Part shown: positions 1 through 64,000 of the stretch, piece by piece
Position numbering within the stretch: the first letter of the stretch is position 1
How the letters are laid out: each line of letters starts with the position of its first letter
Assembly (NCBI GenBank): GCA_046328335.1
Contig: JAXLWU010000005.1
Span: forward strand, 156,675-220,674
DNA: 64,000 nucleotides
Direction of reading: 5' to 3'
Source of the DNA: Thermomicrobiales bacterium
GTDB lineage: Bacteria; Chloroflexota; Chloroflexia; Thermomicrobiales; UBA6265
Translations under genes and position numbers: made by a program
Notes under the pieces: model-generated
What the model was told of the DNA's origin: nothing
The model's input: only the letters and a program-made list of their open reading frames with translations
The model's database searches: none

Positions 1-317
1 GGACGGGTGTCGTATTTCTCCTCGAGCGTCGATTCGATGGTTTGCAGGCGGCGCCAGATGGAGCGGGAAAAGATGAGGTGGCCTTCTTCCTCGTAGAGGG
101 CGAGGAGGTCGTCGGCGCGGTAGGCCGGTGTTCCATCCGGACCCGGTTTGACCAGACCCAGCGCGAGAACGCCGCCGGTCGAGGTGCCGGCGATGAGGTC
201 GAACAGATCGGCGATGGCGGATCCGGTGCGCCGTTCGATCTCCGCCAGCACGAGCGCGGGGATGATGCCGCGGATGCCGCCGCCGTCGATGGCCAGGACC
301 GTGATCGGTGGGGACAT
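1..317 (-). CDS. Patatin-like phospholipase (N-terminal part; gene runs off the left edge)
   Basis: Reverse translation from ATG at 315..317 gives MSPPITVLAIDGGGIRGIIPALVLAEIERRTGSAIADLFDLIAGTSTGGVLALGL... It carries the patatin GGGxRG oxyanion motif and the GxSxG nucleophile motif. It is not in the ORF track because the ORF is open at the window edge. Confidence 0.8.
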   Translation of the reverse strand, partial: MSPPITVLAIDGGGIRGIIPALVLAEIERRTGSAIADLFDLIAGTSTGGVLALGLVKPGPDGTPAYRADDLLALYEEEGHLIFSRSIWRRLQTIESTLEEKYDTR

Positions 318-799
318 GATGGTTTCTCCCGGTGACGAGAGGCTGATGGACGAGGGCATGCGCGGGACGTCCCGAACCCGGCACGGCACCCATCGTAGGT
401 CCGTTCATCACCGTCGCCAACGGTAGAAACTACGCATCCATCATCGTTCCCGCGGCCAGTTCTCGCGCTTCAGGAGGACATCGCTATCGTCGGAGTTTGG
501 GCTGCGTGGGAGGTGAAGAATGCCCAATGGGGATCGAACTGGCGACGCCAGCGCGCCGAATACACCACCACATGACGAGTGTCACGCTGACGGAGAAAGC
601 ATCTCGACGGATTCTCATCAGATCTTCTCAAGACGCGAGATGTTTCGCCCGCGGGCTCAACATGACACATGAATGTGGTGGCAGTCTTGATCGATTGTCG
701 GCAGTGACGTGGTGTACCAAGAGAACATCACATCGACAGGATCCGCGGGCCCGCGGTGACGTTCAATATCGGGACGAAACAATCAGGGCCGGATGGTGG

Positions 800-2673
800 T
801 CAGATGCTCTGGACAGGTTCTCCCTTGAACAGCAGGAGCACGGCATGAGGCGGCAGAACCAGATCGATTGCGCCGTCGGACGCCAACTGGTCTCCAAGTA
901 ATTCACTGTTACGGGATTCTCGTATCCCACCGGAACCGAGGCAAACGTGCCAGGTTCCAGCGGGAAGCGGTAGGGACACGCGCGTCCTGGCGTTTCCAAA
1001 CGCGAGCATGACCGCCGCTTCCTCGCCCTCGCGCCCGGCGTGCCGCAGCAGCACACGCTCGTGGTCCCAGGCCGTGACCGTGTTCGCGGCCTCGGGATCG
1101 CGCAGCACCGGGAGTTCCCGGCGCAGACGGAGGAGATCGCGGTACCAAGCGAAGAGCGGCGCGTGGGCATCGTCTCGATACCGCTCCAGGGCGAGGATCG
1201 AGCGGGTCAACGTCTCCGGCGCGGCGGGGTCGGGCGCGGCATCGTCCCAATTAAAACCGCCGAACGCCTCGCGACGCCCCTTGCGGACGGCCTCGATCAG
1301 GTCGGGATCGCCATGATCGACGACGAAGAGGAACGGGTTCGTCTCCCCATACTCTTCCCCCATGAACAGGAGCGGCACAAAGGGGGAAAGGATCACCGCG
1401 GCCGCGGCCAGTTTCTGCTGCTCCGGCGAGATGCGGTGTCCGAGGCGCTCGCCGCCGGGGCGGTTGCCGACCTGATCGTGGTTCTGGTTGAAGACGATGA
1501 ACTGGCTGCGCCGCGCGGGCGACGGGGAGCGTCCGAAGCGGCGCTGGCGGCGGGTGGCGTACTCCCCGGTGTAGACGAAGGCCTGCCGCATCGCTTTGGC
1601 CATGTGCGCGAAGTCGCCGAAGTCGGCGGCATAGGCGCTTTCCTCGCCGATGAGTTGCGCTTCGAGCGCGTGGCAGAAATCATCGGCCCACTGGGCATCG
1701 AGGGCGTAGCCGCCGATATCGCGCGGGAGGATGAGTTTGGGATCGTTGAGATCGCTCTCGGCGACGAAATGCACCGTGCGCCCCAGGTGCGCCGCGCGGG
1801 AATGTACCGCCGCGGCCAGTTCCGCCAGAAAGGGCTGCGCTCGGGGATCGTAGATCTCGTGCACGGCGTCGAGGCGAAAACCGTCGATGCGGTACTCCTC
1901 CAGCCACATCAGGGCGTTGTCGATGAAGAAGGCGCGGACCTCGTCGCTGTGGGGACCATCGAAGTTGATGGCGTCGCCCCAGGGGGTGCGGTAATGGCTC
2001 GTCTGATAGGGACCGAAACGGTGGAAGACGCTCCCCTCCGGGCCGAAGTGGTTGTAGACCACATCGAGGATGACCGTCAGACCGGCGGCATGGCTGGCGT
2101 CGACCAGACGGCGCAGCCCGTTCGGACCACCGTAGGAGTGCTGCGCGGCGTAGGGGAAGACGCCGTCGTATCCCCAGTTGCGCGCGCCAGGGAACTGCGC
2201 GATCGGCATGATCTCGATGGTTGTGACCCCGAGATCACGCAGATAGGGCAGATGGGGAATGACCGCTTCGAACGTGCCCTCCGGAGTGAAGGAACCGACG
2301 TGCAACTCGTAAATGACGGCATCGCGCAGCAAGGGAACATGCCAGTCATCGACCGCCGAGCGAAGTCGCAAGGATCGACCACCGCCGACGGGCCGTGCAC
2401 GCCTTCCGGTTGCGAGCGCGAGGCGGGATCGGCCAGCAGATCGCCATCATCCAGCCGAAGGTGATAGCGCGTTCCCGCTTTCGCGCCTGGCAGATACCCG
2501 GAGTAGTACCCGCGATGCTCCGCCGCGAGCGCCGCTTCCTGGTGCGAGCCGGCATCCTCGGTGTAGACGACGGTGACCGCGTCGGCATTGGGCGCCCAGA
2601 CCCGTGCCTGTACGCCGTCGGCCAGGACCTCGACCCCGACCGCTCGTCTTCGTGCTCCGGTTCGCTCCGACAT
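800..2673 (-). pseudogene. treZ: Malto-oligosyltrehalose trehalohydrolase (GH13), interrupted by a 1-nt frameshift
   Basis: ORF 800..2371 holds the GH13 core (YELHVGSFT, DVVYNHFGPEG, GFRLDAVH). ORF 2077..2673 holds the N-terminal domain (VWAPNADAVTVVY...SRSQPEGVHGPSAVVDP) in another frame. The span is 1874 nt, not a multiple of 3. The junction lies near 2345..2372. Confidence 0.8.
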
Positions 2674-2765
2674 GGTCCGTGATCCTCATCGCGATACACG
2701 AGCGGCCCGGCAGCCGTTGTCGGTGCCGGCTGCCGGGCAAAACGGACGTGTGCTGACGAGGAGTG

Positions 2766-3280
2766 TTACGAACGGGCGCGCCCGTTGGCAGTCTCCTGCT
2801 GGGCGGTGATCTGCTTCCCGGCCTCCTTGGCAAAGCCCTCGACCCGCTTGGCCATCGCCTTTTCCTGGTCGAGGTTCTCCTGGAGGAGTTTGGCGGCGTC
2901 CCGCTCGCCGAGGTCCTTCGCCATCTGGATCAGGCCGGTGTACATCACCATCTCGTAGTGCTCGGTCTTGGCGGCGCCGGTCGGGTTTGCCATCTCCAGC
3001 ACCTCCGGCGAGGGCGATTCCTCGTGGAGGGCCTTGTGCTCGTCCAGCCAGACCCTTGATGCCGAAGCAGGTCGTCGCTTCCGGCTTCTCGCCGATCTGC
3101 TTGAAGACCGCTTCCAGGTTCTTCACCTGCTGCCAGGTCTCCTGCTCGTGCTCCTTCAGCGCCTGCTTGACCTCCGACATCTGGGTTTCCCGCTGCAACT
3201 CCGGCAGCATCTTCAGGATCTGCTGTTCCGCGCTCATGGCGTCGGAGAGTTCATGAATGAACAGATCGCGGTGTGGTCAT
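2766..3280 (-). pseudogene. DUF892 / YciE-like ferritin-like protein, at least two frame disruptions
   Basis: Three pieces lie in three frames: MTTP (ATG at 3280); RDLFIHELSDAMSAEQQILKMLPELQ...EATTCFGIKGL; then a switch near 3040..3050 to LDEHKALHEESPSPEVLEMANPTGAAKTEHYEMVMYTGLIQMAKDLG. The span is 515 nt, not a multiple of 3. Confidence 0.7.
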
Positions 3281-3463
3281 TGGCACGAGAAACAACTCCT
3301 TGTTCGGGGCGAATCATGGCGTGACGGTCCTGCTGCCGTCGGGACCAGAAATGCATGCCCCATGCCAGAAGGTTGATCATCGATCGGTCTGTGCGAGGAC
3401 GATGGTCTATCCTGCGCGGGAAGACCCAGCAGTCGTCAGCGTGAGACGCATGGAGGTAACCGC

Positions 3464-4948
3464 GTGAGCGGGATACGTTGGGATGATCGCGCCGGCAGGC
3501 CGGGAGTAACCTGGTCGCGCCGGCAGGTGTTGCAGGGCACGCTCGGTGGCGCGGCGCTGCTCGGGGGGGCAGTACGCGGGCAAGCCGCTCAGGCGCAGTT
3601 GGCGACGCCGGTGGCGAGTGTCCCGCCGCGGGACGACGGGACGCCCGGCCCTGTCGCGCCCGCTGAGGCCCCGATCGATCACATCATGGTCATCTTTCTC
3701 GAGAACCGCTCCTTCGATCATCTCTACGGTGGATTCCCGGGAGCGAACGGGTTGCAGAGCCCTGGCGCGCTGATTCCGCAGACCGATCGCGATGGGCGGC
3801 CCTATACGGTCTTGCCGCCAGTGCTCGATGCCAGCAAGAACCCGCCGGTCCCCGACCCCCGCTTTCCCCCGGACCTGCCCAATCAGCCGTTCCCGATCGC
3901 GCCCTATATGGCGCTGGATGTGAGCGATGCCAACCCCGGTCACCGCTACTACAACCACATTCTCCAGATCAACGGCGGCCGTCTCGATCGCTACGTCGCC
4001 TGGTCCGATTCCGGGGGGCTGGCGATGGGCTATCACGACACCAGCAAGCTGCCGCTCTATCCCTATGCGCGGGAATTCACCCTGCTCGATCACTGCTTCA
4101 CCGGCGCGCTGGGCGGGAGCATGCTCAATCATATCTGGCTGATCAGTGCCGCCACCCCGGTCTGGCCGGGCGCGCCCGCCGAGCGCATCGCCGTTCCCGT
4201 CTACGACGAGTTTGGCCGCCTGATCGGACTCGAAAAGGACGGAGACGTCACGCCCGATGGCTACTGCGTCAATAACGCCCAGCCGTTCTTTCCTCCCTAT
4301 CTGGCGGATACGCCGGTCGCCGAGCGCCTGCCGCCGCAAGTCATGGCGACCATCGGCGACCGGCTGAGCGATGCCGGGGTCTCCTGGGGCTGGTTCGGCG
4401 GAGGGTGGGATGACGCCGTCGCCGGCAATCCTCCGCCGACCTTTCAATTTCATCACCACCCGTTCGTCTTCTTTGCCCGCTACGCTGAGGGGATGCCGGG
4501 ACGCGAGCATCTGCGGGACGAAACGGAGTTCGCCGACGCTGTCGCGCGGGGGACGCTGCCCGCGGTGTCGTTCGTCAAGCCACTCGGCAAGTTCACCGAG
4601 CACGCGGGTTACGCCTCGGTCGCGGCGAGCGAGCAGCACGCGGTCGAACTGATCGAGGCGGTGATGGCCTCATCGCTGTGGGAGCGATCGGCCATCATCC
4701 TGACCTACGACGACTTCGGCGGCTGGTTCGATCACGTGGCCCCGCCCCGGATCGATCGGTGGGGTCCGGGCGGCCGTGTGCCCACCATCGTCGTCTCGCC
4801 CTACGCGCGCAAGGGGCATATCGATGCCACGCCTTACGACCACACCTCGATCCTGGCGTTCATCTCCTGGCGCTTCGGTCTGCCGCCGTTGACCAACCGC
4901 GATGCGAACGCCTACAACCTGCTGGCGGCGTTCGATTTCCCGCGATAA
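3464..4948 (+). CDS. Phosphoesterase family protein (phospholipase C / acid phosphatase AcpA-like) with twin-arginine signal
   Basis: 494-aa intact ORF with a Tat-like N-terminus (SRRQVLQGTLGGAALLGG). IDHIMVIFLENRSFDHLYGGFPGANG is typical of the phosphoesterase family. Confidence 0.85.
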   Translation: MSGIRWDDRAGRPGVTWSRRQVLQGTLGGAALLGGAVRGQAAQAQLATPVASVPPRDDGTPGPVAPAEAPIDHIMVIFLENRSFDHLYGGFPGANGLQSPGALIPQTDRDGRPYTVLPPVLDASKNPPVPDPRFPPDLPNQPFPIAPYMALDVSDANPGHRYYNHILQINGGRLDRYVAWSDSGGLAMGYHDTSKLPLYPYAREFTLLDHCFTGALGGSMLNHIWLISAATPVWPGAPAERIAVPVYDEFGRLIGLEKDGDVTPDGYCVNNAQPFFPPYLADTPVAERLPPQVMATIGDRLSDAGVSWGWFGGGWDDAVAGNPPPTFQFHHHPFVFFARYAEGMPGREHLRDETEFADAVARGTLPAVSFVKPLGKFTEHAGYASVAASEQHAVELIEAVMASSLWERSAIILTYDDFGGWFDHVAPPRIDRWGPGGRVPTIVVSPYARKGHIDATPYDHTSILAFISWRFGLPPLTNRDANAYNLLAAFDFPR

Positions 4949-5139
4949 GCGGTACTCCGGAGCATGCGCGCGGTGGTCGATCGATCCATCTCTCCTTCCT
5001 CCCCGCTCCCGGCGCCGATCGGAGGCTATGATCTGCCGACGCCAATACGGTCTCGCCTGAGACGCCGCTGGCGGATGGAAAGTTGCCGGATGCCGATCAC
5101 CGCCGCATCGCGACCGCGGCAACAGGAGCGGAGTCACGG

Positions 5140-5694
5140 ATGAAGGACTTTCTCCCAGCCAGCCGGTATCTGGTCATTCTGGCTGTCGCCGGCTGCTTCG
5201 TCGCCGCCGCCGCGCTCTTCGGGTACGGCCTGATCGCGGTAATCAGAATCGTGGTCCAGACCATCGCCGCCGATCTCGCGGGGGTAAGCCGTGCCAATCG
5301 CGATGTCGTCTCCGGTGCGGAGCATCTGGCCGTCGATCTGATCCAGATGACTGACGTCTTTCTCCTGGGCACCGTGATCTATCTGGTCGGGCTCGGACTC
5401 CACCTCCTTTTCATCAACCCGCGGTTGCCCGCGCGGCCATGGACCGCGGTGGAGGATCTCGAAGGCCTGAAAGAGATGCTGGTGCGGGTGATCATCCTCC
5501 TCGTCGGCGTCACCTTTCTCGGCGCCTTTGTCGAGCACGCCGACAACACCCCGGTCAGGGATTTGAGCATCTCCGCGGCGGTGGTGGTCTTCGCCTTTTC
5601 GCTGGTCGTCCTCGTCGACAAACTGCCGAACTGGTCGCGCGGAAAAGGCGCCGAGGCAACGGCAGCGCATACGGAGACCCTGGAGCGGGAGTAG
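5140..5694 (+). CDS. YqhA/UPF0114-like integral membrane protein
   Basis: ATG at 5140 follows GGAG. Translation MKDFLPASRYLVILAVAGCFVAAAALFGYGLIAVIRIV... has several hydrophobic helices. The family assignment rests on overall resemblance only. Confidence 0.6.
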   Translation: MKDFLPASRYLVILAVAGCFVAAAALFGYGLIAVIRIVVQTIAADLAGVSRANRDVVSGAEHLAVDLIQMTDVFLLGTVIYLVGLGLHLLFINPRLPARPWTAVEDLEGLKEMLVRVIILLVGVTFLGAFVEHADNTPVRDLSISAAVVVFAFSLVVLVDKLPNWSRGKGAEATAAHTETLERE

Positions 5695-5761
5695 GCAATC
5701 ACCCTTGCCGGCGTACCGCAAGGGAGGATCATTCAGCACCATCGCGAGGGCGTGACACCAC

Positions 5762-5786
5762 GGGGCCCGGCATCATGCCGGGCCCC
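5762..5786. terminator. GC-rich hairpin between convergent genes
   Basis: GGGGCCCGGCA-TCA-TGCCGGGCCCC is a perfect 11-bp stem between the 3' ends of 5140..5694 (+) and 5811..6347 (-). There is no strong T-run. Confidence 0.4.
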
Positions 5787-5810
5787 TCGCCGCTATTGGT
5801 TGGCTGTGGA

Positions 5811-6347
<537 letters not shown>

Positions 6348-6710
6348 CGTGGTCTCCTCTCGCCTGGTGTCTGTCATCCCTGGCCGGAGGTCCCGGCTCC
6401 ATGGACGCAGCATGCGGCAGAGGAGCGGCCGCGACCGGCGCGGGGGACACCGCGTGGGTGTGTTCTCTGACACAGGGGAGGCGGCCGAGCAGAGCGACGA
6501 TCCGTCGCCAATGCGAGTCCTCGAACACGCGGGGAACAGGGCTCGGGTGATCTGTTCTCTGCGTGCCGGCTGCTAGCGTGCTGTCATGGAAGGCCTGGCT
6601 GGGCTGGACTTACACCGGGCACGAGTCAGTGACAACGAGGGTGCCAACAGCGCCGAGTCCAACACCATCGCACCCGTTTGTTCAAGCGTAATCCTCGTTC
6701 AGGAGTCGGA

Positions 6711-7733
6711 GTGTCAGAGAAGACCATCATCGCTAAGTCGAGCAGTGGACCGAACTTGACACATCAGGGTATACTCGCGTCCTTAGGACGCGAGTATACC
6801 CTGAGCGAGAGATTACCTATATCCCAGAAGACGGCTGCTACTGCACTTCTTGAACAACTCGCCGACCAACATCGCCGTGTCGTGTCCGAGTGGCGCGCCC
6901 TCATCATCCTCCGCAAGGCGACGTTTGAACTCGCGCCATCCCAACGGCGCTGGTCACACCTCCCCCAGGAACCGGGCGACCTCTATCCGCTTTTTCGGCA
7001 AATGCGCCAGCGCGGCGAACTCAAGCCGATCCGCGGCCTCCGTCATTTCTACCAAGTGACCGTCCCCTTTGCGCGGACCGAGCCGCTTGAAGAGGAAGAG
7101 GTCCTGCTGGAAGCCCATCCCTACGCGGCGCTGAGCCACCTTTCGGCGCTTGTCTTCCATGGCCTGACCGACGACCTGCCCAAGGGACTCACCGCCACGG
7201 TCCCGCTCGATGGGACAGGAGACCAACTTCCGCTCGATACCCAGCCGCAGGATTGGGAGGGCGTGCCGCTTGTCCGCGGCCGTATGCCCGAGCGCATTCT
7301 TGGTCGTCCCGTCTCCTGGCATCAGGTCAAGCCGGAGCGATTCTTCGGCGTGAGGGTCTATCAGCCGCGTGGATATCCGGTGCGAGTGACGACACTCGAG
7401 CGGACATTGCTGGATGGTTTGCAGGAGCCTGAACTTTCGGGTGGGGTGGAGAATGTGCTTCGTGCGTGGGCGCTCGCCCGCGACACCCTGGATCTTGATG
7501 TCCTCGCGCACTACGTCGACCGCTTCGCCATCGCGCTTCTCGGCCAGCGCGTGGGATTTATCCTGGAAGAACTCGGTTTGTTTCACCCCCGGCTCGAGGC
7601 GTGGCGGGACAATGCTCATCGTGGTGGATCGAGCAAGTTGGTGGCATCGGCCCCGTACTCTCCAGACTATAGTGAGCGATGGAATCTCTCATTGAACGTG
7701 CCGATTACCGCGCTGCATGACCAGAGTCAGTGA
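6711..7733 (+). CDS. abiEi: AbiEi-family antitoxin / transcriptional regulator (type IV TA); start uncertain
   Basis: The C-terminal part (TLERTLLDGLQEPELSGGVENVLRAW...YVDRFAIALLGQRVGFILEELG) looks like an AbiEi antitoxin domain. The stop overlaps the AbiEii start in GTGA. GTG at 6711 follows AGGAG, but a 39-nt palindrome inside the 5' end suggests a later start. Confidence 0.7.
   Translation: MSEKTIIAKSSSGPNLTHQGILASLGREYTLSERLPISQKTAATALLEQLADQHRRVVSEWRALIILRKATFELAPSQRRWSHLPQEPGDLYPLFRQMRQRGELKPIRGLRHFYQVTVPFARTEPLEEEEVLLEAHPYAALSHLSALVFHGLTDDLPKGLTATVPLDGTGDQLPLDTQPQDWEGVPLVRGRMPERILGRPVSWHQVKPERFFGVRVYQPRGYPVRVTTLERTLLDGLQEPELSGGVENVLRAWALARDTLDLDVLAHYVDRFAIALLGQRVGFILEELGLFHPRLEAWRDNAHRGGSSKLVASAPYSPDYSERWNLSLNVPITALHDQSQ
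6765..6803. promoter_or_regulatory. Perfect 39-nt palindrome, candidate AbiEi operator
   Basis: CAGGGTATACTCGCGTCC-TTA-GGACGCGAGTATACCCTG has 18-nt perfect arms. It lies in an AT-richer stretch at the 5' end of the abiE module, just after a TTGACA hexamer at 6756. Confidence 0.5.
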
Positions 7734-8605
7734 CGCCGACGTATCCCACCTCGTTTGACGCGATCGGCCCGTGGGCCACAATGGCTGGCTTGGCAATCGA
7801 CGAGGCACGGGTTCGGTTTGCGCAGTACGCGGTGCTGCTTGCCATCTCCCGTGTGCGGCCGCTTCGTGAAGGGCTCGTCTTCAAAGGCGGCAATGCGCTC
7901 GACTTTGTCTGGCAGCCGAACCGTAGCACCATTGACCTTGACTTTTCGGTTGACCACGCGAGCAGTCTCGCGATGCCCGACGCGGGCACAATCGACACCC
8001 TGCTCAAACGAGGCCTTCCTGGGGCGATGACCCGCCTGGGCGTTGCATTGGTCGTTCATCGAGTACGGCAGAACCCACCGGGCACGGACAGGAACTTCGT
8101 CACCTTTGAAGTCAAGGTTGGGTACGCCCTTCCCGATGAATCGCGTCTTCTGCGACGTATTGAACACGGCGAATCGAGTCCGCGCGTGATCAAGGTCGAC
8201 ATCAGTGTCAATGAACCAATTGGCGAGGCGACCCTGTTTGCACTGGGTCCGGATGTCCATGTTCGCGTGGCGACACTCGAAGATATTCTTGCCGAGAAAT
8301 TGCGGGCTCTATTGCAACAACCCATTCGGAACCGTCAGCGTCGACAGGACTTGCTCGATATCGCTGTGGTCCTTAGGCAGAACTCCCCGCTTGATCGCAT
8401 CCGTATCTCAAGATTCTTGCAGGAAAAGGCAGCCGCACGCGACGTTCTTGTCACGCGCTCGGCGTTCCACCACCCCGACGTTGTTGAACGAGCCATGGCC
8501 GACTATGCCGAACTGGAAGCGACGACGCGGGTGCTCTTTGTCCCATTCGAAGAAGCCCTCAGACTCCTGCACGAGTTCGTCGGTACGTTGCATATCCCGG
8601 AATGA
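7730..8605 (+). CDS. abiEii: AbiEii/AbiGii-family nucleotidyltransferase toxin (type IV TA)
   Basis: 291-aa ORF with LVFKGGNALDFVW...STIDLDFS, the nucleotidyltransferase-like N-terminus typical of DUF1814/AbiEii. It has a 4-nt overlap with the upstream gene. Confidence 0.85.
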   Translation: MTPTYPTSFDAIGPWATMAGLAIDEARVRFAQYAVLLAISRVRPLREGLVFKGGNALDFVWQPNRSTIDLDFSVDHASSLAMPDAGTIDTLLKRGLPGAMTRLGVALVVHRVRQNPPGTDRNFVTFEVKVGYALPDESRLLRRIEHGESSPRVIKVDISVNEPIGEATLFALGPDVHVRVATLEDILAEKLRALLQQPIRNRQRRQDLLDIAVVLRQNSPLDRIRISRFLQEKAAARDVLVTRSAFHHPDVVERAMADYAELEATTRVLFVPFEEALRLLHEFVGTLHIPE

Positions 8606-8767
8606 TGCAGCGCACGGATCGCGCCGGGCGTCAGGGCGCCGTGACTACCGGCGTGGGCATCCGATAGACACTTGCGTCCAATGGCAGGCCGTGTCAGCAT
8701 CGGGGCGAGCGGCAGGAGCGTTCTGATGGCGGCGTCGGGTTTGCCGCGAATTGGGGGGAAGGGTCTC

Positions 8768-10255
8768 ATGGATCACGACCGGTTCGATCGTCTCGTGCGC
8801 GGATTGACGGCCACCGCCTCACGGCGCGGCATCCTTGGCGGTTTGCTGGCAGGACTGATCGCCGGGACGCCCATCGCCGATGGCGTTGCCGCTGCCGGAC
8901 GAGACAACCGGCGGCGCGAGAACAAGCGCGGCCGGAACGACCAGCGAGGAAAGACGCGCGCCAGGGCCGAGGCGCTTCCCTCCGGCTGCTGCAGCAGTGG
9001 CAACTGCACCCCTGGCGCGGGGAAGAATCTCTCCCGCTGCTGCTACGAAAACGGCAAACTGTCACGCGCCGTCTTTCGTAGCGCCAATCTCAGCGACGCC
9101 AATTTCCACGGCGCGACGCTGACCCAGGCCGATCTCCGCTCCGCCAATCTCGGCAACGCCTGTCTGGTCGACGCCGATCTCACCGGCGCCAACCTGGGCG
9201 GGGCGCAACTGGGTACCGCGATCCGCTGCCGCACCCGCATGGCGAACGGAGCGATCGACAATTCCGGCTGCGGCAAGGCGACCCGCTGCTGCCAGACCTG
9301 CGTGCCGCTCGGCGATCAGGGGTGCGCCATCGGCGGCTCGTGCTGCGCCAACGGCACCTGCGCCGAAAACCGCTGCGTCTGCACCTGTCCCGATGTCGCC
9401 TGCTTCATCCGCAAGTGGGGAAGCCTCGGCACCAATCCCGGCGAGTTCCGCGGCCCGCTCGGCATCGCCCGGCGCGCCGATGGCGCCCTCTACGTCGTCG
9501 ATCAGGGGAACAACCGCATCCAGGTCTTCGCCGCGGACGGCTCCTTCCTCAGCCAGTGGGGCAGCAGTGGCACCGGCAACGGGCAGTTCACCTTCCCCAC
9601 CGGCGTGGCGATCGCCCCCAACGGCAACGTCTACGTCACCGACAGCGACAACCAGCGCGTGCAGTACTTCGATGCGCGTGGCAACTTCCTCGGCAAGTGG
9701 GGACGCCTCGGAATCGGCAATGGCGAGTTCCAGTATCCGGAAGGGATCGCCATCGCCAAAGACGGCACCGTCTACGTGTCGGATGTCTTCACCGACAGCG
9801 TCCAGTTCTTCACGCCGGACGGGACGTTCATCAACCGCTGGGGCATCCCTGGCAACGAGCCGGGGCAATTCGACCGCCCGGATGGCATCGCGATCGGGCC
9901 GGATGGGCGAGTCTACGTGGTCGATAACGAGAATCACCGCGTCCAGTATTTCGACGCCACCGGCGATTGGCTCGGATTGTGGGGCACTCGCGGCACCGGT
10001 CCCGGTCAGTTCGAGCGGCCACGCAACGTCGAAATCGTGGATGGTCGGGTCTACGTCACCGATACCAACAACCAGCGGGTGCAGATCTTCACCCTGAATG
10101 GCGGATTCCTCGGGATGTGGGGCGAGTCCGGCAGCGGCAACGGCCAGTTCGAGTTCCCCGTGGGGATCGCCGTCGGTCCCGATCAGATTGCCTACGTGAC
10201 CGATCCCGGCCGGGAGCGGGTGCAGGCGTTCTGCGTCAATCCGCCGCAGGGATAG
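8768..10255 (+). CDS. Secreted multidomain protein, paralog P2 (Tat signal, basic linker, Cys-rich segments, pentapeptide repeats, six NHL repeats)
   Basis: N-terminus MDHDRFDRLVRGLTATASRRGILGGLLAGL, then RDNRRRENKRGRNDQRGKTRARAE. Pentapeptide run: ANLSDANFHGATLTQADLRSANLGNACLVDADLTGANLGGAQL. Six NHL blades of the type GNGQFxFPxGIA...VYVTDxxNxRVQxF. Confidence 0.85.
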   Translation: MDHDRFDRLVRGLTATASRRGILGGLLAGLIAGTPIADGVAAAGRDNRRRENKRGRNDQRGKTRARAEALPSGCCSSGNCTPGAGKNLSRCCYENGKLSRAVFRSANLSDANFHGATLTQADLRSANLGNACLVDADLTGANLGGAQLGTAIRCRTRMANGAIDNSGCGKATRCCQTCVPLGDQGCAIGGSCCANGTCAENRCVCTCPDVACFIRKWGSLGTNPGEFRGPLGIARRADGALYVVDQGNNRIQVFAADGSFLSQWGSSGTGNGQFTFPTGVAIAPNGNVYVTDSDNQRVQYFDARGNFLGKWGRLGIGNGEFQYPEGIAIAKDGTVYVSDVFTDSVQFFTPDGTFINRWGIPGNEPGQFDRPDGIAIGPDGRVYVVDNENHRVQYFDATGDWLGLWGTRGTGPGQFERPRNVEIVDGRVYVTDTNNQRVQIFTLNGGFLGMWGESGSGNGQFEFPVGIAVGPDQIAYVTDPGRERVQAFCVNPPQG

Positions 10256-10329
10256 CGTATCCCTCGGCTTCGCGGTCAGCCCTTCGTCCATCATCCAGCA
10301 AGAGGAGGCATGATGGTCTCGCCGCGCTG

Positions 10330-10559
10330 CCCCTCACCCCACCCCCTCTCCCCGTGCGCGGGGCGAGGGGCTGTGTCGGGTCGTTGCGCGGTGGGCGTCG
10401 AGCGCCCCGCTTTTGGAGGGACAAGCGACGCTTGAGTGCGCCGCGCCGAAGCCGTGTCGTCCTGACGCAGGAGTGACCTCGGCCGTCGCACTGTCGGCAA
10501 CGACGCTCACAGCGGGAGCCCCTCGCCCCGCGCACGGGGAGAGGGGGTGGGGTGAGGGG
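10330..10559. repeat. MITE-like element 1 with about 42-nt terminal inverted repeats (family A)
   Basis: Left end CCCCTCACCCCACCCCCTCTCCCCGTGCGCGGGGCGAGGGGC (10330..10371). Right end is its inverted copy (10518..10559). The interior carries a family-B half unit (10454..10483). It lies between convergent gene ends. Confidence 0.7.
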
Positions 10560-10608
10560 CGTCCGGGGTGGTGGTGCGGTCGCTCGTCGGGGTCCGCCGT
10601 CTCGAGTC

Positions 10609-11769
10609 CTATGACGACCTGCCGACCAACCTTCCCCACAAATCACTGTGGACCAGCAGCACGTACCCCACCAGCGCCTTCGCCAGAGCGACGACATCGG
10701 CCAGATTGGCGCGGGGTTGGTCTTCGGCGTAGTGCCGGTTCGAGCAGAGCACCCCGAGCAAGCCGATATTCGCCGTCACCGCCACGGCGTTGATGTCTTC
10801 GCTGCGCGCCACGTAGCCGCCCCAGTTCTCGCGCAGGTCGATCCCGCGTGGCTGGAGCGCGGTGGCGAGGTGTCGCTGGATCGCGTAGAGCTGCGGCGGC
10901 GTCACGCTGCCGCGGCCGGCGCTGGAGCGCTCGGCGAAAACCGCGCCGTCTCCCATGGCCAGCCCGCTGGGACCGGCGCCGCGCACCATTGCCTCCGCTT
11001 CGTGAACGTCGCAGACCAGCACCAGTTCGGGTCGTGGAAAGAGATCGGCGAGACGGCGCCCGCCGCGGCAGAAGGACTGGTTGGCGTCGCCAGGGGGACC
11101 CTCTTCCTCGTCGGTAAACCCGAAGAGGACTTCCACCGGATAGTGCCGCAGCACCGTCGCCGCCAGCAGCAGCGCGGCGCAGCCGACGCTATCGTCGAGA
11201 TAGCCGGTGAGCCCGTTCGTGGTCCGATCCCAGACCAGGGATGAGTCGTAGACAACCCGGTCGCCCGGTCCGAGCGGTCCACCCTCCTGGATGACAAAGG
11301 AGACCGTCGCGCCATCGACCACGATCTCGCCGCGGGCGCGGACCGTCAGTGCGCCGCGAGCGAGATCGAAACCGAGCGCCAATCCTGGCCGCGCGCCGGC
11401 CCGCTGCATGTGATAGCAGAAGGGCACCAGCGGGTAGCGGTCGCCATCGCCGGGATCGACCATGTACGAAATCTGGTCGAGGTGCGCCAGCAACCAGACC
11501 CGCGGCTGGTGTGGCGTGGCGCCGACCACGAGCGCGGCGTTGCCCGTTCCCGCGGCATCGCGCTGCCACTTCACCCGCTCCGCGGTGAGGAGCCCTTCGT
11601 CCTGCAGGAACGCCTCGATGACCGGGATGCGCGCCCAGCGGGCGGTCTGCGATGGCGTCGGCGCCGCTTCCAGCGCCGCCAGCAGGTGAAAGGCGCGGTC
11701 CAGGGTGATCTCGTCCAGCCGCGCGCGTAATCCCGGCTGCGCCTCGAGTGTCGCCCCGATGGCCGCCAC
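10609..11769 (-). CDS. M42-family metallopeptidase-like protein
   Basis: 386-aa ORF with LLAHLDQISYMV, GYLDDSVGCAALL, FGFTDEEEGPPG and a CDVHEA-type layout resembling M42 aminopeptidase/endoglucanase-like proteins. The start is uncertain. Confidence 0.6.
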   Translation of the reverse strand: MAAIGATLEAQPGLRARLDEITLDRAFHLLAALEAAPTPSQTARWARIPVIEAFLQDEGLLTAERVKWQRDAAGTGNAALVVGATPHQPRVWLLAHLDQISYMVDPGDGDRYPLVPFCYHMQRAGARPGLALGFDLARGALTVRARGEIVVDGATVSFVIQEGGPLGPGDRVVYDSSLVWDRTTNGLTGYLDDSVGCAALLLAATVLRHYPVEVLFGFTDEEEGPPGDANQSFCRGGRRLADLFPRPELVLVCDVHEAEAMVRGAGPSGLAMGDGAVFAERSSAGRGSVTPPQLYAIQRHLATALQPRGIDLRENWGGYVARSEDINAVAVTANIGLLGVLCSNRHYAEDQPRANLADVVALAKALVGYVLLVHSDLWGRLVGRSS

Positions 11770-12734
11770 CTGCGTCGCTTCGATCCTGGTGACACCCGCC
11801 GCGCGCGGGGCCGCAACGCGGCCAGTCGCGCCGCCACCTTTCCCGGATCGGGCTGCATTCCGGCCTGGGCGCCGTAGCCCTGGATGGCGAACGAGGCGGC
11901 CACGGTGCCGCGCAAACCCGCCTCCAGTGGATCAGCGTGGGAGACGAGACCGGCGAGAAATCCGCCGCACCAGGCATCGCCCGCGCCGATCGTGTCGACC
12001 ACCGGGACGGCGAGCGCGGGAATCTCCCACAGCGCGTCCGCCTCGCGGTCATAGACCAGCGCCCCGCGCGCGCCGCGCTTGACCGCCACCACCCGCGGCC
12101 CGTGGTTCGCCAACCGGCGCAACGTCCCCGGCAGATCCTCCCTGCCCCAGAGGTGCGCCACTTCCTTGTCGCTCGGCAGGAAGGCATCGACCCCGGCGAG
12201 GAAGGCCGGGTCGCGGTACGGGGCGACATCGAAGAACGACTCGGTCCAGATATCGAGGGTGATCACCGCCCGCGGCGCCTGCTGGCGAATCGCGGCCACC
12301 GCCGCGCGCTGCGTATTGGGCAACGACGGCGCGACGTGAAATCCGGAGGCCGCCGCGTAGGCGGCTGGCAGCGGACCGCGCGCGGCATCGAGCGTGACCG
12401 GATCGGCGGCGTGCAACTTGGGAAGTTGTTGCTTACCCGCGTCGCCTTCCTCCAGCAACCAGAGCCGGAGACTACGCGGGGGACCGGTCGTCACCCCCTG
12501 CAAGTCGATACCTGCCGCCGCGATCTGCTCCCGGTAGCGCGCCGGGTAATCGCCACCGGAGCAGCCGTGGATACCGACCACGGCCCCCCACGTCCGCGCC
12601 CCGACGGCGGAAAAGAGGGCGCCGCCGCCGAGGGTGTCGCGCAGCACCCGGCCGTCGTTGAGCACCAGATCGTCCAGGGTCAAGTACCCGCTGGTGACAA
12701 GCGCGACCATGCTCGGCCCTATGATTCTCGCCAT
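11571..12734 (-). CDS. PfkB-family carbohydrate kinase; 3' end suspicious
   Basis: Ribokinase-like N-terminus and the DTIGAGDAWCGGF signature. After about 310 aa the frame runs as an R/S/P-rich tail overlapping the next gene by 199 nt, so the true stop was probably lost to an indel near 11770..11830. Confidence 0.75.
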   Translation of the reverse strand: MARIIGPSMVALVTSGYLTLDDLVLNDGRVLRDTLGGGALFSAVGARTWGAVVGIHGCSGGDYPARYREQIAAAGIDLQGVTTGPPRSLRLWLLEEGDAGKQQLPKLHAADPVTLDAARGPLPAAYAAASGFHVAPSLPNTQRAAVAAIRQQAPRAVITLDIWTESFFDVAPYRDPAFLAGVDAFLPSDKEVAHLWGREDLPGTLRRLANHGPRVVAVKRGARGALVYDREADALWEIPALAVPVVDTIGAGDAWCGGFLAGLVSHADPLEAGLRGTVAASFAIQGYGAQAGMQPDPGKVAARLAALRPRARRVSPGSKRRRWRPSGRHSRRSRDYARGWTRSPWTAPFTCWRRWKRRRRHRRPPAGRASRSSRRSCRTKGSSPRSG

Positions 12735-12769
12735 ACGGCGGCAAGAGGGATCAGACGGTCAGGCCGGGC

Positions 12770-12829
12770 GGGCGACGCAGGCGTCGCCCCTACAGCGGGG
12801 TCTCCGTAGGGGCGACGCTTGCGTCGCCC
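12770..12829. repeat. Family D long palindrome (GGGCGACGCAGGCGTCGCCCCTAC ... GTAGGGGCGACGCTTGCGTCGCCC)
   Basis: About 24-nt arms around a 12-nt loop, in the spacer between the permease stop and the PfkB start. A second copy lies at 61064..61138. Confidence 0.7.
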
Positions 12830-12878
12830 GTGCGCACCCAATCGTGGAATTACGGTCTGGAAACCCGCATCCACGGCG

Positions 12879-13865
12879 CTAACTCCGGTGGCCACGCCCG
12901 ACGATCCAGACGGCGATGATGATCAGCGCCCCCTTGGCCAGCGGCTGGGCAAAGGGGCTGACCCCCATCAGGTTGAGCACATTGCTGAGAATGCCGATGA
13001 TCAGCGCGCCGAGGAAGGTGCCGATCACGCCGCCCTGTCCCCCGAAGAGGGAGGTGCCGCCGACCACGACCGCCGCGATGGCGTCGAGTTCGTACCCCTC
13101 GCCGGCGATCGCCGGGGCCGAGGCGAACTGCGAGGTGTACATGATCGCGCCGACCGCCGCCGTGAATCCCGAGATCATGTAGACCGCGACCTTCACCCGG
13201 CCGACCTCGATGCCGCTCAACCGCGCCGCTTCCTCGTTGCTGCCGACGGCGTAGACGGCGCGGCCAAAGGGGGTGTAGCGCAGGACAAAGGCCGCGATGA
13301 CCAGGATGATCAGCAGGATGATGACCGGGATGGGAATCCGCCAGAGATACCCGATCCCCAGTTGGAGGTAGCGCATATCGACCACCGGGATCGGTTCGCC
13401 TCCCGTGTAGAGGAAGGCGAGGCTGCGCGCGATCCCCAGCATGCCGAGGGTCATCACGAACGGCTGCACTCGGCCGATGGTCACGCCCAGGCCGTTGGCG
13501 AATCCGACGAGCGTTCCCGCGGCAAGGGCCACGAGCATCGCCAGCCAGATCATGCCGGTGCTTTCCAGGTTGCCGGCAAGAAGGACCGCGCTGAGCGCCA
13601 GACAGGCGCCGACCGAGAGATCGATGCCGGCGGTGAGGATGACGAAGGTCATGCCGATGCCGAGTACGCCCACGATCGCCACCTGCCGGAAGACGTTGAG
13701 CAGATTCACCGGACTGAGGAAGCGTGGCGACAGAATCGAGGCGACAATCACGAGCAGGATCAGGGCGATGAAGGTACCGTAGCGGCCGAGGATGTCCCGC
13801 ATGTCGATGCCCCGGCGCGTACCGCCCGGGGCGCGTTCAACCGGCAGCGACTGCTGCATGCTCAT
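12879..13865 (-). CDS. Sugar ABC transporter permease (RbsC/AraH-like)
   Basis: Multi-TM ORF (FRQVAIVGVLGIGMTFVILTAGIDLSVGA...). The start MSMQQS overlaps the ATPase stop. Confidence 0.85.
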   Translation of the reverse strand: MSMQQSLPVERAPGGTRRGIDMRDILGRYGTFIALILLVIVASILSPRFLSPVNLLNVFRQVAIVGVLGIGMTFVILTAGIDLSVGACLALSAVLLAGNLESTGMIWLAMLVALAAGTLVGFANGLGVTIGRVQPFVMTLGMLGIARSLAFLYTGGEPIPVVDMRYLQLGIGYLWRIPIPVIILLIILVIAAFVLRYTPFGRAVYAVGSNEEAARLSGIEVGRVKVAVYMISGFTAAVGAIMYTSQFASAPAIAGEGYELDAIAAVVVGGTSLFGGQGGVIGTFLGALIIGILSNVLNLMGVSPFAQPLAKGALIIIAVWIVGRGHRS

Positions 13866-15366
13866 CGCTCTGCCCTCCCAGGACCATCGCCGCCACCACA
13901 TCCTCTTCGCGTAACGAGTCCCCCGCGTATTCGCCGACCAGCCGCCCCTCCCGCATCACCATGATGCGCGGGCAGATGGCGAACAGTTCCTTCAATTCCG
14001 AGGAGACGACCAGCACCGCCGCGCCTTGCTCCGCCAGGGCGTGGATGAGGCGATAGATCTCCTCCTTGGCGCCGACATCGACGCCCCGCGTCGGTTCGTC
14101 GAAGAGGAGGATGCCGCACTGCCGCGCCAGCCAGCGGGCGAGCACCACTTTCTGCTGATTGCCGCCGCTGAGGGTCACCACCGGTTGTCCCGGGCCGCGG
14201 GCGGCGATCTGCAACTCTGCCATCAGTTTCCGCACTTCCCGCTCTTCCCGATCGGGGCGGAGAACACCAAATCGGGAGAGGCGGCGCAGGCTGGCGAGAC
14301 TGATGTTCTCGCGCAGGGCCCGATCGAGGAGCAGACCCTGCCGTTTACGGTCTTCCGGTAACAGCCCGAGTCCGCGCCGCAGCGCCTGCGCCGGGGAACG
14401 GAACCGCACCGGCGTGCCATCGACGATGATCTCTCCGCTGTCCGGCCGGTCGGCGCCGAAGATCGCGCGCAGCACCTCGCTCCGCCCGGAACCAACCAGC
14501 CCGGCGATTCCCACCACCTCGCCGGCGTGCAGCCGGAGCGAGATATCGGCGAAGGCGCCCTCCCGACTCAGGCCGCGCACGTCGAGCCGGATCGGCGCGG
14601 CCTGATCGCCGCGCGCCGTCGAAATCACGCCGAGATCGCGCCCGGTCATCGCCCGCACCAGTCCCGGCATCGTCACCTCGCCGACCGGCCAACTGCCGAC
14701 CAGTTGCCCATCCTTGAGCACGGTGACCCGGTCCGCGATCTCGAAGATCTCCTCCAGACGATGGGAGATGTAGACGATCGCCACCCCCTGATCGCGCAGG
14801 CGGCGGATCACCGCGAAGAGATGCTCCAGGTCGCGCAGGCCGAGCGTCGCCGATGGTTCGTCGAGGACGAGGATGCGCGAATCGCGCGAGAGCGCCTTGG
14901 CGATCTCCACCAGTTGCTGCTGCGCCGTGCTGAGCCGCCCGACCGGCGCAGTGAGCGGCAGGGTGACGCCAAGTTGCGCCAGCAGCGCCGCGACCTGCTG
15001 CCGCGCCGCCGGCCAATCGACCGCCAGTCCCGCGCTGCGCGGCAGGTGACCCATCAGCACGTTCTCGGCGACCGAGAGGTGCGGGCAAAGTACCAACTCC
15101 TGATAGATGACCGCAATGCCCGCCGCCAGCGCTTCGGCTGGGGAACTGAAATCGACCGGCTGGCCATGAAGGCGCATTGCCCCCGCGTCTCGCCGCAGTG
15201 CCCCGCCCAGGATCTTGATCAGGGTCGATTTTCCGGCGCCGTTCTCACCGAGCAGGGCGTGAATCTCTCCGGCGCGCAGGGTGAAATCGACGCCATCGAC
15301 GGCGGTCACGCCGGGAAAGCGCCGGGTCAGCCCTGCGATTTCGAGGAGCGGCGGTTCAGTGTGCAA
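13837..15366 (-). CDS. Sugar ABC transporter ATP-binding protein (two fused ABC domains)
   Basis: Walker A GENGAGKST, signature LSTAQQQ / LSGGNQQK, and Walker B ILVLDEP / ILLFDEP. Confidence 0.9.
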   Translation of the reverse strand: MHTEPPLLEIAGLTRRFPGVTAVDGVDFTLRAGEIHALLGENGAGKSTLIKILGGALRRDAGAMRLHGQPVDFSSPAEALAAGIAVIYQELVLCPHLSVAENVLMGHLPRSAGLAVDWPAARQQVAALLAQLGVTLPLTAPVGRLSTAQQQLVEIAKALSRDSRILVLDEPSATLGLRDLEHLFAVIRRLRDQGVAIVYISHRLEEIFEIADRVTVLKDGQLVGSWPVGEVTMPGLVRAMTGRDLGVISTARGDQAAPIRLDVRGLSREGAFADISLRLHAGEVVGIAGLVGSGRSEVLRAIFGADRPDSGEIIVDGTPVRFRSPAQALRRGLGLLPEDRKRQGLLLDRALRENISLASLRRLSRFGVLRPDREEREVRKLMAELQIAARGPGQPVVTLSGGNQQKVVLARWLARQCGILLFDEPTRGVDVGAKEEIYRLIHALAEQGAAVLVVSSELKELFAICPRIMVMREGRLVGEYAGDSLREEDVVAAMVLGGQSDEHAAVAAG

Positions 15367-15372
15367 GGATTG

Positions 15373-15564
15373 CCCTCACCCCGACCCCAGACGCCCCTCA
15401 CCCCAACCCCTCTCCCCGTGCGCGGGGAGAGGGGCTTCTGGTGACGAGGCCCAGTCTTTATCTCTGATCGAGTCTACTGACGAATCAATGCCGGAATCTG
15501 CTTCTCGAGTGCCCAAGAGAGCCCCTCGCCCCGCGCACGGGGAGAGCGGTTGGGGTGAGGGGGG
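15373..15564. repeat. MITE-like element 2 (family A inverted ends) filling the SBP-ATPase spacer
   Basis: 15394..15435 is CCCCTCACCCCAACCCCTCTCCCCGTGCGCGGGGAGAGGGGC. Its inverted copy is 15521..15563. The element abuts the SBP stop codon (15565). Confidence 0.7.
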
Positions 15565-16794
15565 CTACGACGCGCAGGGATTTTCCGGCGGCGCGAAGTC
15601 GCCCCAGCCCTTGCCGAGCCACTCGTCGACATTCTCGGCGGTCACCACCGGCAGATCGGGCAGCCGGTAGAGTTTGCCTTCGAACTCGTAATCCTGCAGA
15701 TCGGGAATCTCGATCCCCTGCAGCGCCATCAGCGCGGCGCGCACCCCGACGTCGCCGATGAATGGGCTGTAGTTGCCGTCGGCGGCGAAAAGGCCGTCCT
15801 TGACCGACTGGAAGCCGGCGTTGGAGGCATCGTGGGTGAACTGGAGGATATTGTCGCCGCAGCGGCCCGCCCGCGCGATCGAGAACTGGGCGCCCCACGA
15901 GGACTCTTCGGCGTGGCTGAAGACCGCGTTGATCACCGGATTGGCGACCAGGAAGTCGTCCATCAACTTGACCGCCGGGTCGCGGATCCACTCCGCGTCG
16001 CCAGAGGCGACGACGGTGATCGCCGGCGCCGAGGTCAGCGCCTCGTACATTCCCTTCTGGCGGTCGATGGCCGGTGACGAGCCGATCAGGCCGGTCAACT
16101 CGACGATGTTCCCCTTGCCGTCGAGCATCTTGACCATCACGTCGCCGACGCCTTTGGCCATGGTCACGTTCGACTGCCCGATGAAGACCGTCTTCGCCAC
16201 CTCGACATCGCGATCGAGGAGGATGAGCGGCTTGCCGGCGGCCATCACCTTCAACGCGGCCGGGGCGAGACCGGCGGATTCGACCGGGCTCATCACGATG
16301 GCGTCGACATCCTGGGCGAGGAGGTCATCGACGTCGTTGTTCTGCTTGCGAATATCGACGTTGCCGTCGGTGATCACCATCGAGACGTTCGGATGGCGGG
16401 CGACCTCGGCCTGGGCCGATTTGATCATCTCCACCCGCCAGGGATGGTTGAACCCGGTCTGGGAAAAGCCGATCACGATCGGATCACCGCCGACTTCCCC
16501 GGCGTCCATGGGGAGGATGTCGGTGAAGGGGAGAACGTCGTCGTAGAACTTGAGCAACTCGTCGTTGGTCATGTCCGAGATCGGCTGCTTCTCTTGCAGC
16601 GCGCTGGCGAGGGCGAAGCGGCGGACCCGCGGCGCCGCGGCCGCCGGGCGCAGTTCCGGCGCGAGTGCGGCCAGGACCAGGCCAAGCCCGCCGAGTTTGG
16701 TGGCGCGGCTCGCCAGCTCACGGCGGGAGATGCGTCCCCGGAAGTAATCGGTCAGTAGCGCGTCGATGCGTCGTTCCTTGCGATCGTCAAGCAT
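15565..16794 (-). CDS. Sugar ABC transporter substrate-binding protein with Tat-like signal
   Basis: 409-aa ORF. N-terminus RISRRELASRATKLGGLGLVLAAL, followed by a periplasmic-binding-protein fold pattern (VGFSQTGFNHPWRVEMIKSAQAE...). Confidence 0.85.
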   Translation of the reverse strand: MLDDRKERRIDALLTDYFRGRISRRELASRATKLGGLGLVLAALAPELRPAAAAPRVRRFALASALQEKQPISDMTNDELLKFYDDVLPFTDILPMDAGEVGGDPIVIGFSQTGFNHPWRVEMIKSAQAEVARHPNVSMVITDGNVDIRKQNNDVDDLLAQDVDAIVMSPVESAGLAPAALKVMAAGKPLILLDRDVEVAKTVFIGQSNVTMAKGVGDVMVKMLDGKGNIVELTGLIGSSPAIDRQKGMYEALTSAPAITVVASGDAEWIRDPAVKLMDDFLVANPVINAVFSHAEESSWGAQFSIARAGRCGDNILQFTHDASNAGFQSVKDGLFAADGNYSPFIGDVGVRAALMALQGIEIPDLQDYEFEGKLYRLPDLPVVTAENVDEWLGKGWGDFAPPENPCAS

Positions 16795-16824
16795 GGCAGT
16801 ACCTCCGGGCGCAGCGCGCCCACC

Positions 16825-17601
16825 TCACGAACCGATGGCTGCCGGCCGTTCATCGAGACGCCGGCCCCGGGAGAGATCTACGCGATAGCGGTACGTGTCG
16901 CCGCGGAAGACGAGTTTCACCGATTCGACTGGCGTGCCGGACGCCAGCCAGGAGAGCCGCCGCACCACCAGAACGGGTGCGCCAGCCGGGACCGCGAGGA
17001 GCTTCACCTCCTTCCTGTCGGCAATCGCCGGCTCGACCGTCTCCTCCGCTTTCCAGAGCGGATCGGCGAGCACCTGGTCGAGCGTGGCATAGAGCGACGT
17101 ATTGGCGAGGGTGGCGGGATCGATCTGCCCCGGACCGTCGCCAAAGAGCCAGGACGGGTAGTAGCCAAGTTGCAGACCCATCGGGGCGCCGTCGGCGAGG
17201 AGCAGCCGCTCGACGCAGTAGGCGGCGTCAGCCGTGCCGAGGCGCAGCGCCTCCCGCGCTTCGGGCGGGGGATCGACGCGGTCAGCGGCGAGCAGCTGGT
17301 AGGAGGGCATCAGGCCCTGGGCCCGCATGTTCTCGGAGAAACTGGTGAAGGCGGCGAGCGGCGCGACCTTGCGCGCGGCGACATAGGTGCCCTTGCCGGG
17401 GACCCGGTAGAGCGCCCCTTCCTGGACCAGCGCCTTCAGCGCCTGGCGGACGGTGATGCGGCTGACGCCGTGCCGCCGCTCCAATTCCGCCTCGGAATCG
17501 ACGCGGTCGCCGGCCTTCAGGCCGCCCACGCGAATCTCCTCCAGTACGGCATCGCGCAACTGGAGATAGAGCGGAGTCGAGGTACGCCGATCGACAGCCA
17601 C
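16825..17601 (-). CDS. GntR-family (HutC-type, UTRA domain) transcriptional regulator
   Basis: N-terminal PLYLQLRDAVLEEIRVGGLKAGDRVDSEAELERRHGVSRITVRQALKALVQEGALYRVPGKGTYV is a classic GntR wHTH. It heads the ABC/kinase operon. Confidence 0.9.
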   Translation of the reverse strand: MAVDRRTSTPLYLQLRDAVLEEIRVGGLKAGDRVDSEAELERRHGVSRITVRQALKALVQEGALYRVPGKGTYVAARKVAPLAAFTSFSENMRAQGLMPSYQLLAADRVDPPPEAREALRLGTADAAYCVERLLLADGAPMGLQLGYYPSWLFGDGPGQIDPATLANTSLYATLDQVLADPLWKAEETVEPAIADRKEVKLLAVPAGAPVLVVRRLSWLASGTPVESVKLVFRGDTYRYRVDLSRGRRLDERPAAIGS

Positions 17602-17647
17602 GCGGTTCCCCGGCTGATCCTCATCTCATCTGCGGCAAGGTGACCCG

Positions 17648-17665
17648 AGTATACCAGGGTATACC
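17648..17665. promoter_or_regulatory. Candidate GntR operator (two GTATACC half-sites 10 nt apart)
   Basis: AGTATACCAGGGTATACC lies 47-64 nt upstream of the GntR start. GGTATACC is itself palindromic. Confidence 0.3.
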
Positions 17666-17759
17666 TGGAAATGGGAAGAGTGCAATGCGTGCGGTGGCGC
17701 CGAGGTCACGGCATGCCGCTACCGTTGCGCCGGTGGTTTGGAGCGGGGTGCGAAACATT

Positions 17760-17845
17760 GTGTCGTTCCGAACCGCGGCGAGGAATCTCGTTTTCGGTCT
17801 CGATCGAAGTTAGCGTCGAGGTCCCTCCTGCGGTCGGGACGACAC
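17760..17845. repeat. Family B/C palindromic unit U1
   Basis: GTGTCGTTCCGAACCGCGGCGAGGAATCTCG ... CGAGGTCCCTCCTGCGGTCGGGACGACAC. The arms are imperfect inverted copies. Confidence 0.7.
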
Positions 17846-18026
17846 GACGTACGCACGGTGCTCTATTCACCGGCTACCGCCAGCCGAAAAGCCTCGTGAA
17901 CGGGACTTCACCGCGTGTGCATGCGGAAGGGCGCATCTGACACCACAGATTCGCGACCCGGAAACGGAGTCAGGAGAATCATCTCAGCCCCGTGCCCAGG
18001 GCTTGCGTGGGGCTAGCCGGACGTCT

Positions 18027-19415
18027 TCAGCGTCCGGCGCGCCGCCAATCACGCTCTCCCCCCATTCCCCCATTCCCCCTCGTCCCCCTTTCCCCCTCGT
18101 CTCCCATCCCGCACCAATCGACGATCAGCCCCGCGTACACCTTGCAGGCATCGATCACCTGCTGCACCGGGACGAATTCGTTGGCGCCGTGGGCGCCGTA
18201 ACCGAGATCGCCGGGACCGAAGATGATCGTCGGCTGGTCGGCGGCGGCCATGATGTTGGCGTCGCACGGACCCGGGAAACAGCCGATCACCGGTTCCCGC
18301 GCCAGCGCCTCGCGGCTGGCGCGGGCGAGCGCGAGAACCCCGGGGTGGTCCTGGGGGACATCGAGCGGCGGCAGGACGCGATGGATGACCGGGCAGGTCA
18401 CCCGCGGCGGGTGGTCGCGCAGCCAGCGGTCGGTGGCGGTCACCGCGGCGACGGCACGTTCGATCTCCGCCAGCACGGCGGCGCAATCGGCGGCGGGCTG
18501 GACGACCACCGCGTAGGTCGCCGAGCAGGCGGGCGGCATCTCCGCCCGCAGGGCGCCGCCCCCGATCTGCACCGGCGAGAGATTCATGCCGCCAGGTGGC
18601 ATGAGGGGATGCTTTTCGTGCAGCGACCAGTCGCGATCGAGTGCCGAAAGCGCGTCCATGATCGTGCGCATCTTTTCGATCGCGTCGACGCCGGGCAGCG
18701 GCGCGGTTGACGCTTGCGGGTAGACCGCGGAGTAGCGCGCGGCGGGATGCAGGCTCTTGCCGGTGACGTCGATCTGGAAGAAAAACCACCCCATTCCAGC
18801 CGGGGCGATCTGCAACCGGGTCGGTTCCCCATTGATCGCCAGGGGGGCGCGGTATCCTCGTGCCAGCACGCTCAGCGGCCCGATTTCCGCCTCCGAGGTC
18901 TCCTCGCCGATGCTGATGGTGGCGACGCACCTCGCCGCGGGCGTGAACCCGCACTCGCGCAGCATCCGCGCCGCCCAGAGAAACGCGGCGTTGCCGCCTT
19001 TCATGTCGGTCGCGCCGCGGCCATAGAGATTGCCATCGGCGATCTCGCCGCTCCACGGATCGCCGCCGCGCCAACTCGCGCGCTGCTCGGCGCTCACCCC
19101 GACCGTATCGGTATGCCCGTTGTAGAGCAGGTCCTGCCCAACCCCGCCACGACCGCCGATGATCGCGGCGATGTTGGGCTGGTTTGGCGCGCCGTCCCAG
19201 ACATCGATGCGGTCGAACACCTCCCAGGCGGCCAATTCGGCGGCGAGCCACGCTTGGCAGGTTCGCGTCTCGCCCGGTTCATCTTCCGGGGCGCGGCCGG
19301 GATTGACCGAGCGTCGTTGCACATAGGCGGCGAGAAAGGCGGTCAGGTCCACCGCGCGCTCATCGATGCGCTGCCAGACCCGCTGTTTCACCAGATCGGT
19401 GTCGTTCATGTCCAT
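18027..19415 (-). CDS. M20-family peptidase (ArgE/DapE/CPG2-like)
   Basis: 462-aa ORF with LLYNGHTDTVGV, GRGATDMKGG and ISIGEETS motifs. The last roughly 30 aa (GMGDEGERGTRGNGGMGGERDW...) are read through a G-rich low-complexity repeat. Confidence 0.85.
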   Translation of the reverse strand: MDMNDTDLVKQRVWQRIDERAVDLTAFLAAYVQRRSVNPGRAPEDEPGETRTCQAWLAAELAAWEVFDRIDVWDGAPNQPNIAAIIGGRGGVGQDLLYNGHTDTVGVSAEQRASWRGGDPWSGEIADGNLYGRGATDMKGGNAAFLWAARMLRECGFTPAARCVATISIGEETSEAEIGPLSVLARGYRAPLAINGEPTRLQIAPAGMGWFFFQIDVTGKSLHPAARYSAVYPQASTAPLPGVDAIEKMRTIMDALSALDRDWSLHEKHPLMPPGGMNLSPVQIGGGALRAEMPPACSATYAVVVQPAADCAAVLAEIERAVAAVTATDRWLRDHPPRVTCPVIHRVLPPLDVPQDHPGVLALARASREALAREPVIGCFPGPCDANIMAAADQPTIIFGPGDLGYGAHGANEFVPVQQVIDACKVYAGLIVDWCGMGDEGERGTRGNGGMGGERDWRRAGR

Positions 19416-19470
19416 GATGGTGTGGAATTCACCCTGTGATAACTCCGCGGCTGACTCCCGCGAACGTGGA

Positions 19471-20256
19471 CTACCGCGCCAGCCAGCCGCCGTCGACGGC
19501 CAACTCGGTCCCGGTGACGAAGGACGCGCCCGGCGAGCAGAGCCAGACCACCGCGGCGGCGACCTCTTCCGGTTGCCCGACGCGGCCCATCGGCTCCGAG
19601 GCGCCCAGCGCGGCCACGGCGGCCTGATCGCCTCCAGTGAAGCGGTCGACCATCGGGGTGTGAATGACCCCGGGACAGACGGCGTTGATGCGGATGCCGC
19701 GCTGGGCGTAATCGATCGCCGTGGCGCGGGTGAGACCGATCAACCCGTGCTTGGAGGCGACGTACGCCGGCAGATTCGGCGGAAAACCGGACATCCCGGA
19801 GATCGAGGCGCAGTTGACGATCGCGCCACCGCCACCTTGCAGCATCGCCGGAATCTCATGTCGCATGCAGTAGAAGGCGCCGGAGAGATTGACGCCGATG
19901 GTGCGCTCCCAGTTCTCGCGGGGCATGTCATGGCAGGATGCGGTAATCCCCTCGACCCCGGCGTTGTTGAATGCCGCATCGAGGCGGCCGAAGACCTCCA
20001 TCACCCGTGCCACCATCGCCTCGGTCTGCGCCGCGTCGCTGACATCGCAGATGATTTCGAGCGCCTCGCCGCCGTGATCGAGCACCAGCCGGCCTGTTTC
20101 CGCCAACTTGTCCTGCTGCACGTCGGCCACCGCCACCCGCGCGCCCGCCTTGGCGAACGCCACCGCCGTCGCCCGCCCGATACCTGATGCCGCGCCGGTG
20201 ATCAATGCGACGGTTCCGTCCAACTCGCCCACGTCAGCCTCCTCACGCTCGTCCAC
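19471..20256 (-). CDS. SDR-family oxidoreductase
   Basis: TGAASGIGRA Rossmann motif, the NNAG motif, and the catalytic YVASKHG (YxxxK). Confidence 0.9.
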   Translation of the reverse strand: MDEREEADVGELDGTVALITGAASGIGRATAVAFAKAGARVAVADVQQDKLAETGRLVLDHGGEALEIICDVSDAAQTEAMVARVMEVFGRLDAAFNNAGVEGITASCHDMPRENWERTIGVNLSGAFYCMRHEIPAMLQGGGGAIVNCASISGMSGFPPNLPAYVASKHGLIGLTRATAIDYAQRGIRINAVCPGVIHTPMVDRFTGGDQAAVAALGASEPMGRVGQPEEVAAAVVWLCSPGASFVTGTELAVDGGWLAR

Positions 20257-20418
20257 GCCACACTACGGCAAGTGTAAGGCGCGGTGACGACGTGAACGCG
20301 TCTCGACCCATGGCCGCCGTCCACGCTGCTCCCGCGGCGCGTTACACTCGAAATGACGACCGCCCCTCAACCGGGCGCCGTTTCATCATGGCGCATTTAT
20401 CGGGGTAGAGTCTCGAGC

Positions 20419-21138
20419 ATGGCTGAACCGCGAACGCGCGACGAACGGATCCTCCTGGTCGAAGACGAGGAGCCGATTCGCGAATTGCTGACCACCGCGC
20501 TCCGCTTCATCGGCTACACCGTCGAAACGGCGACCACCGGCGTGGAAGGACTCGCGCTCTCCCGGAACGATGCCTGGGACCTCCTGGTGCTCGATGTCAA
20601 TCTCCCCGAACTCGATGGTTTCACCCTCTGCCGCAAGGTGCGTGAGGCGGGGAACGATGTGCCGGTGATCTTTCTCACCGCGCGCGATGATCCCGCCGAT
20701 CTGCGTGCCGGGTTCACCGGCGGCGGCGACGACTACCTGACCAAGCCGTTCAGCCTCGAGGAATTGACGCTGCGGGTGGAGGCGATCCTGCGCCGCGGCA
20801 AGAGCCGCGCTCCGGAGCGCAACCGTCTCACCGCGGGTGACCTGGTGCTGGATGACGATGCGCACCGTGTCTGGCAGGGGGAGACTGAACTGGAGTTGAC
20901 CCCGACCGAGTACCGGCTGCTGCGCTACCTGCTACAGAACGCCGGCCGCGTCGTCTCCCGCGCGCAGATCATCGACCACGTCTGGGACTACGGCTACGCC
21001 ATCGAACCCTCCGGGGTCGAGACCTACATCAGTTATCTGCGGCGCAAACTCGATGACCGCGACGGCAAGGTGATCCGCACCGTGCGCGGCGTGGGGTATT
21101 CCCTTCGCCAACCCGAGCCGGCGGGAGAGCCAGGGTGA
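20419..21138 (+). CDS. OmpR-family response regulator
   Basis: ILLVEDEEPIRELL...LLVLDVNLPELDGF receiver domain and a winged-helix C-terminus (TPTEYRLLRYLLQNAGRVVSRAQI...VRGVGYSL). Confidence 0.9.
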   Translation: MAEPRTRDERILLVEDEEPIRELLTTALRFIGYTVETATTGVEGLALSRNDAWDLLVLDVNLPELDGFTLCRKVREAGNDVPVIFLTARDDPADLRAGFTGGGDDYLTKPFSLEELTLRVEAILRRGKSRAPERNRLTAGDLVLDDDAHRVWQGETELELTPTEYRLLRYLLQNAGRVVSRAQIIDHVWDYGYAIEPSGVETYISYLRRKLDDRDGKVIRTVRGVGYSLRQPEPAGEPG

Positions 21139-22589
21139 GTCTCGGCACGCGCATCGCCCTCGGCGTCGCCGTGGTGCTGGCGCTGACGCTCGCCGTGCTC
21201 GGCGTGGCGATGACCGGGGCCACCCGCATCGTCCTCACCGCTGAGGTCGACAAGCGCCTGACCGATTCGCTGGGCCGGTTCCGGGGCCGCCCGGATTGGG
21301 GGGCCGAGGATATCTTCGGGCCGCACGGCGTCAATGGGCGTGGCGACCATGACGACGATTACCTCCCCGGTGGACCGCTCAGTCTGAACAGCCGCAGCGT
21401 CGGTTTCTTCGGTTTCGATCGCGATGGGGTGCTGCGGGTGCAGATGCCCTCCGAGACATCGAACCGCCCCGATCCGCTCCCCAGGTTCCCCCCCATTCCG
21501 AGCCCGCAAGTGACCGCGATGCTCGGTAAGATCGTGACCCTGCCCGCCGTGGATGGATCGGGCACGTACCGCGTGCTGATGTTTCCCGGTCCCGCCGGTT
21601 CGACCCTGGCCGCCACCGCCTCCCTGCATCGGGTTGATGATGCGGTCGCGCAGTTGATGCGGGTGCTGGCCGTCGCGGGCACGGTCGCGCTGATCATCGC
21701 CGCCCTGGCGAGTTGGTGGGTCATTCGCCTCGGTCTGCGCCCCGTCGACCGCATGGTGGCGACCGCGGCGGCGATCGCGGCGGGTGATCTCAGCCGGCGC
21801 GTCCCCGACGCCCAACCTGGCACCGAACTGGGCCGGCTGGGGATCGCGCTGAACGCGATGCTGACCCAGATCGAAGCGGGGATCCGGGAGCGGGAAGCGG
21901 GTGAGGCGCGGCTGCGGCGGTTTGTCGCCGATGCCGCGCATGAACTCCGCACCCCGTTGACCTCTCTCCGCGGCTACGCCGAACTCTACCGGCAGGGCGC
22001 CCTGCCCTCCCCCGATGCGGTGGCGCACGCCATGAGCCGGATCGAATCGGAGGGCGGCCGCATGGCGCGGCTGGTCGACGATCTCCTTCTCCTCGCCCGG
22101 ACCGACCAGGGCCGTCCGCTGGAACGCGAACCGGTCGATCTCAGCCGCCTGGCGCGCGAGGCCGCCGACGACTTCTCCGCCGCCAACCCCGAGCGCACCT
22201 TGACGCGCGAACTCGCCGATTCTGCGGTGGTGATCGGCGATCCGGTTCGCTTGCGGCAGGCGATCGACAACCTCCTCGCCAACGTGCGGACCCATACCCC
22301 CGTCGGAACGCCCGCGCGCGTGCAGGTGACGCGCAACGGGCAGTGGGCCGAGGTGACCGTTGCCGACGCGGGACCGGGAATCGCCCCGACCGATCAGGAG
22401 CGGATCTTCGAACGTTTCTGGCGGGGCGATCCCGCCCGCCGCCGCGCCAGCGGCAGCGGCGCCGGGCTCGGCCTGAGCATCGTCGATGCGCTGGTGAAAG
22501 CGCACGGCGGCGCGGTGGCGGTCCAGAGCGAACCGGGAGATGGCGCCGCCTTTACGATCCGGTTGCCGCTGGCGCCGCCCGGTTCCTGA
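21135..22589 (+). CDS. Sensor histidine kinase (TM-HAMP-HisKA-HATPase)
   Basis: H-box FVADAAHELRTPLTSLRGY and G-boxes DAGPGIAPTDQERIFERFWRGD...GAGLGLSIV. It has a GTGA overlap with the response regulator gene. Confidence 0.9.
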   Translation: MSLGTRIALGVAVVLALTLAVLGVAMTGATRIVLTAEVDKRLTDSLGRFRGRPDWGAEDIFGPHGVNGRGDHDDDYLPGGPLSLNSRSVGFFGFDRDGVLRVQMPSETSNRPDPLPRFPPIPSPQVTAMLGKIVTLPAVDGSGTYRVLMFPGPAGSTLAATASLHRVDDAVAQLMRVLAVAGTVALIIAALASWWVIRLGLRPVDRMVATAAAIAAGDLSRRVPDAQPGTELGRLGIALNAMLTQIEAGIREREAGEARLRRFVADAAHELRTPLTSLRGYAELYRQGALPSPDAVAHAMSRIESEGGRMARLVDDLLLLARTDQGRPLEREPVDLSRLAREAADDFSAANPERTLTRELADSAVVIGDPVRLRQAIDNLLANVRTHTPVGTPARVQVTRNGQWAEVTVADAGPGIAPTDQERIFERFWRGDPARRRASGSGAGLGLSIVDALVKAHGGAVAVQSEPGDGAAFTIRLPLAPPGS

Positions 22590-22775
22590 CGAAGTCTCAT
22601 CCCGTTCCCAGCAAATCGTAAGCATTGCCCCCGATGATGGAGATAGAGCGTTGGGTCATGCCGTTCCCGCCAGAGCGGGACGCGGCTGGTCGAGGGTGCA
22701 AGGAGCCCGGCCACGACCCAGGGTGGGCGTGCCGTTCCGTTCGGGAACGGCAACGATGTGAGCGAGGTGAGGTGT

Positions 22776-23732
22776 ATGGAAAGCACACGGCGGTTCAGCC
22801 GGAAGACGTTTGTCACGGCACTTGGCGTTTCCGGTCTTGGCATCGCCGCGGCGGCGACGCGGGTCACGCCCGCCTTTGCCCAGGACGCGACGCCCAGCGC
22901 CGGCATGCAAGGCGGCGGCGATTTCGAGGCGATGCGGGACCAGTTCTATGCGGAGTTCACCAAGGCGCTCGCCACGCAACTGAAACTCAGCAACGCCGAT
23001 GACGTCGATCCCGCGATTCGCGCCGCCTGGGGGACCGTCCTCGACGGACTGCAGGGCGACGGTCTGGTGACGGCCGGACAGGCGACGGCGATCAAGCATC
23101 TGATCGATACGGCCGAGGTCCCGATCGGACCGGGTCCGATGTTCGGCGCCATGCACGGTCGCGGCCCGGGTGGCATGCCGGGTGGTGGACCCGGCGGCGA
23201 GCCCGCGCCGGCCACCACGGAAGGCGATGCCCAGACCGCGACGGCTTCCACCGCAATGACCGATTACGACAAGCGTAAGGCGATCGCCGAGCGGCTCTAC
23301 CCCGATTTCACCGCGGCACTTGCCACTCAGCTGAAGGCCGGCAGCGCGGACGAGGTCGACGGCGCGATTCGCCTCGCGTTGCTCGATACGATCGATGCCA
23401 TGGCGGCCGCGGACAACGCGCCGCCGATGCCGGTCGATGTCATGAAGTTCATGGCCGCCACGTCCGATGCCCCGATCGGGCCCGGCATCTTCATGGGACC
23501 GGCGATGGGCGGCTTCATGCACGGCATGGGCGACATGCACGGTATGGGCGACATGCATGGCATGGGCGACATGCACGACATGGAAGGGCATGGCATGCAG
23601 GGACGCGGATCAGGTGGTGGCCGCGGCCGGGGTGGGCAGTCCGGTTCCTGGGGCGACGATGACCGCGGCGGGGACAACAGCGGCAAGGAGAAGAACTCTA
23701 GCGGTGACGACGAGGACGATGCCTCGTCGTAG
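22776..23732 (+). CDS. Tat-secreted Met/His-rich protein with internal duplication (putative metal-binding)
   Basis: N-terminus MESTRRFSRKTFVTALGVSGLGIAAAATRVTPAFA. Two related modules (FYAEFTKALATQLKLSNADDVDPAIR... and LYPDFTAALATQLKAGSADEVDGAIR...). C-terminus FMHGMGDMHGMGDMHGMGDMHDMEGHGMQGRG followed by an acidic tail. Confidence 0.7.
   Translation: MESTRRFSRKTFVTALGVSGLGIAAAATRVTPAFAQDATPSAGMQGGGDFEAMRDQFYAEFTKALATQLKLSNADDVDPAIRAAWGTVLDGLQGDGLVTAGQATAIKHLIDTAEVPIGPGPMFGAMHGRGPGGMPGGGPGGEPAPATTEGDAQTATASTAMTDYDKRKAIAERLYPDFTAALATQLKAGSADEVDGAIRLALLDTIDAMAAADNAPPMPVDVMKFMAATSDAPIGPGIFMGPAMGGFMHGMGDMHGMGDMHGMGDMHDMEGHGMQGRGSGGGRGRGGQSGSWGDDDRGGDNSGKEKNSSGDDEDDASS
23523..23576 (+). repeat. 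3 x 18-nt in-frame tandem repeat encoding GMGDMH
   Basis: GGCATGGGCGACATGCAC / GGTATGGGCGACATGCAT / GGCATGGGCGACATGCAC. Confidence 0.85.
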
Positions 23733-23762
23733 AGCCGCCGCTGACAGTGCCGCGCAAACGTC

Positions 23763-23846
23763 GTGTCGTTCCGAGCCGCGGCGAGGAATCTCGTCGTTGG
23801 TCAGGCGTCGGGCACACGCCGAGGTCCCTCCTCCGTCGGGACGACA
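23763..23846. repeat. Family B/C palindromic unit U2
   Basis: GTGTCGTTCCGAGCCGCGGCGAGGAATCTCG ... GCCGAGGTCCCTCCTCCGTCGGGACGACAC. Confidence 0.7.
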
Positions 23847-24099
23847 CGACATTCACACCTCGTGGTAATGGAACACCTCGCTCCCGCCGGGCCGGGGCGG
23901 GGCGAATAAGAGGAACGGATACTCCAACTTAATGAGGAAGCGAGCCCGGACGAACCGCGGCGTGGGGTGTCGGACCCCGCGCCGCGGTCTTCGTCTTGCG
24001 TGAAACGTTGCGTCTGCCGCGAGGGCAGATCACCGCGTCTTTCGTGATGATCGGGGTAGCATATCGGGCAGTCTGCCATCCGCTCGCAGGAGTTCCACG

Positions 24100-25998
24100 T
24101 TGACCCACCCGCTGCTCGCTCGCCTCGCCGCCGGTCCACTGCTCGCCGATGGCGCCATGGGGACGCTCCTTTACGCCGCCGGCGCTTCGCTCGATGAATC
24201 GTTCGACGCCCTCAATCTGAACCGGCCGGAGTTGGTCCTCGCCGCGCACCGTGCCTACCTCGACGCCGGCGCCGACGTGATCGAAACCAACTCCTTCGGC
24301 GCCAACCGCTTCAAACTGGAGACCTTCGGCCTGGCCGACCGCGTGCGCGAGATCAACCGCAAGGCGGTCCGTCTGGCCCGCGAGGCGCGGGAGATTACCG
24401 GCAAACCGGTGTTGGTGGCGGGATCGGTCGGACCGACCGGCCGGCCCCTGGCGACCCTGGGGGCCGTCGCGCCGGAAGCGCTGCGCGATGCCTTTCGCGA
24501 GCAGATCGAGGCCCTGCTGGAAGGCGGGGTCGATTTCCTCATCCTGGAGACGATCGGCAGTCTTGGCGAGATGACGGAAGCGGTCATCGCCGCGCGCGAG
24601 GTGAGCGATCTGCCAATTGTCGCCTCGATGACCTTCGCCGAAGATGGGCGCACCATCGGCGGCAGTAGCCCGGCTGAGGTCGTGGCGCGGCTGGTGGAGT
24701 TCGGCGTCGCCGCGATCGGCGCCAACTGCTCGGTCGGGCCGCAGCGGTTGCTGCCGGTGGCGGCGGCGATGGCCCGCGTGCTCATTGACTACGGTCCGAA
24801 TGCGCCGGTGGTCTCCTGCATGCCGAACGCGGGCTGGCCGGCGCATGTCGCCGGGCGGGTGATCTACCCCTCGTCGCCGGAGTACTTCGCCGACTTCGCG
24901 CGGTCGGCGCTCGAGGCCGGGGTGCGCCTCATCGGCGGTTGCTGTGGCACGACCCCCGAGCACACCGCGGCGATGCGCGCCGCGCTCGATACCTGGCAGG
25001 CGAGCCGCAACGGGACCACGCGGGAGGCGGCAATGCCTCGCGTGCGGCTGGCGCGGCCACGGCAACTCGATCTGCAGCCCGCGGAAAGCCAAACCCACCT
25101 GCGGGAGAAACTCGACCGCGGCGAGTTCGTCGTCAGCGTCGAGATCGACCCGCCGAAGGGACTCAACCCGGCGAAGGCGCTGGAGGGAGCGCGGTTGCTG
25201 AAAGAGGCTGGCGTCGCGTTCATCAATGTCGCCGATTCGCCGATGGCGCGGGTGCGGATGAGCGCTTTGACTCTTTCCTACCTGATCCAGCATCAGGTGG
25301 GGATCGAGACCATCCTCCACCTCACCACCCGCGACCGCTCGCTGATGGGTTTGCAATCGGAACTGCTGGGAGCGCACGCGGTGGGGGTACGCAATATCCT
25401 CGCCCTCACCGGTGATCCGCCCAGCCTGGGGGATTACCCCGATTCCTCGGCCGTCTACGACGTCGATTCGATCGGGCTGATCCGGGTGCTCAACGGGCTG
25501 AACGCGGGCACCGATTCCGCCGGAGCCTCGATCGGGCGGCAGGCGGCGTTCACCATCGCCTGCGCCGTCGATCCCACCCGCGCCGATCTGGAGCATGAGG
25601 CGGAGCGCCTCAGGGCGAAACTGGACGCCGGCGCCGACCTGGTCATGACCCAGCCAATCTACGACCCGGAGTCGTGGCACCGCTTCCTGCGCGCGTTCGG
25701 CGCGGCGCGGCTGCCGGTGCCGGTACTGGCCGGCATTCTGCCGCTACAGAGCAGCAAGCACGCCGAATTCCTCCACAACGAGGTGCCGGGGATCACCCTG
25801 AGCGACGAGGCGCGGGAGCGGATGCGTCTCGCCGGTCCGGACGGGCGGCGGGAAGGGGTGCGCATGGCGCAGGAACTGCTGCAGGAACTCCGTCCGCTGG
25901 TGCAGGGGGTCTACCTGATGCCCTCCTTCGGCCGCTACGAAGTCGCCGCGGAGGTGTTGCAGATTCTGTCACCGCAAGCGGTTGGGGCGCCAGCCTGA
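24100..25998 (+). CDS. Bifunctional homocysteine S-methyltransferase / 5,10-methylenetetrahydrofolate reductase (YitJ-like)
   Basis: The N-terminal half matches an Hcy-binding domain (LLADGAMGTLLY...DVIETNSFGANRFKL...GGCCGTTPEH). The C-terminal half is MTHFR-like (FVVSVEIDPPKG...HLTTRDRS...LALTGDPP). TTG start follows AGGAG. Confidence 0.9.
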   Translation: MTHPLLARLAAGPLLADGAMGTLLYAAGASLDESFDALNLNRPELVLAAHRAYLDAGADVIETNSFGANRFKLETFGLADRVREINRKAVRLAREAREITGKPVLVAGSVGPTGRPLATLGAVAPEALRDAFREQIEALLEGGVDFLILETIGSLGEMTEAVIAAREVSDLPIVASMTFAEDGRTIGGSSPAEVVARLVEFGVAAIGANCSVGPQRLLPVAAAMARVLIDYGPNAPVVSCMPNAGWPAHVAGRVIYPSSPEYFADFARSALEAGVRLIGGCCGTTPEHTAAMRAALDTWQASRNGTTREAAMPRVRLARPRQLDLQPAESQTHLREKLDRGEFVVSVEIDPPKGLNPAKALEGARLLKEAGVAFINVADSPMARVRMSALTLSYLIQHQVGIETILHLTTRDRSLMGLQSELLGAHAVGVRNILALTGDPPSLGDYPDSSAVYDVDSIGLIRVLNGLNAGTDSAGASIGRQAAFTIACAVDPTRADLEHEAERLRAKLDAGADLVMTQPIYDPESWHRFLRAFGAARLPVPVLAGILPLQSSKHAEFLHNEVPGITLSDEARERMRLAGPDGRREGVRMAQELLQELRPLVQGVYLMPSFGRYEVAAEVLQILSPQAVGAPA

Positions 25999-26190
25999 GT
26001 GGCGTGTGATCGGTGCAACCCTGCAGGTTCGTGCATCGTCAGGGTTGCCTGCACCTAACCGCTTTGCGCCCGATTCCGCTGGCGACTGGCCTCAGCCGTG
26101 CCTTGCGCTTGCGGACGCTCCCCTCCAAACAGAAGCCCAGGAGCAGAGCGGCGTGAACCCGCCATCCGATCTTCCGAGCCGATTCCATCG

Positions 26191-26220
26191 GAAGAGCCAC
26201 GCCGTTGAGCGTGGCTCTTC
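26191..26220. terminator. Hairpin between convergent genes
   Basis: GAAGAGCCACGC-CGTTGA-GCGTGGCTCTTC, followed on the + strand by GCTGCTTTGTGT. Confidence 0.45.
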
Positions 26221-26268
26221 GCTGCTTTGTGTCAGGTTGTTTGACGGGTGAAGGGTGCTGCGCCGACC

Positions 26269-26799
26269 CTACTCGCAGGATGGCAGGCAGCGCAGACCCG
26301 CGTTGCCTGGGCCGTCGCAGCAGGTCATCACACAGGTGCGATTCCCCGGACAGACGTTGTCCGGACCGCAGTGGATCTCACACGTATCGGCGACCGCGCA
26401 GAAGCGGGTGTTGTTGTTGTCCGCGATCCGGGTGCAAATGCACGCATCAGAGTTGTTGCAATGGACGTGCTGCTCGTCTTGCGGGCAGACGGAGAGATCG
26501 AGGCATTGCCCCTCGCAGCCGGTGCGGCCGCTGGCGCAGTGCTCACAGCGACCGCGACGACAGATGTCGTCATTGGTGCAATCGCCGTCGCTGACGCAGT
26601 GTTCGCACTTTCGTCGCTTGCAGACCAACCCCGGCGGGCAGGGTTGCCGCTTGTTGCATTTGAGAACCTTCTTCGCGCCGGCATCGGGGGTGCGTCCGAA
26701 AAACATCCCGATCGCACTTGCCGCACCAGCAGCAACGACTGAGCGCCGTGTTACCCGAGAGAAGGACATGACCAACCGATCGAAACGATTATTCTCCAC
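26269..26799 (-). CDS. Secreted Cys-rich protein, paralog P3
   Basis: GTG start after GAGAAGGGGG. N-terminus (M)ENNRFDRLVMSFSRVTRRSVVAAGAASAIGMFFG, then KKVLKCNKRQPC, with more than 25 Cys. It ends ...GLRCLPSCE, similar to the P1 ending VCVPEC. Confidence 0.75.
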   Translation of the reverse strand: MENNRFDRLVMSFSRVTRRSVVAAGAASAIGMFFGRTPDAGAKKVLKCNKRQPCPPGLVCKRRKCEHCVSDGDCTNDDICRRGRCEHCASGRTGCEGQCLDLSVCPQDEQHVHCNNSDACICTRIADNNNTRFCAVADTCEIHCGPDNVCPGNRTCVMTCCDGPGNAGLRCLPSCE

Positions 26800-27028
26800 C
26801 GCAGACCCCCTTCTCTTTCCGACCATCCAATCGTCGTCCGATTGGTCCTCGTCGAGCCGCTCCCCTTGCCGCCGGTGTGGCTACCACTTCCGCATGGAAT
26901 CGCTAGCGGGGCACGCTCGACGCCGCAGGAGGACTCGGCACCACCGCGCAATAGACGCGGTGCTTGCAGTCTCCGGTGCGGCTGGCAGTCCTTTGCGGAT
27001 CGCCACGGTCCCGTCGAGTGACACCGTG

Positions 27029-28693
27029 TTAGCTGCGCTCCTGACAAAGCCCATAGACCGAGCCTTGGCACACCTTGCCCGATGGACAGCAGAAATAGAG
27101 CAGGCCCGATGGCGTAAAGGACACGCGGTCAAGACAACAGAGACCCGGTTCTGGACAGCACACGGTATTGATGAAGGATTGCCCGCAGGTCCGGTTTTCT
27201 GGACAGCACCCGCCGCCGAGGCAGGTATGTCCGCTGGCGCATGGCTTGCCGCAGATGATCGAGCCGCCACAGCCATCCGGGAGCGTGGTCTCGGCAAAGC
27301 ACTCGCTGGTAAGGTGATCGTAGTACCAGGCGCACGTCCGCCGCTCACACTCGCAGGTCCCCTGCGCATTGCAAGTCTGGCCTTCCGGGCAACCACCACA
27401 GTGCACCGTGCCGCCGCAGCCATCGTCATGGCTGCCACACGCCGCGCCCAGATCCTCACACGTCTGGGGCAGACAGCATGCGTCGCCGTCTCGTCCCTGC
27501 CGGCCATTCCCCGCCTTCCGTGACGCGCAGGGCACGCAGCGGCGATTGACGCACTGCTTCCCCTGCGGGCAGCCATTGCAGGTCAGCACCTGACCACAGT
27601 TGTTCGTGATCTGGCCGCAGGGCATCTGTCGGCCATCGACCAGGTAATCGCCACACTGCTTGCAACGCAGTTTGCACGTCTGGCTCACGCCATCGCAGTA
27701 GTGATCTTGACCGCAGGTGATAGAGCACGATTTCGTGTTCGGATCGTAGTACTTGCAATTGCCGCTGTCACAACAGACTTGATGGACAGGATCGCACTCC
27801 CCCTCCGGACAGCCGTACTGTTGCTCGCAGTCCCGGAGATCGATGTACAGTTGCCCGAAGTTCGCCAAAAAGCCGCCCAGCGCGCCGATCGGTCCGTCGA
27901 GGGCCCCCACCAGCGTGCCATAGGCCGCTTGCCCAGAATCCGACACGATGGCGTTGATCCGGCAAAGACGACGCTCGAAGATGTCGCAGGTTCGTATCCC
28001 CGCCGCGGCAACGTCATGATCCGCACGTTCCCTGTCTCGCCTGGCGGCCGAACCCATGCTGGTATGGAGCAGGCAGTGGGCGAGCGGGTCCGCGAACGTC
28101 TCCAGGACATCGGTGATGCAGGTCCGGCACGCGGGCGAACTCGTATCCGCGCAGGGGCCGGAACATCCCTCCAGCGCCTCGTACCAATCGGCGGTCACCG
28201 GCGCCATGCATCCGGCAAATTCTGCCTCGCAGGCGGCAATGCCGGAGACGCACGCGCCATCGCACAGCCGTTTTCCAGGGGGACAACAGGGCGATCCGCC
28301 GGGGACGCACCCATCGGCACAGGATTTCAGATCGCTCGGGCAAGCGGACCGCGCCGCGGCACAGCGCCCTGCTTGCGGATCGCAGGTGAGGCCCGAACAG
28401 CATTTGGCAGGCTTGCGGGTGCCTTTCTGCGGTCTCCGACACGATCCGCCCTCGGCCACGCACCGGGGTTTCGGCCTCTTCTTTTCCCCGCTGGCGCCGC
28501 GCCTCGAGAGACGGGGGCGTCGACGATCATGATCGTTGCCGGCCGCCCGGCCAACCGCGTCGCGGTCCTTGCCGAAGCCGGGCGTGGCCGCCCCGAGCAT
28601 CGCAAGGAGCGTGACGAGGAAACTGCCGAAGGTGCGCCGGGGCAGGCGCGCGCCAAGTTGCCGCGTCAGGTGGTCGAAGTTGCGCGCATCCAT
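27029..28693 (-). CDS. Large secreted Cys-rich protein, paralog P4
   Basis: ATG follows GGGAGG. N-terminus MDARNFDHLTRQLGARLPRRTFGSFLVTLLAMLGAA, then HDRRRPRLSRRGASGEKKRPKPRC. Contains repeated CGxxxDGCGGxxxCGxC-type modules. 554 aa. Confidence 0.8.
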   Translation of the reverse strand: MDARNFDHLTRQLGARLPRRTFGSFLVTLLAMLGAATPGFGKDRDAVGRAAGNDHDRRRPRLSRRGASGEKKRPKPRCVAEGGSCRRPQKGTRKPAKCCSGLTCDPQAGRCAAARSACPSDLKSCADGCVPGGSPCCPPGKRLCDGACVSGIAACEAEFAGCMAPVTADWYEALEGCSGPCADTSSPACRTCITDVLETFADPLAHCLLHTSMGSAARRDRERADHDVAAAGIRTCDIFERRLCRINAIVSDSGQAAYGTLVGALDGPIGALGGFLANFGQLYIDLRDCEQQYGCPEGECDPVHQVCCDSGNCKYYDPNTKSCSITCGQDHYCDGVSQTCKLRCKQCGDYLVDGRQMPCGQITNNCGQVLTCNGCPQGKQCVNRRCVPCASRKAGNGRQGRDGDACCLPQTCEDLGAACGSHDDGCGGTVHCGGCPEGQTCNAQGTCECERRTCAWYYDHLTSECFAETTLPDGCGGSIICGKPCASGHTCLGGGCCPENRTCGQSFINTVCCPEPGLCCLDRVSFTPSGLLYFCCPSGKVCQGSVYGLCQERS

Positions 28694-28974
28694 GCGCCCC
28701 AGCCTCCCGGAATCGACTTATGGCGAGGTGCCCTGCCAAGCATATCGGCTGCGCTGGCGCCGGCATATCATGGAAACCCGGTATTTTTCAGGGTGGTTTC
28801 GGTATTGAATATGGTGTCCGGTGTCCGGAAGAACGAAGGAAACATCCTTATCGACGAATGCGACACGTGGCCCTGCTCGGCCCTCGCCTAATGTATGATG
28901 CCAAGAACTGACAAACATGGTCTTCGGCGACCGCGTCGTATCGGCCGTTCAGGTGAAGCCAACGTCCTGCAGTC

Positions 28975-31563
28975 ATGGCACACCCTGGTCCATCTGACTC
29001 CAGACCGCCACATGAGGCCGCGGCCGGCGCTGGCCCGGTGGTATGGCTCACCGCTGGAGAGGCAGCGGTGGTTGCCAAGGTGCATGAGCGCACCATCCGC
29101 CGTGCGATCGCCCGTGGCGACCTGAAGGCGACGCGGGTGCGCGGCCGATTGCGCATTACTCGAGACAACTTGCATGACTACCAGCAGCGCCAACGCCAGG
29201 GCAGCACGGCTCCGCGGCGTCCAGCGCGTGCCCGCCGTCTGGCGACGCTTTCCTCCTTGCCAGTGCCACCCACGGCCATCATTGGCCGGGAGCGAGACGT
29301 TCGTTTGGCTACGGCGTTGCTCACCGGCCCGGATGGCCGCTTGCTGACTCTCACGGGCCCGGGCGGGGTGGGCAAGACCCGGTTGGCGCTGGCCGTGGCG
29401 GCGAATCTGGCATCATCATCTGGCGATGGCGTCGTCTTTGTGCCGCTCGAAGCGGTCCGTGATCCGGCGCAAGTCGCCGCTGCCATCGCGCAAACGCTGG
29501 GTATTGCGCCAGGCATTGGCATGGATCACCGGGCAACGCTGATCGAGGCCGTGCGGCATTACGAGCAACTCATCATTCTGGACAACTTCGAGCAGGTCCT
29601 GGGGGCGGCCGCCCTGGTGGCTGAACTCCTTTCGTTCGGGTCTGGGATCCGCATCCTGGTCACCAGCCGGGAGGCGCTGCGCATTCGGGGCGAAACGGAA
29701 ATCGTGGTCAATCCGCTTGCCGTGCCAGACCTCGCCGGACGTCTGACGGCCGAGGCCGTCGCTCGCGCACCGGCGATCGAACTGTTCGTTCGCTGCGCGC
29801 GAGCGGTGCAGCCCGACTTCACGCTCAACGACGACAACGCGGGCCTTCTCGGCGAAATCTGTCACCGTCTCGACGGCCTGCCCCTGGCGATCGAACTGGC
29901 CGCGAGTCAGATCAAGCATGCGTCGTTGCCGGAATTGCGATCACGCCTGACGCGGCGTCTGGATGCGCTCGCAGCTGGCTCCCGTGACCTGCCGGACCGG
30001 CTACGGACGATGCGCGCGGCGATCGGCTGGAGTTACGACCTGCTGGATGCCGACGAACAAGCCGTCTTTCGCCGCCTGTCCGTTTTCGCCGGTGGGTTCA
30101 CGCTGGAGGCGGCAGCGGCCATATGCGATCCGCTCGGTCAATCCGCGCGTTCCATCCAGGCCACCATCGATTCTCTCGTCAATAAGAGTCTTGTGCACAG
30201 AGTGGAAATCGAGAATGCCTCACGCTTTGCGATGCTCGATACGATCCGCGCCTTTGCCGGCGAACAACTTGTGTCCAATGACGAGGATGCCGAGTTCCAC
30301 CATCGGCACGCGGCGTACTTCCTGTCGCTCGCCGAGGCAGCGAGCAATGCGTTTCACGGTCCCGACGAGATTGCCACGCTTGCGCGCCTCGAGCGAGAGT
30401 TTGGCAACGTGCGTGCGGCGCTGGCGTGGAGTGCGAGCGCAGCGCAATCCCTTGGGATTGCGCTCCGGCTGGCTAACGCCATGGCCTGGCCCTGGTATGT
30501 GCGAGGGCACCAGCAGGAGGGATGGCGCTGGTTTGCCTTGCTCCTGGACCGCGCCGACGAGGAATTCGCGCCGCACGATCATGCCAGGGCCTTGATCTTC
30601 GCCAGTTGGCTCGCCGTGCGACTTGGTATGCCCGAGCGCGCGGAACAGCTTTGCGCCGACGCCCTGATGCAGACGGAGCACCTCGCCTTACGTCCGGAAA
30701 ATGCCTTCGCGGAGAGCACCGCGGGCTTTGTCCGGCTGTATGGATTCGGTGATCCGGCGACGGCGAAGCCGCATTTTCAGGCCGCGTTGCTGAAGGCAAG
30801 GTCCACTGGCGACGGTTGGGTCGAGGCCATGAGCGAGTACGGACTGAGCATCGTTGCCCTGGCGGACGGAGACCTGGCGCAGGCAACGGCGTTCGCGGAA
30901 CGCGGTCTCGCGCGATCGCGAGCGATGGGTGATGTGCAGGGCGCCGCGACGAATCTGGCCCAACTTGGCCGTCTCGCCCGGATTCGCGGCGATCTCCCCT
31001 CGGCGCTCCGTATCACCGCTGACGCTCTGGATCAGTACCTGTTCCTCGACGACCGCGGGAATGTCTGCTCCTGCATCGAATCGCTCGCCGGTCTGCTCGT
31101 TGCCATTGGCCGGTTGGAGCAGGGTACGATGCTGTTTGGCACGGCATCCGCGTTCCGGCAGCGCATTGGCACCCCGGTACCGGGTCACGAACAGACCCGA
31201 TATGAGGCAGATGTTGCCGTGGCCACCCAAGGGCTTGTCCAGGCGAGATTCCAGGACGCTTGGCTGCGGGGCGAAGCGATGGCGCTCCAGGAGACCCTTT
31301 CCGGGATTCCCTGGCGCACAATGTCCCCTTACTCGCGATGTGATGCGCCCCGGCCCGCGGGCGCGTCGTTGCTCCGCACCCTGACGCGACGCGAGCGCCA
31401 GATTCTGGAACTCATCGGCGCGGGACACACCGATCGGCAGATCGGGGATCTGCTCGCCATCAGCCCCGCCACCGTGACTAAACACGTCGGCAACGCGCTT
31501 GCCAAACTTGGCGCGCCCTCCCGTACCGCTGCGGCCGTGCTGCTGCTGACGACCACCATCTGA
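28975..31563 (+). CDS. STAND-type ATPase regulator: N-terminal excisionase/MerR-like HTH, NB-ARC P-loop, TPR-like region, C-terminal LuxR HTH
   Basis: WLTAGEAAVVAKVHERTIRRAIARGDLKATRV (HTH); LTLTGPGGVGKTRLALAVA (Walker A); LIILDNFEQV (Walker B); C-terminus LTRRERQILELIGAGHTDRQIGDLLAISPATVTKHVGNALAKLG (LuxR). Confidence 0.85.
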   Translation: MAHPGPSDSRPPHEAAAGAGPVVWLTAGEAAVVAKVHERTIRRAIARGDLKATRVRGRLRITRDNLHDYQQRQRQGSTAPRRPARARRLATLSSLPVPPTAIIGRERDVRLATALLTGPDGRLLTLTGPGGVGKTRLALAVAANLASSSGDGVVFVPLEAVRDPAQVAAAIAQTLGIAPGIGMDHRATLIEAVRHYEQLIILDNFEQVLGAAALVAELLSFGSGIRILVTSREALRIRGETEIVVNPLAVPDLAGRLTAEAVARAPAIELFVRCARAVQPDFTLNDDNAGLLGEICHRLDGLPLAIELAASQIKHASLPELRSRLTRRLDALAAGSRDLPDRLRTMRAAIGWSYDLLDADEQAVFRRLSVFAGGFTLEAAAAICDPLGQSARSIQATIDSLVNKSLVHRVEIENASRFAMLDTIRAFAGEQLVSNDEDAEFHHRHAAYFLSLAEAASNAFHGPDEIATLARLEREFGNVRAALAWSASAAQSLGIALRLANAMAWPWYVRGHQQEGWRWFALLLDRADEEFAPHDHARALIFASWLAVRLGMPERAEQLCADALMQTEHLALRPENAFAESTAGFVRLYGFGDPATAKPHFQAALLKARSTGDGWVEAMSEYGLSIVALADGDLAQATAFAERGLARSRAMGDVQGAATNLAQLGRLARIRGDLPSALRITADALDQYLFLDDRGNVCSCIESLAGLLVAIGRLEQGTMLFGTASAFRQRIGTPVPGHEQTRYEADVAVATQGLVQARFQDAWLRGEAMALQETLSGIPWRTMSPYSRCDAPRPAGASLLRTLTRRERQILELIGAGHTDRQIGDLLAISPATVTKHVGNALAKLGAPSRTAAAVLLLTTTI

Positions 31564-31712
31564 GCCCGCACGAGTACCGGGTGTCATCGTCCGCGAACGT
31601 ACCGTGACGCCAGCCTCAGTGTCATGACAACTGTCTATACCATCCAGAAATCACTCCTGCTCGCCAGAACGGATGGGTGCGGGCGGGCCGAATCAGAGAG
31701 AAAAGGTCAACC

Positions 31713-32067
31713 ATGGTTGGTCAGCCAATTGACTACACCGTGCGGCCCGGAGAATTGCGCCGCGATTTGCACCTCTCGCGGGAGCGCATGGCGCGCCTCG
31801 TGGACGTGAGCGCAAAGACGGTTGAACGCTGGGAACAACAGCAAGCGCCTCCTGCGCGGACGAGCGCGCGGATTCGGACGCAGCTGGCCCAAATTCAGTC
31901 CGTGCGCGATCTGGGGCTACGCGTTTACACCCCGGAGGGGTTCCAGGAGTTTCTCCGCACGCCATTGCCGGTCCTCGCCGGCCGCGCCCCTGCAGATGAT
32001 CGAACAGGGCGAGGTTGGCGCCGTGATCGCGGTGCTCGCCGCCGATTACGAGGGTCTTGGCTTCTAG
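31713..32067 (+). pseudogene. Xre/MbcA/ParS-type antitoxin (HTH plus DUF2384-like C-terminus) with a frameshift at a C-run
   Basis: Frame 1 gives MVGQPIDY...LSRERMARLVDVSAKTVERWEQ...FLRTPLPVLAGRAP. The expected continuation LQMIEQGEVGAVIAVLAADYEGLGF-stop is in ORF 31822..32067. The switch occurs at CCCC 31987..31990. Confidence 0.7.
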
Positions 32068-32604
32068 ATGACCCTCGCCGGGCACCTGCGTCGCTGGTCT
32101 GACGCCGCGCTGCGTCACATTCCGGCGGGATCCCCCTTTGATGTTCTCGACTTCCGCTTTGCCGGACTCTCGGCCGACAACCGTTGGCATGAACCCGGCG
32201 TTCCCACCCTCTATCTCGCGGGTGACGAAGGCGTCCTGATCGCCGAATGGGGCCGTCACTTTGCTACGAACCGCGCCGCGCACTTGCAGGCATTGACGGT
32301 CGAACGCAATATCTTCCGGTTGGCGTTGACGATCGACGCCGTGCTCGACCTGCGGCGGGAAGAGGTCTGCACCGCGATTGCTATCGAGAATGCTCCCTTC
32401 TGCTTTGCCGATATCGCCTTCGCCCGCGCCACCGCGCGGTTCATCCGCAGCACGACGCAAGATCAGCGGTTGCTCGTGCTATCGCTGGGGTTTATCGACG
32501 ATTTCGAACGGTGGGGCCTGGTCCTGTTCCTCGAAAAGCTCCCGCCCAATCCTGACGGGTTCATTTCCGCGGTGACGCCGTGTGGGCCGCTTCGCTGGGG
32601 CTGA
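32068..32604 (+). CDS. RES-domain toxin (MbcT/ParT-like)
   Basis: ATG directly follows the antitoxin TAG. Translation has ...FAGLSADNRWHEPGVPTLYLAGDEGVLIAEWGRH..., the RES-domain pattern with intact Arg, Glu and Ser positions as far as can be judged by eye. Confidence 0.8.
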   Translation: MTLAGHLRRWSDAALRHIPAGSPFDVLDFRFAGLSADNRWHEPGVPTLYLAGDEGVLIAEWGRHFATNRAAHLQALTVERNIFRLALTIDAVLDLRREEVCTAIAIENAPFCFADIAFARATARFIRSTTQDQRLLVLSLGFIDDFERWGLVLFLEKLPPNPDGFISAVTPCGPLRWG

Positions 32605-32769
32605 AATCAGACGTCGGGGCGGGATTGTCGATGGTGGTACCGTTGCCGTTTCAGGGGGGGCGCTGACCCGCGGCGACGATCTTCCTGGCGGAGGAGCAAG
32701 GGAATGCACGGCGGGGCTAGCGCCGATGCGGCCTTGCCACGGGTACGATCGCACACGAGGTAGGCGCGC

Positions 32770-33165
32770 ATGAGCCAGCAGGGACGGATCCTCGGTATCG
32801 GCGGGATTTTCTTCAAGTCGGCGCATCAGCAACAAATGCAGGAGTGGTACGCCAGCCATCTCGGTCTGGCGGATAGCGGCCAGGGAGTGATGCTGCAGTG
32901 GCGGGAACACGACAACCCCGAGCGCGAGCAGATGACGGTCTGGAGCATCTTCCCGGGCGACACCACCTACTTCGCGCCGAGTCCCGCGCCGTTCATGCTG
33001 AATTACATCGTCGATGACCTCGATGCGCTGCTCGACCGCCTGGCGAACGAAGGCGTCCGCATCGATCCCAATCGCCAGGACGAAAGTTACGGCCGTTTCG
33101 CCTGGATCTACGATCCCGACGGCAACAAGATCGAACTGTGGCAGCCGGTGGATTCAGACGAATAG
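32770..33165 (+). CDS. VOC (glyoxalase/bleomycin-resistance) family protein
   Basis: ILGIGGIFFKS...YGRFAWIYDPDGNKIELWQP is the typical VOC beta-alpha-beta-beta-beta ending. Confidence 0.85.
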   Translation: MSQQGRILGIGGIFFKSAHQQQMQEWYASHLGLADSGQGVMLQWREHDNPEREQMTVWSIFPGDTTYFAPSPAPFMLNYIVDDLDALLDRLANEGVRIDPNRQDESYGRFAWIYDPDGNKIELWQPVDSDE

Positions 33166-33484
33166 GCGTCTCGGCTTAGGGCATCCGTTGGTGCGAATCC
33201 CATTCTCGATATGGCATTGGGTGTAAGACGATCCATATCGTTTCGGTCGACAACCACGCCGTAGTTGTGACAACTGTCGCACTTCAGGCGATAGCGTTGC
33301 GGCCTGCGTGTGGGTCAATTTGCAGCGGGCAGCGTTTGTGCCGACTGCTTTCCCATCCTTGGCTGCCAAGGCTGTGCTTCAGCGGCGACTACTTTGCTTG
33401 CGCTAGGGGACAGAACGTTTGAGCCGAGATATCTGCGTGATCGCGTCCAGTCACGACTGACGTGGTAGACAAGAACGTTCGTTC

Positions 33485-34153
33485 TCAGGAATCAGGAGGA
33501 GGAATTGCAGTCCAGGCTAACGGACGTCGCACGGTGTATCCATCTCCACCTACTATCTCATCAGGCAGTTGGCACGACGCAATAAGACGCTGATCTAGCG
33601 GGCGGGCATGCGAGGCAACGCGCGCAAGTTTTCTCGCAACGACGGTATCAGGGCTAATGACAACCACACGGCGTCCGAATCGCTCCGTTACGATTCTGAT
33701 TGGCTCGACGAAGTCGGAATCATTCGTCATGATGAGTGCCACATCGAATCGACCATCGAAGGTGTCCATGAGCAAGTGCGTCACCAGCGACGCATCAGAC
33801 CCCTTTTCCTGCATAATCCACACCGTTTGTTGCGGATCTATACCATCCGGACATCTGGCAAGTTGGGCTTCCCGCTTGTTTCGATGGAAAATTCCTTCGT
33901 GAATCTCGATTCCTGACAACCCCCTGAGTGCTCGAAGATAGACATCCTGACGTGAAGCACGCTGGGGATCCATTGGCAGATCACGCACGCGAGCTGTGTA
34001 GTACCGCACCAGCGCGAAATCTTCATCAGGGAGAATTGCTTCTGCGAGCGCCTTCAGATTGAGCCATTTCAGTGCAGCATTTCCCAGGTTTCGCTCTCCC
34101 TTGAAGCAGCCGAAATACAGGGCGAATCCGTCAATGTACGCGATTGCGGTCAT
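33485..34153 (-). CDS. NYN-domain (PIN-like ribonuclease fold) protein, copy 1
   Basis: MTAIAYIDGFALYFGCFKG...KWLNLKALAE...QEKGSDASLVTHLLMDTFDGRFDVALIMTNDSDFVEPIRIV. GC is lower than the surroundings. ATG follows GGGAG. Confidence 0.85.
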   Translation of the reverse strand: MTAIAYIDGFALYFGCFKGERNLGNAALKWLNLKALAEAILPDEDFALVRYYTARVRDLPMDPQRASRQDVYLRALRGLSGIEIHEGIFHRNKREAQLARCPDGIDPQQTVWIMQEKGSDASLVTHLLMDTFDGRFDVALIMTNDSDFVEPIRIVTERFGRRVVVISPDTVVARKLARVASHARPLDQRLIASCQLPDEIVGGDGYTVRRPLAWTAIPPPDS

Positions 34154-34264
34154 TGCGCTCCCAACAAGAAGAGGGGCCCACCTGATGGGTGGGCCCCTCG
34201 GCCTACCACCGAAGCGGTAGGGGACTTCCCTATCATTATATGAATTCACAGTCACCGTCGTCAA
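34154..34264 (-). promoter_or_regulatory. Leader L1: TTGACG-18 nt-TATAAT promoter, hairpin 1, terminator-like hairpin 2, U-rich tract, then the NYN RBS
   Basis: On the minus strand: -35 at 34264..34259 and -10 at 34240..34235. Hairpin 1 is CCTACCGC-TTCG-GTGGTAGG (34221..34202). Hairpin 2 is GAGGGGCCCACC-CATCA-GGTGGGCCCCTC (34199..34171), followed by TTCTTGTT and ATG at 34153. Confidence 0.5.
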
Positions 34265-34440
34265 TGCCGTGTTCGTACGTCTCTTGCTCACAACGACCAA
34301 ACTAAGCCACTGAACACCTGTGACGGTTCGTGCCAGCGCGACGGTTCGCTTCAGGCGGCGCGGCTATACTGACTGGCGCGGAGCAATGGTGGCTCCGCGT
34401 TTGACTTGCCTTTGCTGCATTCGAGGTAGATGGGAATTCC

Positions 34441-35551
34441 ATGTCAACCACCGAAATGACAATCGATCTCGCCAGCATCCGCCAGCGTCTGGACCGGCTC
34501 GGGGTGCGTCTTTGACTTGGCTGCTGTCGAGCAGGAAATCGCGGCGATCGAGGCCGAGAGCGCCGCGCCTGGATTCTGGGATGACGCCCGCGCCGCGCAG
34601 CAACGGATGCGGCGGCTGGGCGATTTGCGCAACGAAGTCGGTGTCTGGAAGCGTCTGACCACACAACTGGACGATCTCGACGTGCTCGCCGAACTGGCGG
34701 TGGAAGATGACGATCTCGCCGCCGAATTGACGCGTGAGTCGGCCCGGATCAAGAGCGAGGTCGATCAGTTCGAACTCGATTCCACCCTCTCCGGTCCCTA
34801 TGACGGCTCCGATGCACTGCTCGTCGTCCACTCTGGGGAGGGCGGCATCGACGCCCAGGACTGGGCGGAGATGCTCTCCCGCATGTATCTCCGCTGGGCG
34901 GAGCGGCGGGGGCTGAAGGCCGAGGTGCTGGACAGCACCGATGGTGAAGAAGCGGGCATCAAGAACGCGACGATCGAAATTCGCGGGCCCCGTGCCTACG
35001 GCTACGCCAAGGCGGAGGCCGGTTCGCACCGGTTGGTGCGGCTGTCGCCGTTCGACGCCGCCCATCGCCGCCACACCGCCTTCGCGCTGGTCGAAGTGCT
35101 GCCGGAAATCGAGGGCGATCACGTCATCGAGATCAACGACGACGATCTCCGCGTCGATACCTACCGCGCCTCCGGCGCCGGCGGCCAGCACGTCAACAAG
35201 ACATCGTCAGCGGTGCGCATCACGCACCTGCCGACCGGCATCGTGGTCACCTGTCAGAACGAGCGCTCGCAGATCCAGAACCGGGAAACGGCGATGAAAA
35301 TCCTGCGTGCCCGCCTGCTGGAGCGGAAGATGATGGCCGAGGCGGACGAGCGCGCCCGTCTCAAGGGGGATCACACCGCGGCCGGGTTCGGCAACCGCAT
35401 CCGTTCCTACGTGCTGCACCCCTACACCCAGGTCACCGATCACCGCACCGATATCAGCGTCGGCGATACAGGCGCGGTGCTGGACGGCGAGATCGATCCC
35501 TTTATCGATGCCTACCTGCATCAGCAACTGAGCCGAACGAGTGCATCATGA
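34441..35551 (+). CDS. prfB: Peptide chain release factor 2 with programmed +1 frameshift (34441..34512 joined to 34514..35551)
   Basis: ORF0 is MSTTEMTIDLASIRQRLDRLGVRL, ending at CTT TGA C. The +1 frame continues DLAAVEQEI... and carries the SPF (RLSPFD) and GGQ (SGAGGQHVNK) motifs. Confidence 0.95.
34501..34516 (+). promoter_or_regulatory. prfB recoding site
   Basis: GGGGTGCGT CTT TGA C: an SD-like GGGGTG three nt upstream of the slippery CTT followed by in-frame TGA-C. Confidence 0.9.
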
Positions 35552-37008
35552 TGAGTCAGGAGTCGGGAGTCAGGAGTCGGGAGAAGGGCGCGTTGGCGGC
35601 GATGTCCTTGCTGCGTCTCGTCGTGCTGCTCGGCCTGCTGTTGGGACTCGCTCCCGCCGGCATCATCGCCGCGCAGGAGCAGCAACAGCAACAGCAGGAG
35701 GCGGCGCCAGCGGTCATTCCGGGGCTGAGCGTCGCTGAAAACGGGGCCACGGTCGATTTCCCGGAAGGGATCACCTTTTCGCTCACCGCGGAGGCGGACG
35801 ATCCGATCGCCGCGGTCGAGCTCCTCTACCGCTCCCCGGGCGTCGATACCTTCTCTGTCGAGTTGCCGCCGATCGATCCCGGCACGACATCGCTCGATAT
35901 CTCGGAACTGGTCGATCTGCGCGCCGGTGAACTGCCGCCGGGGGTCGATGTCAACTACCACTGGCGCATCGTCGAGGAAGACGGAGATGTCGTCGAGACG
36001 CCGGAGCAGACCCTGCTCTGGGGCGATGACCGCTACCAGTGGACGCCACTGGAAGGCCCCAACGTCACGGTCTACACCTACACCGGCGGACCCGACTTCG
36101 AGCAGGAGATTCTCGACGCCGCGGAGCGGACGGTGACCAGTCTTTCCCAGTCGTATGATGTGACCCCGGATCAGCGCATTCGCATCTGGGCCTATGCCAG
36201 CCGGGACGATCTCTACGGCGCGCTGGCCCCCAACTCCGAGCCGTGGATCGCGGGCGCGGCCTATCCCGGGCTGCACATCATCATGGCGATCCTCCCTCCG
36301 GGCGATCATTCCGAAGTGGCGCGCGTGGTGCCGCACGAAATCAGCCATCAGGTGCTGCACCAGGCGACGGAGAACCCCTTCAACGCGCCGCCGCAGTGGC
36401 TGGACGAGGGACTCGCCACCTACTGGCAGGAAAGCGGCCGGGAGCGCTTCTACGCCTACGCGCTGCAACTCGCCGCCACGGGCAACGTGCCGTCGCTGCG
36501 CACCCTGAACGGGCAATTTCCCTACGATCGCGATGGGGCGATGGCGAGTTACGCCTTCAGCCTGAGCGCGGTGATGTACATCATCGACACCTGGGGCGAC
36601 GAGGGGATGAGCCGGCTCATCGCGACCTTCCCCGAAGGCGTTTCCTATGATGACGCGATCCAGCAGGGCCTCGGCATCTCCTTCGACGAACTCGACCGCC
36701 GCTGGCGGGACGACCTCGTTGCCGATGCCAAGGCCGCCGGGGTGACCGGGTCCCCCTGGTTCGGCGACGATGGCGCCGGTGGCGCGCCGGGTGGTTCGGC
36801 GCTGGATGGCATCCTCGCGCTCACCTCGGGCACCCTGATTCTCGGCATCGTCGTCCTTATCGCGCTCATTGCCGGGCTCATCTCCCTGGTCCGCGGCCGC
36901 CGCCATCGTGACGAGGATGACAGCGACCTCGAATCCGGGGTGCGCTGGCGGGAGTGGCCGGAAGGGTTGGAGCCGCCCCGGCACGCGCACTCCCCGGGGC
37001 AGCCGTGA
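35548..37008 (+). CDS. Peptidase MA-superfamily zinc metalloprotease-like protein (signal peptide, C-terminal TM)
   Basis: HEISH zinc motif (VVPHEISHQVLHQ) with downstream WLDEGLATYW. It has an N-terminal hydrophobic signal, a Q-rich stretch, and a C-terminal helix LILGIVVLIALIAGLISLV. Confidence 0.75.
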   Translation: MMSQESGVRSREKGALAAMSLLRLVVLLGLLLGLAPAGIIAAQEQQQQQQEAAPAVIPGLSVAENGATVDFPEGITFSLTAEADDPIAAVELLYRSPGVDTFSVELPPIDPGTTSLDISELVDLRAGELPPGVDVNYHWRIVEEDGDVVETPEQTLLWGDDRYQWTPLEGPNVTVYTYTGGPDFEQEILDAAERTVTSLSQSYDVTPDQRIRIWAYASRDDLYGALAPNSEPWIAGAAYPGLHIIMAILPPGDHSEVARVVPHEISHQVLHQATENPFNAPPQWLDEGLATYWQESGRERFYAYALQLAATGNVPSLRTLNGQFPYDRDGAMASYAFSLSAVMYIIDTWGDEGMSRLIATFPEGVSYDDAIQQGLGISFDELDRRWRDDLVADAKAAGVTGSPWFGDDGAGGAPGGSALDGILALTSGTLILGIVVLIALIAGLISLVRGRRHRDEDDSDLESGVRWREWPEGLEPPRHAHSPGQP

Positions 37009-37072
37009 TCGCGGCGAGGTCAGCGCGCCAAACGTAACCGCTCAAGAAGAACGTGTACAGGAAGAGGTTGCC

Positions 37073-37405
37073 ATGACCGTCGCCGACCCCGAGACGCCGC
37101 AGCGCGCCCGCATCCTCGATCCCGCCGCGATCGAGCGCAAACTGGCGTTGAACACCTACAACGTCGATGCCGCGCGGGCGCATATTCGCATCATCGATCG
37201 TGACGTCTGCCTTCATTGCGTGCGCCAGCAATGCATCAACTGCTGCCCGGCGAACTGCTACGCCCCGGCCGATGATGGCCGCGTCATCTTTTCCTATGAG
37301 GGGTGCGTCGAGTGCGGCACCTGCCGCATCGTCTGCAACGAATTCCGCAACGTCGAATGGACCTACCCGCGGGGTGGGTTCGGGATTCAGTATCGCTACG
37401 GTTAG
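37073..37405 (+). CDS. FixX-like ferredoxin-family protein
   Basis: 110 aa. DRDVCLHCVRQQCINCCPANCY...EGCVECGTCRIVCNEFRNVEWTYPRGGFGIQYRYG has the FixX-type ending. No fixABC genes are in the window. Confidence 0.8.
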   Translation: MTVADPETPQRARILDPAAIERKLALNTYNVDAARAHIRIIDRDVCLHCVRQQCINCCPANCYAPADDGRVIFSYEGCVECGTCRIVCNEFRNVEWTYPRGGFGIQYRYG

Positions 37406-37494
37406 GCAAGACGGCGAGATGGCAAGAAACAGTAGAGCGGTACTGCCCTCTTGCAACTCCCGGCTTCGTCCTTGCCGTCTCGCCGTCTTGCCGT
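37406..37494. repeat. GGCAAGACGG-type low-complexity inverted repeat
   Basis: GGCAAGACGGCGAGATGGCAAG pairs with CTTGCCGTCTCGCCGTCTTGCC about 45 nt downstream. Related GGCAAG(A/G)CGG motifs fill 59858..60055. Confidence 0.45.
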
Positions 37495-37523
37495 CTCTAC
37501 TCTTCTCCTCGAGGAACGCATCG

Positions 37524-38036
37524 ATGTACTGGACCCGCAAACACGTGCTCGGCTGCACGGCCTCGCACTGCGCCGCCAAAGGGGCGAACGAGGTGCTGAT
37601 GGTGCTGCGCCGCGAGGTGCTGCGGCGCGGTCTCGACAAGGAGATCCTGGTCAACAACTGTGGCACGATCGATCTTTGCGATATCGGCCCTAATTTCGTC
37701 ATCTACCCGGAGGGCGTCATCTACTCCGGCGTGACCAAGGCGGACGTGCCGGAGTTGGTCGATGCGCTCGCCGCCGGAACCGTGGTCGAGCGGTTGGTAC
37801 TCTCGCCGGAGACGGCCGCGGAGCGGGCGCGACACGATTTCTACGCCGCGGCGGTAACGTCGGGTGATCCCCGCCCGGCGGACGCGTTCACTGCCCTCGC
37901 GCTCGCCCACGGCTTCGATGACGCCTGGATCGCGGAACAGGCGCGCCGGGGCTTCATCGCCCGCAAACCGGCCAGCGAGGATCGCCCCGAGACGATCAGC
38001 GTCACCAGCAAGGCCCGCACCCGCTACGGCGTCTGA
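37524..38036 (+). CDS. Thioredoxin-like [2Fe-2S] ferredoxin domain protein
   Basis: MYWTRKHVLGCTASHCAAKGANEVL...NNCGTIDLCDIGPNFVIYPEGVIYSGV is a Cys pattern typical of this family. Confidence 0.7.
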   Translation: MYWTRKHVLGCTASHCAAKGANEVLMVLRREVLRRGLDKEILVNNCGTIDLCDIGPNFVIYPEGVIYSGVTKADVPELVDALAAGTVVERLVLSPETAAERARHDFYAAAVTSGDPRPADAFTALALAHGFDDAWIAEQARRGFIARKPASEDRPETISVTSKARTRYGV

Positions 38037-38063
38037 GACGGAATGTGGGTCATGGCGGCATCG

Positions 38064-38387
38064 CCCCTCACCCTCACCCCTTGAGTGCCCCTCACCCCAA
38101 CCCCTCTCCCCGTGCGCGGGGCGAGGGACTGTTTCAGGTCGTCGAGCTGCCGGAGTGGAGCGTTATGCGCTCGAAAGACACGTCGCTTCCGAGTGCGCCA
38201 CGCAGCAGCGGTGTCGTCCCGACGCAGGAGGGACCTCGGCGGTCACGTTGACCACCACCACCGAGATTCTTCGCATCCGCGTGCCACGAACCCAGTGCTG
38301 CCTCGCACCCGCGGCAGCGTTGCTCCCTGCCGGAGCCCCTCTCCCCGCGCACGGGGAGAGGGGTTGGGGTGAGGGGCGCGTCGCGAG
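38064..38387. repeat. MITE-like element 3 (family A inverted ends)
   Basis: 38088..38127 is CCCCTCACCCCAACCCCTCTCCCCGTGCGCGGGGCGAGGG, and 38346..38387 is its inverted copy. The interior shares GTGTCGTCCCGACGCAGGAGGGACCTCGGC (38211..38240) with element 1. Confidence 0.7.
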
Positions 38388-38416
38388 CGAACGCCAGTGA
38401 TGACCTGCAATCGGTA

Positions 38417-39922
38417 TCAGGTCCGAAGCGCCGGTACGGGTTCGGCATCGATGTCGCGGCAGCCTTGTCCGGCGCAGCCTGCTACCGCCGCCAGGCGTGT
38501 CGCGAGCGCATCGAGCAGGGCTTGGTCGCTGGACTCGACCAGATTCTCCAGTTCGTAGGGGTCGCGGCCGAGGTCGTACAACTCGCGCTGGCCGTTGCTG
38601 TGCTCCGCGTAGAGATAATCCTCCGTGCGTAACGCCTTGAACGCCGGATCGGAGGTATTGCGCTCGGGACGGCTCACGTAATGCTCCGCCAGCACGGCGT
38701 GACGCCAGGGACCGGGATCGTCTCCGGCCAGCAACGGCGCCAGCGAGCGGCCGTCGACGAAGTCGGGAACAGGGACATCGGCCCAGGCCGCGAAGGTTGG
38801 CGCCAGATCGATCTGCGAAGCGAGAGCGTCGATCGTCGTCCCTGGGGCGATGCCCGGTCCCCGCACGATCAGCGGCACCCGGATCGATTCCTCATACGGT
38901 GAGCCTTTCCCGTCGGCGATGCGGTGTTCCCCGAGGTGGAAGCCGTTGTCCGAGGTGAACACCACATAGGTGTTGGCCAGCGTTCCACTCTGGTCCAGCG
39001 CTGCGATCAGCGTGCCCACCATCTCGTCCGCCGCCAGCAACGTCTGCCAGCGCCCGCGGTAGGTCTGATCGATCTGCGCCTCCACCGTGCTGGACAACGG
39101 CGGCAAGTTCTTCACCCAATCCGGCTTGTCCGCGACATCTGCCTCGTTGAACGCGGGACCGCGAGGCGCCGCGATATCGGGCACCGCGGCGGCGTGGCGC
39201 GCGGCCGGTTCGACCGGTCCATGCGGCGCGCGCGGCGAGAGGTGCAGAAAGAAGGGCGCGCCGCTCGCGGCCGCGTCACGAATGAATTGCGCGGCGAGCG
39301 CTCCCAGGACATCGGTCGAATACTGTTCGCTCTGACCGGAGCGGTACTTCACGACCTCGCCGTTGTGGTTGATCTCGAAGCGGGTGTAGCCTTCCTGGGT
39401 GACGCCATTCCAGTCAGACCATCCCGGCGGAACGTATGATTCCGCGACCGCTTCGCGATAGCCGTTCATGTATTTCCCGACGAGCGCGGTGCGGTAGCCG
39501 GCGTCCTGCAGCCAGGTCGCGATGTTGGATTCCTCGTTCCCCTGCGCGATGTACTGGTCCAGCCCACCGATCTCCCCGCTCCCCCGCAATACGCCATGGT
39601 TGTGCGGGTACTGACCGCGAAAGATCGAAGCCCGGGCCGGGGCGCATTGCGCCGCGGTACTGAAGAACGCGCTGCCGCTCGCCCCCTGCGCGGCAAGGAG
39701 GCGCTGCACCATCGGCATCGCGGCGATATCGTCGTACCGCAGGTCATCGAGGAGAATCAGCACGATATTCGGCCGGGGATCAGGCTCCGTGGCCGGCGTC
39801 GCCAGCGCTGCGGCCAGCGAGCGCGTGGGCGTCCTGCCCAGGGTGACGGCGCCCGCGGCGCTCGCGCCCAGCCACCGCATCACCGCGCGGCGCGTGGCCC
39901 TGCGGCGTGGGCCATACGCCAT
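38417..39922 (-). CDS. Sulfatase (Cys-type, Tat signal)
   Basis: MAYGPRRRATRRAVMRWLGASAAGAV, then PNIVLILLDDLRYD and the formylglycine motif CAPARASIFRGQYPHNHG. Confidence 0.9.
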   Translation of the reverse strand: MAYGPRRRATRRAVMRWLGASAAGAVTLGRTPTRSLAAALATPATEPDPRPNIVLILLDDLRYDDIAAMPMVQRLLAAQGASGSAFFSTAAQCAPARASIFRGQYPHNHGVLRGSGEIGGLDQYIAQGNEESNIATWLQDAGYRTALVGKYMNGYREAVAESYVPPGWSDWNGVTQEGYTRFEINHNGEVVKYRSGQSEQYSTDVLGALAAQFIRDAAASGAPFFLHLSPRAPHGPVEPAARHAAAVPDIAAPRGPAFNEADVADKPDWVKNLPPLSSTVEAQIDQTYRGRWQTLLAADEMVGTLIAALDQSGTLANTYVVFTSDNGFHLGEHRIADGKGSPYEESIRVPLIVRGPGIAPGTTIDALASQIDLAPTFAAWADVPVPDFVDGRSLAPLLAGDDPGPWRHAVLAEHYVSRPERNTSDPAFKALRTEDYLYAEHSNGQRELYDLGRDPYELENLVESSDQALLDALATRLAAVAGCAGQGCRDIDAEPVPALRT

Positions 39923-39978
39923 CACCCCGCCCTCGGTCATCCCGCCCAGACCTTCCCTATGACGCAGAGAAGATGGAC

Positions 39979-41787
39979 TCATTTCGCCACGATCACGCCG
40001 CTCATCCCGGCTTGCTGGTGACCGGGGATGTTGCATTCGAACTGATGCCTGCCGGGCGGGAGGTTGACCGTTACCTCACCTGTATCGCCCGGTTCGACAT
40101 CGATGCTGATGTCGCCCAGGGTAAAGTTGTGCCGCGTCGCGCCGTTGTTCGGCAGCACAATGCGGACATCCGTGTTGGCGGGAATCGTGACCCGGCGCGG
40201 CTCGAAGAAGATGTCCTCCATCGCAATCGTGACGTCTTCTGCCGCGGCAGCAGCCGGCGTCGCCGCGGCGGGAGCAGGGGTTGCCGCTGGCGCCGCTGGT
40301 TCACTCTGGGCGCCGGCCGTGTCCTCGTCCCGCGCCGGTTCGCCAAGTGGCGCGGTCGCCGCGCCCGCGGGGACCTTATCCGCGCTGACGATTTTCCAGA
40401 TCGAGCCCGTCTTGACGTCCGCTCCCGGGGCGCGCGGCAGGAGACTGGTCACGTAGAGATTGCCGTCGGCATCCTGCGCGCCACCGGTGATCTGCAAGGC
40501 GGTGTCGAGTAATCGCTGGAACTGCCAGACCCCGTTCTCGTCGCGCTGCAGACCGCGCACTTCTCCGGTGCAGTAGTCCGCGCTGAAGAAGACGCCATCG
40601 AGGGAGGGATACGTCTCGCCGCGGTAGACCCCGATCGCGATCACCGCACAGCCGTCACCGCCGTGGGCATACTCCGCGACCGGCAACACCCCGACCTGTT
40701 GCCGCGGGCACTCGGTCAGTTCATCGGGGAAACAGTGGGAGGCCTCGAGCCAGTCCCAGCCGTAGTTCTGTCCGGCGGTGGCGCCAGCGGGCTGGTAGTC
40801 GATCTCCTCCCACTTGTCCGCGCCGACATCGCCGATGTAGATATCGCCGTTGGCCGAGTCAAAGGCGAACTGCCAGGGATTGCGGAAGCCGAGGGCCCAG
40901 ATTTCTTTCCGCACCGGGGAGAGATTCTTGCGGTTCTCATTGGAAATCGAGCCGATGCCGCGCCGCTCCCGCGTCCGCTCTCCCCGCGATGAAGTCTTCT
41001 CTTTTGGCTCCTGGCCGGGGTAGGGGTTGTCATAGCGCCCCGGGCCGTTGAACGGGTTGTCCGCGGGAATGCCGTAAGGTTGGCCGGGGGCGGCGCTATC
41101 GACATCGATGCGCAGAATCTTGCCGAGCAGTGAAAACCGGCTCTGCGCATTGTCGTAGGCATCCCCCTGCCAGCCGCCGTCGCCGGTCGAGATATAGAGG
41201 TAGCCGTCGGCGCCAAAGCGCAAGGCGCCGCCGTTGTGTTGCGGATAGGGCTTTTCGATCACCAACAGCGGCCGCTCCGTTTCCGGATCGGCCTTGTTCG
41301 GGTTGTCCTTGCTGACCTGGAATTCGGAAACGGTGATCGCGCCGTTCTTGAACAGGTTGTTGTAGTGCACGTAGAACTTGCCATTGGTCGCGAAGTCCGG
41401 GTGGAAGGCGAGACCCAGCAACCCCTGCTCTCCCGGGCGCAGCGCCACGGTGGCCGAAAGATCGAGGAACGGCTCGGGTTCGGATGAACCATCGGCGTGG
41501 ACAATGCCGATGGTGCCGGAGTTGCTGATGTAGAAGATGCGGCCGCTGCCGTCTGGCGGAAACGCGACGCCGACCGGATCGGAGAGACCGGACGCGACCT
41601 CGACGAGTTGAATCTGGGGATCACCCGGCAGATCGCCGCCGAGGTGCGCCACGCCAGCGGCGGTCGTTGGCGCCGCGGCCGGCGTTGCCTCTTGCGCCAT
41701 GCCCCGCGAGACCGGGACGGCGAGCGGCGCGCTGAGCAGGCAGAGGAGCAACCCCATACCCAGTGTTCGCAAACGTGTCACAGACAA
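39979..41787 (-). CDS. PQQ-dependent sugar dehydrogenase (beta-propeller) fused to a C-terminal cupredoxin domain
   Basis: Propeller region: GLLGLAFHPDF, HNGGALRFGADGYLYISTGDGG, RNPWQFAFD. An Ala/Pro linker follows. Cupredoxin region: ...ATRHNFTLGD...PGRHQFECNIPGHQQAGMSGVIVAK (His...Cys-x2-His-x4-Met copper ligands). Confidence 0.85.
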   Translation of the reverse strand: MSVTRLRTLGMGLLLCLLSAPLAVPVSRGMAQEATPAAAPTTAAGVAHLGGDLPGDPQIQLVEVASGLSDPVGVAFPPDGSGRIFYISNSGTIGIVHADGSSEPEPFLDLSATVALRPGEQGLLGLAFHPDFATNGKFYVHYNNLFKNGAITVSEFQVSKDNPNKADPETERPLLVIEKPYPQHNGGALRFGADGYLYISTGDGGWQGDAYDNAQSRFSLLGKILRIDVDSAAPGQPYGIPADNPFNGPGRYDNPYPGQEPKEKTSSRGERTRERRGIGSISNENRKNLSPVRKEIWALGFRNPWQFAFDSANGDIYIGDVGADKWEEIDYQPAGATAGQNYGWDWLEASHCFPDELTECPRQQVGVLPVAEYAHGGDGCAVIAIGVYRGETYPSLDGVFFSADYCTGEVRGLQRDENGVWQFQRLLDTALQITGGAQDADGNLYVTSLLPRAPGADVKTGSIWKIVSADKVPAGAATAPLGEPARDEDTAGAQSEPAAPAATPAPAAATPAAAAAEDVTIAMEDIFFEPRRVTIPANTDVRIVLPNNGATRHNFTLGDISIDVEPGDTGEVTVNLPPGRHQFECNIPGHQQAGMSGVIVAK

Positions 41788-42052
41788 CCCCTTCGATTCG
41801 CCGCGTCATCTTCAAGAGGCTCTCAAGGATGGGAGCGATGTGGCGCGGTCAGGCAGCGCAGTCGTCCGCGGGCGGGGGTACGGACCAGCGGCGAAGGGTA
41901 CCACTATCCCCGGCGGAAGGACCGTCGGTCGCAGCGGGCGATGATCACCGCAACGATACGGTGATGAGGCCTGAGGCCATGAGCGGGTGCGAGGGGTCGT
42001 CTCGCGTCGAGCGGCCGCGTGGCCGGGGGAGCCACCGCCACGAGCAGCAGCC

Positions 42053-42138
42053 GTGTCGTCCCGAGGAACGAGGGACCTCGTCGTGCGGCGCGGGGCAAGA
42101 CGGACGACGAGATTCCTCACGTTCGTTCGGAATGACAC
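42053..42138. repeat. Family B/C palindromic unit U3 (opposite orientation)
   Basis: GTGTCGTCCCGAGGAACGAGGGACCTCG ... CGAGATTCCTCACGTTCGTTCGGAATGACAC. Confidence 0.65.
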
Positions 42139-42250
42139 CAGTCTGGCGTGGCGTTTTCGATGGCCCTGCCTTCGGCGCGGGGCTCAGGTAACGCCATGTA
42201 ACCGCTCCCGGCGGTTCGCTCGCGAGACGACGTGGTCCTGCTGCCGGGGA

Positions 42251-43051
42251 TCAGTCGGCTTCGCCGCCGGGTCCCTCGTGGCCCTCGTCAGCAAGCCAGC
42301 GCCAGAAGCGGGGGCTCAACTCGGCGTAGAAATCGAGCAACGGCGCGGGGAGCAGGAGCGCGAGCAGCAACACCGCTTCCACCCGCTCATCGGCCAGTTG
42401 GGGATAGGTCTCGCCGCTGAACCAGGCGTCCAGCAACCGCGACCAGATCGCCGTGAAGCGCTCGATGGCGCCGGCGAGCCGGGCCGCACTCCAGTCCCGG
42501 ATGGTGGGCGGCGGCCATTCCCCGAGGCGGGGCGGGGGCCACCGCTCGGGATCGAACCCGGGCGCATCGCCGACCCCAACCGCGTTCAGACCTGGCCAGC
42601 GGACCACCGCCAGGCGCGGCGGCGCATACAGTCCGCGCTCCCCGGCATCGATCGCGAGAATCGGCAGCGGCACCGCCACCGCGCGAGGGTATCCCGCCGC
42701 GGGAACGGGGTAGAGCGGCATCGTCCCGGGATGGAGCGGCCCTTCCGCCTTCGCCAGGTCGTGCCCGGCGCGCATGGCCGCGGTGACCCGCTCGCCCGGC
42801 GCCCGCCGCGATGCTCCAGGATCGCCGTAGAACGAACCGATGGCGAAGCGCAGCACGGCCATCGCGCCGTCGGGCGCGCGCACGGTGAGGTGGTCTTCCG
42901 GCGCGTCGGTGGCGGAAACCAGCATCTGCCCCGCGGTCTGCCAGGGTCCTGCCTCGGCCGGCCAGGCGGTGAGATAGGCAGTGACCTCGGCGATGCTATC
43001 GGCGCGGATCGCCGGGCCTCGGCGTGGGGGAAACGGCGAACGGTCAGGCAT
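42251..43051 (-). CDS. Hypothetical protein (266 aa)
   Basis: ATG at 43051 overlaps the upstream gene stop by 8 nt. Translation MPDRSPFPPRRGPAIRADSIAEVTAYLTAWPAEAG... has no motif I recognise. Confidence 0.5.
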   Translation of the reverse strand: MPDRSPFPPRRGPAIRADSIAEVTAYLTAWPAEAGPWQTAGQMLVSATDAPEDHLTVRAPDGAMAVLRFAIGSFYGDPGASRRAPGERVTAAMRAGHDLAKAEGPLHPGTMPLYPVPAAGYPRAVAVPLPILAIDAGERGLYAPPRLAVVRWPGLNAVGVGDAPGFDPERWPPPRLGEWPPPTIRDWSAARLAGAIERFTAIWSRLLDAWFSGETYPQLADERVEAVLLLALLLPAPLLDFYAELSPRFWRWLADEGHEGPGGEAD

Positions 43052-43688
43052 CGGCCGCCGGCGTCGATTGCGCGCGGCGGTTCGCCTCGCCGAGCCGGTA
43101 CAGGGTCGCCAGTTGCCGGGAGAACGTTTCGGGGTCGGGGAGATCGAGCCGGGTCCGCATCTCGCGCGTGAGGCGGACCATGCCGGCGGCCGGATCGTAG
43201 AGAAAACCGAACCGCTGCTTCTGGTCGTCCGGCACCACCGCCGTCGCTTCCGCCGGGAAGTCGATGCCAAGCCGGGTCAGGAGCGCGGGATCGCCCTCGA
43301 AGCGGCGCACCGGCTCCGGCAGCGTTTTCTCCGGGAGCGACGACCATTCCCACGCCGCGCCACCGGCGGAATCGACCAGTTCGACGTGGAAGAGGCGGCC
43401 AAACCCACCGGGCGCGGTGGCGACCCGGCCGATCGCGATCTGACCGTGGTAGCGGCCCTCCACGCGCGCCTCATCGAGATCGACCGTGCCGTCGATCGCC
43501 GCCGCCAGGGGAGCCAACCGCTCCATGAGATCGGCCTTGCCCCGCCGGTTGAAGACGACGGCGAGGTAGGCGGTCCCCGCCAGGGAGAGGAGCACGATGA
43601 TGCACATCGCGAGCGCGGTCGCGAGATAGGGATTCACCGATCGATACACCTTTCGGACCACTACCGCTGGTCGGCAACGGTACCCCAT
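43044..43688 (-). CDS. Hypothetical membrane-anchored protein
   Basis: One N-terminal TM helix (PYLATALAMCIIVLLSLAGTAYLAVVF), then a soluble domain. The family is not recognised. It is coupled to 42251..43051. Confidence 0.5.
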   Translation of the reverse strand: MGYRCRPAVVVRKVYRSVNPYLATALAMCIIVLLSLAGTAYLAVVFNRRGKADLMERLAPLAAAIDGTVDLDEARVEGRYHGQIAIGRVATAPGGFGRLFHVELVDSAGGAAWEWSSLPEKTLPEPVRRFEGDPALLTRLGIDFPAEATAVVPDDQKQRFGFLYDPAAGMVRLTREMRTRLDLPDPETFSRQLATLYRLGEANRRAQSTPAADA

Positions 43689-43743
43689 TCACCAGGCCGA
43701 TGATGGGCGGGGAGCGCTCGTACAATGGCGGCGACACGGGACA

Positions 43744-45030
43744 GTGGTCGCGCGACGGGTGGAATTGAGCACGATGCGGTTGCCGGGCGGCCAGCGAATA
43801 TCGTGGCATCTTGGGCTGGGTCCCGAACTCGGCTACGTCTTCTGGGCGATGATCGGCGTCGAAGGGGCCTTCGGCGCCTATGTCGGCATCTGGCCGCTCT
43901 GGATCGAGGCGCTCGGCGCGCCGATCACGGTTGTCGGTCTGATCCTCGGCTCGTCAGGGCTGCTGCGGCTGCTGATGCTGGCGCCGAGCGCGGCGCTGGC
44001 GGACCGGATCGAACCGCGCACCCTCATCCTGGCCGCGCGCAGCGTGACCGGCGTCGGGCTGGTGACCGCGGCCCTGGCCACGCACTGGACCCAACTGGCG
44101 CCGATGGTGATCGGCACCGCCGTCGGCGAGATCGCCTTCCCCCTCACCCAGTCGTACCTGGCGACGCTGGCCGGCAAGGATCGGGTGCGGGCCTTCACCC
44201 TGGTCTTCAATGTCGGACCGGCGGTCTCCTTCGGGATTGCGCCGCTGATCTCCGGACTGCTGATCGCCCGCTTCGACATGCGGGCGGCGTTTCTCTTCGC
44301 CGCGCTCTGCACGCTGGCATCCCTGTTCTTCTTCAGCCGCTTTACGCCGCGCGCCAAGCGGGTGAAAGGGGAGACGGCGGTCCGGGCCTCCTACCGCGAT
44401 GCGGTTGTTGAACCGGGCGTAGCGCCGATGCTGGCGCTCCAGTTCGTCACCGTCTTCGCGCTGGCACTGGGGATTTCGCTGTTGCCGACCTTTCTCGCCG
44501 ATGTGCGCGGGATTTCGCCGGCGCTGGTCGCCATCCTCGGTGGTGTCGGTTCGACCGGCGCGGCGCTCTACGGACTGGTGATCGCGCGCAGCCGGCGGCT
44601 CCAGCGATACCCGCTGTTCGCCATCATCGTGGCGGTGGTGATGGTGATGGGGACCATGATCGTGGTGCTGGCGACGCCGATGATCTGGCTGATCGCGCTG
44701 GCGTTCGTCGGGCGCGGTGGACTGTGGTCGGCCTGGGGGCTCTACGCGGCGACGCTGAGCGAGGTGGTGCGGACCGATCGGGTGCGGTCGCGGGTCTTCG
44801 CGTTGAGCGAGATGATGGGCGGCAGCGCCTTTTCGACCGCGCCGATCGTCTCCGGGCAACTCTACGCGGTGCGGCCGGAGGGGCCGCTGCTCGCTTCCCT
44901 GGTCGCCAGCGCGGCGTTGATCCCGGTCCTCTACATCGCCCAGCGCCGGATCGGCTCCGGCCGGCCGCTGACGGAGGACGAGGAGGCCATCGCGCTCGCG
45001 GCGCCGCTGGCCGATCCCGAGGCGGCGTAG
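43744..45030 (+). CDS. MFS transporter
   Basis: 428 aa with about 12 hydrophobic segments and a DRIEPR-type loop after TM2 (LADRIEPRTLILAA). Confidence 0.8.
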   Translation: MVARRVELSTMRLPGGQRISWHLGLGPELGYVFWAMIGVEGAFGAYVGIWPLWIEALGAPITVVGLILGSSGLLRLLMLAPSAALADRIEPRTLILAARSVTGVGLVTAALATHWTQLAPMVIGTAVGEIAFPLTQSYLATLAGKDRVRAFTLVFNVGPAVSFGIAPLISGLLIARFDMRAAFLFAALCTLASLFFFSRFTPRAKRVKGETAVRASYRDAVVEPGVAPMLALQFVTVFALALGISLLPTFLADVRGISPALVAILGGVGSTGAALYGLVIARSRRLQRYPLFAIIVAVVMVMGTMIVVLATPMIWLIALAFVGRGGLWSAWGLYAATLSEVVRTDRVRSRVFALSEMMGGSAFSTAPIVSGQLYAVRPEGPLLASLVASAALIPVLYIAQRRIGSGRPLTEDEEAIALAAPLADPEAA

Positions 45031-45099
45031 GTTCGCGGGTCTGGACCTCGTTCATGCCCCGCCCGCGGCACCGGTGGTTTGGACCACCGTGCTCACGTC

Positions 45100-45186
45100 G
45101 TGTCGTCCCGACCGCAGGAGGGACCTCGGCGTTGGCAGTGAACGCAACCAACGAACGAGATACCTCGCGCTGGCTCGGCATGACAC
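45100..45186. repeat. Family B/C palindromic unit U4
   Basis: GTGTCGTCCCGACCGCAGGAGGGACCTCGGC ... CGAGATACCTCGCGCTGGCTCGGCATGACAC. Confidence 0.65.
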
Positions 45187-45467
45187 CATGGTTGCACGTC
45201 GCAGGAGCCATCGGCTGTAACGCGGGGAACCCTGGTGCACTGGGCTGGAATCGGTTGGGGCGAATAATCTGTTGCGAACATACGTTCTGCGCATTATGAT
45301 GCATTGTGGAGGATGACTCGCGAAGCGCGAGTCATTTTCACCGGTCTATCTCACCGCAACTGAAGTCGACGTGACTGGAGAAGGGATCGCCGATGATCTC
45401 CGCTCACTCCCGAAACGCCCAGGGGCAGCGTCATGATCTCCGCGCGCATTTGCACGCGGTCGCCGGC

Positions 45468-46427
45468 GTCGCGCCCGCTCTTCGGAGTGGGTGATGATTG
45501 AAACGATTCAACCCTGGGCACTCCCAAGATCCACGTCAGGTTCCTTTCTGCCTATGCGGCAGAGAAATCACATCGCGCACGCTCAGCGAGCGTGCGACAA
45601 TCCCCGCTCGGCAAATCCCAAGCCGAGGGAAACCATGAACAGCAACGGACTGATCGCGACGGGCTACTTGGTCGCGTGCCTGCTCATCACGCCATTGATT
45701 GTTTCGGCACAGCAATCCACCGCGGTAGAACGTCTTCCCCAAGCCGGGGACCTGCCGGCAGGGTGGGTGGTCTCCAGCGCGGAGCAGACCGCGCCCTCCG
45801 ATGTCACGGCTATCAATGATCTGGCAGAGGCGGTGTACCTCGGCCCCAACGGGAGCCGCGCGTGGGTTCTGTTGGCGCAAGTCAACGCGGGCCCGGCTGC
45901 GGCGCGTACGTCGTGGGAACTGATGGGCAACTCGTTCGACAACCTCCGTGGCACGTTTGACGCGGACTACAACAGCGAGCGAGAACTGCGCGAGATGCCG
46001 ATGCCAAAGGTCGCGGGCTGCGCGGACATGCGCCGGATGCGCGGGACGGACAACGTCATCGACAGTATCGACGTTGGGGTGTCGTTGTGCGCGGCTGACC
46101 CCGACAGCCTCATCCTGGCGTACGTTTCCGGTGCCTTCGGCGACCTGTCGGGGCCGAGGGCATCTGACGCGCTCATCGGTCTTGTGCTGAGCGACGCGCC
46201 GGGCGCCACGCCAGAGGCCGGCTAGCGTTCGCAAGCGATGCCGGGTGCCGCTTACCCGCGCTTCTAGCCGTTGTCCGACCCCGCCTCGCCCCAATCGAGC
46301 GATTCCAGCACGTCGCACCCGCTCTTCGGAGTGGGTGGGGATTGAAACATCATCCGGGGTGGCATCGTGACCAGCAGGTTGCGGGTTGCACTCACTCCTC
46401 GGGCTGGAGAGAAGTTGATCTCGAAAC
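45468..46427 (+). CRISPR. Degenerate orphan CRISPR-like array: R1, 807-nt insert, R2, 36-nt spacer, degenerate R3
   Basis: R1 45468..45504 is GTCGCGCCCGCTCTTCGGAGTGGGTGATGATTGAAAC. R2 46312..46348 is GTCGCACCCGCTCTTCGGAGTGGGTGGGGATTGAAAC (34/37 identical). R3 46385..46427 is GTTGCACTCACTCCTCGGGCTGGAGAGAAGTTGATCTCGAAAC. The stem is CCCGCTC/GAGTGGG with a TTCG loop, and the GTCGC...ATTGAAAC ends resemble type I-C-style repeats. No cas genes are in the window. Confidence 0.5.
45635..46225 (+). CDS. Secreted hypothetical protein encoded between CRISPR-like repeats R1 and R2
   Basis: ATG follows GAGGGA. Signal peptide MNSNGLIATGYLVACLLITPLIVSAQQ. 196 aa with two Cys and no recognised family. Confidence 0.6.
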   Translation: MNSNGLIATGYLVACLLITPLIVSAQQSTAVERLPQAGDLPAGWVVSSAEQTAPSDVTAINDLAEAVYLGPNGSRAWVLLAQVNAGPAAARTSWELMGNSFDNLRGTFDADYNSERELREMPMPKVAGCADMRRMRGTDNVIDSIDVGVSLCAADPDSLILAYVSGAFGDLSGPRASDALIGLVLSDAPGATPEAG

Positions 46428-46470
46428 AGCAGACGGCAGGTAATGCGTGCCGCCGCTTCCGGCTGTGGCG

Positions 46471-46740
46471 TTAGCGCAACTCGAGATGAAGTGACCGGCC
46501 GACCGCGGCCGCCGCGCGCTGCATTGTTTCGAGTTGCACCGTGTCGTGCGTGGGGTCGAGCAGGCGATCGCGTTGCGTGCGGCTGGTGTGCATTCGTCGC
46601 GCCATCGCGCGTTTCGATAGCCCCTGGGCGGTCATTTCCTGTTGCATCTGCCAGGCCAAAACCCGCTTGATCGCGTGCGTGGTCGCCTCGTCGCGAATCC
46701 CCTCTTCGGCGACTGAAGAGCCCTGATAGCAGTTGGCCAT
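46471..46740 (-). CDS. XRE-family HTH antitoxin-like protein (no cognate toxin seen)
   Basis: MANCYQGSS...AIKRVLAWQMQQEMTAQGLSKRAMARRMHTSRTQRDRLLDPTHDTVQLETMQRAAAAVGRSLHLELR is a typical HigA/XRE antidote layout. Confidence 0.7.
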   Translation of the reverse strand: MANCYQGSSVAEEGIRDEATTHAIKRVLAWQMQQEMTAQGLSKRAMARRMHTSRTQRDRLLDPTHDTVQLETMQRAAAAVGRSLHLELR

Positions 46741-46832
46741 CGGCCGAGAACTCCTCCGCGTGGATTCGGATTCGTGCAGGAAAGCGGGAATACAATACTG
46801 AGTGTTAGTGTGCAGGTGGTCATGAGCAGGCA

Positions 46833-47063
46833 ATGCCGCCCAAGATTCGTCAGTTGAAATCGGATCTTCGGAAGGCAGGTTTCGTCCTCTCGCTCAACCG
46901 AGGCAAAGAAAGCCATACCGTATGGGTTCATCCTTGCACAGGAACATCGGTAACGGTATCGGGCGGCGACGGTGACGATGCGAAGCGGTATCAGGAGTCG
47001 GATGTTCGCAACGCAATCGTACACGCGGTCGAGTCGCTCCGCGCCAAGGACGTCAATGCATGA
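46833..47063 (+). CDS. hicA: HicA-family mRNA interferase toxin
   Basis: MPPKIRQLKSDLRKAGFVLSLNRGKESHTVWVHP... is a YcfA/HicA pattern. Confidence 0.85.
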   Translation: MPPKIRQLKSDLRKAGFVLSLNRGKESHTVWVHPCTGTSVTVSGGDGDDAKRYQESDVRNAIVHAVESLRAKDVNA

Positions 47064-47551
47064 GCCGATCACCAGACTATCCCGATGTGACGGAAGCGGA
47101 ACTCGCGGCGGCGCATCGCTACAGTATGGCCATTGACTGGTCGCCCGACGACGAGGCATTCATCGCCAGTTTCCCGGATGTCCCGTTCGTCCGTGTTCAT
47201 GGCCGCACTCGGGAAGAAGCAGTGGAGCGCGGCGAGGAACTGATCGTTGCCTGGTTGACCGCGCTGCACGATGCGGGATACCCCGTCACGCCGCCAGACA
47301 GGACCGCGCGGACGAGAGCCTTCGAGTCGCCGCCCTATGACGCGGCGGCCGTCCGCCGGATTCGCCGCACCCTGGATGTGTCGCAGCAGGTTTTCGCTTC
47401 GTTGCTCAATGTGAAGGTCACCACCGTGCGGTCGTGGGAACAGGGCCAGCGTAGGCCAGACGGCGCGTCAACGCGGCTGCTCGACCTGGCGGAGCATCAT
47501 CCGGAGATATTGCTGGCATTGAGCAGGCCGCGCGAAGGACGGATCGCCTGA
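47060..47551 (+). CDS. hicB: HicB-family antitoxin with C-terminal XRE HTH
   Basis: ATGA overlap with hicA. HicB fold: YSMAIDWSPDDEAFIASFPDVPFVRVHGRTREEAVERGEELIVAWL. HTH: IRRIRRTLDVSQQVFASLLNVKVTTVRSWEQGQRRP. Confidence 0.85.
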   Translation: MSRSPDYPDVTEAELAAAHRYSMAIDWSPDDEAFIASFPDVPFVRVHGRTREEAVERGEELIVAWLTALHDAGYPVTPPDRTARTRAFESPPYDAAAVRRIRRTLDVSQQVFASLLNVKVTTVRSWEQGQRRPDGASTRLLDLAEHHPEILLALSRPREGRIA

Positions 47552-47606
47552 CCCATCGATGCTCGCGGCATTGGCGCTGCCCATGTTTTCTCGTGAATGG
47601 GGCAAC

Positions 47607-48481
47607 TCACTCACCGAGCACCGCGAGGTGCAGTTGACCCAGGCGTTTCGGGTCGGCGATGGCCTCGATGCGGGCGATCTTGCCGTGCGCGATGGTGAAG
47701 GCGAGCACCATCATCATCCGTCCGCGCGGCGCCACGATCACCCCGACCGCGCCATCGATCAGCGCTGGTTGCGCCTCCCGCGCCCCGCCCCGCGCCGTGC
47801 GCGTGGCCACCGCTTCCGCGCCGCGGATATCGTGCGGGGCATCGAGCCGTCCGGCGGGATAGGTCCTCAGCACCACATCGGGATCGAGAATGGCGAGCAG
47901 CGCGGCGAAATCGCCGGCCCGCGCCGCGGCGAGAAAGGCGTCCACCAGGCGCCGCTGCTGGGACCGCGCCACCGCATGCGTGGGGTCGGTGCCCCGCACG
48001 CGACGCCGCGCCCGGCTCGCCAACTGCCGGGTCGCTGCCGGTGAGCGCTGGACGATCGGCGCGATGTCAGCGAAGGGCACCGCGAACAGATCGTGCAGGA
48101 CGAAGGCGATCCGCTCGGCCGGGGTGAGCGTCTCGAGGACGACCAGCATCGCCAGTCCCACCGCTTCCGCCAGCAGCGCTTCCTGCTCGGGATCGCCGCC
48201 ATCCGTGTCGCCCCTGACGGATGCGGCCGCCACGGTCCCCAGCGATTCTTCGCGGCGCGCCTTGCGCACCTCGCGTTGCCGAGCCCGAGACAGACCCGGG
48301 CCACCACCGTAGTCAGCCGCTCAGGTTCTCCACCGCGCTCACGTCCGTCCGGCTCAGGCGCAGCCAGGTTTCCTGCACCGCATCGCTGTCCGGCCTCGCT
48401 CAGCGAGCCAAGCATGCGATAGGCCACGCCGCGCAGGTGTTCCTGGTTCGCCGAACCGCCACGCCACGCTCGTTCCGTCAT
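47607..48481 (-). pseudogene. ECF sigma factor (SigJ-like with SnoaL-like C-terminus), at least 3 frameshifts
   Basis: N-terminus MTERAW...HLRGVAYRMLGSLSEA. The expected DSDAVQETWLRLSRTDVSAVENLSG is in another frame. Reading returns to LTTVVARVCL, then switches to RKARREESLG...LTPAERIAFVLHDLFAVPFADIAPIVQRSPAATRQLASRARRRV. Breaks lie near 48391, 48316 and 48270..48290. Confidence 0.8.
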
Positions 48482-48630
48482 CGGTCACAATCCTCATCGC
48501 GATTCGTCATGGTAGTGACGCATCCGCCGCGCTGGATGTGACGGACATCCGGCGAGAAGATCGGGGCCACGGCGCGGCGGTGGTGGGAGGGTTGCATCTC
48601 GGTCGTGGCCGCAATCGAGAAAGGCTCGAG

Positions 48631-49090
48631 ATGATGACACTGCCCGCCCGCTCCTTGAGGAGCGCACGCGAGATACCCGCACGCTGGAGCAGCATGATGT
48701 CGATGCCTGGGTGGCCACCGCCGACGCCGGCAAGGGGGCTCCCTACCTGATCCCGCTCTCGTTTTCCTGGGACGGCCAAACCCTGCTCTTCGCGACGCCA
48801 CGTAACAGCGTGACTGGCCGCAACATCCGCGAGACCGGAAAGGTCCTGGTCTCGGTCTCGGCGCCACCCGCGACGTCGTTCTGATCGAAGGCACTGCGCA
48901 GCTGCTCTCGGTGACGTATTTGCTTGGCCCGGAGGATGTGTTCGCCGCGCGGACTGGGTTCGATCCGCGCCAACTTCTCCCAACCGTACCTCTACTTCCG
49001 GGTCGCGCCGCGGCGCATCCAGGCCTGGCAAGAGGAAACGAACTGACCGGCCATGGCTTCATGCGCGATTACCGCTGGCTGGTGGACTGA
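48631..49090 (+). pseudogene. Pyridoxamine 5'-phosphate oxidase (PPOX)-family protein, about 4 frameshifts
   Basis: The pieces LLEERTRDTRTLEQHDVDAWVATADAGKGAPYLIPLSFSWDGQTLLFATPRNSVTGRNIRETGKV, TRDVVLIEGTAQLL, SQPYLYFRVAPRRIQAWQEE and NELTGHGFMRDYRWLVD lie in different frames. One break is at AAA 49036..49038. Confidence 0.7.
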
Positions 49091-50213
49091 TCGCGGTTCC
49101 GCGCGGATCGGTCAGGACGACAAGGCGAAAACCGTAGTCGATTGAAGACCTCGCCGGGGGCGCAGCACGGTGGTGGGGAAATCCGGGTGGTGCGGCGAGT
49201 TTGGAAGTGCTGCGTCTCCAGGGCGATGCCATCGCCCTGGCGATAGGCCTCGCCCGCTGGAGCCGGCGAACGACCCGTCGAGGAAATTGCCGGTGACCCG
49301 GCACGCCCGGCTCGGTCGTCGAGACCGTCAGGGTGCACCGCTGCTGGGGTGATGGAGCCGACGCCCTCGATCAGCGAGGTCTCCGCTTCGCGGTCGAAGA
49401 CGAAATTGTGGTCGTATCCTCTGCTCATCAATAGTTGCGGATTCGTTCCGACGGATGCGGGCGCCGATCGCCATTGGCGTGGTGAAGTCGAACGGCGTCC
49501 CGCCATCGCCGGCCAGGTCCTCGGTCGGAATCCGGCGCCCGGCATCGACCGGGGTGTAGCGGCCGGCGGCGAGCCAGAGGACGTGATCTTCGATGCTGCC
49601 GATCCCTCCCCGCCAGATTCCAGTAGGCGTGATTGGTCAGGTTGAGAATCGGGTTTGCCGGTCGGTTTCGGCGCGGTAGTCGATCGCGAGCCTGTTCTCC
49701 TCGTCGAGGCGATAGGTCACCGACGTGCGCAACGCGCCGGGATACCCTTCTCGCCGTCCGGGCTGGTCCGGGTGAGTGGACGCCAGCGGAGTCACTGTCG
49801 TGGACCTCGTCCGCGTCCCACACGAATTTGTCGAAGCCGCGCAAAACCGCCGTGCAGGTGGTTGTCGCCGACGTTGCGGGCCATACAGGTTTCGCCATCG
49901 AGGGTGAAGCGGCCACCGGCGAGGCGTTGGCGTACCGCCCGGTGATGCAGCCGAAGAAGGGCGAATTGTTGCGGCGATAGCCGGCGAGATCGCCAAAGCC
50001 GAGGGCGACGTTCGCCAGGGTGCCAGCGCGGTCCGGCGCCCACACCGCCCGGATGACGCCGCCGTAGGTGAGGATTTCCACGCGCAAACCGTAGCGGTTC
50101 GACAGGTGATAGTTGGTGACCGGTTGCCCATCGAATGCGCCAAACGGTTCGCGCCCGATCTCGACCACGGTGCTTCTTCCTCTTCCTCGAAAGCGCCTTC
50201 GCATGGACCCCAT
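49059..50213 (-). pseudogene. galM: Aldose 1-epimerase (galactose mutarotase), many frameshifts
   Basis: Fragments are scattered over three frames: FGAFDGQPVTNYHLSNRYGLRVEILTYGGVIRAVWAPDRAG, GGRFTLDGET, NHLHGG, GFDKFVWDA, EGYPGALRTSVTYRLDEENRLAIDYRAETDR, NLTNHAYWNLAG and GYDHNFVFD. Confidence 0.75.
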
Positions 50214-50229
50214 TGTCCCACCGAGCCGG

Positions 50230-50718
50230 CAATCCCTCGACCGGTGTGCCCACGCCGAAGTCCGTTGGCCGCCAGCCAGCCGGCGGGAACTTCCAGAGCG
50301 TAGGCGGACAGCCGGTGAGAAATAGTGCGCCAGGTCAGCGTCGGCGGTGCCCGCCGGTTCCGGGCAGAGCCTGCTCGGCGGCGCCCTGAATGGCGCCGTT
50401 CAATCCAGATGATATCGAGGCAGAAGCGCATGTTCTTCATCCAGAACGAGAGGGGTTGCGGCCGATCGAAGACGAAGAGCATGCCAGCGCCAGGCGCCAA
50501 CCCATCCCGCTCACCCAGCCCCGCGCCCTGCTGGCGGGATCGGCGGCGATCTCCACCGTCAGCGGCACGCCACCGACCAGGATCTTGTCCACCGGCAACT
50601 CGCTCTCCTGCCGCGCGTTGACAGGTCCCGTCCTCACGGTCATGCCGCCCAGCATCGCGAGCGCGAGCGCCGTCACCAGCACGCCGAAGGTCATGCCCCG
50701 CGTCCTTTCCATCGCCAA
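50230..50718 (-). pseudogene. DUF192-family protein, frameshifted
   Basis: Signal/TM MTFGVLVTALALAMLGGM and VGGVPLTVEIAADPASRARG are in one frame. GMLFVFDRPQPLSFWMKNMRFCLDIIWI...YALEVPAGWLAANGL is in another. The 3' boundary is approximate. Confidence 0.65.
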
Positions 50719-50822
50719 CGCCCCAGCCGATTACGCCAGCAGGTCCTCGCCAGCCAGCCGCGCGGCCAGCGCCAGCAACGCCGCCGCGCAGGCAGGAAAC
50801 GCCGTTGAGAGTCAGATCGGTT

Positions 50823-51573
50823 TCATCGATTGGCTTCGCGGGCGTTTCCGTTGCCGAGCACGCCCACCCGCAGCGTCGCTACGCCATGGGCGCGCATCTC
50901 GCGCAGGGCGCGGAAGGCATCGACGTCCGTCACATCGTCGCCGAAGAAGACGACGCTGCGCAATCCGAGATCGTGGACCAGATCGCGGATGGCGCTGCCC
51001 TTGTTGACGGCGAGATTCCTACGCAGTTCGAAGATCATCCGCCCGGAGGTGACGCGCAGACCGTGCCGGGCGGCGGTCTCTCGCACGAACGGTTTGCAAC
51101 GCCTGCGCCGCGAGTGGATCGTCCGCCAGGCGATAGTGAATGGTCCCGGCGATGCCCTTGTCCTCGATCGAGCCAGGCGGGATTGCCGAACGCCTGCGCC
51201 GCGGTGGCGATCTCGGCCAGCGCGGCGGCGATGGCCGGTTGCGCTCGCGGCGGCCACCGGGTGGGTCCACGCTTCGCCGCGGACGATCCGTTCCAGGCCG
51301 TGATTGCCGACGTAAATCAGTTCGGGCAGTTCGACCATCGCCGCGCCAGCGGCGGAGCGCGCCCGGAGACTGGCGACGGCCGCCAGACGCGCCGCCAGCC
51401 GTTGCAGCGCCGCCCGCGCGCCGGGATCGACCATTGCCTCCGCGGGCGTCGGGGCGATCGGGTTGATGGTGCCATCGATGTCGGTGACCACCGCCGAGGG
51501 TGTCTGGCCGCAGCACTTCCAGGCAGGCGGTGACGACCGCGTCGATGTCGGGAGTGGCTGCCCGTTTCGACAT
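50823..51573 (-). pseudogene. otsB: Trehalose-phosphatase (HAD-IIB), frameshifted
   Basis: MSKRAATPDIDAVVTACLEVLRPDTLG, VVTDIDGTINPIAPTPAEAMVDPGARAALQRLA...LIYVGNHGLE, IEDKGIAGTIHYRLADDP and FVRETAARHGLRVTSGRMIFELRRNLAVNKGSAIRDLV...VVFFGDDVTDVDAF are spread over at least 3 frames. Confidence 0.7.
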
Positions 51574-51752
51574 CGTCACGTTCACCCTCGTCCTGATAGG
51601 AATAGATACCAGGCCGCGCCGCTGATGAACAAATCCTGCACGCCATCCTGACTGGCAATAGCGAGGTGATAGACGAGTCCCTGGGCACATTGGGCGGGCC
51701 GAACGGATCGCAGCGAGGCGTTCAGGCGGCACGGTCGCTCCCGTGGATGGGT

Positions 51753-52296
51753 TCAGTTCGGCATCGTCGTTGTAACCGGCACGCGCCAGGCCCGGTGCAG
51801 TTCCTGGAAGTTGACCTGATCCAGCGGGAGTACCGGTACCGCGGCGGGATCGATCTCGGCTGGTTCGCTCAGACCGGTATCGCTGTAGAAGAACGACTGC
51901 GCCGACTGGCAACATCCTCGCCAGCGGAACGCGGGTTCCAGCGCGCAGCCGACTGCATGGTGACCAGTCGCGCATCGGGCCGCCAGGCAAGGGCCGTTTC
52001 GATGGAGGATGCTCGCACGCCGCCGGCCCATTCGTCGCCGACGGCGGTGATCGCCTCACGCGCAACGGCCATCGTTGCAGCGCTGTGGCTCCGGCAAGCC
52101 GGGCAATGCCGCGGCGCTGGCCGGTGTCGGGGTGGGATCGGCGGCGGCGATGCGCGGGGGAGGGTACTCGAACCCTGGAGCAACCGGTCAGCGGCAACAC
52201 CGCGAGCGCCCCGGCCAGAACCAGCAACCGAGCGGAGCGGCGGTCTCGATCGATTGGCGAGCGGACGGTCACCAGGGGCATTCCTCGGCGGGGCAC
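51753..52296 (-). pseudogene. Probable lipoprotein gene in fragments (function unknown)
   Basis: A lipobox-like ARLLVLAGALAVLPLTGCS is in one frame. Plausible protein-like stretches (ATMAVAREAITAVGDEWAGG...; SFFYSDTGLSEPAEIDPAAVPVLPLDQVNFQELH) are in others. This is a weak call. Confidence 0.3.
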
Positions 52297-52453
52297 CGCT
52301 GGAATCTACCACGCCGTCCGGCATCTGGCGCATCGTCACCTGGATGTGGCGGACGGAACCATCGACGGTGGCAAGCACGGACGCTCAATTGTGATACCTC
52401 AGCCAGGAATGTGCGGACAAAGGGCCACCGGAAACGCCTGGGAGAAGGGGAAA

Positions 52454-52483
52454 GCCGAGGTCCCTCCTCCGTCGGGACGACAC
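52454..52483. repeat. Family B half unit U5
   Basis: GCCGAGGTCCCTCCTCCGTCGGGACGACAC, identical to the right arm of U2. Confidence 0.6.
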
Positions 52484-52652
52484 GCGTGCCGTTTGGTGCT
52501 CCCGGCGGAGGCGGTGGCCGCGGCACGATCTCGCTCGCGTGCGAATGGGAGTGGTGGTAGCAGAAACCCCGCGTCCGGCATGCCGGACGCGGGGTCGTGA
52601 GTGTCACGTCATCGGGTGCGCGGTGCGTCACCCACCGTGGAATGTCAGGCGC

Positions 52653-52865
52653 CTAGCGGGTGCTGCGCTCGACGTCCCGCTTGAGATCGTCGACGCCTTC
52701 CTTGATATCGCCCCAGGCTTGCTTCGCCTTGCCCTTGGCCTCATCGGCCATGCCTTCGGCTTTCGTACGGTCGTCGCCGGTCAGATCGCCCCAAGCCTGC
52801 TTGCCCTTGCCTTTGATCTCATCGACGGTCCCCTCGATGCGGTCGCTGGTGCCTCGGTCGGCCAT
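52653..52865 (-). CDS. csbD: CsbD-family stress protein
   Basis: MADRGTSDRIEGTVDEIKGKGKQAWGDLTGDDRTKAEGMADEAKGKAKQAWGDIKEG. Confidence 0.85.
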   Translation of the reverse strand: MADRGTSDRIEGTVDEIKGKGKQAWGDLTGDDRTKAEGMADEAKGKAKQAWGDIKEGVDDLKRDVERSTR

Positions 52866-53003
52866 CGTGCCGTCTCCTTTCGTCACAATCCATGACCCAT
52901 CATCCAACGGGTCTATGCATGACTAGGCATGTTCTGTGCCATGGAAGACGATGAGCAGCCGCCACGAGTTCGACCGCGCCGCGTGCTACGCCGGGAGTGG
53001 GTC

Positions 53004-53213
53004 CTACTCCGAGCGGCGGTCGATCTCCTCCTTGAAATCGGCGATCCCTTCCTTGATATCGCCCCAGGTCTGCTCGGCCTTGCCTTTCAACTGATCGACC
53101 ATGCCTTCGGCCCTCATCTTGTCGTCGTCGGCGAGATCGCCCCACGCCTCCTTGGCGCGGCCCTTCATCTCGTCGACCGACCCTTCGATGTGCTCTTTCG
53201 TGCCGTCGCTCAT
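53004..53213 (-). CDS. csbD: CsbD-family stress protein (paralog)
   Basis: MSDGTKEHIEGSVDEMKGRAKEAWGDLADDDKMRAEGMVDQLKGKAEQTWGDIKEG. Confidence 0.85.
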   Translation of the reverse strand: MSDGTKEHIEGSVDEMKGRAKEAWGDLADDDKMRAEGMVDQLKGKAEQTWGDIKEGIADFKEEIDRRSE

Positions 53214-53405
53214 CTTCGCCTGCTCCTTTCGGGATGGTCCATTGCCGACCGTGCGGCGGGGGTCCCGGCACTGGTCAACCTGTACCCACCGCCTGATCAC
53301 TCTACCGCATTGGACTCCGGAAGGGTTGGTCGCTGACGACCGGTCGGTCGCGTTCTGTTACGATCGCGGTCCGGTCCCGGTCTCGGTCCCCTGGAGGCGG
53401 CCCAA

Positions 53406-54500
53406 TTGGATGCGCCGCGGGCACTTTTTCCCCTTACGATGGCGCTCGTGGTCGCGCTGGGCGCGGCGGTGGGTTTCGGCTGGGCTTGGTATCGCCTGCT
53501 CGTCGATCGGGGGCGGTTACTCCTGCGCCTGGAAGACCTCGCTCCGGCGGCGGCACCTGCCGGGTCCCCGGGGCATCCCCCTGGAGCGTTTCTCAACGAC
53601 TTCGCGCTGCCAGTGCGCGATGGCCGGATCGTGACCCTGTCCGAACTGGCGGGAACGGTGCTGGTGGTCGTGGTGCAGGCGAACTGCCTCTACTCCCGCG
53701 CCTTTGCGGCGGAACTGCGGCGGCTCCCCAGGGATGGTTCCTCACCGCTGCCGGTCCTGATCCTCAGCGGCGTCATCGACAATCCCGAGGAGCTGACGCC
53801 ATTCTCCGATCTGCCGGGACTGCTCCTGCTGGATCAGTCCGGGTTGACCGCCAGGCTGCTGCGCATCGCGGCCACGCCCGCGGGATACCAGAGTGTCAAT
53901 CGCCGTACTCTCGGTCCGCGCCTCGTCGGCCCGGTTGCCCTGATTGCCGCCGCGAGGGGCGAGGCAGGCATGACCGACGAGCAACGGGCGCCGCTGGCGG
54001 TGACGCCGGTTGCTCCTGACGATGGGGCCTGGCGGAACCGGAAGCCGATGCGTCCCGGCGAAATGGTTCCGGACGTCACACGTTCCGGGTTGGGTGGCGA
54101 TGACTGGTCGCCACGGAGCGAACTCGGATCACCCTGGTTCCTTCTTCTGATCGATTCGTTGTGTCCACCATGCCAGCGTGTGCTTGCCGATCTGGAAGGA
54201 CCGTTCCCCGCCCGTCTCGTCATTGCCAGTCGTGGCGAGATGCCGGACCATGACCGCGCGGCCGCGTTGCAGCTGGGGGCGCGGGTGGTCACGCAACAGC
54301 GCCCCGCGTTGGCGCGGGCGCTCGGCGTCGTGCAGACGCCGGCTGTCTATGCGATCGATGCCGGAGGACGGATCGTGGCGGGACCAGCGATTGGTTACGC
54401 GGCGGCACGCGAGTTGCTGGCGGATTATGCTTCTCCGCACGGCATTCCCTTGCCAGCGGTCATTGGCACGCACGATAGAGGAGGACGCGGTAATGGGTAG
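53406..54500 (+). CDS. Membrane-anchored tandem thioredoxin-fold protein (TlpA/ResA-like thiol-disulfide oxidoreductase)
   Basis: N-terminal TM MALVVALGAAVGFGWAWY. The first Trx-like half has a degenerate NCLYS. The second has an intact CPPC (FLLLIDSLCPPCQRVLADL). The stop overlaps the P5 start (ATGGGTAG). Confidence 0.7.
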   Translation: MDAPRALFPLTMALVVALGAAVGFGWAWYRLLVDRGRLLLRLEDLAPAAAPAGSPGHPPGAFLNDFALPVRDGRIVTLSELAGTVLVVVVQANCLYSRAFAAELRRLPRDGSSPLPVLILSGVIDNPEELTPFSDLPGLLLLDQSGLTARLLRIAATPAGYQSVNRRTLGPRLVGPVALIAAARGEAGMTDEQRAPLAVTPVAPDDGAWRNRKPMRPGEMVPDVTRSGLGGDDWSPRSELGSPWFLLLIDSLCPPCQRVLADLEGPFPARLVIASRGEMPDHDRAAALQLGARVVTQQRPALARALGVVQTPAVYAIDAGGRIVAGPAIGYAAARELLADYASPHGIPLPAVIGTHDRGGRGNG

Positions 54501-54900
54501 CCTGATCGACGATGTCTCGAAAGCCCTCGCCTCCGGCACATCACGGCGCGCCGCGCTCGGCGCGCTGCTCGCCGGGTCCGCGGCTTCGCTGCCCTGGAGC
54601 AGCGAGGCGAGCAATCAGAAGAAGCGGCGGCGGTTCAAGAAGTATCTCGAGTACTGCAAGCAATGGTGCGGCTTCCGCAACATGGTCGGCACGAAGCAGT
54701 ACGAGGAGTGCGTGAAGAAGGCGAAGAACGGCAAGGGCGCCTGCTATCGCACCGGCCCGGGCCGCTTCTGCCTCGACAAGGATTGCCCCGAGGGGACGAT
54801 CTGCTGTCCCGATTTCGTGGGTGGCGATCCTGTCACGTCCGGTGAATGCTGCGAAAACCCGTGTACCCAGATCAACGGCACGAATATCTGCCTGAAGTAG
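54493..54900 (+). CDS. Small secreted Cys-rich protein, paralog P5
   Basis: Strong SD GAGGAGGA. N-terminus MGSLIDDVSKALASGTSRRAALGALLAGSAAS, then NQKKRRRFKKYLEYCKQWCG, with 13 Cys. 135 aa. Confidence 0.75.
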   Translation: MGSLIDDVSKALASGTSRRAALGALLAGSAASLPWSSEASNQKKRRRFKKYLEYCKQWCGFRNMVGTKQYEECVKKAKNGKGACYRTGPGRFCLDKDCPEGTICCPDFVGGDPVTSGECCENPCTQINGTNICLK

Positions 54901-55033
54901 CGCCGCGGGCAGCGTGGTGTCGGCTCATCGTCCGTGGAATCGCGGCCTGAGCGTTGCCCTCGGCGAGTGACGTGTTTCCACGCGTACGCTGAGAGTGACC
55001 CTCACGGCTGAGCGACGCCGGTAACCACCGCGC

Positions 55034-55819
55034 ATGAGCGATCCGCGATCAGCCGCGCCGCCGCTGGTGTCGGTGGTGCTTACCACGCGGGATCGGCCGC
55101 GCTTCCTGCCGCTCGCGCTCGCCGGGTATCGGCAGCAGATCTGGCCGCATCGCGAGTTGATCGTGGTCGATGACGGCGATCGGTTTCCTGCCGACGCAGC
55201 GGCGGTGTGGGCTGCCGGGGGCCGGCTGGTGCGCGTGCCACCCGGCACGCCGCTGGGGAGCAAACTCAACGCCGGGATCGACATCGCCCGTGGCGGGGTG
55301 ATCCAGAAGATGGACGATGACGACTGGTACGGTCCTGATTTTCTCATGGCAACGATGGGCGCGCTTTTGGCGAATTGGCGCGAGGTCTGCCAGCCGACCC
55401 TCGTCTTTCTCTCGCCTTTTCTCTTCTTCGATCTCGCCAGTTGGGAACTGCGCCGCTCGCGCCCCGGTCACCTGCCCGGCGCGACGCTCCTCTTCCCACG
55501 CGACCAATGGGAGGAGCAGCCGTTTCGCCCGCTGCCTGGAGACGAGGACGTCTGGTTCCTCCTCGATCAGACCCGACTCGGCGCGACGACCGTTCAGGCC
55601 GATGCGCTCACCGCCTACCTCGCCGTGCGGCACGCGGGCGTGCCGGAGGATCGCGGTCATACCTGGGTCCACCAGGGGAGCGGCGAGCGCCTCGATGACC
55701 ATACCCGGCGGTTGGAACGGTACGACCAGCCACCGGAGGCGCTGTTGCCGGCGTGGGCGCGCGATGCCTACCGCGCGATCCGGGACGATCCTGATCCGGT
55801 GCCCGGCCGCGAGCGGTGA
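55034..55819 (+). CDS. Family 2 glycosyltransferase
   Basis: VSVVLTTRDRPRFLPLAL...ELIVVDDGD...KMDDDDWYGPDFL, including the DxD-type motif. Confidence 0.85.
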   Translation: MSDPRSAAPPLVSVVLTTRDRPRFLPLALAGYRQQIWPHRELIVVDDGDRFPADAAAVWAAGGRLVRVPPGTPLGSKLNAGIDIARGGVIQKMDDDDWYGPDFLMATMGALLANWREVCQPTLVFLSPFLFFDLASWELRRSRPGHLPGATLLFPRDQWEEQPFRPLPGDEDVWFLLDQTRLGATTVQADALTAYLAVRHAGVPEDRGHTWVHQGSGERLDDHTRRLERYDQPPEALLPAWARDAYRAIRDDPDPVPGRER

Positions 55820-56940
55820 ATTCACGGCCGAGTCTCCTCTATCTCACCCCGGTCACCCCTGCCCGAACCGGGAACGGGTTGGCGATGCGCGCCGGAGCGG
55901 TGCTCATGGCGCTCGTCCGCCATTACGATGTCACGCTCGCGATCGTGCCGCGCTACGGTGACCGCGCCGATGCGCTGCCGGAGGCATTGCGGGCGGCTTG
56001 CCGGCGGGTGGTGCGCCCTGGCGACACGCCGGGGCTGGATGAACGGGAACGGTTCGATGTCGTGCATTGCTTCCGGCTCGCCATGGCGCCGGTTGCCGCG
56101 CCTTGGCTGGACCGCGCCGGAGCGTGGCATCTCGATCTGGATGAGATCGAATCGGAGAGCCGTATGGCCATCGCCGCGCTCCTGGCGGCGAACGGCGACG
56201 AGGCGCGGGCACGACAGGAACGCGAGGCCGCGGCGCGAGCCCGGCAGGCAGAGGACGAGGCGCAGGCGCGGTTCGACCGCGTCTATATCGCCGCGGCGGA
56301 TGACCGCGACCGTCTACTGGCGCGGGAGATCGCCGGCGCCGCGGTTGTCGTCCTCCCGAACACTCTCCCCGATCCCGGATTCTCGCTGTCCCCGCCCCCG
56401 GCGGGTGGAGCGCTGCATCTCCTCTTCGTCGGCACGCTCGGCTACGCGCCGAACGCCGACGCCGTGCGGTTTTTCGCCCGGGAGGTCCTGCCCATCCTGC
56501 GCGACGGCGACGTGGCGACGCGCTTCGTGGTCGTAGGAACGGGATCGGGACCAGACGTGGGCCGCCTGGCGGGCATCCCCGGCGTGACCCTGCTCGGTGA
56601 GGTGCCGGACGTGGTTCCCTGCTATCGCGATGCCCACGTCGCGCTGGCGCCGCTGTGGGCCGGTGGCGGCACCCGGATCAAGATCCTGGAGGCCTTCGCC
56701 CTGCGGCGGCCGGTGGTCACCACCACAATCGGCATCGCCGGCATCGCCGCCGACCACGGCCGCCACGCGCTCATCGCCGACACACCTGAGACCTTCGCCG
56801 CGGCCTGTCACCGGCTCCACGGGGATCAGCGGCTGGCATCGCACATCGTGGACGAGGCTTTCGCCCTCTTTCGCCGCTTGTATACGGATGACGTGCTGGT
56901 CCCCATCGTCGCGCCCGATCCCTCCGTGTCAAAGGATTGA
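55816..56940 (+). CDS. Family 4 (GT-B, group 1) glycosyltransferase
   Basis: LLFVGTLGYAPNADAV...LLGEVPDVVPCYRDAHVALAPLWAGGGTRIKILEAFALRRPVVTT. GTGA overlap with the GT2 gene. Confidence 0.85.
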   Translation: MNSRPSLLYLTPVTPARTGNGLAMRAGAVLMALVRHYDVTLAIVPRYGDRADALPEALRAACRRVVRPGDTPGLDERERFDVVHCFRLAMAPVAAPWLDRAGAWHLDLDEIESESRMAIAALLAANGDEARARQEREAAARARQAEDEAQARFDRVYIAAADDRDRLLAREIAGAAVVVLPNTLPDPGFSLSPPPAGGALHLLFVGTLGYAPNADAVRFFAREVLPILRDGDVATRFVVVGTGSGPDVGRLAGIPGVTLLGEVPDVVPCYRDAHVALAPLWAGGGTRIKILEAFALRRPVVTTTIGIAGIAADHGRHALIADTPETFAAACHRLHGDQRLASHIVDEAFALFRRLYTDDVLVPIVAPDPSVSKD

Positions 56941-57023
56941 CCGCGCTGGTGTGCCCGATCTGACAGCCATGTCGGGTGTCTGCTCCCACACTCGTGAGCA
57001 TGAACTCACGAAAGGAGAAACAC

Positions 57024-57542
57024 GTGGACAGGATAGATTTCGATCGCGTCGCCGCCGTTTTCGCTCAGGCGCAAGATCGCCGGGGTGTGCTGCGCCTGCT
57101 GGGCGCGGCGATTGCCAGTGGTGGGACGGTGACGGTGTTGGCATCGACCGAAATCGACGTGAAGGCCAAGAAAAAGAAGCATCGCAAGCCGACCTGCAAG
57201 GATGGCCGCAAGAATGGCTCCGAGACTGATGTCGATTGCGGCGGGTCGTGTCCGCGCTGCAAGGTGACGAAAACGTGCCAGAACCGGGACGACTGCGTCA
57301 CCGCTCTCTGCGAGGGCGGCGTCTGCATCGAGCCGGAGAACGCCACCGATTGCGGTCTCGATGCCGGTGGCGGGAACTGCGCCACCCGCGTCAACAGCGA
57401 CAACGTCAGGATCTGCACCAAGATCAATGGCCGCTTCTTCCTCGACGGGACCTGCCAGGATCGATGCCGCGGCGAAGAGCAGTGCGTGCTGCCGGTGAGC
57501 GGTGGAGTGGAGTGCGTGCTGCCGTGTGGCGTGGCGGCCTGA
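57024..57542 (+). CDS. Secreted Cys-rich protein, paralog P6
   Basis: GTG follows AAAGGAG. N-terminus (M)DRIDFDRVAAVFAQAQDRRGVLRLLGAAIASGG, then KAKKKKHRKPTCKDGRKNG, then ETDVDCGGSCPRCKVTKTCQNRDDCVTALCEGGVC... Confidence 0.75.
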   Translation: MDRIDFDRVAAVFAQAQDRRGVLRLLGAAIASGGTVTVLASTEIDVKAKKKKHRKPTCKDGRKNGSETDVDCGGSCPRCKVTKTCQNRDDCVTALCEGGVCIEPENATDCGLDAGGGNCATRVNSDNVRICTKINGRFFLDGTCQDRCRGEEQCVLPVSGGVECVLPCGVAA

Positions 57543-57701
57543 GTCGCGGTGTCTGCCCACCTGCCAAACAGAGTAAGCTGATTCAAGCAAGAATGCAGAC
57601 GATGATCCCCGCTGGATGATAGCGAGATTCCTGCGGTCCAGGACTGTCGTGCAACGGTTGCACGTTCGATAATCGACTTTACAGAAACCATGCCAAAAAC
57701 C

Positions 57702-57797
57702 TTGACGAATTGAGCGAATCTGAGTACCATAAATGCAACTCCCCCTGCGGCTTTCCCCGCAGGGCCACGAGCCGCCCCATAAGGGCGGCTCTTTTTC
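57702..57797 (+). promoter_or_regulatory. Leader L2: TTGACG-17 nt-TACCAT promoter, hairpin 1, terminator hairpin 2 with T5, directly upstream of NYN copy 2
   Basis: -35 at 57702..57707 and -10 at 57725..57730. Hairpin 1 is CCCTGCGG-CTTTC-CCGCAGGG (57743..57764). Hairpin 2 is GAGCCGCCC-CATAA-GGGCGGCTC (57769..57791), followed by TTTTT. Confidence 0.5.
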
Positions 57798-57809
57798 GTG
57801 TCGGACGAG

Positions 57810-58481
57810 GTGAGAGCGGGCACCTATACGTACTATGACGGGTTCAATTTCTACTATCGACTGTTCAAGAATCGTCGGCGAACTCACAAATTGCCTGCGA
57901 ATCTCAAGTGGTTGGATCTACTGAAGCTGAGTCAATCTCTTGCTCCAGGACAGACGGTTGACTGGGTTGGTTATTTCACCGCATTTGTTCGGCAGAATCC
58001 TCTTGATCCAGATCAACACGTTCGTCAACGGGCTTACATTGAGGCATTGAGGACGATTCCTTGTCTAGAGATCGTTGAAGGGAAGTTCCAGCCGACAACA
58101 AAGCGTGGGATACCGGTTGGCTGTGCAATCTGCGGTGCGAGCGCAGTCTCTCCGATCGAATTCAATACCTTCGAAGAGAAGGGATCGGATGTGAACCTGG
58201 CTGCAAGGTTGGTTCGCGACGCAGCGCTAGGCAAGTTCTCCGCAGCATTGGTGATCTCAAATGACAGTGATCTTGCGGAGGCAATTCGAATTGCCACCGA
58301 CGATTTTGGTCGAGTTGTCCACGTCCTTAGCCCAGATATCAACGTGAACAATTCCTTGACGAAGGTCGCATCAAGCGCCAAACCACTTGACGTGAAGTTG
58401 CTGAAGCGATGCCAGTTCCCGCCGACACTGCGGAACGCGGCGGGCATTGTCATCAGCAGGCCTGTTGCCTGGTCGCGTTAG
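57810..58481 (+). CDS. NYN-domain (PIN-like ribonuclease fold) protein, copy 2
   Basis: (V)RAGTYTYYDGFNFYYRLFKN...LKWLDLLKLSQ...EEKGSDVNLAARLVRDAALGKFSAALVISNDSDLAEAIRIA. Visibly lower GC. The start could be GTG 57798 or 57810; 57810 matches the geometry of copy 1. Confidence 0.85.
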   Translation: MRAGTYTYYDGFNFYYRLFKNRRRTHKLPANLKWLDLLKLSQSLAPGQTVDWVGYFTAFVRQNPLDPDQHVRQRAYIEALRTIPCLEIVEGKFQPTTKRGIPVGCAICGASAVSPIEFNTFEEKGSDVNLAARLVRDAALGKFSAALVISNDSDLAEAIRIATDDFGRVVHVLSPDINVNNSLTKVASSAKPLDVKLLKRCQFPPTLRNAAGIVISRPVAWSR

Positions 58482-58756
58482 CAGGGCTACGGGAAAAAGT
58501 CTGCGCGACTTCGGTACTGACCTCAAACAGAGTGACTCTTGTGTCCAGGTCGAACAATTGTGCGCGGGGACCAGTCTGCAGGTCGTACCGGATTTCGGGG
58601 AAGAGGCGGGGATCGGGGAATCGGTACGGTACAATGCAAAACTGACCGGACGCAGCGGTGATCCGGTGGTGCGTGCCGTCCCAATGGCACGGAACGTGAG
58701 TTCTGACAGGAAGCGCTGGCCACGGGCGCAGCCCGCGGCGCACGAGAGGCGAACGC

Positions 58757-59857
58757 ATGGCGACCACCAGGGGCCAGACCCGGAAGAGAAAGGCGTCGTC
58801 GTCAGACGACGGGCCCGTAGCGGCGTCGCCGCGGACATCCCCCGCGTCGCGCAACGGCGCTGACTCTCTCCCCCTCGGCAAGGACAAGATTCTCGATCTC
58901 TATCGTGAGATGAATGTGATCCGCCTCTTCGAGGACGCCGCCCAGCGCGGTTTCCGCACCGGGAAGGTCGGTGGCTACCTCCATCTCTACAGCGGTCAGG
59001 AAGCCGTCGCCACCGGGTTTCTGACCTGCTACCAGGAGAGCGACCGGGTCATCACCGCCTACCGCGACCATGCCCATGCCCTTCTTCTCGGCAGTCACCC
59101 GAACGCGGTGATGGCCGAGCTCTATGGCAAGGGCACCGGGCTGGTCAAGGGCAAGGGCGGCTCGATGCACCTGTTCGATGTCGAAAACGGCTTCTGGGGC
59201 GGGTACGGCATCGTCGGCGGGCATATTCCGCTCGGGGTCGGCATGGCCTATGCCCTGCGCTACCAGGGAACCGACGGCATCGTGCAACTCTATCTCGGCG
59301 ACGGCGCGATCCACAACGGCGCGTTCCACGAGGCGGCCAACCTGGCCGGGCTCTGGGGACGCGACGGCATGAATCCTACCCTCTTCATTCTCGAGAACAA
59401 CCGTTACGGGATGGGCACCAGCGTCGAACGCGCCACGGCGATGACCGATCTCTCGGCGAAGTTCGATTCCTACGGCATCGAGCACGAGGATGTCGACGGC
59501 ATGGACCTCTTCGCCGTGCTCGCAGTCGCGGAGCGGGCCATCGCCCGCGTGCGTGAAACCGGCAAGCCGTATGCCATCGAGGCGATCACCTACCGCATCG
59601 CGCCCCACGGCGCGGCCGACTTCCTGGAGCGCTACCGGAGCAAGGACGAGGTCGCGGAATGGCGGCAGCGCGATCCGATCGGAATTGTCGAGGCGCGCCT
59701 GATCGAGGCGGGGGTCGCGGACGACACGCTCGACGCGATCAAGGCGGAGGCGAAGGCGACGGTCGATGAAGCGGTCCGCTTCGCCGAGCAGAGCCCGGAA
59801 CCGCCGCTCGACGAGTTGTACACCGATGTCTACGCCGATACCGTGGTGACCGGGTGA
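58757..59857 (+). CDS. pdhA: Pyruvate (2-oxoacid) dehydrogenase E1 alpha subunit
   Basis: YRDHAH, GKGGSMH and the GDGAIHNGAFHEAANLA TPP-binding pattern. Confidence 0.9.
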   Translation: MATTRGQTRKRKASSSDDGPVAASPRTSPASRNGADSLPLGKDKILDLYREMNVIRLFEDAAQRGFRTGKVGGYLHLYSGQEAVATGFLTCYQESDRVITAYRDHAHALLLGSHPNAVMAELYGKGTGLVKGKGGSMHLFDVENGFWGGYGIVGGHIPLGVGMAYALRYQGTDGIVQLYLGDGAIHNGAFHEAANLAGLWGRDGMNPTLFILENNRYGMGTSVERATAMTDLSAKFDSYGIEHEDVDGMDLFAVLAVAERAIARVRETGKPYAIEAITYRIAPHGAADFLERYRSKDEVAEWRQRDPIGIVEARLIEAGVADDTLDAIKAEAKATVDEAVRFAEQSPEPPLDELYTDVYADTVVTG

Positions 59858-60055
59858 GCGGCGAGTCGGCAAGACGACAAGACGGCAAGACAGCGAGTCG
59901 AGAAGGCGAGTGGTCGAGCAGTCGAGGAGAAGAGACGGCAAGGCGGCAAGGCGGCAAGGAAGAGGATTGTCGTTCTCCTGACTCCTGTCTCCTGACACCC
60001 GCCACCCGCCACCCGACACCTGCCACCGATCGTCCCAAAGGAAGGTGCTAACCCG
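59858..60055. repeat. Low-complexity repeat-filled spacer inside the pdh operon
   Basis: GGCAAGACGACAAGACGGCAAGAC..., GGCAAGGCGGCAAGGCGGCAAGG, CTCCTGACTCCTGTCTCCTGACACC and CGCCACCCGCCACCCGACACCTGCCACC. Confidence 0.6.
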
Positions 60056-61033
60056 ATGGCCGTGATGACCTATCGCGAGGCGTTGCGCTCGGCGATGGCG
60101 GAAGAGATGGAGCGCGACGAGTCGGTGGTGATCCTGGGTGAGGACATCGGCGTCTACGGCGGCACGCACCTCGTCACCGATACCCTGCTCGAGAAATTCG
60201 GTCCCAAGCGGGTGATCGATACCCCCATCGCCGAGGGCGGCTTCACCGGCGCCGCGATCGGGATGGCGATGATGGGCATGCGCCCCATCGTCGAGATGAT
60301 GACCTGGAACTTCTCCTTCCAGGCGGTCGATCAGATCATCCAGAACGCGGCCAAGGCGCGCTATTTCTCCGCGGGGCAGGCAGGGGTGCCGATGGTCATC
60401 CGCGGGCCCAATGGCGGTGGCGTGCAACTCTCCGCGCAACACACGCACAGCCTGGAGGGGTTCTACGGCCACTTCCCGGGGCTGAAGGTGGTTTCCCCGG
60501 TGACGCCGCACGACGTCAAGGGGATGATGCTGACCGCGATTCGCGATCCGAACCCGGTCATCTTTCTCGAAGCGGGCGCGCTCTATGGCACCAAGGGCGA
60601 GGTTCCCGACGGGGAGTATCTGGTCCCCTTCGGGCAGGCGCGCGTGGCGCGGGAAGGAACGGACATCACCCTGATCGGTTATGGCCGGCAGGTGAACATG
60701 CTGCTGCGGGTGGCGGATCGTCTCGCCGAGGAGCAGATCGCCGCCGAGGTGATCGACCTGCGCTCGATCCGTCCCTTCGATGAAAAGACGATCGTCGCAT
60801 CGGTGCGCAAGACGCACCGTGCGGTGGTGGTGCAGGAGCAGTGGCGCTGGTTCAGCGTCGCCTCCGAAGTCGCCGCCATCCTCCAGGAGCAGGCGTTCGA
60901 CGATCTCGATGCCCCGGTGGAGCGGGTCAGCGGCGCCGAGGCGCCCGCGCCCACGCGCGGAACCTCGAATTGGCGGCCTTCCCCAACAGAGCAGCAGATC
61001 ATCGACGCGGTCCACCGCGCGCTCTATCGGTAG
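60056..61033 (+). CDS. pdhB: Pyruvate dehydrogenase E1 beta subunit
   Basis: MTYREALRSAMAEEMERDESVVILGEDIGVYGG...RVIDTPIAEGGFTGAAIGMA. Confidence 0.9.
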   Translation: MAVMTYREALRSAMAEEMERDESVVILGEDIGVYGGTHLVTDTLLEKFGPKRVIDTPIAEGGFTGAAIGMAMMGMRPIVEMMTWNFSFQAVDQIIQNAAKARYFSAGQAGVPMVIRGPNGGGVQLSAQHTHSLEGFYGHFPGLKVVSPVTPHDVKGMMLTAIRDPNPVIFLEAGALYGTKGEVPDGEYLVPFGQARVAREGTDITLIGYGRQVNMLLRVADRLAEEQIAAEVIDLRSIRPFDEKTIVASVRKTHRAVVVQEQWRWFSVASEVAAILQEQAFDDLDAPVERVSGAEAPAPTRGTSNWRPSPTEQQIIDAVHRALYR

Positions 61034-61063
61034 GTGGGTGAATAGCGAGGGATGGCAAGAATG

Positions 61064-61138
61064 CCGGATAGACGGGCGACGCAGGCGTCGCCCTACGCAA
61101 CAGACGTCTGTTGCGTAGGGGCGACGCCTGCGTCGCCC
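61064..61138. repeat. Family D long palindrome, copy 2
   Basis: GGGCGACGCAGGCGTCGCCCTACGCAACAGACGTCTGTTGCGTAGGGGCGACGCCTGCGTCGCCC, in the pdhB-pdhC spacer. Confidence 0.7.
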
Positions 61139-61249
61139 GTCTCCCTTGGAAGCGGGTGGCGGTTCTGAAAATCCGGGTCAATCCCGACGGTCCCAGTACA
61201 CAGGGAACGACGTGCAACCAGTAACGAGTAGCGAGTAAGGACGACGCCA

Positions 61250-62602
61250 ATGCCGACCGTCATCATGCCCAAGATGGGCGACGCCATGGAAGAGGGCACG
61301 CTCCTCCGCTGGCTGAAACAGGTGGGCGATGAGGTCGCCGTGGGGGATCCGCTCGCGGAGATCGAGACGGACAAGGTTTCGCTCGAAATCGAGGCGACCG
61401 AGGCCGGGGTCCTGACCAAGACCTACGTCAATGAAGGGGCGGTGGTCCCGATCGGCAGCCCGATCGCCGCCATCGGTGAAGAGACGATCGCCGCGTCCGA
61501 GGAAGCGGCGACGGAACCGGAAGCCGTGCCAGTCGCGGCGGTCGTGGAACCAGTAGCCGCGCCGGTTTCGGCCGCTACCAACGGACGTGCCGCGCCCGAG
61601 GCGCCGGTCCCGGTTCCGGTGCCGGTGGTTGCCGCTCCTGTCGAGGTCGGCGCCGGTGAGCGGTTGCGCGCCTCGCCGCTGGTCAAGCGCCTCGCCGCCG
61701 AGCATGGGATCGATCTGCGCGGCATCGTCGGCAGCGGCCCCGGTGGTCGCATCGTGCGCGACGATATCGCCGCGCTGCTCACCGGCGCGCCACGCGTCGC
61801 GCCTGATCCCGCAGCGGTTCCGGCCCCGGCTCCTGCACCCGCGCCGCAGCCAGCGCAACCGGCGCCAGCGCCACAACCCGCGCCGGTCGCGGCGGCGCCA
61901 GCGGCGCGTCAACCTGGTGTTCCGCGCGAATTGAGCACCATTCGCAAGACGATCGGCCGCCGCATGGCGGAATCGATGCAAACGGCGCCGCACTTCTACG
62001 TCACGGTCGAGGTCGACATGGCCCCGGCCGCGGCGCTGCGCGAGCAGATCAACGCCCAGGCCCCAGACGACGCCGCGAAGATCTCGTTCAACGACCTGAT
62101 CCTCAAGGCCGCCGCGCTGGCGCTGCGGGAATTTCCGAATCTCAATTCGGCGTTGCAGGGGGACCAGATCGTCGAGTTCCCGAATATCGACATCAACATC
62201 GCCGTCGCCGTCGAGGGTGGCTTGATCGCGCCGTTCATACCCGATGCCGATCAGAAGGGGCTGCTGACGATCGCTCGGATGAGCAAGGATCTCATCGCAC
62301 GGGCGAGGCATGGCGGACTGTTGCCCGCCGAATACCAGGGGGGCACCTTCACGATCTCCAACCTCGGCATGTACGACGTCGAGGAGTTCATCGCCATCAT
62401 CAACCCGCCACAGGCGGCGATCCTGGCGATTGCCTCGATCAAGGATGTACCAGTGGTGGCCGATGGCCAGATCGTCCCGGGCAAGCGGATGAACATCACC
62501 CTCTCGTCCGACCATCGCGTCACCGATGGCGCCGAAGCGGCCCGCTACCTGCAGGTGGTCAAGCGTTACCTGGAGAACCCGCTGACGATCGCGTTTTCCT
62601 GA
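61250..62602 (+). CDS. pdhC: Dihydrolipoamide acetyltransferase E2
   Basis: Lipoyl domain (LAEIETDKVSLEIEA), Ala/Pro linkers, a subunit-binding domain (ASPLVKRLAAEHGIDLRGIVGSGPGGRIV), and a catalytic domain (SSDHRVTDGA). Confidence 0.9.
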   Translation: MPTVIMPKMGDAMEEGTLLRWLKQVGDEVAVGDPLAEIETDKVSLEIEATEAGVLTKTYVNEGAVVPIGSPIAAIGEETIAASEEAATEPEAVPVAAVVEPVAAPVSAATNGRAAPEAPVPVPVPVVAAPVEVGAGERLRASPLVKRLAAEHGIDLRGIVGSGPGGRIVRDDIAALLTGAPRVAPDPAAVPAPAPAPAPQPAQPAPAPQPAPVAAAPAARQPGVPRELSTIRKTIGRRMAESMQTAPHFYVTVEVDMAPAAALREQINAQAPDDAAKISFNDLILKAAALALREFPNLNSALQGDQIVEFPNIDINIAVAVEGGLIAPFIPDADQKGLLTIARMSKDLIARARHGGLLPAEYQGGTFTISNLGMYDVEEFIAIINPPQAAILAIASIKDVPVVADGQIVPGKRMNITLSSDHRVTDGAEAARYLQVVKRYLENPLTIAFS

Positions 62603-62620
62603 GGTTGACCCTCACCCCAA

Positions 62621-62655
62621 CCCCTCTCCCGCTTGGCGGGAGAGGGGCTTTTTGT
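62621..62655 (+). terminator. Rho-independent terminator of the pdh operon, built from a family-A-like half element
   Basis: CCCCTCTCCCGC-TTG-GCGGGAGAGGGG followed by CTTTTTGTGTTGT, 19 nt after the pdhC stop. It is preceded by CCCTCACCCCAA as in family A. Confidence 0.7.
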
Positions 62656-62770
62656 GTTGTACCCAGGGTCGTCGCCCAGGGTTCACTCCGTCGCGGGGAT
62701 CGATCACCTGGAGGGTGTCATTCGGCACGCGGTCAGTTTGCCCCTGAAGTCGATGATGGACTCTGTCTCG

Positions 62771-63508
62771 TCAGATGATCGTTGCGAACAACACCGAAGT
62801 GGCGGCGCGGGCGCCGATGAGGGTGCTGCCGGGAGCGGCGGAGCGGATGGCGTAGAAGGTATCACTGCTGATAATCGTGCGTAAGGTTTCATGCGTGCCG
62901 GTACCGTTCACCAGTTCGATGTCGCCCTGCTCGACCAGCACCAGGGTTTCCCCGAGGGTGGCGGGGAGCGGCACCATGTCGCCCGGTTCGAGGTTGACGC
63001 GATAGAGGGCGAGCGTTGTTTCGCCGCTGGGCACGGTGAAGGCTGGACCCGGGAAGAGCAGTCGATCGCCACCGGCATCGGTGGCAGCGTCGGCCGTCAC
63101 CAGCCCGATCCGAAGATACGCCTGAGCGCCGCCAGCGAGGGTTTCGCGGCGCTGCATCGTCCCCTCGCGGACAAAGGATGCCTCACCTGGCGCCAGCCGG
63201 CTGGCGCTGCCGGTCGCCTCGTCGGTCAGTAGGAGCGAGGTGAACGGCGCGCTGGCAATGGCAAACCCGAGGGCGCGCCGCTCGAAGGGCGCGTTCTGCC
63301 CCGGCTCGGCCACGTCCCGCACGACGCGCCAGGCCAGCGTTCCGGCGGACATCTCCGTTTCACCGCGAACGAGCAGGACGGCGTTTGCTGAAGCCTCGTT
63401 CGTTGCGACTGCCGCGGCGGGGGCTCGCGCCAGCGTCAAGCCACATCCCATGGCCACCACCAGAAGCGTTCTCCGGGGTATGTGGAATTCTTGACCTTGG
63501 TTCGCCAT
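62771..63508 (-). CDS. Tat-signal hypothetical protein (possibly cupin-like)
   Basis: MANQGQEFHIPRRTLLVVAMGCGLTLARAPAAAVA. The remainder is beta-rich with two similar halves. The family is not recognised. Confidence 0.5.
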   Translation of the reverse strand: MANQGQEFHIPRRTLLVVAMGCGLTLARAPAAAVATNEASANAVLLVRGETEMSAGTLAWRVVRDVAEPGQNAPFERRALGFAIASAPFTSLLLTDEATGSASRLAPGEASFVREGTMQRRETLAGGAQAYLRIGLVTADAATDAGGDRLLFPGPAFTVPSGETTLALYRVNLEPGDMVPLPATLGETLVLVEQGDIELVNGTGTHETLRTIISSDTFYAIRSAAPGSTLIGARAATSVLFATII

Positions 63509-63845
63509 CGAGTGAGTCCTTCCGGAATTGTTCAGAGTGTCAACGACACGATGCGGCAATTGCCGTGAAACCCCATGGCGGCGAATGAGCAACAATGCGG
63601 TGGAGGATCACTTGCTTGCCGCCTTGAAGAACCCCTTCTCGTCGCGCCAATTGCCGTTCGTCATGTACCGCGATCGCACCGGAATCGAGCCGTCCACTTG
63701 TCGAATCATAAAGATATGATGTGTAGCACACTTTGCGTTGACATTATGAACGTCACAGAGATAATGAGCGAATCTGGTCGTGCGACTCATGTCCGCGACG
63801 ATACCCCAGGATGTTGGTCTGTTACGTCAAGGGAAGATTGCAGTC

Positions 63846-64000
63846 ATGCCCGATTCCGATGAGGACACGCGTTCAACTGGTGACGGTCTCCAAGTGGCGC
63901 TAGTCGGTTCCGAAGGAAGAAGCATACCGGTCGTTCCCGGTGTCGCATCGGAGTCCGCGGCGACGGGCCGGCGCGATGCGGTGCGCTCCCTGGGAGCGAT
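63846..64000 (+). CDS. Possible 5' end of a gene running off the right edge
   Basis: ATG at 63846 lies downstream of TTGACA-16 nt-GATAAT (about 63739..63766). Translation MPDSDEDTRSTGDGLQVALVGSEGRS...GRRDAVRSLGA is too short to classify. Confidence 0.3.
   Translation, partial: MPDSDEDTRSTGDGLQVALVGSEGRSIPVVPGVASESAATGRRDAVRSLGA

What the first reader, a model, noticed from the sequence alone, without database searches (positions are those of the whole stretch)
45468..46427. CRISPR-like repeats bracket a complete secreted-protein gene instead of a spacer
Two 37-nt repeats are 34/37 identical. They have GTCGC...ATTGAAAC ends and a CCCGCTC-TTCG-GAGTGGG stem-loop like type I-C-style repeats.

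They are separated by 807 nt rather than a spacer-sized interval. That interval holds an intact ORF in the same orientation, with a good RBS and a signal peptide (45635..46225).

R2 is followed by a normal 36-nt spacer and a degenerate third repeat, the usual look of an array's trailer end. No cas gene is in the window.

Possible explanations:
- a decaying orphan array that suffered an insertion or recombination;
- a gene captured between repeats and co-transcribed from the leader side (45300..45467, AT-richer, with an 11-nt direct repeat ATGATCTCCGC at 45393 and 45433), so that repeat processing by a Cas6/Cas5d-type nuclease would excise an mRNA;
- repeat-like elements co-opted for regulation, as in CreTA-type modules.
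Basis: partly seen in the sequence, partly recalled or inferred. Interest (0 to 1): 0.7.

Follow-up and report, generated by a model that had tools for sequence, protein, structure and literature searches.

The report
Orphan CRISPR mini-array enclosing a gene
A three-repeat remnant of a type I-C CRISPR array in a Thermomicrobiales genome keeps one real phage-derived spacer, but its first spacer slot is filled by a complete gene for a secreted protein, an odd and probably accidental arrangement seen only in this lineage.

Summary
R1 (45468-45504) and R2 (46312-46348) are 34/37 identical and full-length. They match Rfam CRISPR-DR9 and are about 30/37 identical to the repeat of a Pseudomonadota MAG array lying directly downstream of cas3-cas5d-csd1-cas7-cas4-cas1-cas2 (type I-C). 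R3 (46385-46427) is a real degenerate terminal repeat.

The 36-nt spacer between R2 and R3 is a genuine phage spacer. It matches the Walker-A region of a viral large-terminase gene, and the mismatches are synonymous.

The 807-nt segment between R1 and R2 holds an intact, conserved gene: 196 aa, signal peptide, two invariant Cys, PknH-sensor-like fold. Its homologues elsewhere are never flanked by repeats.

Five orthologous loci in relatives lose synteny exactly at the upstream MFS stop codon and carry no repeats. Two other public contigs (ENA, Logan) show the same structure, so it is not a misassembly. The window has no cas genes and no target for a regulatory crRNA-like guide.

Best reading: an orphan or isolated, decaying I-C array in which gene-sized DNA came to occupy the leader-proximal spacer slot. 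Functional coupling (co-transcription, Cas5c processing) is possible but untested. It is a curiosity of moderate interest.

The parts
45198..45467 (+). Putative leader of the mini-array. It contains the only sigma-70-like promoter match in 44900-47100 (TTGCGA-17-TATGAT, 45272-45300), a perfect 10-bp hairpin followed by TTTC (45313-45339), and an 11-nt direct repeat ATGATCTCCGC at 45393 and 45433.
   Evidence: Similarity to the leader of the cas-adjacent MAG272 array is weak (a CACGCGG motif just upstream of the first repeat). Leader status is inferred, not shown.
45468..45504 (+). R1, a full-length 37-nt type I-C-family CRISPR repeat (GTCGCGCCCGCTCTTCGGAGTGGGTGATGATTGAAAC).
   Evidence: Rfam CRISPR-DR9: 34.5 bits, E=1e-5. 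Own covariance model: 57.1 bits, though R1 was part of its seed.
45505..45634 (+). First 130 nt of the 807-nt segment, which is the 5' UTR of the enclosed gene. It is strongly structured, with three hairpins. One of them (45576-45597, CGCACGCTC-AGC-GAGCGTGCG) weakly resembles the repeat stem.
   Evidence: Fold z-score -4.2. The covariance-model hit is marginal (9-10 bits, E~2-3), though it is the best unrelated hit in the window. No viral match to either end of its first 36 nt.
45635..46225 (+). Intact gene for a 196-aa secreted protein (NCBI MFN8591211.1, U0031_07065). It has a signal peptide, two invariant Cys, and GP.GSR, GCADMRR and LCAADPD motifs. The predicted fold resembles the PknH extracellular sensor domain.
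   Evidence: pLDDT 87, pTM 0.80; 4esq, 4tmd, 7cu8: prob 0.97-0.99, TM 0.44-0.49, but Foldseek E only 0.01-0.08 and none at E<=0.001. No Pfam or PHROG family.
46226..46311 (+). 3' flank of the gene up to R2. It has no notable structure and no intrinsic terminator.
   Evidence: z = -0.6; no viral match to its last 23 nt.
46312..46348 (+). R2, a full-length repeat differing from R1 at positions 6, 27 and 28. The position-6 change keeps the stem pair (G-U in R1, A-U in R2, G-C in the relatives).
   Evidence: Rfam CRISPR-DR9: 39.2 bits, E=5e-7.
46349..46384 (+). Genuine 36-nt spacer derived from a phage large-terminase (TerL) gene, in the Walker-A region.
   Evidence: 24 contiguous nt and 29/36 overall match IMGVR_UViG_3300028388_003945 (L020 9441-9476, minus strand), inside an ORF scoring E=2e-102 to PHROG 38, terminase large subunit. 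In frame the spacer encodes RNLLVTMPPRM against the phage's RNLLVTMPPRF, and three of the differing codons are synonymous third-position changes. The peptide fits the family consensus in 120 homologues.
46385..46427 (+). R3, the degenerate terminal repeat (GTTGCACTCACTCCTCGGGCTGGAGAGAAGTTGATCTCGAAAC). The hairpin is lost and the 3' handle is reduced to CTCGAAAC.

Best explanation
This is a small type I-C CRISPR array with no cas genes nearby. It is orphan or isolated; which one cannot be told from the window. Three repeats remain.

The distal unit (R2, 36-nt spacer, degenerate R3) is an ordinary old immunity unit whose spacer was taken from a phage terminase gene.

The leader-proximal spacer slot is occupied by an 807-bp segment carrying a complete, independently conserved gene for a secreted, PknH-sensor-like protein. 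The segment most likely arrived through a DNA rearrangement at the repeats. Candidates are recombination with repeat-bearing DNA, illegitimate insertion into a spacer, or less likely aberrant Cas1-Cas2 integration. It probably then persisted because the gene is useful and the array is no longer turning over.

The gene is read in the same direction as the array. It is therefore probably transcribed from the leader-side promoter through R1 (inferred), with the two repeat hairpins sitting passively in its 5' and 3' untranslated regions.

Shown: repeat family, spacer origin, gene reality, lineage-specificity, absence of cas from the window. Inferred: the mode of origin, the transcription pattern, and the lack of a CRISPR-dependent function.
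For: Repeat family:
- A 23-base core pattern hit only three stretches in 596 Gb of genomes. All carry CRISPR-type repeat copies. Two belong to one 24-copy array with ~71-nt period, directly downstream of cas3-cas5d-csd1-cas7-cas4-cas1-cas2 on the same strand. The third is a two-repeat mini-array.
- Rfam CRISPR-DR9 matches both repeats over their full length.

Trailer and spacer:
- R3 is statistically real and correctly spaced.
- The spacer matches a viral TerL gene with codon-aware, synonymous divergence.

The gene:
- Homologues at 33-59% identity exist, with a confident fold model.
- No homologue locus with DNA available has flanking repeats: L006, L007-L010, L016-L018.

Lineage-specificity:
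- Five orthologous MFS loci in relatives (74-80% nt identity) stop aligning exactly at the MFS stop codon (45030). They lack both the repeats and the gene.

Assembly:
- An ENA contig and a Logan contig are 100% identical across R1-gene-R2-spacer-R3.
- R1 and R2 share only 20 contiguous bases, too few to collapse an assembly graph.

No cas or other defence genes occur in the 64 kb.
Against: - Both repeats are still perfect hairpins with an intact ATTGAAAC handle. Their three differences fall at a pair-preserving or family-variable position. This could reflect continued selection for Cas5c recognition rather than recent origin.
- The gene is complete, correctly oriented and fits the spacer slot exactly at the repeat borders. 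That is somewhat unlikely for a random insertion (my rough estimate is ~10%).
- Only 64 kb of a 255-kb contig, and none of the rest of the MAG, could be examined. A cognate I-C system may exist, in which case the array would be isolated rather than orphan and the transcript would be processed.
- The mode of origin is not resolved by any data here.
Confidence: 0.6

Rival explanations
1. Functional capture. The array serves as an expression platform: the leader promoter drives one transcript, and a type I-C Cas5c encoded elsewhere in the genome cuts at the base of the R1 and R2 hairpins. This releases an mRNA with an 11-nt 5' handle and a protective 3' hairpin, alongside the anti-terminase crRNA.
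For: - Same strand and orientation as arrays of this family next to cas genes.
- The only promoter-like site in 44900-47100 lies upstream of R1, and no terminator lies between R1 and R3.
- Both repeats keep the stem and 3' handle.
- Precedent for a type I-C repeat co-transcribed with a protein gene: acrIC5-racrIC1 (PMC10651486).
Against: - The arrangement is unique to this lineage. No homologue of the gene and no orthologous locus shows repeats.
- No cas genes in the window.
- The repeat core was absent from JGI metagenomes and IMG/VR, and among 185,579 species representatives it was found only in Pseudomonadota MAG contigs, none titled Thermomicrobiales.
- The promoter scan is only a consensus match.
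Confidence: 0.12
2. Origin by aberrant adaptation. The I-C Cas1-Cas2(-Cas4) integrase inserted an ~0.8-kb DNA fragment at the leader-proximal repeat as a giant spacer and duplicated the repeat. This concerns origin only and is compatible with either functional reading.
For: - The segment sits in the leader-proximal (newest) slot.
- Homology between R1 and R2 ends at the repeat borders (apart from one extra shared 5' base), with no partial repeats, as expected from repeat duplication.
- The array did acquire at least one genuine spacer.
Against: - To my knowledge no in vivo precedent exists for spacers of this size.
- R1 and R2 have since diverged at 3 of 37 positions.
- A complete, correctly oriented gene would be a coincidence.
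- The PAM of the source DNA cannot be checked because the source is unknown.
Confidence: 0.08
3. Remnant of a mobile element that integrated into the array at a repeat, as known for prophages and Tn7-like transposons, and later decayed to a single moron-like gene.
For: - Prophages that integrate into CRISPR repeats end up flanked by repeat sequence (10.1101/2020.10.09.333658).
- Tn7-like elements target CRISPR repeats (PMC11837452; title and abstract only).
- A 39%-identical homologue sits on the opposite strand inside a phage tail module.
- Toxin-antitoxin and HTH genes follow the array.
Against: - The segment has one ORF and no integrase, transposase or phage gene.
- Both flanking repeats are full-length rather than partial attL/attR hybrids.
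- No family member was found in IMG/VR.
Confidence: 0.12
4. Regulatory or decoy RNA. Either R2-spacer-R3 is a crRNA-like regulator (CreA/crlRNA) repressing a promoter, or R1 is a solitary repeat that titrates Cas proteins (Racr).
For: - The repeat, spacer, degenerate-repeat architecture resembles crlRNA genes.
- R1 lies within 250 bp of a promoter-like site, one criterion used for Racr candidates.
- A two-repeat mini-array of the same family exists in another MAG contig (L001; its cas content was not examined).
Against: - No TTC-flanked partial target for any guide is above the shuffled-guide background, locally or in the window.
- The spacer matches a phage terminase like a normal immunity spacer.
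- The locus is not inside a cas operon, and no phage genes, integrase or transposase were recognised in the window.
Confidence: 0.04
5. Assembly artefact that joined unrelated DNA at CRISPR repeats.
For: The source is a MAG, and low-coverage contigs break within the leader.
Against: - An ENA contig and a Logan contig are base-for-base identical to the window across the whole structure.
- R1 and R2 share only 20 identical contiguous bases.
Confidence: 0.02

Closest known systems
Orphan or isolated CRISPR arrays (arrays away from cas genes; Shmakov et al. 2020, as summarised in PMC13142298)
   Same: Short array with a genuine foreign spacer, a degenerate terminal repeat, a leader-like upstream region and no cas genes nearby. 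It lies in a variable region of the chromosome.
   Different: One spacer position holds an 807-bp segment with a complete, conserved, non-mobile protein gene. I found no description of this in the papers searched.
Type I-C arrays of the Rfam CRISPR-DR9 repeat family, e.g. the cas-adjacent array of Pseudomonadota MAG272 (JBFMFN010000020.1)
   Same: 37-nt repeat, 9-bp stem, 4-nt loop, GATTGAAAC 3' end, same orientation, 34-36-nt spacers.
   Different: Here only three repeats remain, in a different phylum (Thermomicrobiales), with no cas operon within 64 kb. The Rfam score is just below the gathering threshold (34.5 and 39.2 bits against 45).
Mobile elements integrated into CRISPR repeats: Streptococcus pyogenes phage PhiAP1.1 (10.1101/2020.10.09.333658) and Tn7-like transposons that target CRISPR repeats (PMC11837452)
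   Same: Foreign DNA bracketed by CRISPR repeat sequence inside an array.
   Different: No integrase, transposase or phage genes are present. The insert is under 1 kb, and both flanking repeats are complete units rather than partial ones.
acrIC5-racrIC1 bicistron (PMC10651486) and type I-C crlRNA/CRISIS regulators (10.1101/2024.12.27.630466)
   Same: A type I-C repeat-like element close to, and probably on the same transcript as, a protein-coding gene.
   Different: Those elements lie in prophages or inside cas operons. They act as Cas decoys or promoter-targeting guides. Here the protein is secreted, no target site exists in the window, and the spacer is a normal phage spacer.

Membership tests
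Type I-C CRISPR array (CRISPR-DR9 repeat family) | Repeat of characteristic length, stem-loop and conserved 3' ATTGAAAC handle, related to repeats next to I-C cas operons | tested here: met
   About 30/37 identity to the MAG272 repeat, which lies downstream of cas3-cas5d-csd1-cas7-cas4-cas1-cas2. Rfam DR9 E=1e-5 and 5e-7 over the full length, but below the gathering score. The hairpin is confirmed.
Type I-C CRISPR array (CRISPR-DR9 repeat family) | Repeats regularly interspaced by spacer-sized (about 34-37 nt) unique sequences | tested here: inconclusive
   Met for R2, 36 nt, R3. Not met for R1, 807 nt, R2.
Type I-C CRISPR array (CRISPR-DR9 repeat family) | Spacers derived from foreign (phage or plasmid) DNA | tested here: met
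   The spacer matches a viral TerL gene at 29/36, with 24 contiguous nt, synonymous differences and 10 of 11 encoded residues identical. At the homologous PAM position the phage reads TTG. Its third base is a codon third position, one change away from TTC.
Type I-C CRISPR array (CRISPR-DR9 repeat family) | Associated cas genes (cas3, cas5c, cas8c, cas7, cas4, cas1, cas2) | tested here: not met
   None in the 64-kb window. The rest of the genome could not be searched, so orphan versus isolated remains undecided.
crRNA-like regulatory RNA (CreA of CreTA; crlRNA/CRISIS) | Spacer-like sequence with about 11-16 bp complementarity plus PAM to the promoter of a neighbouring gene | tested here: not met
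   The best TTC-flanked matches for the three guides tested are within the shuffled-guide distribution, and none lies near the locus.
crRNA-like regulatory RNA (CreA of CreTA; crlRNA/CRISIS) | Location within or beside a cas operon | tested here: not met
   No cas genes in the window. Definition taken.
RNA anti-CRISPR (Racr) / viral solitary repeat unit | Encoded on a virus, prophage or plasmid, often beside acr genes | tested here: not met
   The window is ordinary chromosome (release factor, 2-oxoacid dehydrogenase, MTHFR, ABC transporters). The repeat is absent from IMG/VR. The neighbour is a secreted protein, not an Acr-like one.
RNA anti-CRISPR (Racr) / viral solitary repeat unit | Promoter within about 250 bp upstream of the repeat | tested here: inconclusive
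   A consensus-type promoter match lies 168 nt upstream of R1. This is a pattern match only.
Mobile element integrated into a CRISPR repeat | Insert carries recombinase or transposase or phage genes, and junctions are hybrid or partial repeats | tested here: not met
   The insert has a single ORF with no Pfam or PHROG hit. Both repeats are full-length.

The most novel reading that the evidence does not exclude
The CRISPR machinery itself captured a gene. A type I-C Cas1-Cas2 integrase inserted an ~0.8-kb gene-bearing fragment at the leader-proximal repeat as a giant spacer. The array now works like an integron-style expression cassette whose transcript is cut out by Cas5c at the flanking repeats.
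Probability: 0.06. Interest if true: 0.85.

Novelty: new variant of a known kind. Interest (0 to 1): 0.4.

Why it matters
If the arrangement is only a relic, it is a well-documented example of how orphan arrays decay and how array repeats can act as recombination or insertion sites for ordinary genes. That is useful as a caution for CRISPR-finding software, which would miss this array or call only two repeats.

If it were functional, it would show CRISPR repeats and a Cas5c-type nuclease being used to express or process an mRNA, or adaptation enzymes integrating gene-sized DNA. Either would extend what CRISPR loci are known to do. The data here do not support that stronger reading, but they do not exclude it.

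Tried and rejected
- **Exact and loose repeat patterns in JGI metagenomes and IMG/VR.** No hits. The source genome's other arrays, if any, could not be found this way.
- **CreTA/crlRNA target search.** I looked for contiguous seeds of at least 9 nt and for TTC-PAM 18-nt matches ignoring every sixth base, using the sequences after R1, R2 and R3 (and the last 36 nt before R2 in the seed search). Only background was found.
- **Extra degenerate repeats inside the 807-nt segment.** The covariance model gives only a marginal hit at the 45576-45597 hairpin. Rfam gives a meaningless DR4 hit at 45541-45567. Neither is accepted as a repeat.
- **Island delimitation.** Synteny with relatives ends at 45030 but does not resume anywhere in the window, so no insertion boundaries could be defined.
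- **Apparent synteny of homologue P0003 with an MFS gene.** That MFS is not identifiable among the 120 listed homologues (of 165) of the window's MFS, and its upstream neighbour differs.
- **Defence-like PADLOC hits.** The mad3, mad8 and AriA hits fall on an ABC-transporter ATPase, and the CARF hit falls on the LuxR HTH of a STAND regulator. These are generic domain similarities.
- **Viral origin of the protein family.** No relatives in IMG/VR and no PHROG.
- **Viral matches to the two ends of the 807-nt segment.** None.

Full report
**Observation**

- R1 (45468-45504) and R2 (46312-46348) are direct repeats of 37 nt with three mismatches. They are the only two copies in the window, with zero matches in 100 shuffles.
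- The similarity ends at the repeat borders, apart from one extra shared base on the 5' side.
- Each repeat folds into a 9-bp stem with a UUCG loop followed by an unpaired ...GATTGAAAC tail.
- The 807 nt between them contain one intact ORF on the same strand (45635-46225, 196 aa) with a GAGGGA ribosome-binding site. The longer ORF in the same frame (45491-46225) has coding-like GC3 of 0.77.
- A third, degenerate copy begins exactly 36 nt after R2. Its first 23 nt match at 17/23, a level reached on the + strand of the window only by R1, R2 and this site. Its gapped alignment score is in the top ~0.1% of windows. It has lost the hairpin, so the covariance model does not see it.

**Is it a CRISPR repeat?**

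Yes.
- A 23-base core pattern searched in 185,579 species-representative genomes hit three stretches. All carry CRISPR-type repeats.
- Two of them are parts of one array of at least 24 copies with ~71-nt period in a Pseudomonadota MAG. Its repeat, GTTGCGCCCGCTCTCTCGAGTGGGCGAGGATTGAAAC, has the same length and is about 30/37 identical to R1.
- That array lies directly downstream of, and on the same strand as, cas3, cas5d, csd1 (cas8c), cas7, cas4, cas1 and cas2, a complete type I-C operon.
- The third stretch is a two-repeat mini-array in a gammaproteobacterial MAG.
- Independently, Rfam's CRISPR-DR9 model aligns to R1 and R2 over all 37 positions (34.5 and 39.2 bits; E = 1e-5 and 5e-7). That is just under the curated threshold of 45, which explains why the gathering-threshold scan found nothing.
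- Across the five family members every stem position pairs. The R1/R2 difference at position 6 keeps the pair: G-C in relatives, G-U in R1, A-U in R2.

**The normal spacer is real**

- The 3' 22 nt of the 36-nt spacer between R2 and R3 match a viral contig (IMGVR_UViG_3300028388_003945) exactly. The match extends to 24 contiguous and 29/36 bases.
- Because both sequences are GC-rich, chance was not excluded by length alone.
- The site lies in the large-terminase gene of a bona fide phage contig, with the terminase at E = 2e-102 and a portal next to it.
- In the terminase reading frame the spacer encodes RNLLVTMPPRM against the phage's RNLLVTMPPRF. Three of the differing codons (CCC/CCA, CCG/CCC, CGC/CGG) are synonymous third-position changes.
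- The peptide fits the Walker-A consensus xxNLL[VI]TMPPR[HFM]AKST of 120 homologous terminases, several of which have PPRM.
- The spacer was therefore acquired from a relative of that phage.
- The homologous PAM position reads TTG. Its third base is a codon third position, so a synonymous change would give the type I-C PAM TTC. This last point is inference.
- The terminase family is found mostly on 55-60-kb contigs, some carrying Tara identifiers. The only organism name is an alphaproteobacterium. Together with the proteobacterial nearest repeats, this hints at horizontal origin of the array, but the evidence is thin.

**The enclosed gene is real and unrelated to CRISPR**

- The protein is NCBI MFN8591211.1, annotated as a hypothetical protein of a Thermomicrobiales MAG on a 255-kb contig.
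- Ten homologues at 33-59% identity share a signal peptide ending in A-Q, two invariant cysteines and several motifs.
- It has no Pfam or PHROG family.
- An AlphaFold model is confident (pLDDT 87, pTM 0.80). Its best PDB matches are the extracellular sensor domain of PknH and the related mycobacterial proteins Rv0999-like and TiME (probability 0.97-0.99, TM 0.44-0.49). The Foldseek E-values are only 0.01-0.08, and no match reaches E <= 0.001. The protein is probably a secreted ligand-binding or sensor-type protein, but that assignment is weak.
- None of the homologue loci whose DNA could be read has CRISPR-like repeats. These comprise a 55-57% relative between unrelated genes, a 39% relative on the opposite strand inside a phage tail module, and two others.

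**Context**

- The window is ordinary chromosome with no cas or other defence genes, no tRNA and no recognised recombinase near the locus.
- Upstream lies an MFS transporter gene. Five orthologous loci from relatives align at 74-80% nucleotide identity through the upstream genes and the MFS gene, and all stop aligning at its stop codon, 45029/45030. Their downstream genes are not in the window, and the window's downstream genes are not in their flanks.
- The array-plus-gene block therefore sits at a lineage-specific breakpoint. A copy of a seven-member dispersed intergenic element lies between the MFS stop and the leader.
- Downstream are a small HTH gene, a HicAB pair and a sigma-factor-like gene.

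**Not an assembly artefact**

- An ENA contig (L004) and a Logan contig (L005) are 100% identical to the window across R1, the gene, R2, the spacer and R3. Another ENA contig abuts from the MFS side.
- R1 and R2 share only 20 contiguous identical bases, too few to merge paths in an assembly graph.

**Functional hypotheses tested**

- *CreA/crlRNA.* Such a guide should match 11-16 bp of a nearby promoter next to a TTC PAM (definition). Neither the spacer nor the sequences following R1 or R3 have such a target above the shuffled-guide background, locally or anywhere in the window.
- *Racr-type decoy.* This would be expected on a phage or plasmid, beside acr genes. The context here does not fit, and the repeat is absent from IMG/VR.
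- *Mobile element integrated into a repeat.* Such an element would bring recombinase or phage genes and leave partial repeats. The insert has neither.
- *Co-transcription.* The only sigma-70-like site in 2.2 kb is 168 nt upstream of R1 on the right strand, and no terminator intervenes. Co-transcription of R1, the gene, R2 and the spacer is therefore plausible, but it rests on a consensus match.

**Conclusion**

The best-supported reading is a decaying orphan or isolated type I-C array whose leader-proximal spacer slot came to hold a gene-sized piece of DNA. How it got there is unresolved. Possible routes are recombination at the repeats, insertion into a spacer, or aberrant integrase activity.

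The lack of conservation argues that the repeat-gene-repeat arrangement is an accident rather than a selected device. Two features keep a functional link possible:
- Both flanking repeats remain fully processable.
- The gene fits the slot exactly and in the sense orientation.

The decisive facts could not be obtained here. They are whether the genome encodes Cas5c and the other I-C proteins, and where the transcript ends lie.

Noticed in passing
window 45082-45197 (+), 17748-17863 (-), 23751-23850 (-), 42052-42140 (+), 38211-38264 (+), 10453-10501 (+), 52451-52488 (-): A dispersed intergenic element of about 100-115 nt with a nearly invariant core CGTGTCGTCCCGACGCAGGAGGGACCTCGGCG, present in seven copies in 64 kb. 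It has no Rfam family at the gathering threshold. One copy sits at the synteny breakpoint just after the MFS stop codon.
   Followed up: partly
window ~10521 (+), 15524 (+), 10360 (-), 38118 (-): A second short palindromic REP-like element, CCCCTCGCCCCGCGCACGGGGAGAGGGG, seen as a by-product of the seed search.
   Followed up: no
L004 1211-3196 versus window 46520 onward: An ENA contig (coverage about 3x) is identical to the window from 45311 to 46520. It then diverges inside the 3' end of the HTH gene into a different HTH_17 gene followed by transketolase genes. This is either a chimeric low-coverage contig or a strain with a different right-hand junction about 90 nt past R3.
   Followed up: partly
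L001 4856-4963 (Gammaproteobacteria MAG JBOIDL010000248.1): A two-repeat mini-array of the same repeat family: an intact repeat, a 34-nt spacer, then a repeat with a diverged 3' end (24.5 bits). It lies near a contig end, downstream of a 712-aa ORF that contains 126-nt tandem repeats. It could be a crRNA-like regulator or another orphan.
   Followed up: no
window 48300-52600: A stretch with fragmented, overlapping ORFs. Two Aldose_epim Pfam hits appear among the 56 scanned ORFs, and the ORFs at 49428-50213 and 49637-50500 look like the two pieces. Other short ORFs at 50437-51491 were not individually assigned. These may be pseudogenes or frameshift errors in the MAG.
   Followed up: no
window 28975-31563 (+) and 31822-32604 (+): An 862-aa STAND-type regulator (HTH_17, NB-ARC/AAA, TPR, LuxR HTH) is followed by an 81-aa ORF and a RES-domain gene, possibly a toxin-antitoxin pair. 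With HicAB at 46833-47551, the region carries at least one, possibly two, toxin-antitoxin modules.
   Followed up: no
L020 9148-11940 (IMGVR_UViG_3300028388_003945): The targeted phage's large terminase is 930 aa, against about 540 aa in most homologues. It carries precomputed intein-type Pfam domains (PF13403; the two other long homologues also carry PF14890) after the Walker-A region, so it probably contains an intein.
   Followed up: no
L007-L010 (JGI contigs of about 60 kb): A 39%-identical homologue of the secreted protein sits alone on the opposite strand between a large NHL-repeat protein and Gp80-like genes, near a tape-measure gene. This placement is moron-like.
   Followed up: no

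Follow-up and report, generated by a model that had tools for sequence, protein, structure and literature searches.

A 4-kb block of six frame-disrupted genes in a Thermomicrobiales contig, very probably uncorrected sequence error rather than gene decay

The present analysis concerns six consecutive genes that can be read only by hopping between reading frames, encoding an ECF sigma factor, a PPOX-like protein, galM, a DUF192 protein, otsB and a lipoprotein. They lie in a 64-kb stretch (the window) of a 255,083-nt contig from a GenBank MAG of a Thermomicrobiales bacterium, and the question they raise is whether the genes are decaying in the organism or whether the deposited sequence is at fault. 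The patterns detected favor the second answer, with a probability of about 0.9: the organism's own copies of the six genes are unbroken, and over approximately 4 kb of the contig sequencing or consensus errors were left uncorrected.

Extent of the damaged block

To segment the reading frames, a codon-usage HMM with seven states was trained on the long ORFs of the window itself; it was adopted in place of a Viterbi decoder with free frameshifts, which chained adjacent genes together. Frame segments are 500–2,250 nt long nearly throughout the window, whereas 48271–51879 breaks into about 35 segments of 37–278 nt each. In a six-frame Pfam scan, successive parts of single domains landed in different frames; positions 3–60, 61–91 and 113–298 of the Aldose_epim profile were spread over three frames, and the Trehalose_PPase and DUF192 domains were likewise split. 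Together with frameshift-aware alignments these results bear out the description in the earlier note of consecutive frameshifted genes amid intact neighbors, with six genes affected, and of damage that is local and not uniform. The span originally given, 47607–52296, is right as to the existence of the block but begins too early, as damage starts at 48271 and the sigma gene is clean over 47607..48269. Position 48271 is the first difference from an independent contig (L082, Logan SRR26348421) and is preceded by 1,226 identical bases, so that the left boundary falls mid-gene, inside the sigma factor gene. On the right, the last detected frameshift is at 52173, and a second independent contig (L083, from ENA) is identical from 52376 onwards. 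No flanking repeats or IS elements able to explain a mis-join were found around the block.

Table 1. Features of the block and its flanks (positions in the window; frame changes are minimum counts)
Feature	Position	Strand	Remarks
Clean left flank: hicB and 3′ part of sigma gene	47045..48270	.	100% identical to L082
ECF sigma factor gene with SnoaL_2-like C-terminal domain	47607..48481	-	3 frame changes; Pfam Sigma70_r4_2 and SnoaL_2
Error-dense stretch, core of the probable artefact	48271..52175	.	Right limit somewhere in 52175-52375
PPOX/PNPOx-like gene	48631..49090	+	3 frame changes; PNPOx_N in a single + frame only
galM (aldose 1-epimerase)	49112..50168	-	12 frame changes; Aldose_epim profile
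DUF192 gene	50211..50694	-	6 frame changes; Pfam DUF192
Clean island in block	50523..50792	.	270 nt, identical to L084
otsB (trehalose-6-phosphate phosphatase)	50732..51573	-	8 frame changes; Pfam Trehalose_PPase
Conserved lipoprotein gene, lipobox LTGC	51582..52296	-	At least 9 frame changes
Clean right flank: intergenic DNA and two CsbD genes	52376..53178	.	100% identical to L083

Frame changes were counted as minima from protein-guided, frameshift-aware alignments and sum to at least 41 over the six genes. The lesions reported earlier are real, but their estimated number, roughly 15 or more, was several times too low. There were no in-frame stop codons in about 1,400 reconstructed codons, and reconstructed proteins were 89–96% identical to intact orthologues. 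The examples are galM, whose stop-free reconstructed frame matches 315 of 354 residues of the intact 354-aa orthologue P0001, and the DUF192 gene, which after frame correction matches an intact 162-aa gene at 155/162 residues; both orthologues are on a further independent contig (L084, ENA ERZ773282).

Within the sigma gene the C-terminal 220 codons are clean and the three frame changes, at ~48270, 48314–48322 and 48388–48390, fall in the N-terminal 70-odd codons, where L082 stays in frame and agrees with homologues (ENLSGWLTTVVARVCLDQLRVRKARREE). A scan of genome contigs with the sigma fragment gave, among the matches listed, ECF sigma genes of 50–62% identity from many phyla, none of them syntenic. 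The PPOX-like gene is indeed frameshifted, as had been claimed, although its strand had to be corrected to plus. Over the stretch for which a reference exists it changes frame at ~48850, 48951–48980 and 49036, with one further change at ~48660 read by eye, and 112 of 134 residues are identical to the partial intact gene on L084. Two individual lesions singled out beforehand were found as described, namely AAA versus AAAA at 49036–49038 and a CAGC/GCTG tandem shortened by 4 nt at ~48312. For otsB, 200 of 273 aligned residues (73%) match the orthologue P0121. The lipoprotein gene had been offered as a weaker sixth candidate and is a real gene, homologous over three frames (144/241 residues identical) to a 259-aa gene directly upstream of otsB on a contig from a relative (L087); searches of Pfam and NCBIfam placed it in no family.

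The rest of the window consists of gene-sized uninterrupted frames save for isolated 1-nt frameshifts, about two or three in all. One is in a DUF892 gene at ~3046, and the frameshift reported in treZ was also recovered, as a single 1-nt event at ~2360–2375; a PfkB gene may hold a third. Frame switches at 35528, 37000–37500, 43012, 54475 and 61800 were considered as further frameshifts and rejected, being normal gene junctions or a Pro/Ala linker.

Comparison with independent contigs

L082 is identical to the window over the 1,226 nt of the left flank, and past 48270 there are 3 indels and several substitutions between the two within 45 nt. L083 is identical over 803 nt of the right flank. On L084 the DUF192 and galM genes are uninterrupted and a segment of the PPOX-like gene is in frame, and the alignment of this contig to 48690..50792 of the window (2.1 kb) showed 51 indel events and 56 mismatches; L084, at only about 2.3x coverage, stems from a slightly different strain, with clean patches differing by up to ~1%, and a minority of these 107 differences are real polymorphisms. 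Relative to L084 the window had 31 deletions and 20 insertions; 37 of the 51 indels were of 1 nt, and the longest was 6 nt. Only 12 of the 51 were located in runs of three or more bases, which speaks against replication slippage at repeats, one of the processes proposed earlier. More than half of the mismatches (29/56) lay within 5 nt of a gap, and the 27 isolated ones were divided into 15 non-synonymous, 11 synonymous and 1 between genes.

The indel to mismatch ratio in the block is thus about 0.9, whereas natural divergence within this lineage gives about 0.07, the baseline being ~78 mismatches and 6 gap columns for L083, 211 mismatches and 15 gap openings for L086, and 9 mismatches without gaps for L081. 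Over 2.1 kb of the block 95 difference events were counted, against none over the 2,029 nt of flank (Fisher p = 5e-29), and the density in the block, wherever a reference is available, is about 4.5 events per 100 nt. Near-identical references cover only part of the block, and 50793..52375 was judged solely against relatives of ~60–73% protein identity. Two further contigs, L085 and L086, were rejected as references for error profiling, as they are only 72–80% identical to the window and lack synteny with it to the left of the CsbD genes. An exact 30-mer scan of JGI metagenome contigs gave zero matches, and no literature was found on SRR26348421 or ERZ773282.

Artefact, decay or hypermutation

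The block is best explained as an artefact and not as gene decay because independent assemblies from the same population carry the covered genes intact or in frame. An error level of about 5%, with 1-nt indels making up about half of the events, matches raw long-read sequence without polishing, and we infer from it the following history. The contig may have been built from, or bridged by, long reads and then polished, and polishing or consensus depth would have failed from 48271 to approximately 52175–52375, possibly because the path was supported by no more than one or two long reads, or by very patchy short-read coverage, in a strain-variable region. The 270-nt island free of errors fits patchy polishing. 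Gene callers would then have cut each gene into out-of-frame pieces, some of which were deposited as proteins, while the real locus would be an ordinary operon of lipoprotein, otsB, DUF192 and galM genes beside the PPOX-like and ECF sigma genes. Counting against an artefact is that a single patch of 4 kb this poor is unusual in a contig otherwise clean over about 60 kb.

An alternative explanation could be a genuine cluster of pseudogenes, in which six adjacent genes including otsB and galM are under relaxed selection and which, with treZ, would suggest loss of trehalose metabolism. All six frames are truly disrupted in the deposited sequence, treZ is frameshifted elsewhere in the window, and the isolated mismatches lack a synonymous bias; these 27 mismatches are compatible with relaxed selection and also with random error, and the split of 15 non-synonymous to 11 synonymous is likewise predicted by random sequencing error. 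Decay of this kind is nevertheless very improbable. Contigs from the same population keep DUF192 and galM intact and the sigma and PPOX-like segments in frame, and the lesions of the window are absent from both L082 and L084, which are independent samples of the lineage. Against the 95 events in 2.1 kb of the block, the flanks have none even at synonymous sites, which neutral decay could not have spared. The indel to mismatch ratio is far from that of natural divergence here, and nonsense codons, indels longer than 6 nt and IS elements are all absent from the block. Damage begins partway through the sigma gene, a starting point that selection on whole genes would not yield, and each gene has 3–12 shifts although one suffices for inactivation. 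The earlier note had left two readings side by side: the locally poor assembly is retained, on the strength of the intact independent contigs, the ratio of about 0.9, the identical flanks and the mid-gene boundary, and slippage under relaxed selection is not. The theme of decay in the trehalose pathway (treZ, otsB) plus galM, also raised there, is unsupported.

Less probable again is a mutational shower, in which a single episode of error-prone repair or replication in the sampled lineage scattered small indels and substitutions over 4 kb. The sharp boundaries, independent of genes, and the fairly uniform density of events within the tract speak for it, but the spectrum is that of sequencing error, 270 nt inside the tract are clean, and a clone with six inactivated genes would need to dominate the binned population. 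To our knowledge, no process known in bacteria alters about 5% of a 4-kb tract with indels as half of the changes; if true, this would be a very recent burst in one uncultured Thermomicrobiales strain, pointing to an unknown process of tract-wise hypermutation in bacteria. Programmed ribosomal frameshifting, transcriptional slippage or phase variation at simple repeats is scarcely credible. A few lesions do sit at short homopolymers or tandems (AAA versus AAAA near 49036, the CAGC tandem near 48312), but the 3–12 shifts per gene run in both directions and no gene has one defined slippery site or repeat tract. Runs of three or more bases contain only 12 of the 51 indels, and the orthologues are plain uninterrupted ORFs.

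Consequences and known systems

Given an artefact, the biological significance of the block is essentially nil, and its genes are almost certainly ordinary and intact in the organism. Nothing here indicates that the trehalose pathway has been lost, and no inference on loss of trehalose or galactose metabolism is warranted. The consequences are for databases: public protein collections already hold frameshift-chimeric fragments from the block as if they were real proteins, for example MFN8591219.1, a 222-aa ‘trehalose-phosphatase’ deposited from the otsB ORF fragment 50823..51491 (P0127 being this ORF of the window), with a middle part of about 55 residues out of frame. Exact-protein look-ups returned no record for P0127, the 862-aa STAND/LuxR regulator, the second CsbD gene or the phosphoesterase (3464..4948). 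Completeness and pseudogene statistics of the MAG are distorted by the patch, and genome scans need a filter for such error patches; two signals work here, many HMM frame switches per kb and an indel to mismatch ratio near 1 against near-identical contigs.

The ordinary form of the locus may be seen in L087 (ENA ERZ25039586 contig_36683), from a Thermomicrobiales/Chloroflexota relative, where order and strand match 49112..52296 of the window. Its genes run lipoprotein, otsB, DUF192, galM, all full-length except DUF192, which is called at only 82 aa. Identity to the reconstructed window proteins is ~60% for the lipoprotein and, by BLASTP, 59–70% for galM and otsB; P0121, the closer otsB match above, comes from a different contig. 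With reductive pseudogene clusters of the Mycobacterium leprae type the block shares neighboring disrupted genes beside intact ones. In true pseudogenes nonsense codons and larger deletions occur beside numerous substitutions, the flanks diverge as well, and members of the lineage have the lesions in common. The block has none of these traits, whether mixed lesions, diverged flanks or sharing within the lineage. The closer likeness is to errors of long-read assemblies and MAGs, in which small indels dominate and genes fall into out-of-frame fragments revealed by intact orthologues, as here (PMC8103633; PMC12007338). Nanopore errors are mostly indels, and pseudogene counts in MAGs are inflated by them, worst at low coverage (PMC8103633; PMC12007338). 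Known errors of this type are worst where coverage or polishing is poor (PMC8103633; PMC12007338); unlike them, the errors here are gathered in one 4-kb patch at approximately the level of raw reads, presumably from a long-read platform.

Extent of the damaged stretch

The window has a G+C content of about 67%, and no tRNA or Rfam match was found in it. ORF listing and Pfam scans placed fragments of an ECF sigma factor (Sigma70_r4_2 and SnoaL_2), an aldose 1-epimerase, a DUF192 protein and a trehalose-phosphatase on the minus strand and a PNPOx-like gene on the plus strand, with successive parts of single Pfam profiles falling in different frames. A 7-state HMM (one state for each of the six frames and one for non-coding sequence; codon log-odds trained on 19 long window ORFs) returned gene-sized segments of 500–2,250 nt nearly throughout, and about 35 segments of 37–278 nt in 48271–51879, while neighboring genes showed full-length domain matches (Sulfatase 1–301/301, S-methyl_trans 1–283/283, 2-oxoacid_dh 8–230/232, and also the STAND-LuxR regulator). 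Because the short segments are confined to this stretch and the neighboring domains are complete, the earlier observation of a frameshifted gene block in otherwise intact surroundings stands, in sharper form, and the damage is local rather than uniform. The multi-gene frameshifting described for 47607–52296 holds, but its extent does not: the dirty stretch begins at 48271 and ends somewhere within 52175–52375, since the last frameshift was detected at 52173. None of the six frameshift-aware gene alignments contained an in-frame stop codon.

An HMM frame switch at 61801–61929 was rejected as a frameshift, being the Pro/Ala-rich linker that connects the E3-binding domain with the catalytic domain in an intact E2 acyltransferase gene (61250..62602). 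Three stretches called non-coding (25967–27542, 33152–33995 and 57538–58865), with lower G+C (0.55–0.63) and weak codon-usage signal, may hold foreign or atypical genes.

Features of the window, with minimum numbers of frame changes from protein-guided, frameshift-aware alignments and residues identical in the reconstructed frame
Feature	Position	Strand	Frame changes	Reference	Identical	Remark
STAND-type regulator	28975-31563	+				862 aa, intact; HTH_17, NB-ARC/AAA, TPR, GerE (LuxR) domains
HicB	47060..47551					= MFN8591213.1
Sigma factor			3	homologue from contig L002	185/292	
PPOX-like			at least 3	partial gene on L084	112/134	
galM			12	P0001 (L084)	315/354	
DUF192			6	gene on L084	155/162	
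otsB			8	homologue P0121	200/273	
222-aa ORF	50823..51491					identical to P0127 = GenBank MFN8591219.1, 'MAG: trehalose-phosphatase [Thermomicrobiales bacterium]', 255,083-nt contig
Lipoprotein			9	259-aa gene on L087	144/241	
CsbD gene	52653..52865	-				= MFN8591221.1

Independent copies and the error profile

Short contigs from other assemblies were located by exact-protein look-ups. L082 (Logan SRR26348421, 1,286 nt) is 100% identical to 47045..48270, and over the 45 nt beyond 48270 the two sequences are separated by three indels, of 3, 2 and 4 nt, along with a few substitutions; there the sigma gene is in frame on L082, reading ENLSGWLTTVVARVCLDQLRVRKARREE as in homologues, whereas the window requires two frame changes and a third at ~48390. 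On the other side L083 (ENA ERZ773282) is 100% identical to 52376..53178. The stitched galM protein best matched P0001, at 84% identity (next best 63%), and the contig of P0001, L084 (ERZ773282, 2,125 nt), carries intact galM (354 aa) and DUF192 (162 aa) genes together with the 3′ part of the PPOX-like gene, all in the gene order of the window. Comparison with these near-identical orthologous regions found galM and DUF192 intact and the covered sigma and PPOX-like segments in frame.

Aligned to 48690..50792, L084 yielded 51 indel events and 56 mismatches. Most indels were of 1 nt (37/51; longest 6 nt), 31 being deletions and 20 insertions in the window; only 12 lay within runs of 3 or more bases, and 29 of the mismatches were within 5 nt of a gap. 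The 95 difference events were spread fairly evenly over 48690 to 50522, followed by 270 nt (50523..50792) without any difference. Over 2,029 nt of flank there was no difference at all (p = 5e-29 by Fisher's test against the block). The indel:mismatch ratio is ~0.9 in the block versus ~0.07 for natural divergence in the same lineage, the latter taken from the diverged part of L083 (~78 mismatches, 6 gap columns) and from contigs L086 (211 mismatches, 15 gap openings) and L081 (9 mismatches, no gap).

Assembly error or gene decay

With a probability of roughly 0.9, the block is a locally poor assembly and not a real genomic feature, which was one of two explanations first offered; the ratio, the identical flanks and the intact genes on L084 all argue for it. 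The other, real decay through slippage under relaxed selection, is rejected. Neutral change of ~4.5% in the block would also alter silent sites in the flanks, yet these are identical to independent contigs; the lesions include neither nonsense codons nor larger deletions, few indels lie in base runs, and indels, relative to substitutions, are in ~13-fold excess. On its left side the damage begins within a gene, and same-population contigs have DUF192 and galM intact and the covered sigma and PPOX parts in frame.

The pattern of the block matches the appearance of uncorrected long-read sequence. Nanopore errors are dominated by indels, which give rise to false pseudogenes in MAGs, above all where coverage is low (PMC8103633), and gene-fragmenting errors are a recognized problem of long-read assemblies (PMC12007338). 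The window belongs to a metagenome-assembled genome, as three of its ORFs equal GenBank MAG proteins. A long-read or hybrid assembly may have escaped polishing over one patch, a scenario that the ~5% error level, the clean 270-nt island and the 255-kb contig would fit. Frameshifts make the deposited MFN8591219.1 a chimera in which ~55 residues in the middle are otsB translated out of frame.

Other lesions, neighboring sequence and a relative

Outside the block, treZ (minus strand, ~800..2685) has, as earlier noted, a frameshift, of 1 nt at ~2360–2375, with CBM_48 in open frame 2080..2685 and the alpha-amylase catalytic domain and DUF3459 in 803..2446. A DUF892 (YciE/YciF-like) gene (2689–3276, minus strand), absent from the earlier note, has a single frameshift at ~3040–3050 (~3046), in CTGGCTGG, profile positions 3–81 and 71–155 lying in different frames. 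A PfkB-family kinase gene (11571–12758, minus strand) has no stop codon near its expected end, ~11810: the domain ends at ~11855 and coding signal at ~11813, and another 240 nt of open frame extend into the next gene, encoding an Arg-rich tail. Loss of a stop codon, as a third isolated lesion, may account for this, or the two genes may truly overlap. These lesions look like ordinary residual consensus errors and do not support the suggested trehalose pathway decay.

Beyond 53178, identity of L083 to the window drops to ~80–85% (compared over 52376–53595), suggesting that a strain mosaic or recombination boundary lies within or beside the upstream member of two tandem minus-strand CsbD-family genes (52653–52865 and 53004–53213; 76% identical over 192 nt), both intact with clear AGGAG ribosome-binding sites. 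In L081 (ENA ERZ773282, 1–4672) the hicA-hicB-sigma segment adjoins a truncated ftsZ together with the remainder of a dcw-cluster end (YfiH, YggS, P5CR, YggT, DivIVA). Left of 46690 the window is unrelated to L081; G+C is 0.63 at 45.0–46.7 kb, and ORF 45536..46795 has no Pfam match. Judging from these sequences, either 46690 would mark the breakpoint of a rearrangement or insertion, or one of the two contigs would be a chimera.

The lipoprotein gene, formerly a weaker sixth candidate, is now accepted as damaged. No Pfam or NCBIfam family matched it, and its homology to the gene lying immediately upstream of otsB in L087, a more distant relative, is clear. There the order is lipoprotein, otsB, DUF192, galM, with lipoprotein, otsB and galM full-length and the DUF192 gene called at 82 aa.

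Follow-up and report, generated by a model that had tools for sequence, protein, structure and literature searches.

Type III toxin-antitoxin loci have an anatomy in which a promoter is followed by tandem repeats, a terminator and the toxin gene (PMC3401426). In ToxIN, CptIN and TenpIN, the structured non-coding RNA consists of a pseudoknot-forming repeat, which in ToxI is present as 5.5 units of 36 nt, and the ribonuclease that it accompanies has the ToxN/AbiQ fold (Blower et al. 2012, PMC3401426). In the AvcID system, a protein toxin is inhibited by AvcI, a small RNA that is not repetitive (PMC10511110). Small structured RNAs are likewise coupled to defence effectors in the case of the abiF RNA with Abi_2 and in that of the DUF3800 RNA motifs (Rfam RF03085, RF02962 and RF02968). 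With respect to the protein considered here, the relevant published system is HEC-09 (PADLOC PDLC04163), which was proposed as an Hma-embedded single-gene candidate for defence with a NYN/MARF1-like fold and conserved aspartates, which gave no defence in E. coli against the phages tested, and whose description mentions no RNA, the terms 'non-coding' and 'ncRNA' each having 0 occurrences in the paper (Payne et al., bioRxiv 10.1101/2024.01.29.577857).

The 64-kb stretch of DNA analyzed here, which we call the window, contains two NYN-domain genes, each adjoined by a predicted small-RNA gene. The original prediction held that the same architecture lies 5' of both NYN genes: a promoter, a hairpin of 8 bp, a second, terminator-like GC hairpin and a T-rich tract. 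Direct reading of the sequence agrees with this, the promoters being sigma-70-like, and consensus scans call exactly these promoters and terminators. The locus that we refer to as copy B has the following features:

57702..57730, + strand: promoter of RNA copy B, found by consensus scan, with TTGACG at 57702-57707, a 17-nt spacer and TACCAT at 57725-57730
57737..57797, + strand: small RNA copy B, predicted to be ~61 nt, made up of a short C-rich 5' tail, hairpin 1, linker, hairpin 2 and T tract
57743-57764, + strand: hairpin 1 of copy B, 8 bp, CCCTGCGG (57743-57750) pairing with CCGCAGGG (57757-57764)
57765-57768, + strand: linker of copy B, CCAC
57769-57791, + strand: terminator hairpin 2 of copy B, a 9-bp GC stem, GAGCCGCCC (57769-57777), loop CATAA, GGGCGGCTC (57783-57791)
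57792-57796, + strand: T tract of copy B, TTTTT
57810..58481, + strand: NYN-domain gene copy B, 223 aa, identified by Pfam NYN (weak) and PADLOC HEC-09

The copy A locus lies on the other strand and is composed as follows:

34235..34264, - strand: promoter of RNA copy A, with TTGACG at 34264-34259, an 18-nt spacer and TATAAT at 34240-34235, giving 11/12 consensus matches
34163..34228, - strand: small RNA copy A, predicted to be ~66 nt, made up of hairpin 1, CC linker, hairpin 2 and T-rich tract
34221-34202, - strand: hairpin 1 of copy A, 8 bp, CCTACCGC (34221-34214), loop TTCG (cUUCGg-type), GTGGTAGG (34209-34202)
34199-34171, - strand: terminator hairpin 2 of copy A, a 12-bp GC stem with the loop CATCA
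34170-34163, - strand: T-rich tract of copy A, directly 3' of hairpin 2
33485..34153, - strand: NYN-domain gene copy A, 222 aa, identified by Pfam NYN (weak), PADLOC HEC-09 and an AlphaFold model

The 5' end of the copy B RNA is placed from its -10 box, and that of the copy A RNA is a predicted position. The GTG start of NYN copy B at 57810 lies 18 nt 3' of the hairpin-2 stem, and an in-frame GTG at 57798 is a possible alternative start; the ATG of NYN copy A at 34153 lies 17 nt 3' of the hairpin-2 stem and has a Shine-Dalgarno sequence, GGGAG, 7 nt 5' of it. The 3-4-nt linker that had been described for both copies is correct for copy B (CCAC, 4 nt), and in copy A the linker is only 2 nt long (CC). 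As in type III loci, a promoter stands upstream of the RNA at both window loci, and a terminator-like hairpin with a T tract stands close ahead of each start codon, at a distance of 17-18 nt. The tandem repeats of type III loci are not found in the window, each locus having a single unit, as was originally noted. There is no room for either NYN gene to have a promoter of its own, so its transcription must read through the terminator of the RNA. It is only in a co-directional layout such as that of the window that the terminator of the RNA gene gates transcription of the NYN gene.

Each RNA segment folds into two hairpins side by side, the z-scores being -4.2 and -3.3. When the 64 kb were searched with a covariance model derived from homologous loci, high scores were obtained for the two NYN-adjacent copies alone: copy A is matched at 34165-34230 with 51 bits (E about 2e-14) and copy B at 57735-57801 with 48.1 bits (E about 2e-13), and the next match in the window has 20 bits. 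Membership in a genome-wide REP family, which had been named as an outcome that would speak against the prediction, was not what we found, as the MITE/REP-like family of the window is a separate one that scores 16-20 bits versus 48-51 bits for the NYN-linked RNA. ARAGORN identified no tRNA or tmRNA. Both copies are located among housekeeping genes, a release factor and a glyoxalase in one case and glycosyltransferases and an E1 dehydrogenase in the other, and neither was found to be embedded in an Hma, BREX or restriction-modification system. A RES-domain ORF and a STAND NTPase adjoin copy A. A search for the exact protein, made for wider context, returned encoding contigs only 1-2 kb long.

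The two NYN proteins each match Pfam NYN weakly and are 39% identical to one another. Copy A is 100% identical to a protein that NCBI assigns to a Thermomicrobiales MAG. Both cover positions 5-203 of the 203 positions of the HEC-09 profile PDLC04163, with E values of 5.9e-42 for copy A and 1.2e-40 for copy B. The AlphaFold model of copy A (pLDDT 92.5) matches the LabA-like NYN structure 2qip and the MARF1 NYN structures 5yaa and 6fdl; it does not match the ToxN/AbiQ (Kid/MazF-like) fold, and Pfam also assigns the protein to NYN. In an alignment of 80 homologs, the residues D8, E116, D120, D145 and D147 are invariant or nearly so. We conclude from profile, alignment and structural model that the gene neighboring the RNA encodes a member of the HEC-09 family, a predicted metal-dependent NYN (PIN-like) ribonuclease whose catalytic site is intact. 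Searching solved structures by sequence gave only spurious matches to glucose-6-phosphate isomerase, and an NCBIfam search of the protein gave nothing useful. The "NYN domain-containing protein" of this family is often misannotated as HspA/nicB monooxygenase.

Conservation of the RNA was assessed in 80 loci with NYN homologs of 33-42% identity, sampled as one genome per species from Chloroflexota, Acidobacteriota, Actinobacteria, Planctomycetes, Verrucomicrobia, Alphaproteobacteria and other groups. The same motif is visible by eye in most flanks of the homologous NYN loci. It is made up of a short C-rich 5' tail, a 7-9-bp hairpin 1 that usually has a UUCG loop, and an intrinsic terminator hairpin, and the consensus sequence reads AUAUCCCCCCUG-nnn-CUUCGG-nnn-CAGGG-YGCGAGGCCGC-loop-GCGGCCUCUGCUUUUU. 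When 30 hand-picked instances were aligned independently with MAFFT, a consensus of two hairpins resulted, with compensatory changes at 15/16 pairs. The covariance model, which was built from this alignment, yielded 85 matches in the 80 loci. In the resulting 85-sequence alignment, which was fitted to the model and whose pair counts lean toward structure, double changes are present at 16/16 pairs, 96% of cells are paired and 0/500 shuffles are as good. Because of this fitting, the slid-register controls on the same alignment, which are 29-53% paired, and the independent MAFFT alignment matter. The original prediction that pairing is kept despite change in the stem sequences, as expected for a selected RNA structure, is borne out by these compensatory changes. 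The helix bases and the junction are conserved in sequence, and the variable parts are the covarying stems. The base of hairpin 2 (GCGAGGCC...GGCCUCUGC) is strongly conserved. The RNA is predicted to be very stable, with UUCG and GNRA loops and long GC stems.

Searches with Rfam 15, at gathering thresholds as well as E-value thresholds, matched no family to the RNA, neither in the window nor in 40 loci related to it. The best sub-threshold match was to suhB/mmgR, at 20 bits versus a threshold of 41; otherwise, Rfam gave weak suhB/BjrC1505 matches over the RNA and RNAI, tRNA, abiF, DUF3800 and Acido-Lenti-1 elsewhere. No report of an RNA partner for NYN/HEC-09 was found in the full-text literature searched, subscription-only literature being outside the scope of that search. 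The original statement that no described leader was known for this NYN family therefore stands for Rfam 15 and the searchable literature.

Linkage of the RNA to the NYN gene is tight. The RNA adjoins the gene in 74/80 genome loci at a covariance-model threshold of E <= 0.01, and 4 more of the 80 loci have weak covariance matches at the expected positions, which runs against the concern, raised with the original prediction, that relatives might be without a comparable element. The two genes occur in three arrangements. In the most common one, seen at 52/80 loci and at both window copies, the RNA gene is upstream and co-directional, and the match ends 1-36 nt before the start codon. At 11 loci, mainly of Acidobacteriota, it is upstream and divergent, and at 10-11 loci, mainly of Actinobacteria, it is downstream and convergent, where it abuts the stop codon or overlaps it by ~2 nt. 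The RNA gene is therefore on the opposite strand, divergent upstream or convergent at the stop codon, in ~27% of loci. At six loci, a NYN gene is accompanied by 2-3 complete RNA genes arranged in tandem, ~110-155 nt apart.

Transcription signals accompany the RNA in each of these arrangements. A sigma-70-like promoter is present at a fixed distance in all three, with 3-8 nt between the end of its -10 box and the start of the model (77 instances), and a promoter score of >=10/12 was reached by 47% of the 77 instances versus 0.25% of control positions. The T tracts are alike across the three arrangements, and a comparison of alignment columns for terminator weakening that would permit read-through revealed no meaningful difference between the arrangement classes. 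The fixed-distance promoter and the similar T tracts in all classes argue that the RNA has its own transcription unit of ~60-65 nt and is not merely a 5' UTR.

The linkage was also examined from the RNA side, by scanning metagenome and viral contigs with the pattern CCCCTGNNNCTTCGGNNNCAGGGYGCGAG, which describes hairpin 1 and the linker only. Of the 83 matches, 55 are directly beside a NYN gene, 50 of them upstream in the co-directional arrangement and 5 convergent; 10 are too near a contig end to judge, and the other 18 lack a NYN gene within 400 nt. Of the latter, 8 lie within ~540 nt of a contig start, where a divergent gene is possible, and in 1 the RNA is separated from the NYN gene by an inserted IS605-type TnpB. 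The remaining 9 are true orphans, that is, complete RNA genes with a promoter and a terminator. One orphan is located between a SNF2 helicase and an abiF-RNA/Abi_2 pair that is followed by a DUF1156 methylase, another is located between GmrSD and a DUF1156 methylase, and others adjoin PglZ, DUF3800 or HsdM; several orphans lie in such defence islands, Hma-like and restriction-modification ones included, and related loci also occur in Hma-like islands. In addition, frameshifts or truncations that contig ends do not explain affect ~10 of the 55 NYN genes adjoining a perfect RNA pattern.

As judged from the alignments and from the genomic neighborhoods, the RNA is a selected structure that is specifically linked to the NYN family. 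Its location on the other strand in ~27% of loci, its own promoter in each arrangement and its duplicated or orphaned copies point to an autonomous small-RNA gene. We consider it very probable that the predicted RNA is a real, autonomous, NYN-linked small RNA, and the label of "leader" or "attenuator" under which it was first described is, for the same reasons, too narrow.

The module extends to mobile elements. NYN homologs were found on 35 viral, probably prophage, contigs, with the RNA adjacent in 26/35, and on many plasmids, some of which are ColE1-like, 3.4-4.6 kb in size and from E. coli, Salmonella and Klebsiella; the module is also present in defence islands. A plasmid of Leptospira, a Spirochaete, carries a canonical single RNA unit. 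A different form is seen on the E. coli plasmid pRHB40-C03_3 (CP057030.1), where a promoter is followed by 3.6 tandem 33-nt hairpin-1 units with the C-rich tail (CCUGUGGCGUGCCGCAGG-CGAAGAAACAACCCC), then by a terminator (AAAAAAAACCGCAGAUGCGGUUUUUUUU), and the NYN start codon is 9 nt further on. The related plasmid NZ_OW968114.1 has 4.8 units, and the units across both plasmids are 29-33 nt long. When the regions upstream of 207 NYN genes were searched for short-period hairpin arrays, these were found only on E. coli-type plasmids. In their predicted elements, the array loci of the E. coli plasmids have the anatomy that defines type III toxin-antitoxin loci, and the resemblance to such loci that the original prediction had pointed out is strengthened by this succession of tandem hairpin-1 array, terminator and NYN gene. 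Because it is the tail plus hairpin 1 that is iterated in the arrays, this part is probably the functional unit, and hairpin 2 would be mainly a terminator. More distant NYN subfamilies, found on plasmids of Klebsiella, Pseudomonas and Xanthomonas, have different upstream sequences; in the distant examples from Klebsiella, E. coli and Pseudomonas, the upstream sequence also ends in a terminator just before the gene.

Thus compared, the NYN loci resemble ToxIN, CptIN and TenpIN (Blower et al. 2012, PMC3401426) in that a promoter, a structured non-coding RNA and an intrinsic terminator are found with a ribonuclease gene within a few tens of nucleotides, in the predicted excess of RNA over protein, and in their occurrence on small plasmids, prophages and defence islands. 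The variable-copy array of 29-33-nt units in the E. coli plasmid homologs further recalls the repeat array of ToxI. The NYN loci differ from these systems in having a NYN/PIN-like metallonuclease rather than a ToxN/AbiQ fold, in having at most loci one unit, or else whole duplicated RNA genes each with a promoter, and in having a simple hairpin with a C-rich tail in place of a pseudoknot-forming repeat. Their RNA gene, unlike that of the three known systems, can be divergent or convergent. The protein is of the same family as HEC-09, which it matches over its full length with E about 1e-40, and orphan copies of the RNA occur at Hma-like loci; to HEC-09 as published, a single gene, the present analysis adds an RNA partner and the array variant. 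Like the abiF RNA with Abi_2 and the DUF3800 RNA motifs, with which it co-occurs in the same islands, the NYN RNA is a small structured RNA coupled genetically to a candidate defence effector, and it differs from both of these and from AvcID in RNA sequence, in structure and in protein. By this comparison, the module would be type III-like in its pairing of RNA and protein, its nuclease being unrelated and its RNA new to Rfam 15 and to the literature searched.

The reading that we favor, with a probability of roughly 55%, is that these loci constitute a new toxin-antitoxin-like RNA-protein module in which the NYN RNase is paired with a candidate antitoxin RNA. Each locus would be a two-gene module consisting of a predicted strong constitutive promoter, a ~60-nt RNA and the neighboring NYN gene. 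The RNA would work in trans, most likely by inhibiting the protein as an antitoxin does, through binding or occupation of the nuclease, a mode of action known from type III toxin-antitoxin and abortive-infection systems. In the co-directional layout, the terminator would keep the RNA in large excess over read-through NYN mRNA, as the terminator between toxI and toxN does, and the RNase would be freed if the supply of RNA were lost or if an invader interfered. The tandem RNA genes at 6 loci and the plasmid arrays favor this reading, as they would fit a dosage logic for an antidote. The invariant catalytic residues, the NYN pseudogenes beside intact RNAs and the persistence of orphan RNAs may be taken as indirect signs of a toxin. 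Several observations count against an antitoxin: HEC-09 was inert in the E. coli phage assay; most loci, including both in the window, have a single unit and no repeat array; the NYN fold is unrelated to ToxN, CptN and TenpN; the predicted very stable RNA is ill-fitting for a labile antitoxin; the conserved base of hairpin 2 is unaccounted for if hairpin 2 is only a terminator; and the window copies are among housekeeping genes with no obvious defence island.

The proximity of the RNA to the start codon in 52/80 loci and in both window copies, with its match ending 1-36 nt away, would also be expected of a cis-acting leader, whose hairpins and terminator act only within the NYN mRNA as an attenuator or as an autoregulatory cleavage or binding site. 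As a second promoter would not fit at these loci, the RNA must be part of every NYN transcript there, and other NYN and PIN-like RNases, such as Regnase-1, recognize stem-loops. We nevertheless regard an exclusively cis-acting leader as unlikely, given that the RNA cannot form the 5' end of the NYN mRNA in the ~27% of loci where it is on the opposite strand, that it has its own predicted promoter in every arrangement class, and that both tandem complete copies and orphan copies exist. In addition, no conserved alternative anti-terminator pairing is seen in the alignment, and both loops are usually stable tetraloops with no obvious ligand pocket. The RNA could instead be a positive partner, serving as a cofactor, scaffold, guide or sensor of an active NYN ribonucleoprotein. 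Its tight two-way genomic linkage and the conservation of its helix bases and junction are what is seen in dedicated RNA-protein complexes, and its stable structure would suit a long-lived ribonucleoprotein. However, there is no variable spacer-like guide segment, the variable parts being covarying stems, and in the divergent and convergent classes the RNA is no better complementary to the cognate NYN translation start than to non-cognate ones. The RNA excess predicted from the strong promoter, the terminator ahead of the gene and the tandem copies and arrays, together with the orphan RNAs and the frequent NYN pseudogenes beside intact RNAs, would suit an antidote better than a positive partner, and we consider the latter quite unlikely.

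A type I-like antisense mechanism, in which the RNA pairs with the NYN mRNA and blocks its translation or triggers its decay, could work only at the 10-11 convergent loci with the RNA gene at the stop codon, where read-through NYN transcripts would be fully complementary to it. In the co-directional majority, however, the mRNA carries the same sense sequence and not its complement, and in the divergent class the RNA is no more complementary to the translation initiation region of its own NYN gene than non-cognate pairs are (-29.1 versus -31.6 kcal/mol), making this mechanism very improbable. An antisense signal in the co-directional class was rejected as an artefact, because the tested region overlaps hairpin 2. 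More improbable still is an explanation without any function at the RNA level, by which the element would be an ordinary repeat or else a promoter-terminator insulator that travels with a mobile NYN cassette. The genome does hold a REP/MITE-like hairpin family, but this family is distinct, as its bit scores given above indicate; hairpin 1 is dispensable for termination, yet it is conserved and covarying across phyla; and such an explanation is contradicted by the covariation and by the linkage found from both the protein side and the RNA side.

A broader form of the antitoxin proposal, to which we give about even odds, is that the loci found a family of phylum-spanning toxin-antitoxin or defence modules in which a NYN metallonuclease is checked by a minimal RNA of C-rich tail plus hairpin, which most bacteria would encode as a stand-alone gene and enterobacterial plasmids as a ToxI-like repeat array. 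If the module is as proposed, HEC-09 would be a two-component system whose RNA half has been overlooked, and the RNA partner would provide a concrete reason for HEC-09 looking inert as a single gene. The widespread "NYN domain-containing protein" would likewise be explained. The RNA is a new structured family with strong covariation that is ready for curation, and the pair, with an RNA of ~30-60 nt and a protein of ~210 aa, is a compact one for structural and mechanistic work on RNA recognition by NYN proteins. Very few toxin folds are represented among the known type III systems, and the class would become considerably wider with a NYN family that is present in at least 10 phyla, in prophages and on plasmids of clinical E. 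coli, Klebsiella and Salmonella.

Hairpin 2, the terminator hairpin of the NYN RNA, seems to be longer by two pairs in the alignment of RNA copies (alignment A4), with columns 60-61 predicted to pair with columns 110-112. In many of the aligned sequences this extension contains a bulged base, a U or A that is conserved (GC...U-GC), and in others it pairs without a bulge (CA...UG, UA...UG). The two-pair extension is absent from both RNA copies in the window.

We observed the following genes directly downstream of NYN copy A.

28975-31563, + strand: STAND-type NTPase with HTH, AAA/NB-ARC, TPR and LuxR domains
32068-32604, + strand: ORF with a RES domain, a toxin family

Their presence gives this flank of NYN copy A something of the character of a conflict system. 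The window also contains a MITE-like repeat family that is distinct from the NYN RNA.

10329-10560: MITE-like repeat
15394-15562: MITE-like repeat
38087-38377: MITE-like repeat
62610-62650: sequence of the same repeat family

Inverted arms of 43-66 nt (CCCCTCACCCCAACCCCTCTCCCCGTGCGCGGGGAGAGGGGCT), each of which is a hairpin in its own right, lie on both sides of cores of 83-159 nt, and the repeat pattern has 7 matches versus 0.23 expected. A solo arm located 3' of the gene for the E2 acyltransferase resembles a terminator.

Two other loci have tRNA genes downstream of the NYN module, at a distance of about 250 nt or less (L050 2199-2279 and L051 2356-2426); these tRNA genes may be markers of hot spots for integration. 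An Acidobacteriaceae locus has two Acido-Lenti-1 RNAs flanking the module (L015 2294-2339 and 2443-2489), and an inserted IS200/IS605-type TnpB gene separates the RNA gene from its NYN gene at L138 987-3065.

Among the NYN genes of plasmid records such as NZ_KY362371.1, CP030170.1, OW969837.1 and NZ_OW968114.1, many are labeled 6-hydroxy-3-succinoylpyridine 3-monooxygenase (HspA/nicB), and in the last of these records the annotated CDS spans the entire RNA repeat array (L249 95-380). More distant NYN subfamilies are carried by the following loci.

L244, L245: E. coli and Klebsiella plasmids, 5.1-5.4 kb
L246: Xanthomonas
L247: Pseudomonas
L248: Klebsiella IncF/R

The sequences upstream of these five NYN genes are unlike the NYN RNA: in L244, L245 and L248 the motif GCGATTAAGTT(A/C) recurs, and L246 and L247 have CAACAACTAACCC. 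The upstream region ends with a strong terminator immediately 5' of the NYN gene in L244, L245, L247 and L248. These upstream sequences may represent further RNA partners.

Orphan NYN-type RNA copies are located within Hma-like islands, where they adjoin other RNA-protein pairs.

L087 5311-9358: SNF2 helicase, NYN-type RNA, abiF RNA with Abi_2, DUF1156 methylase
L143 4255-9820: GmrSD, NYN-type RNA, DUF3800-IX RNA, DUF1156 methylase

These orders suggest that the embedded genes of Hma-like islands have been exchanged while the NYN-type RNA gene was retained.
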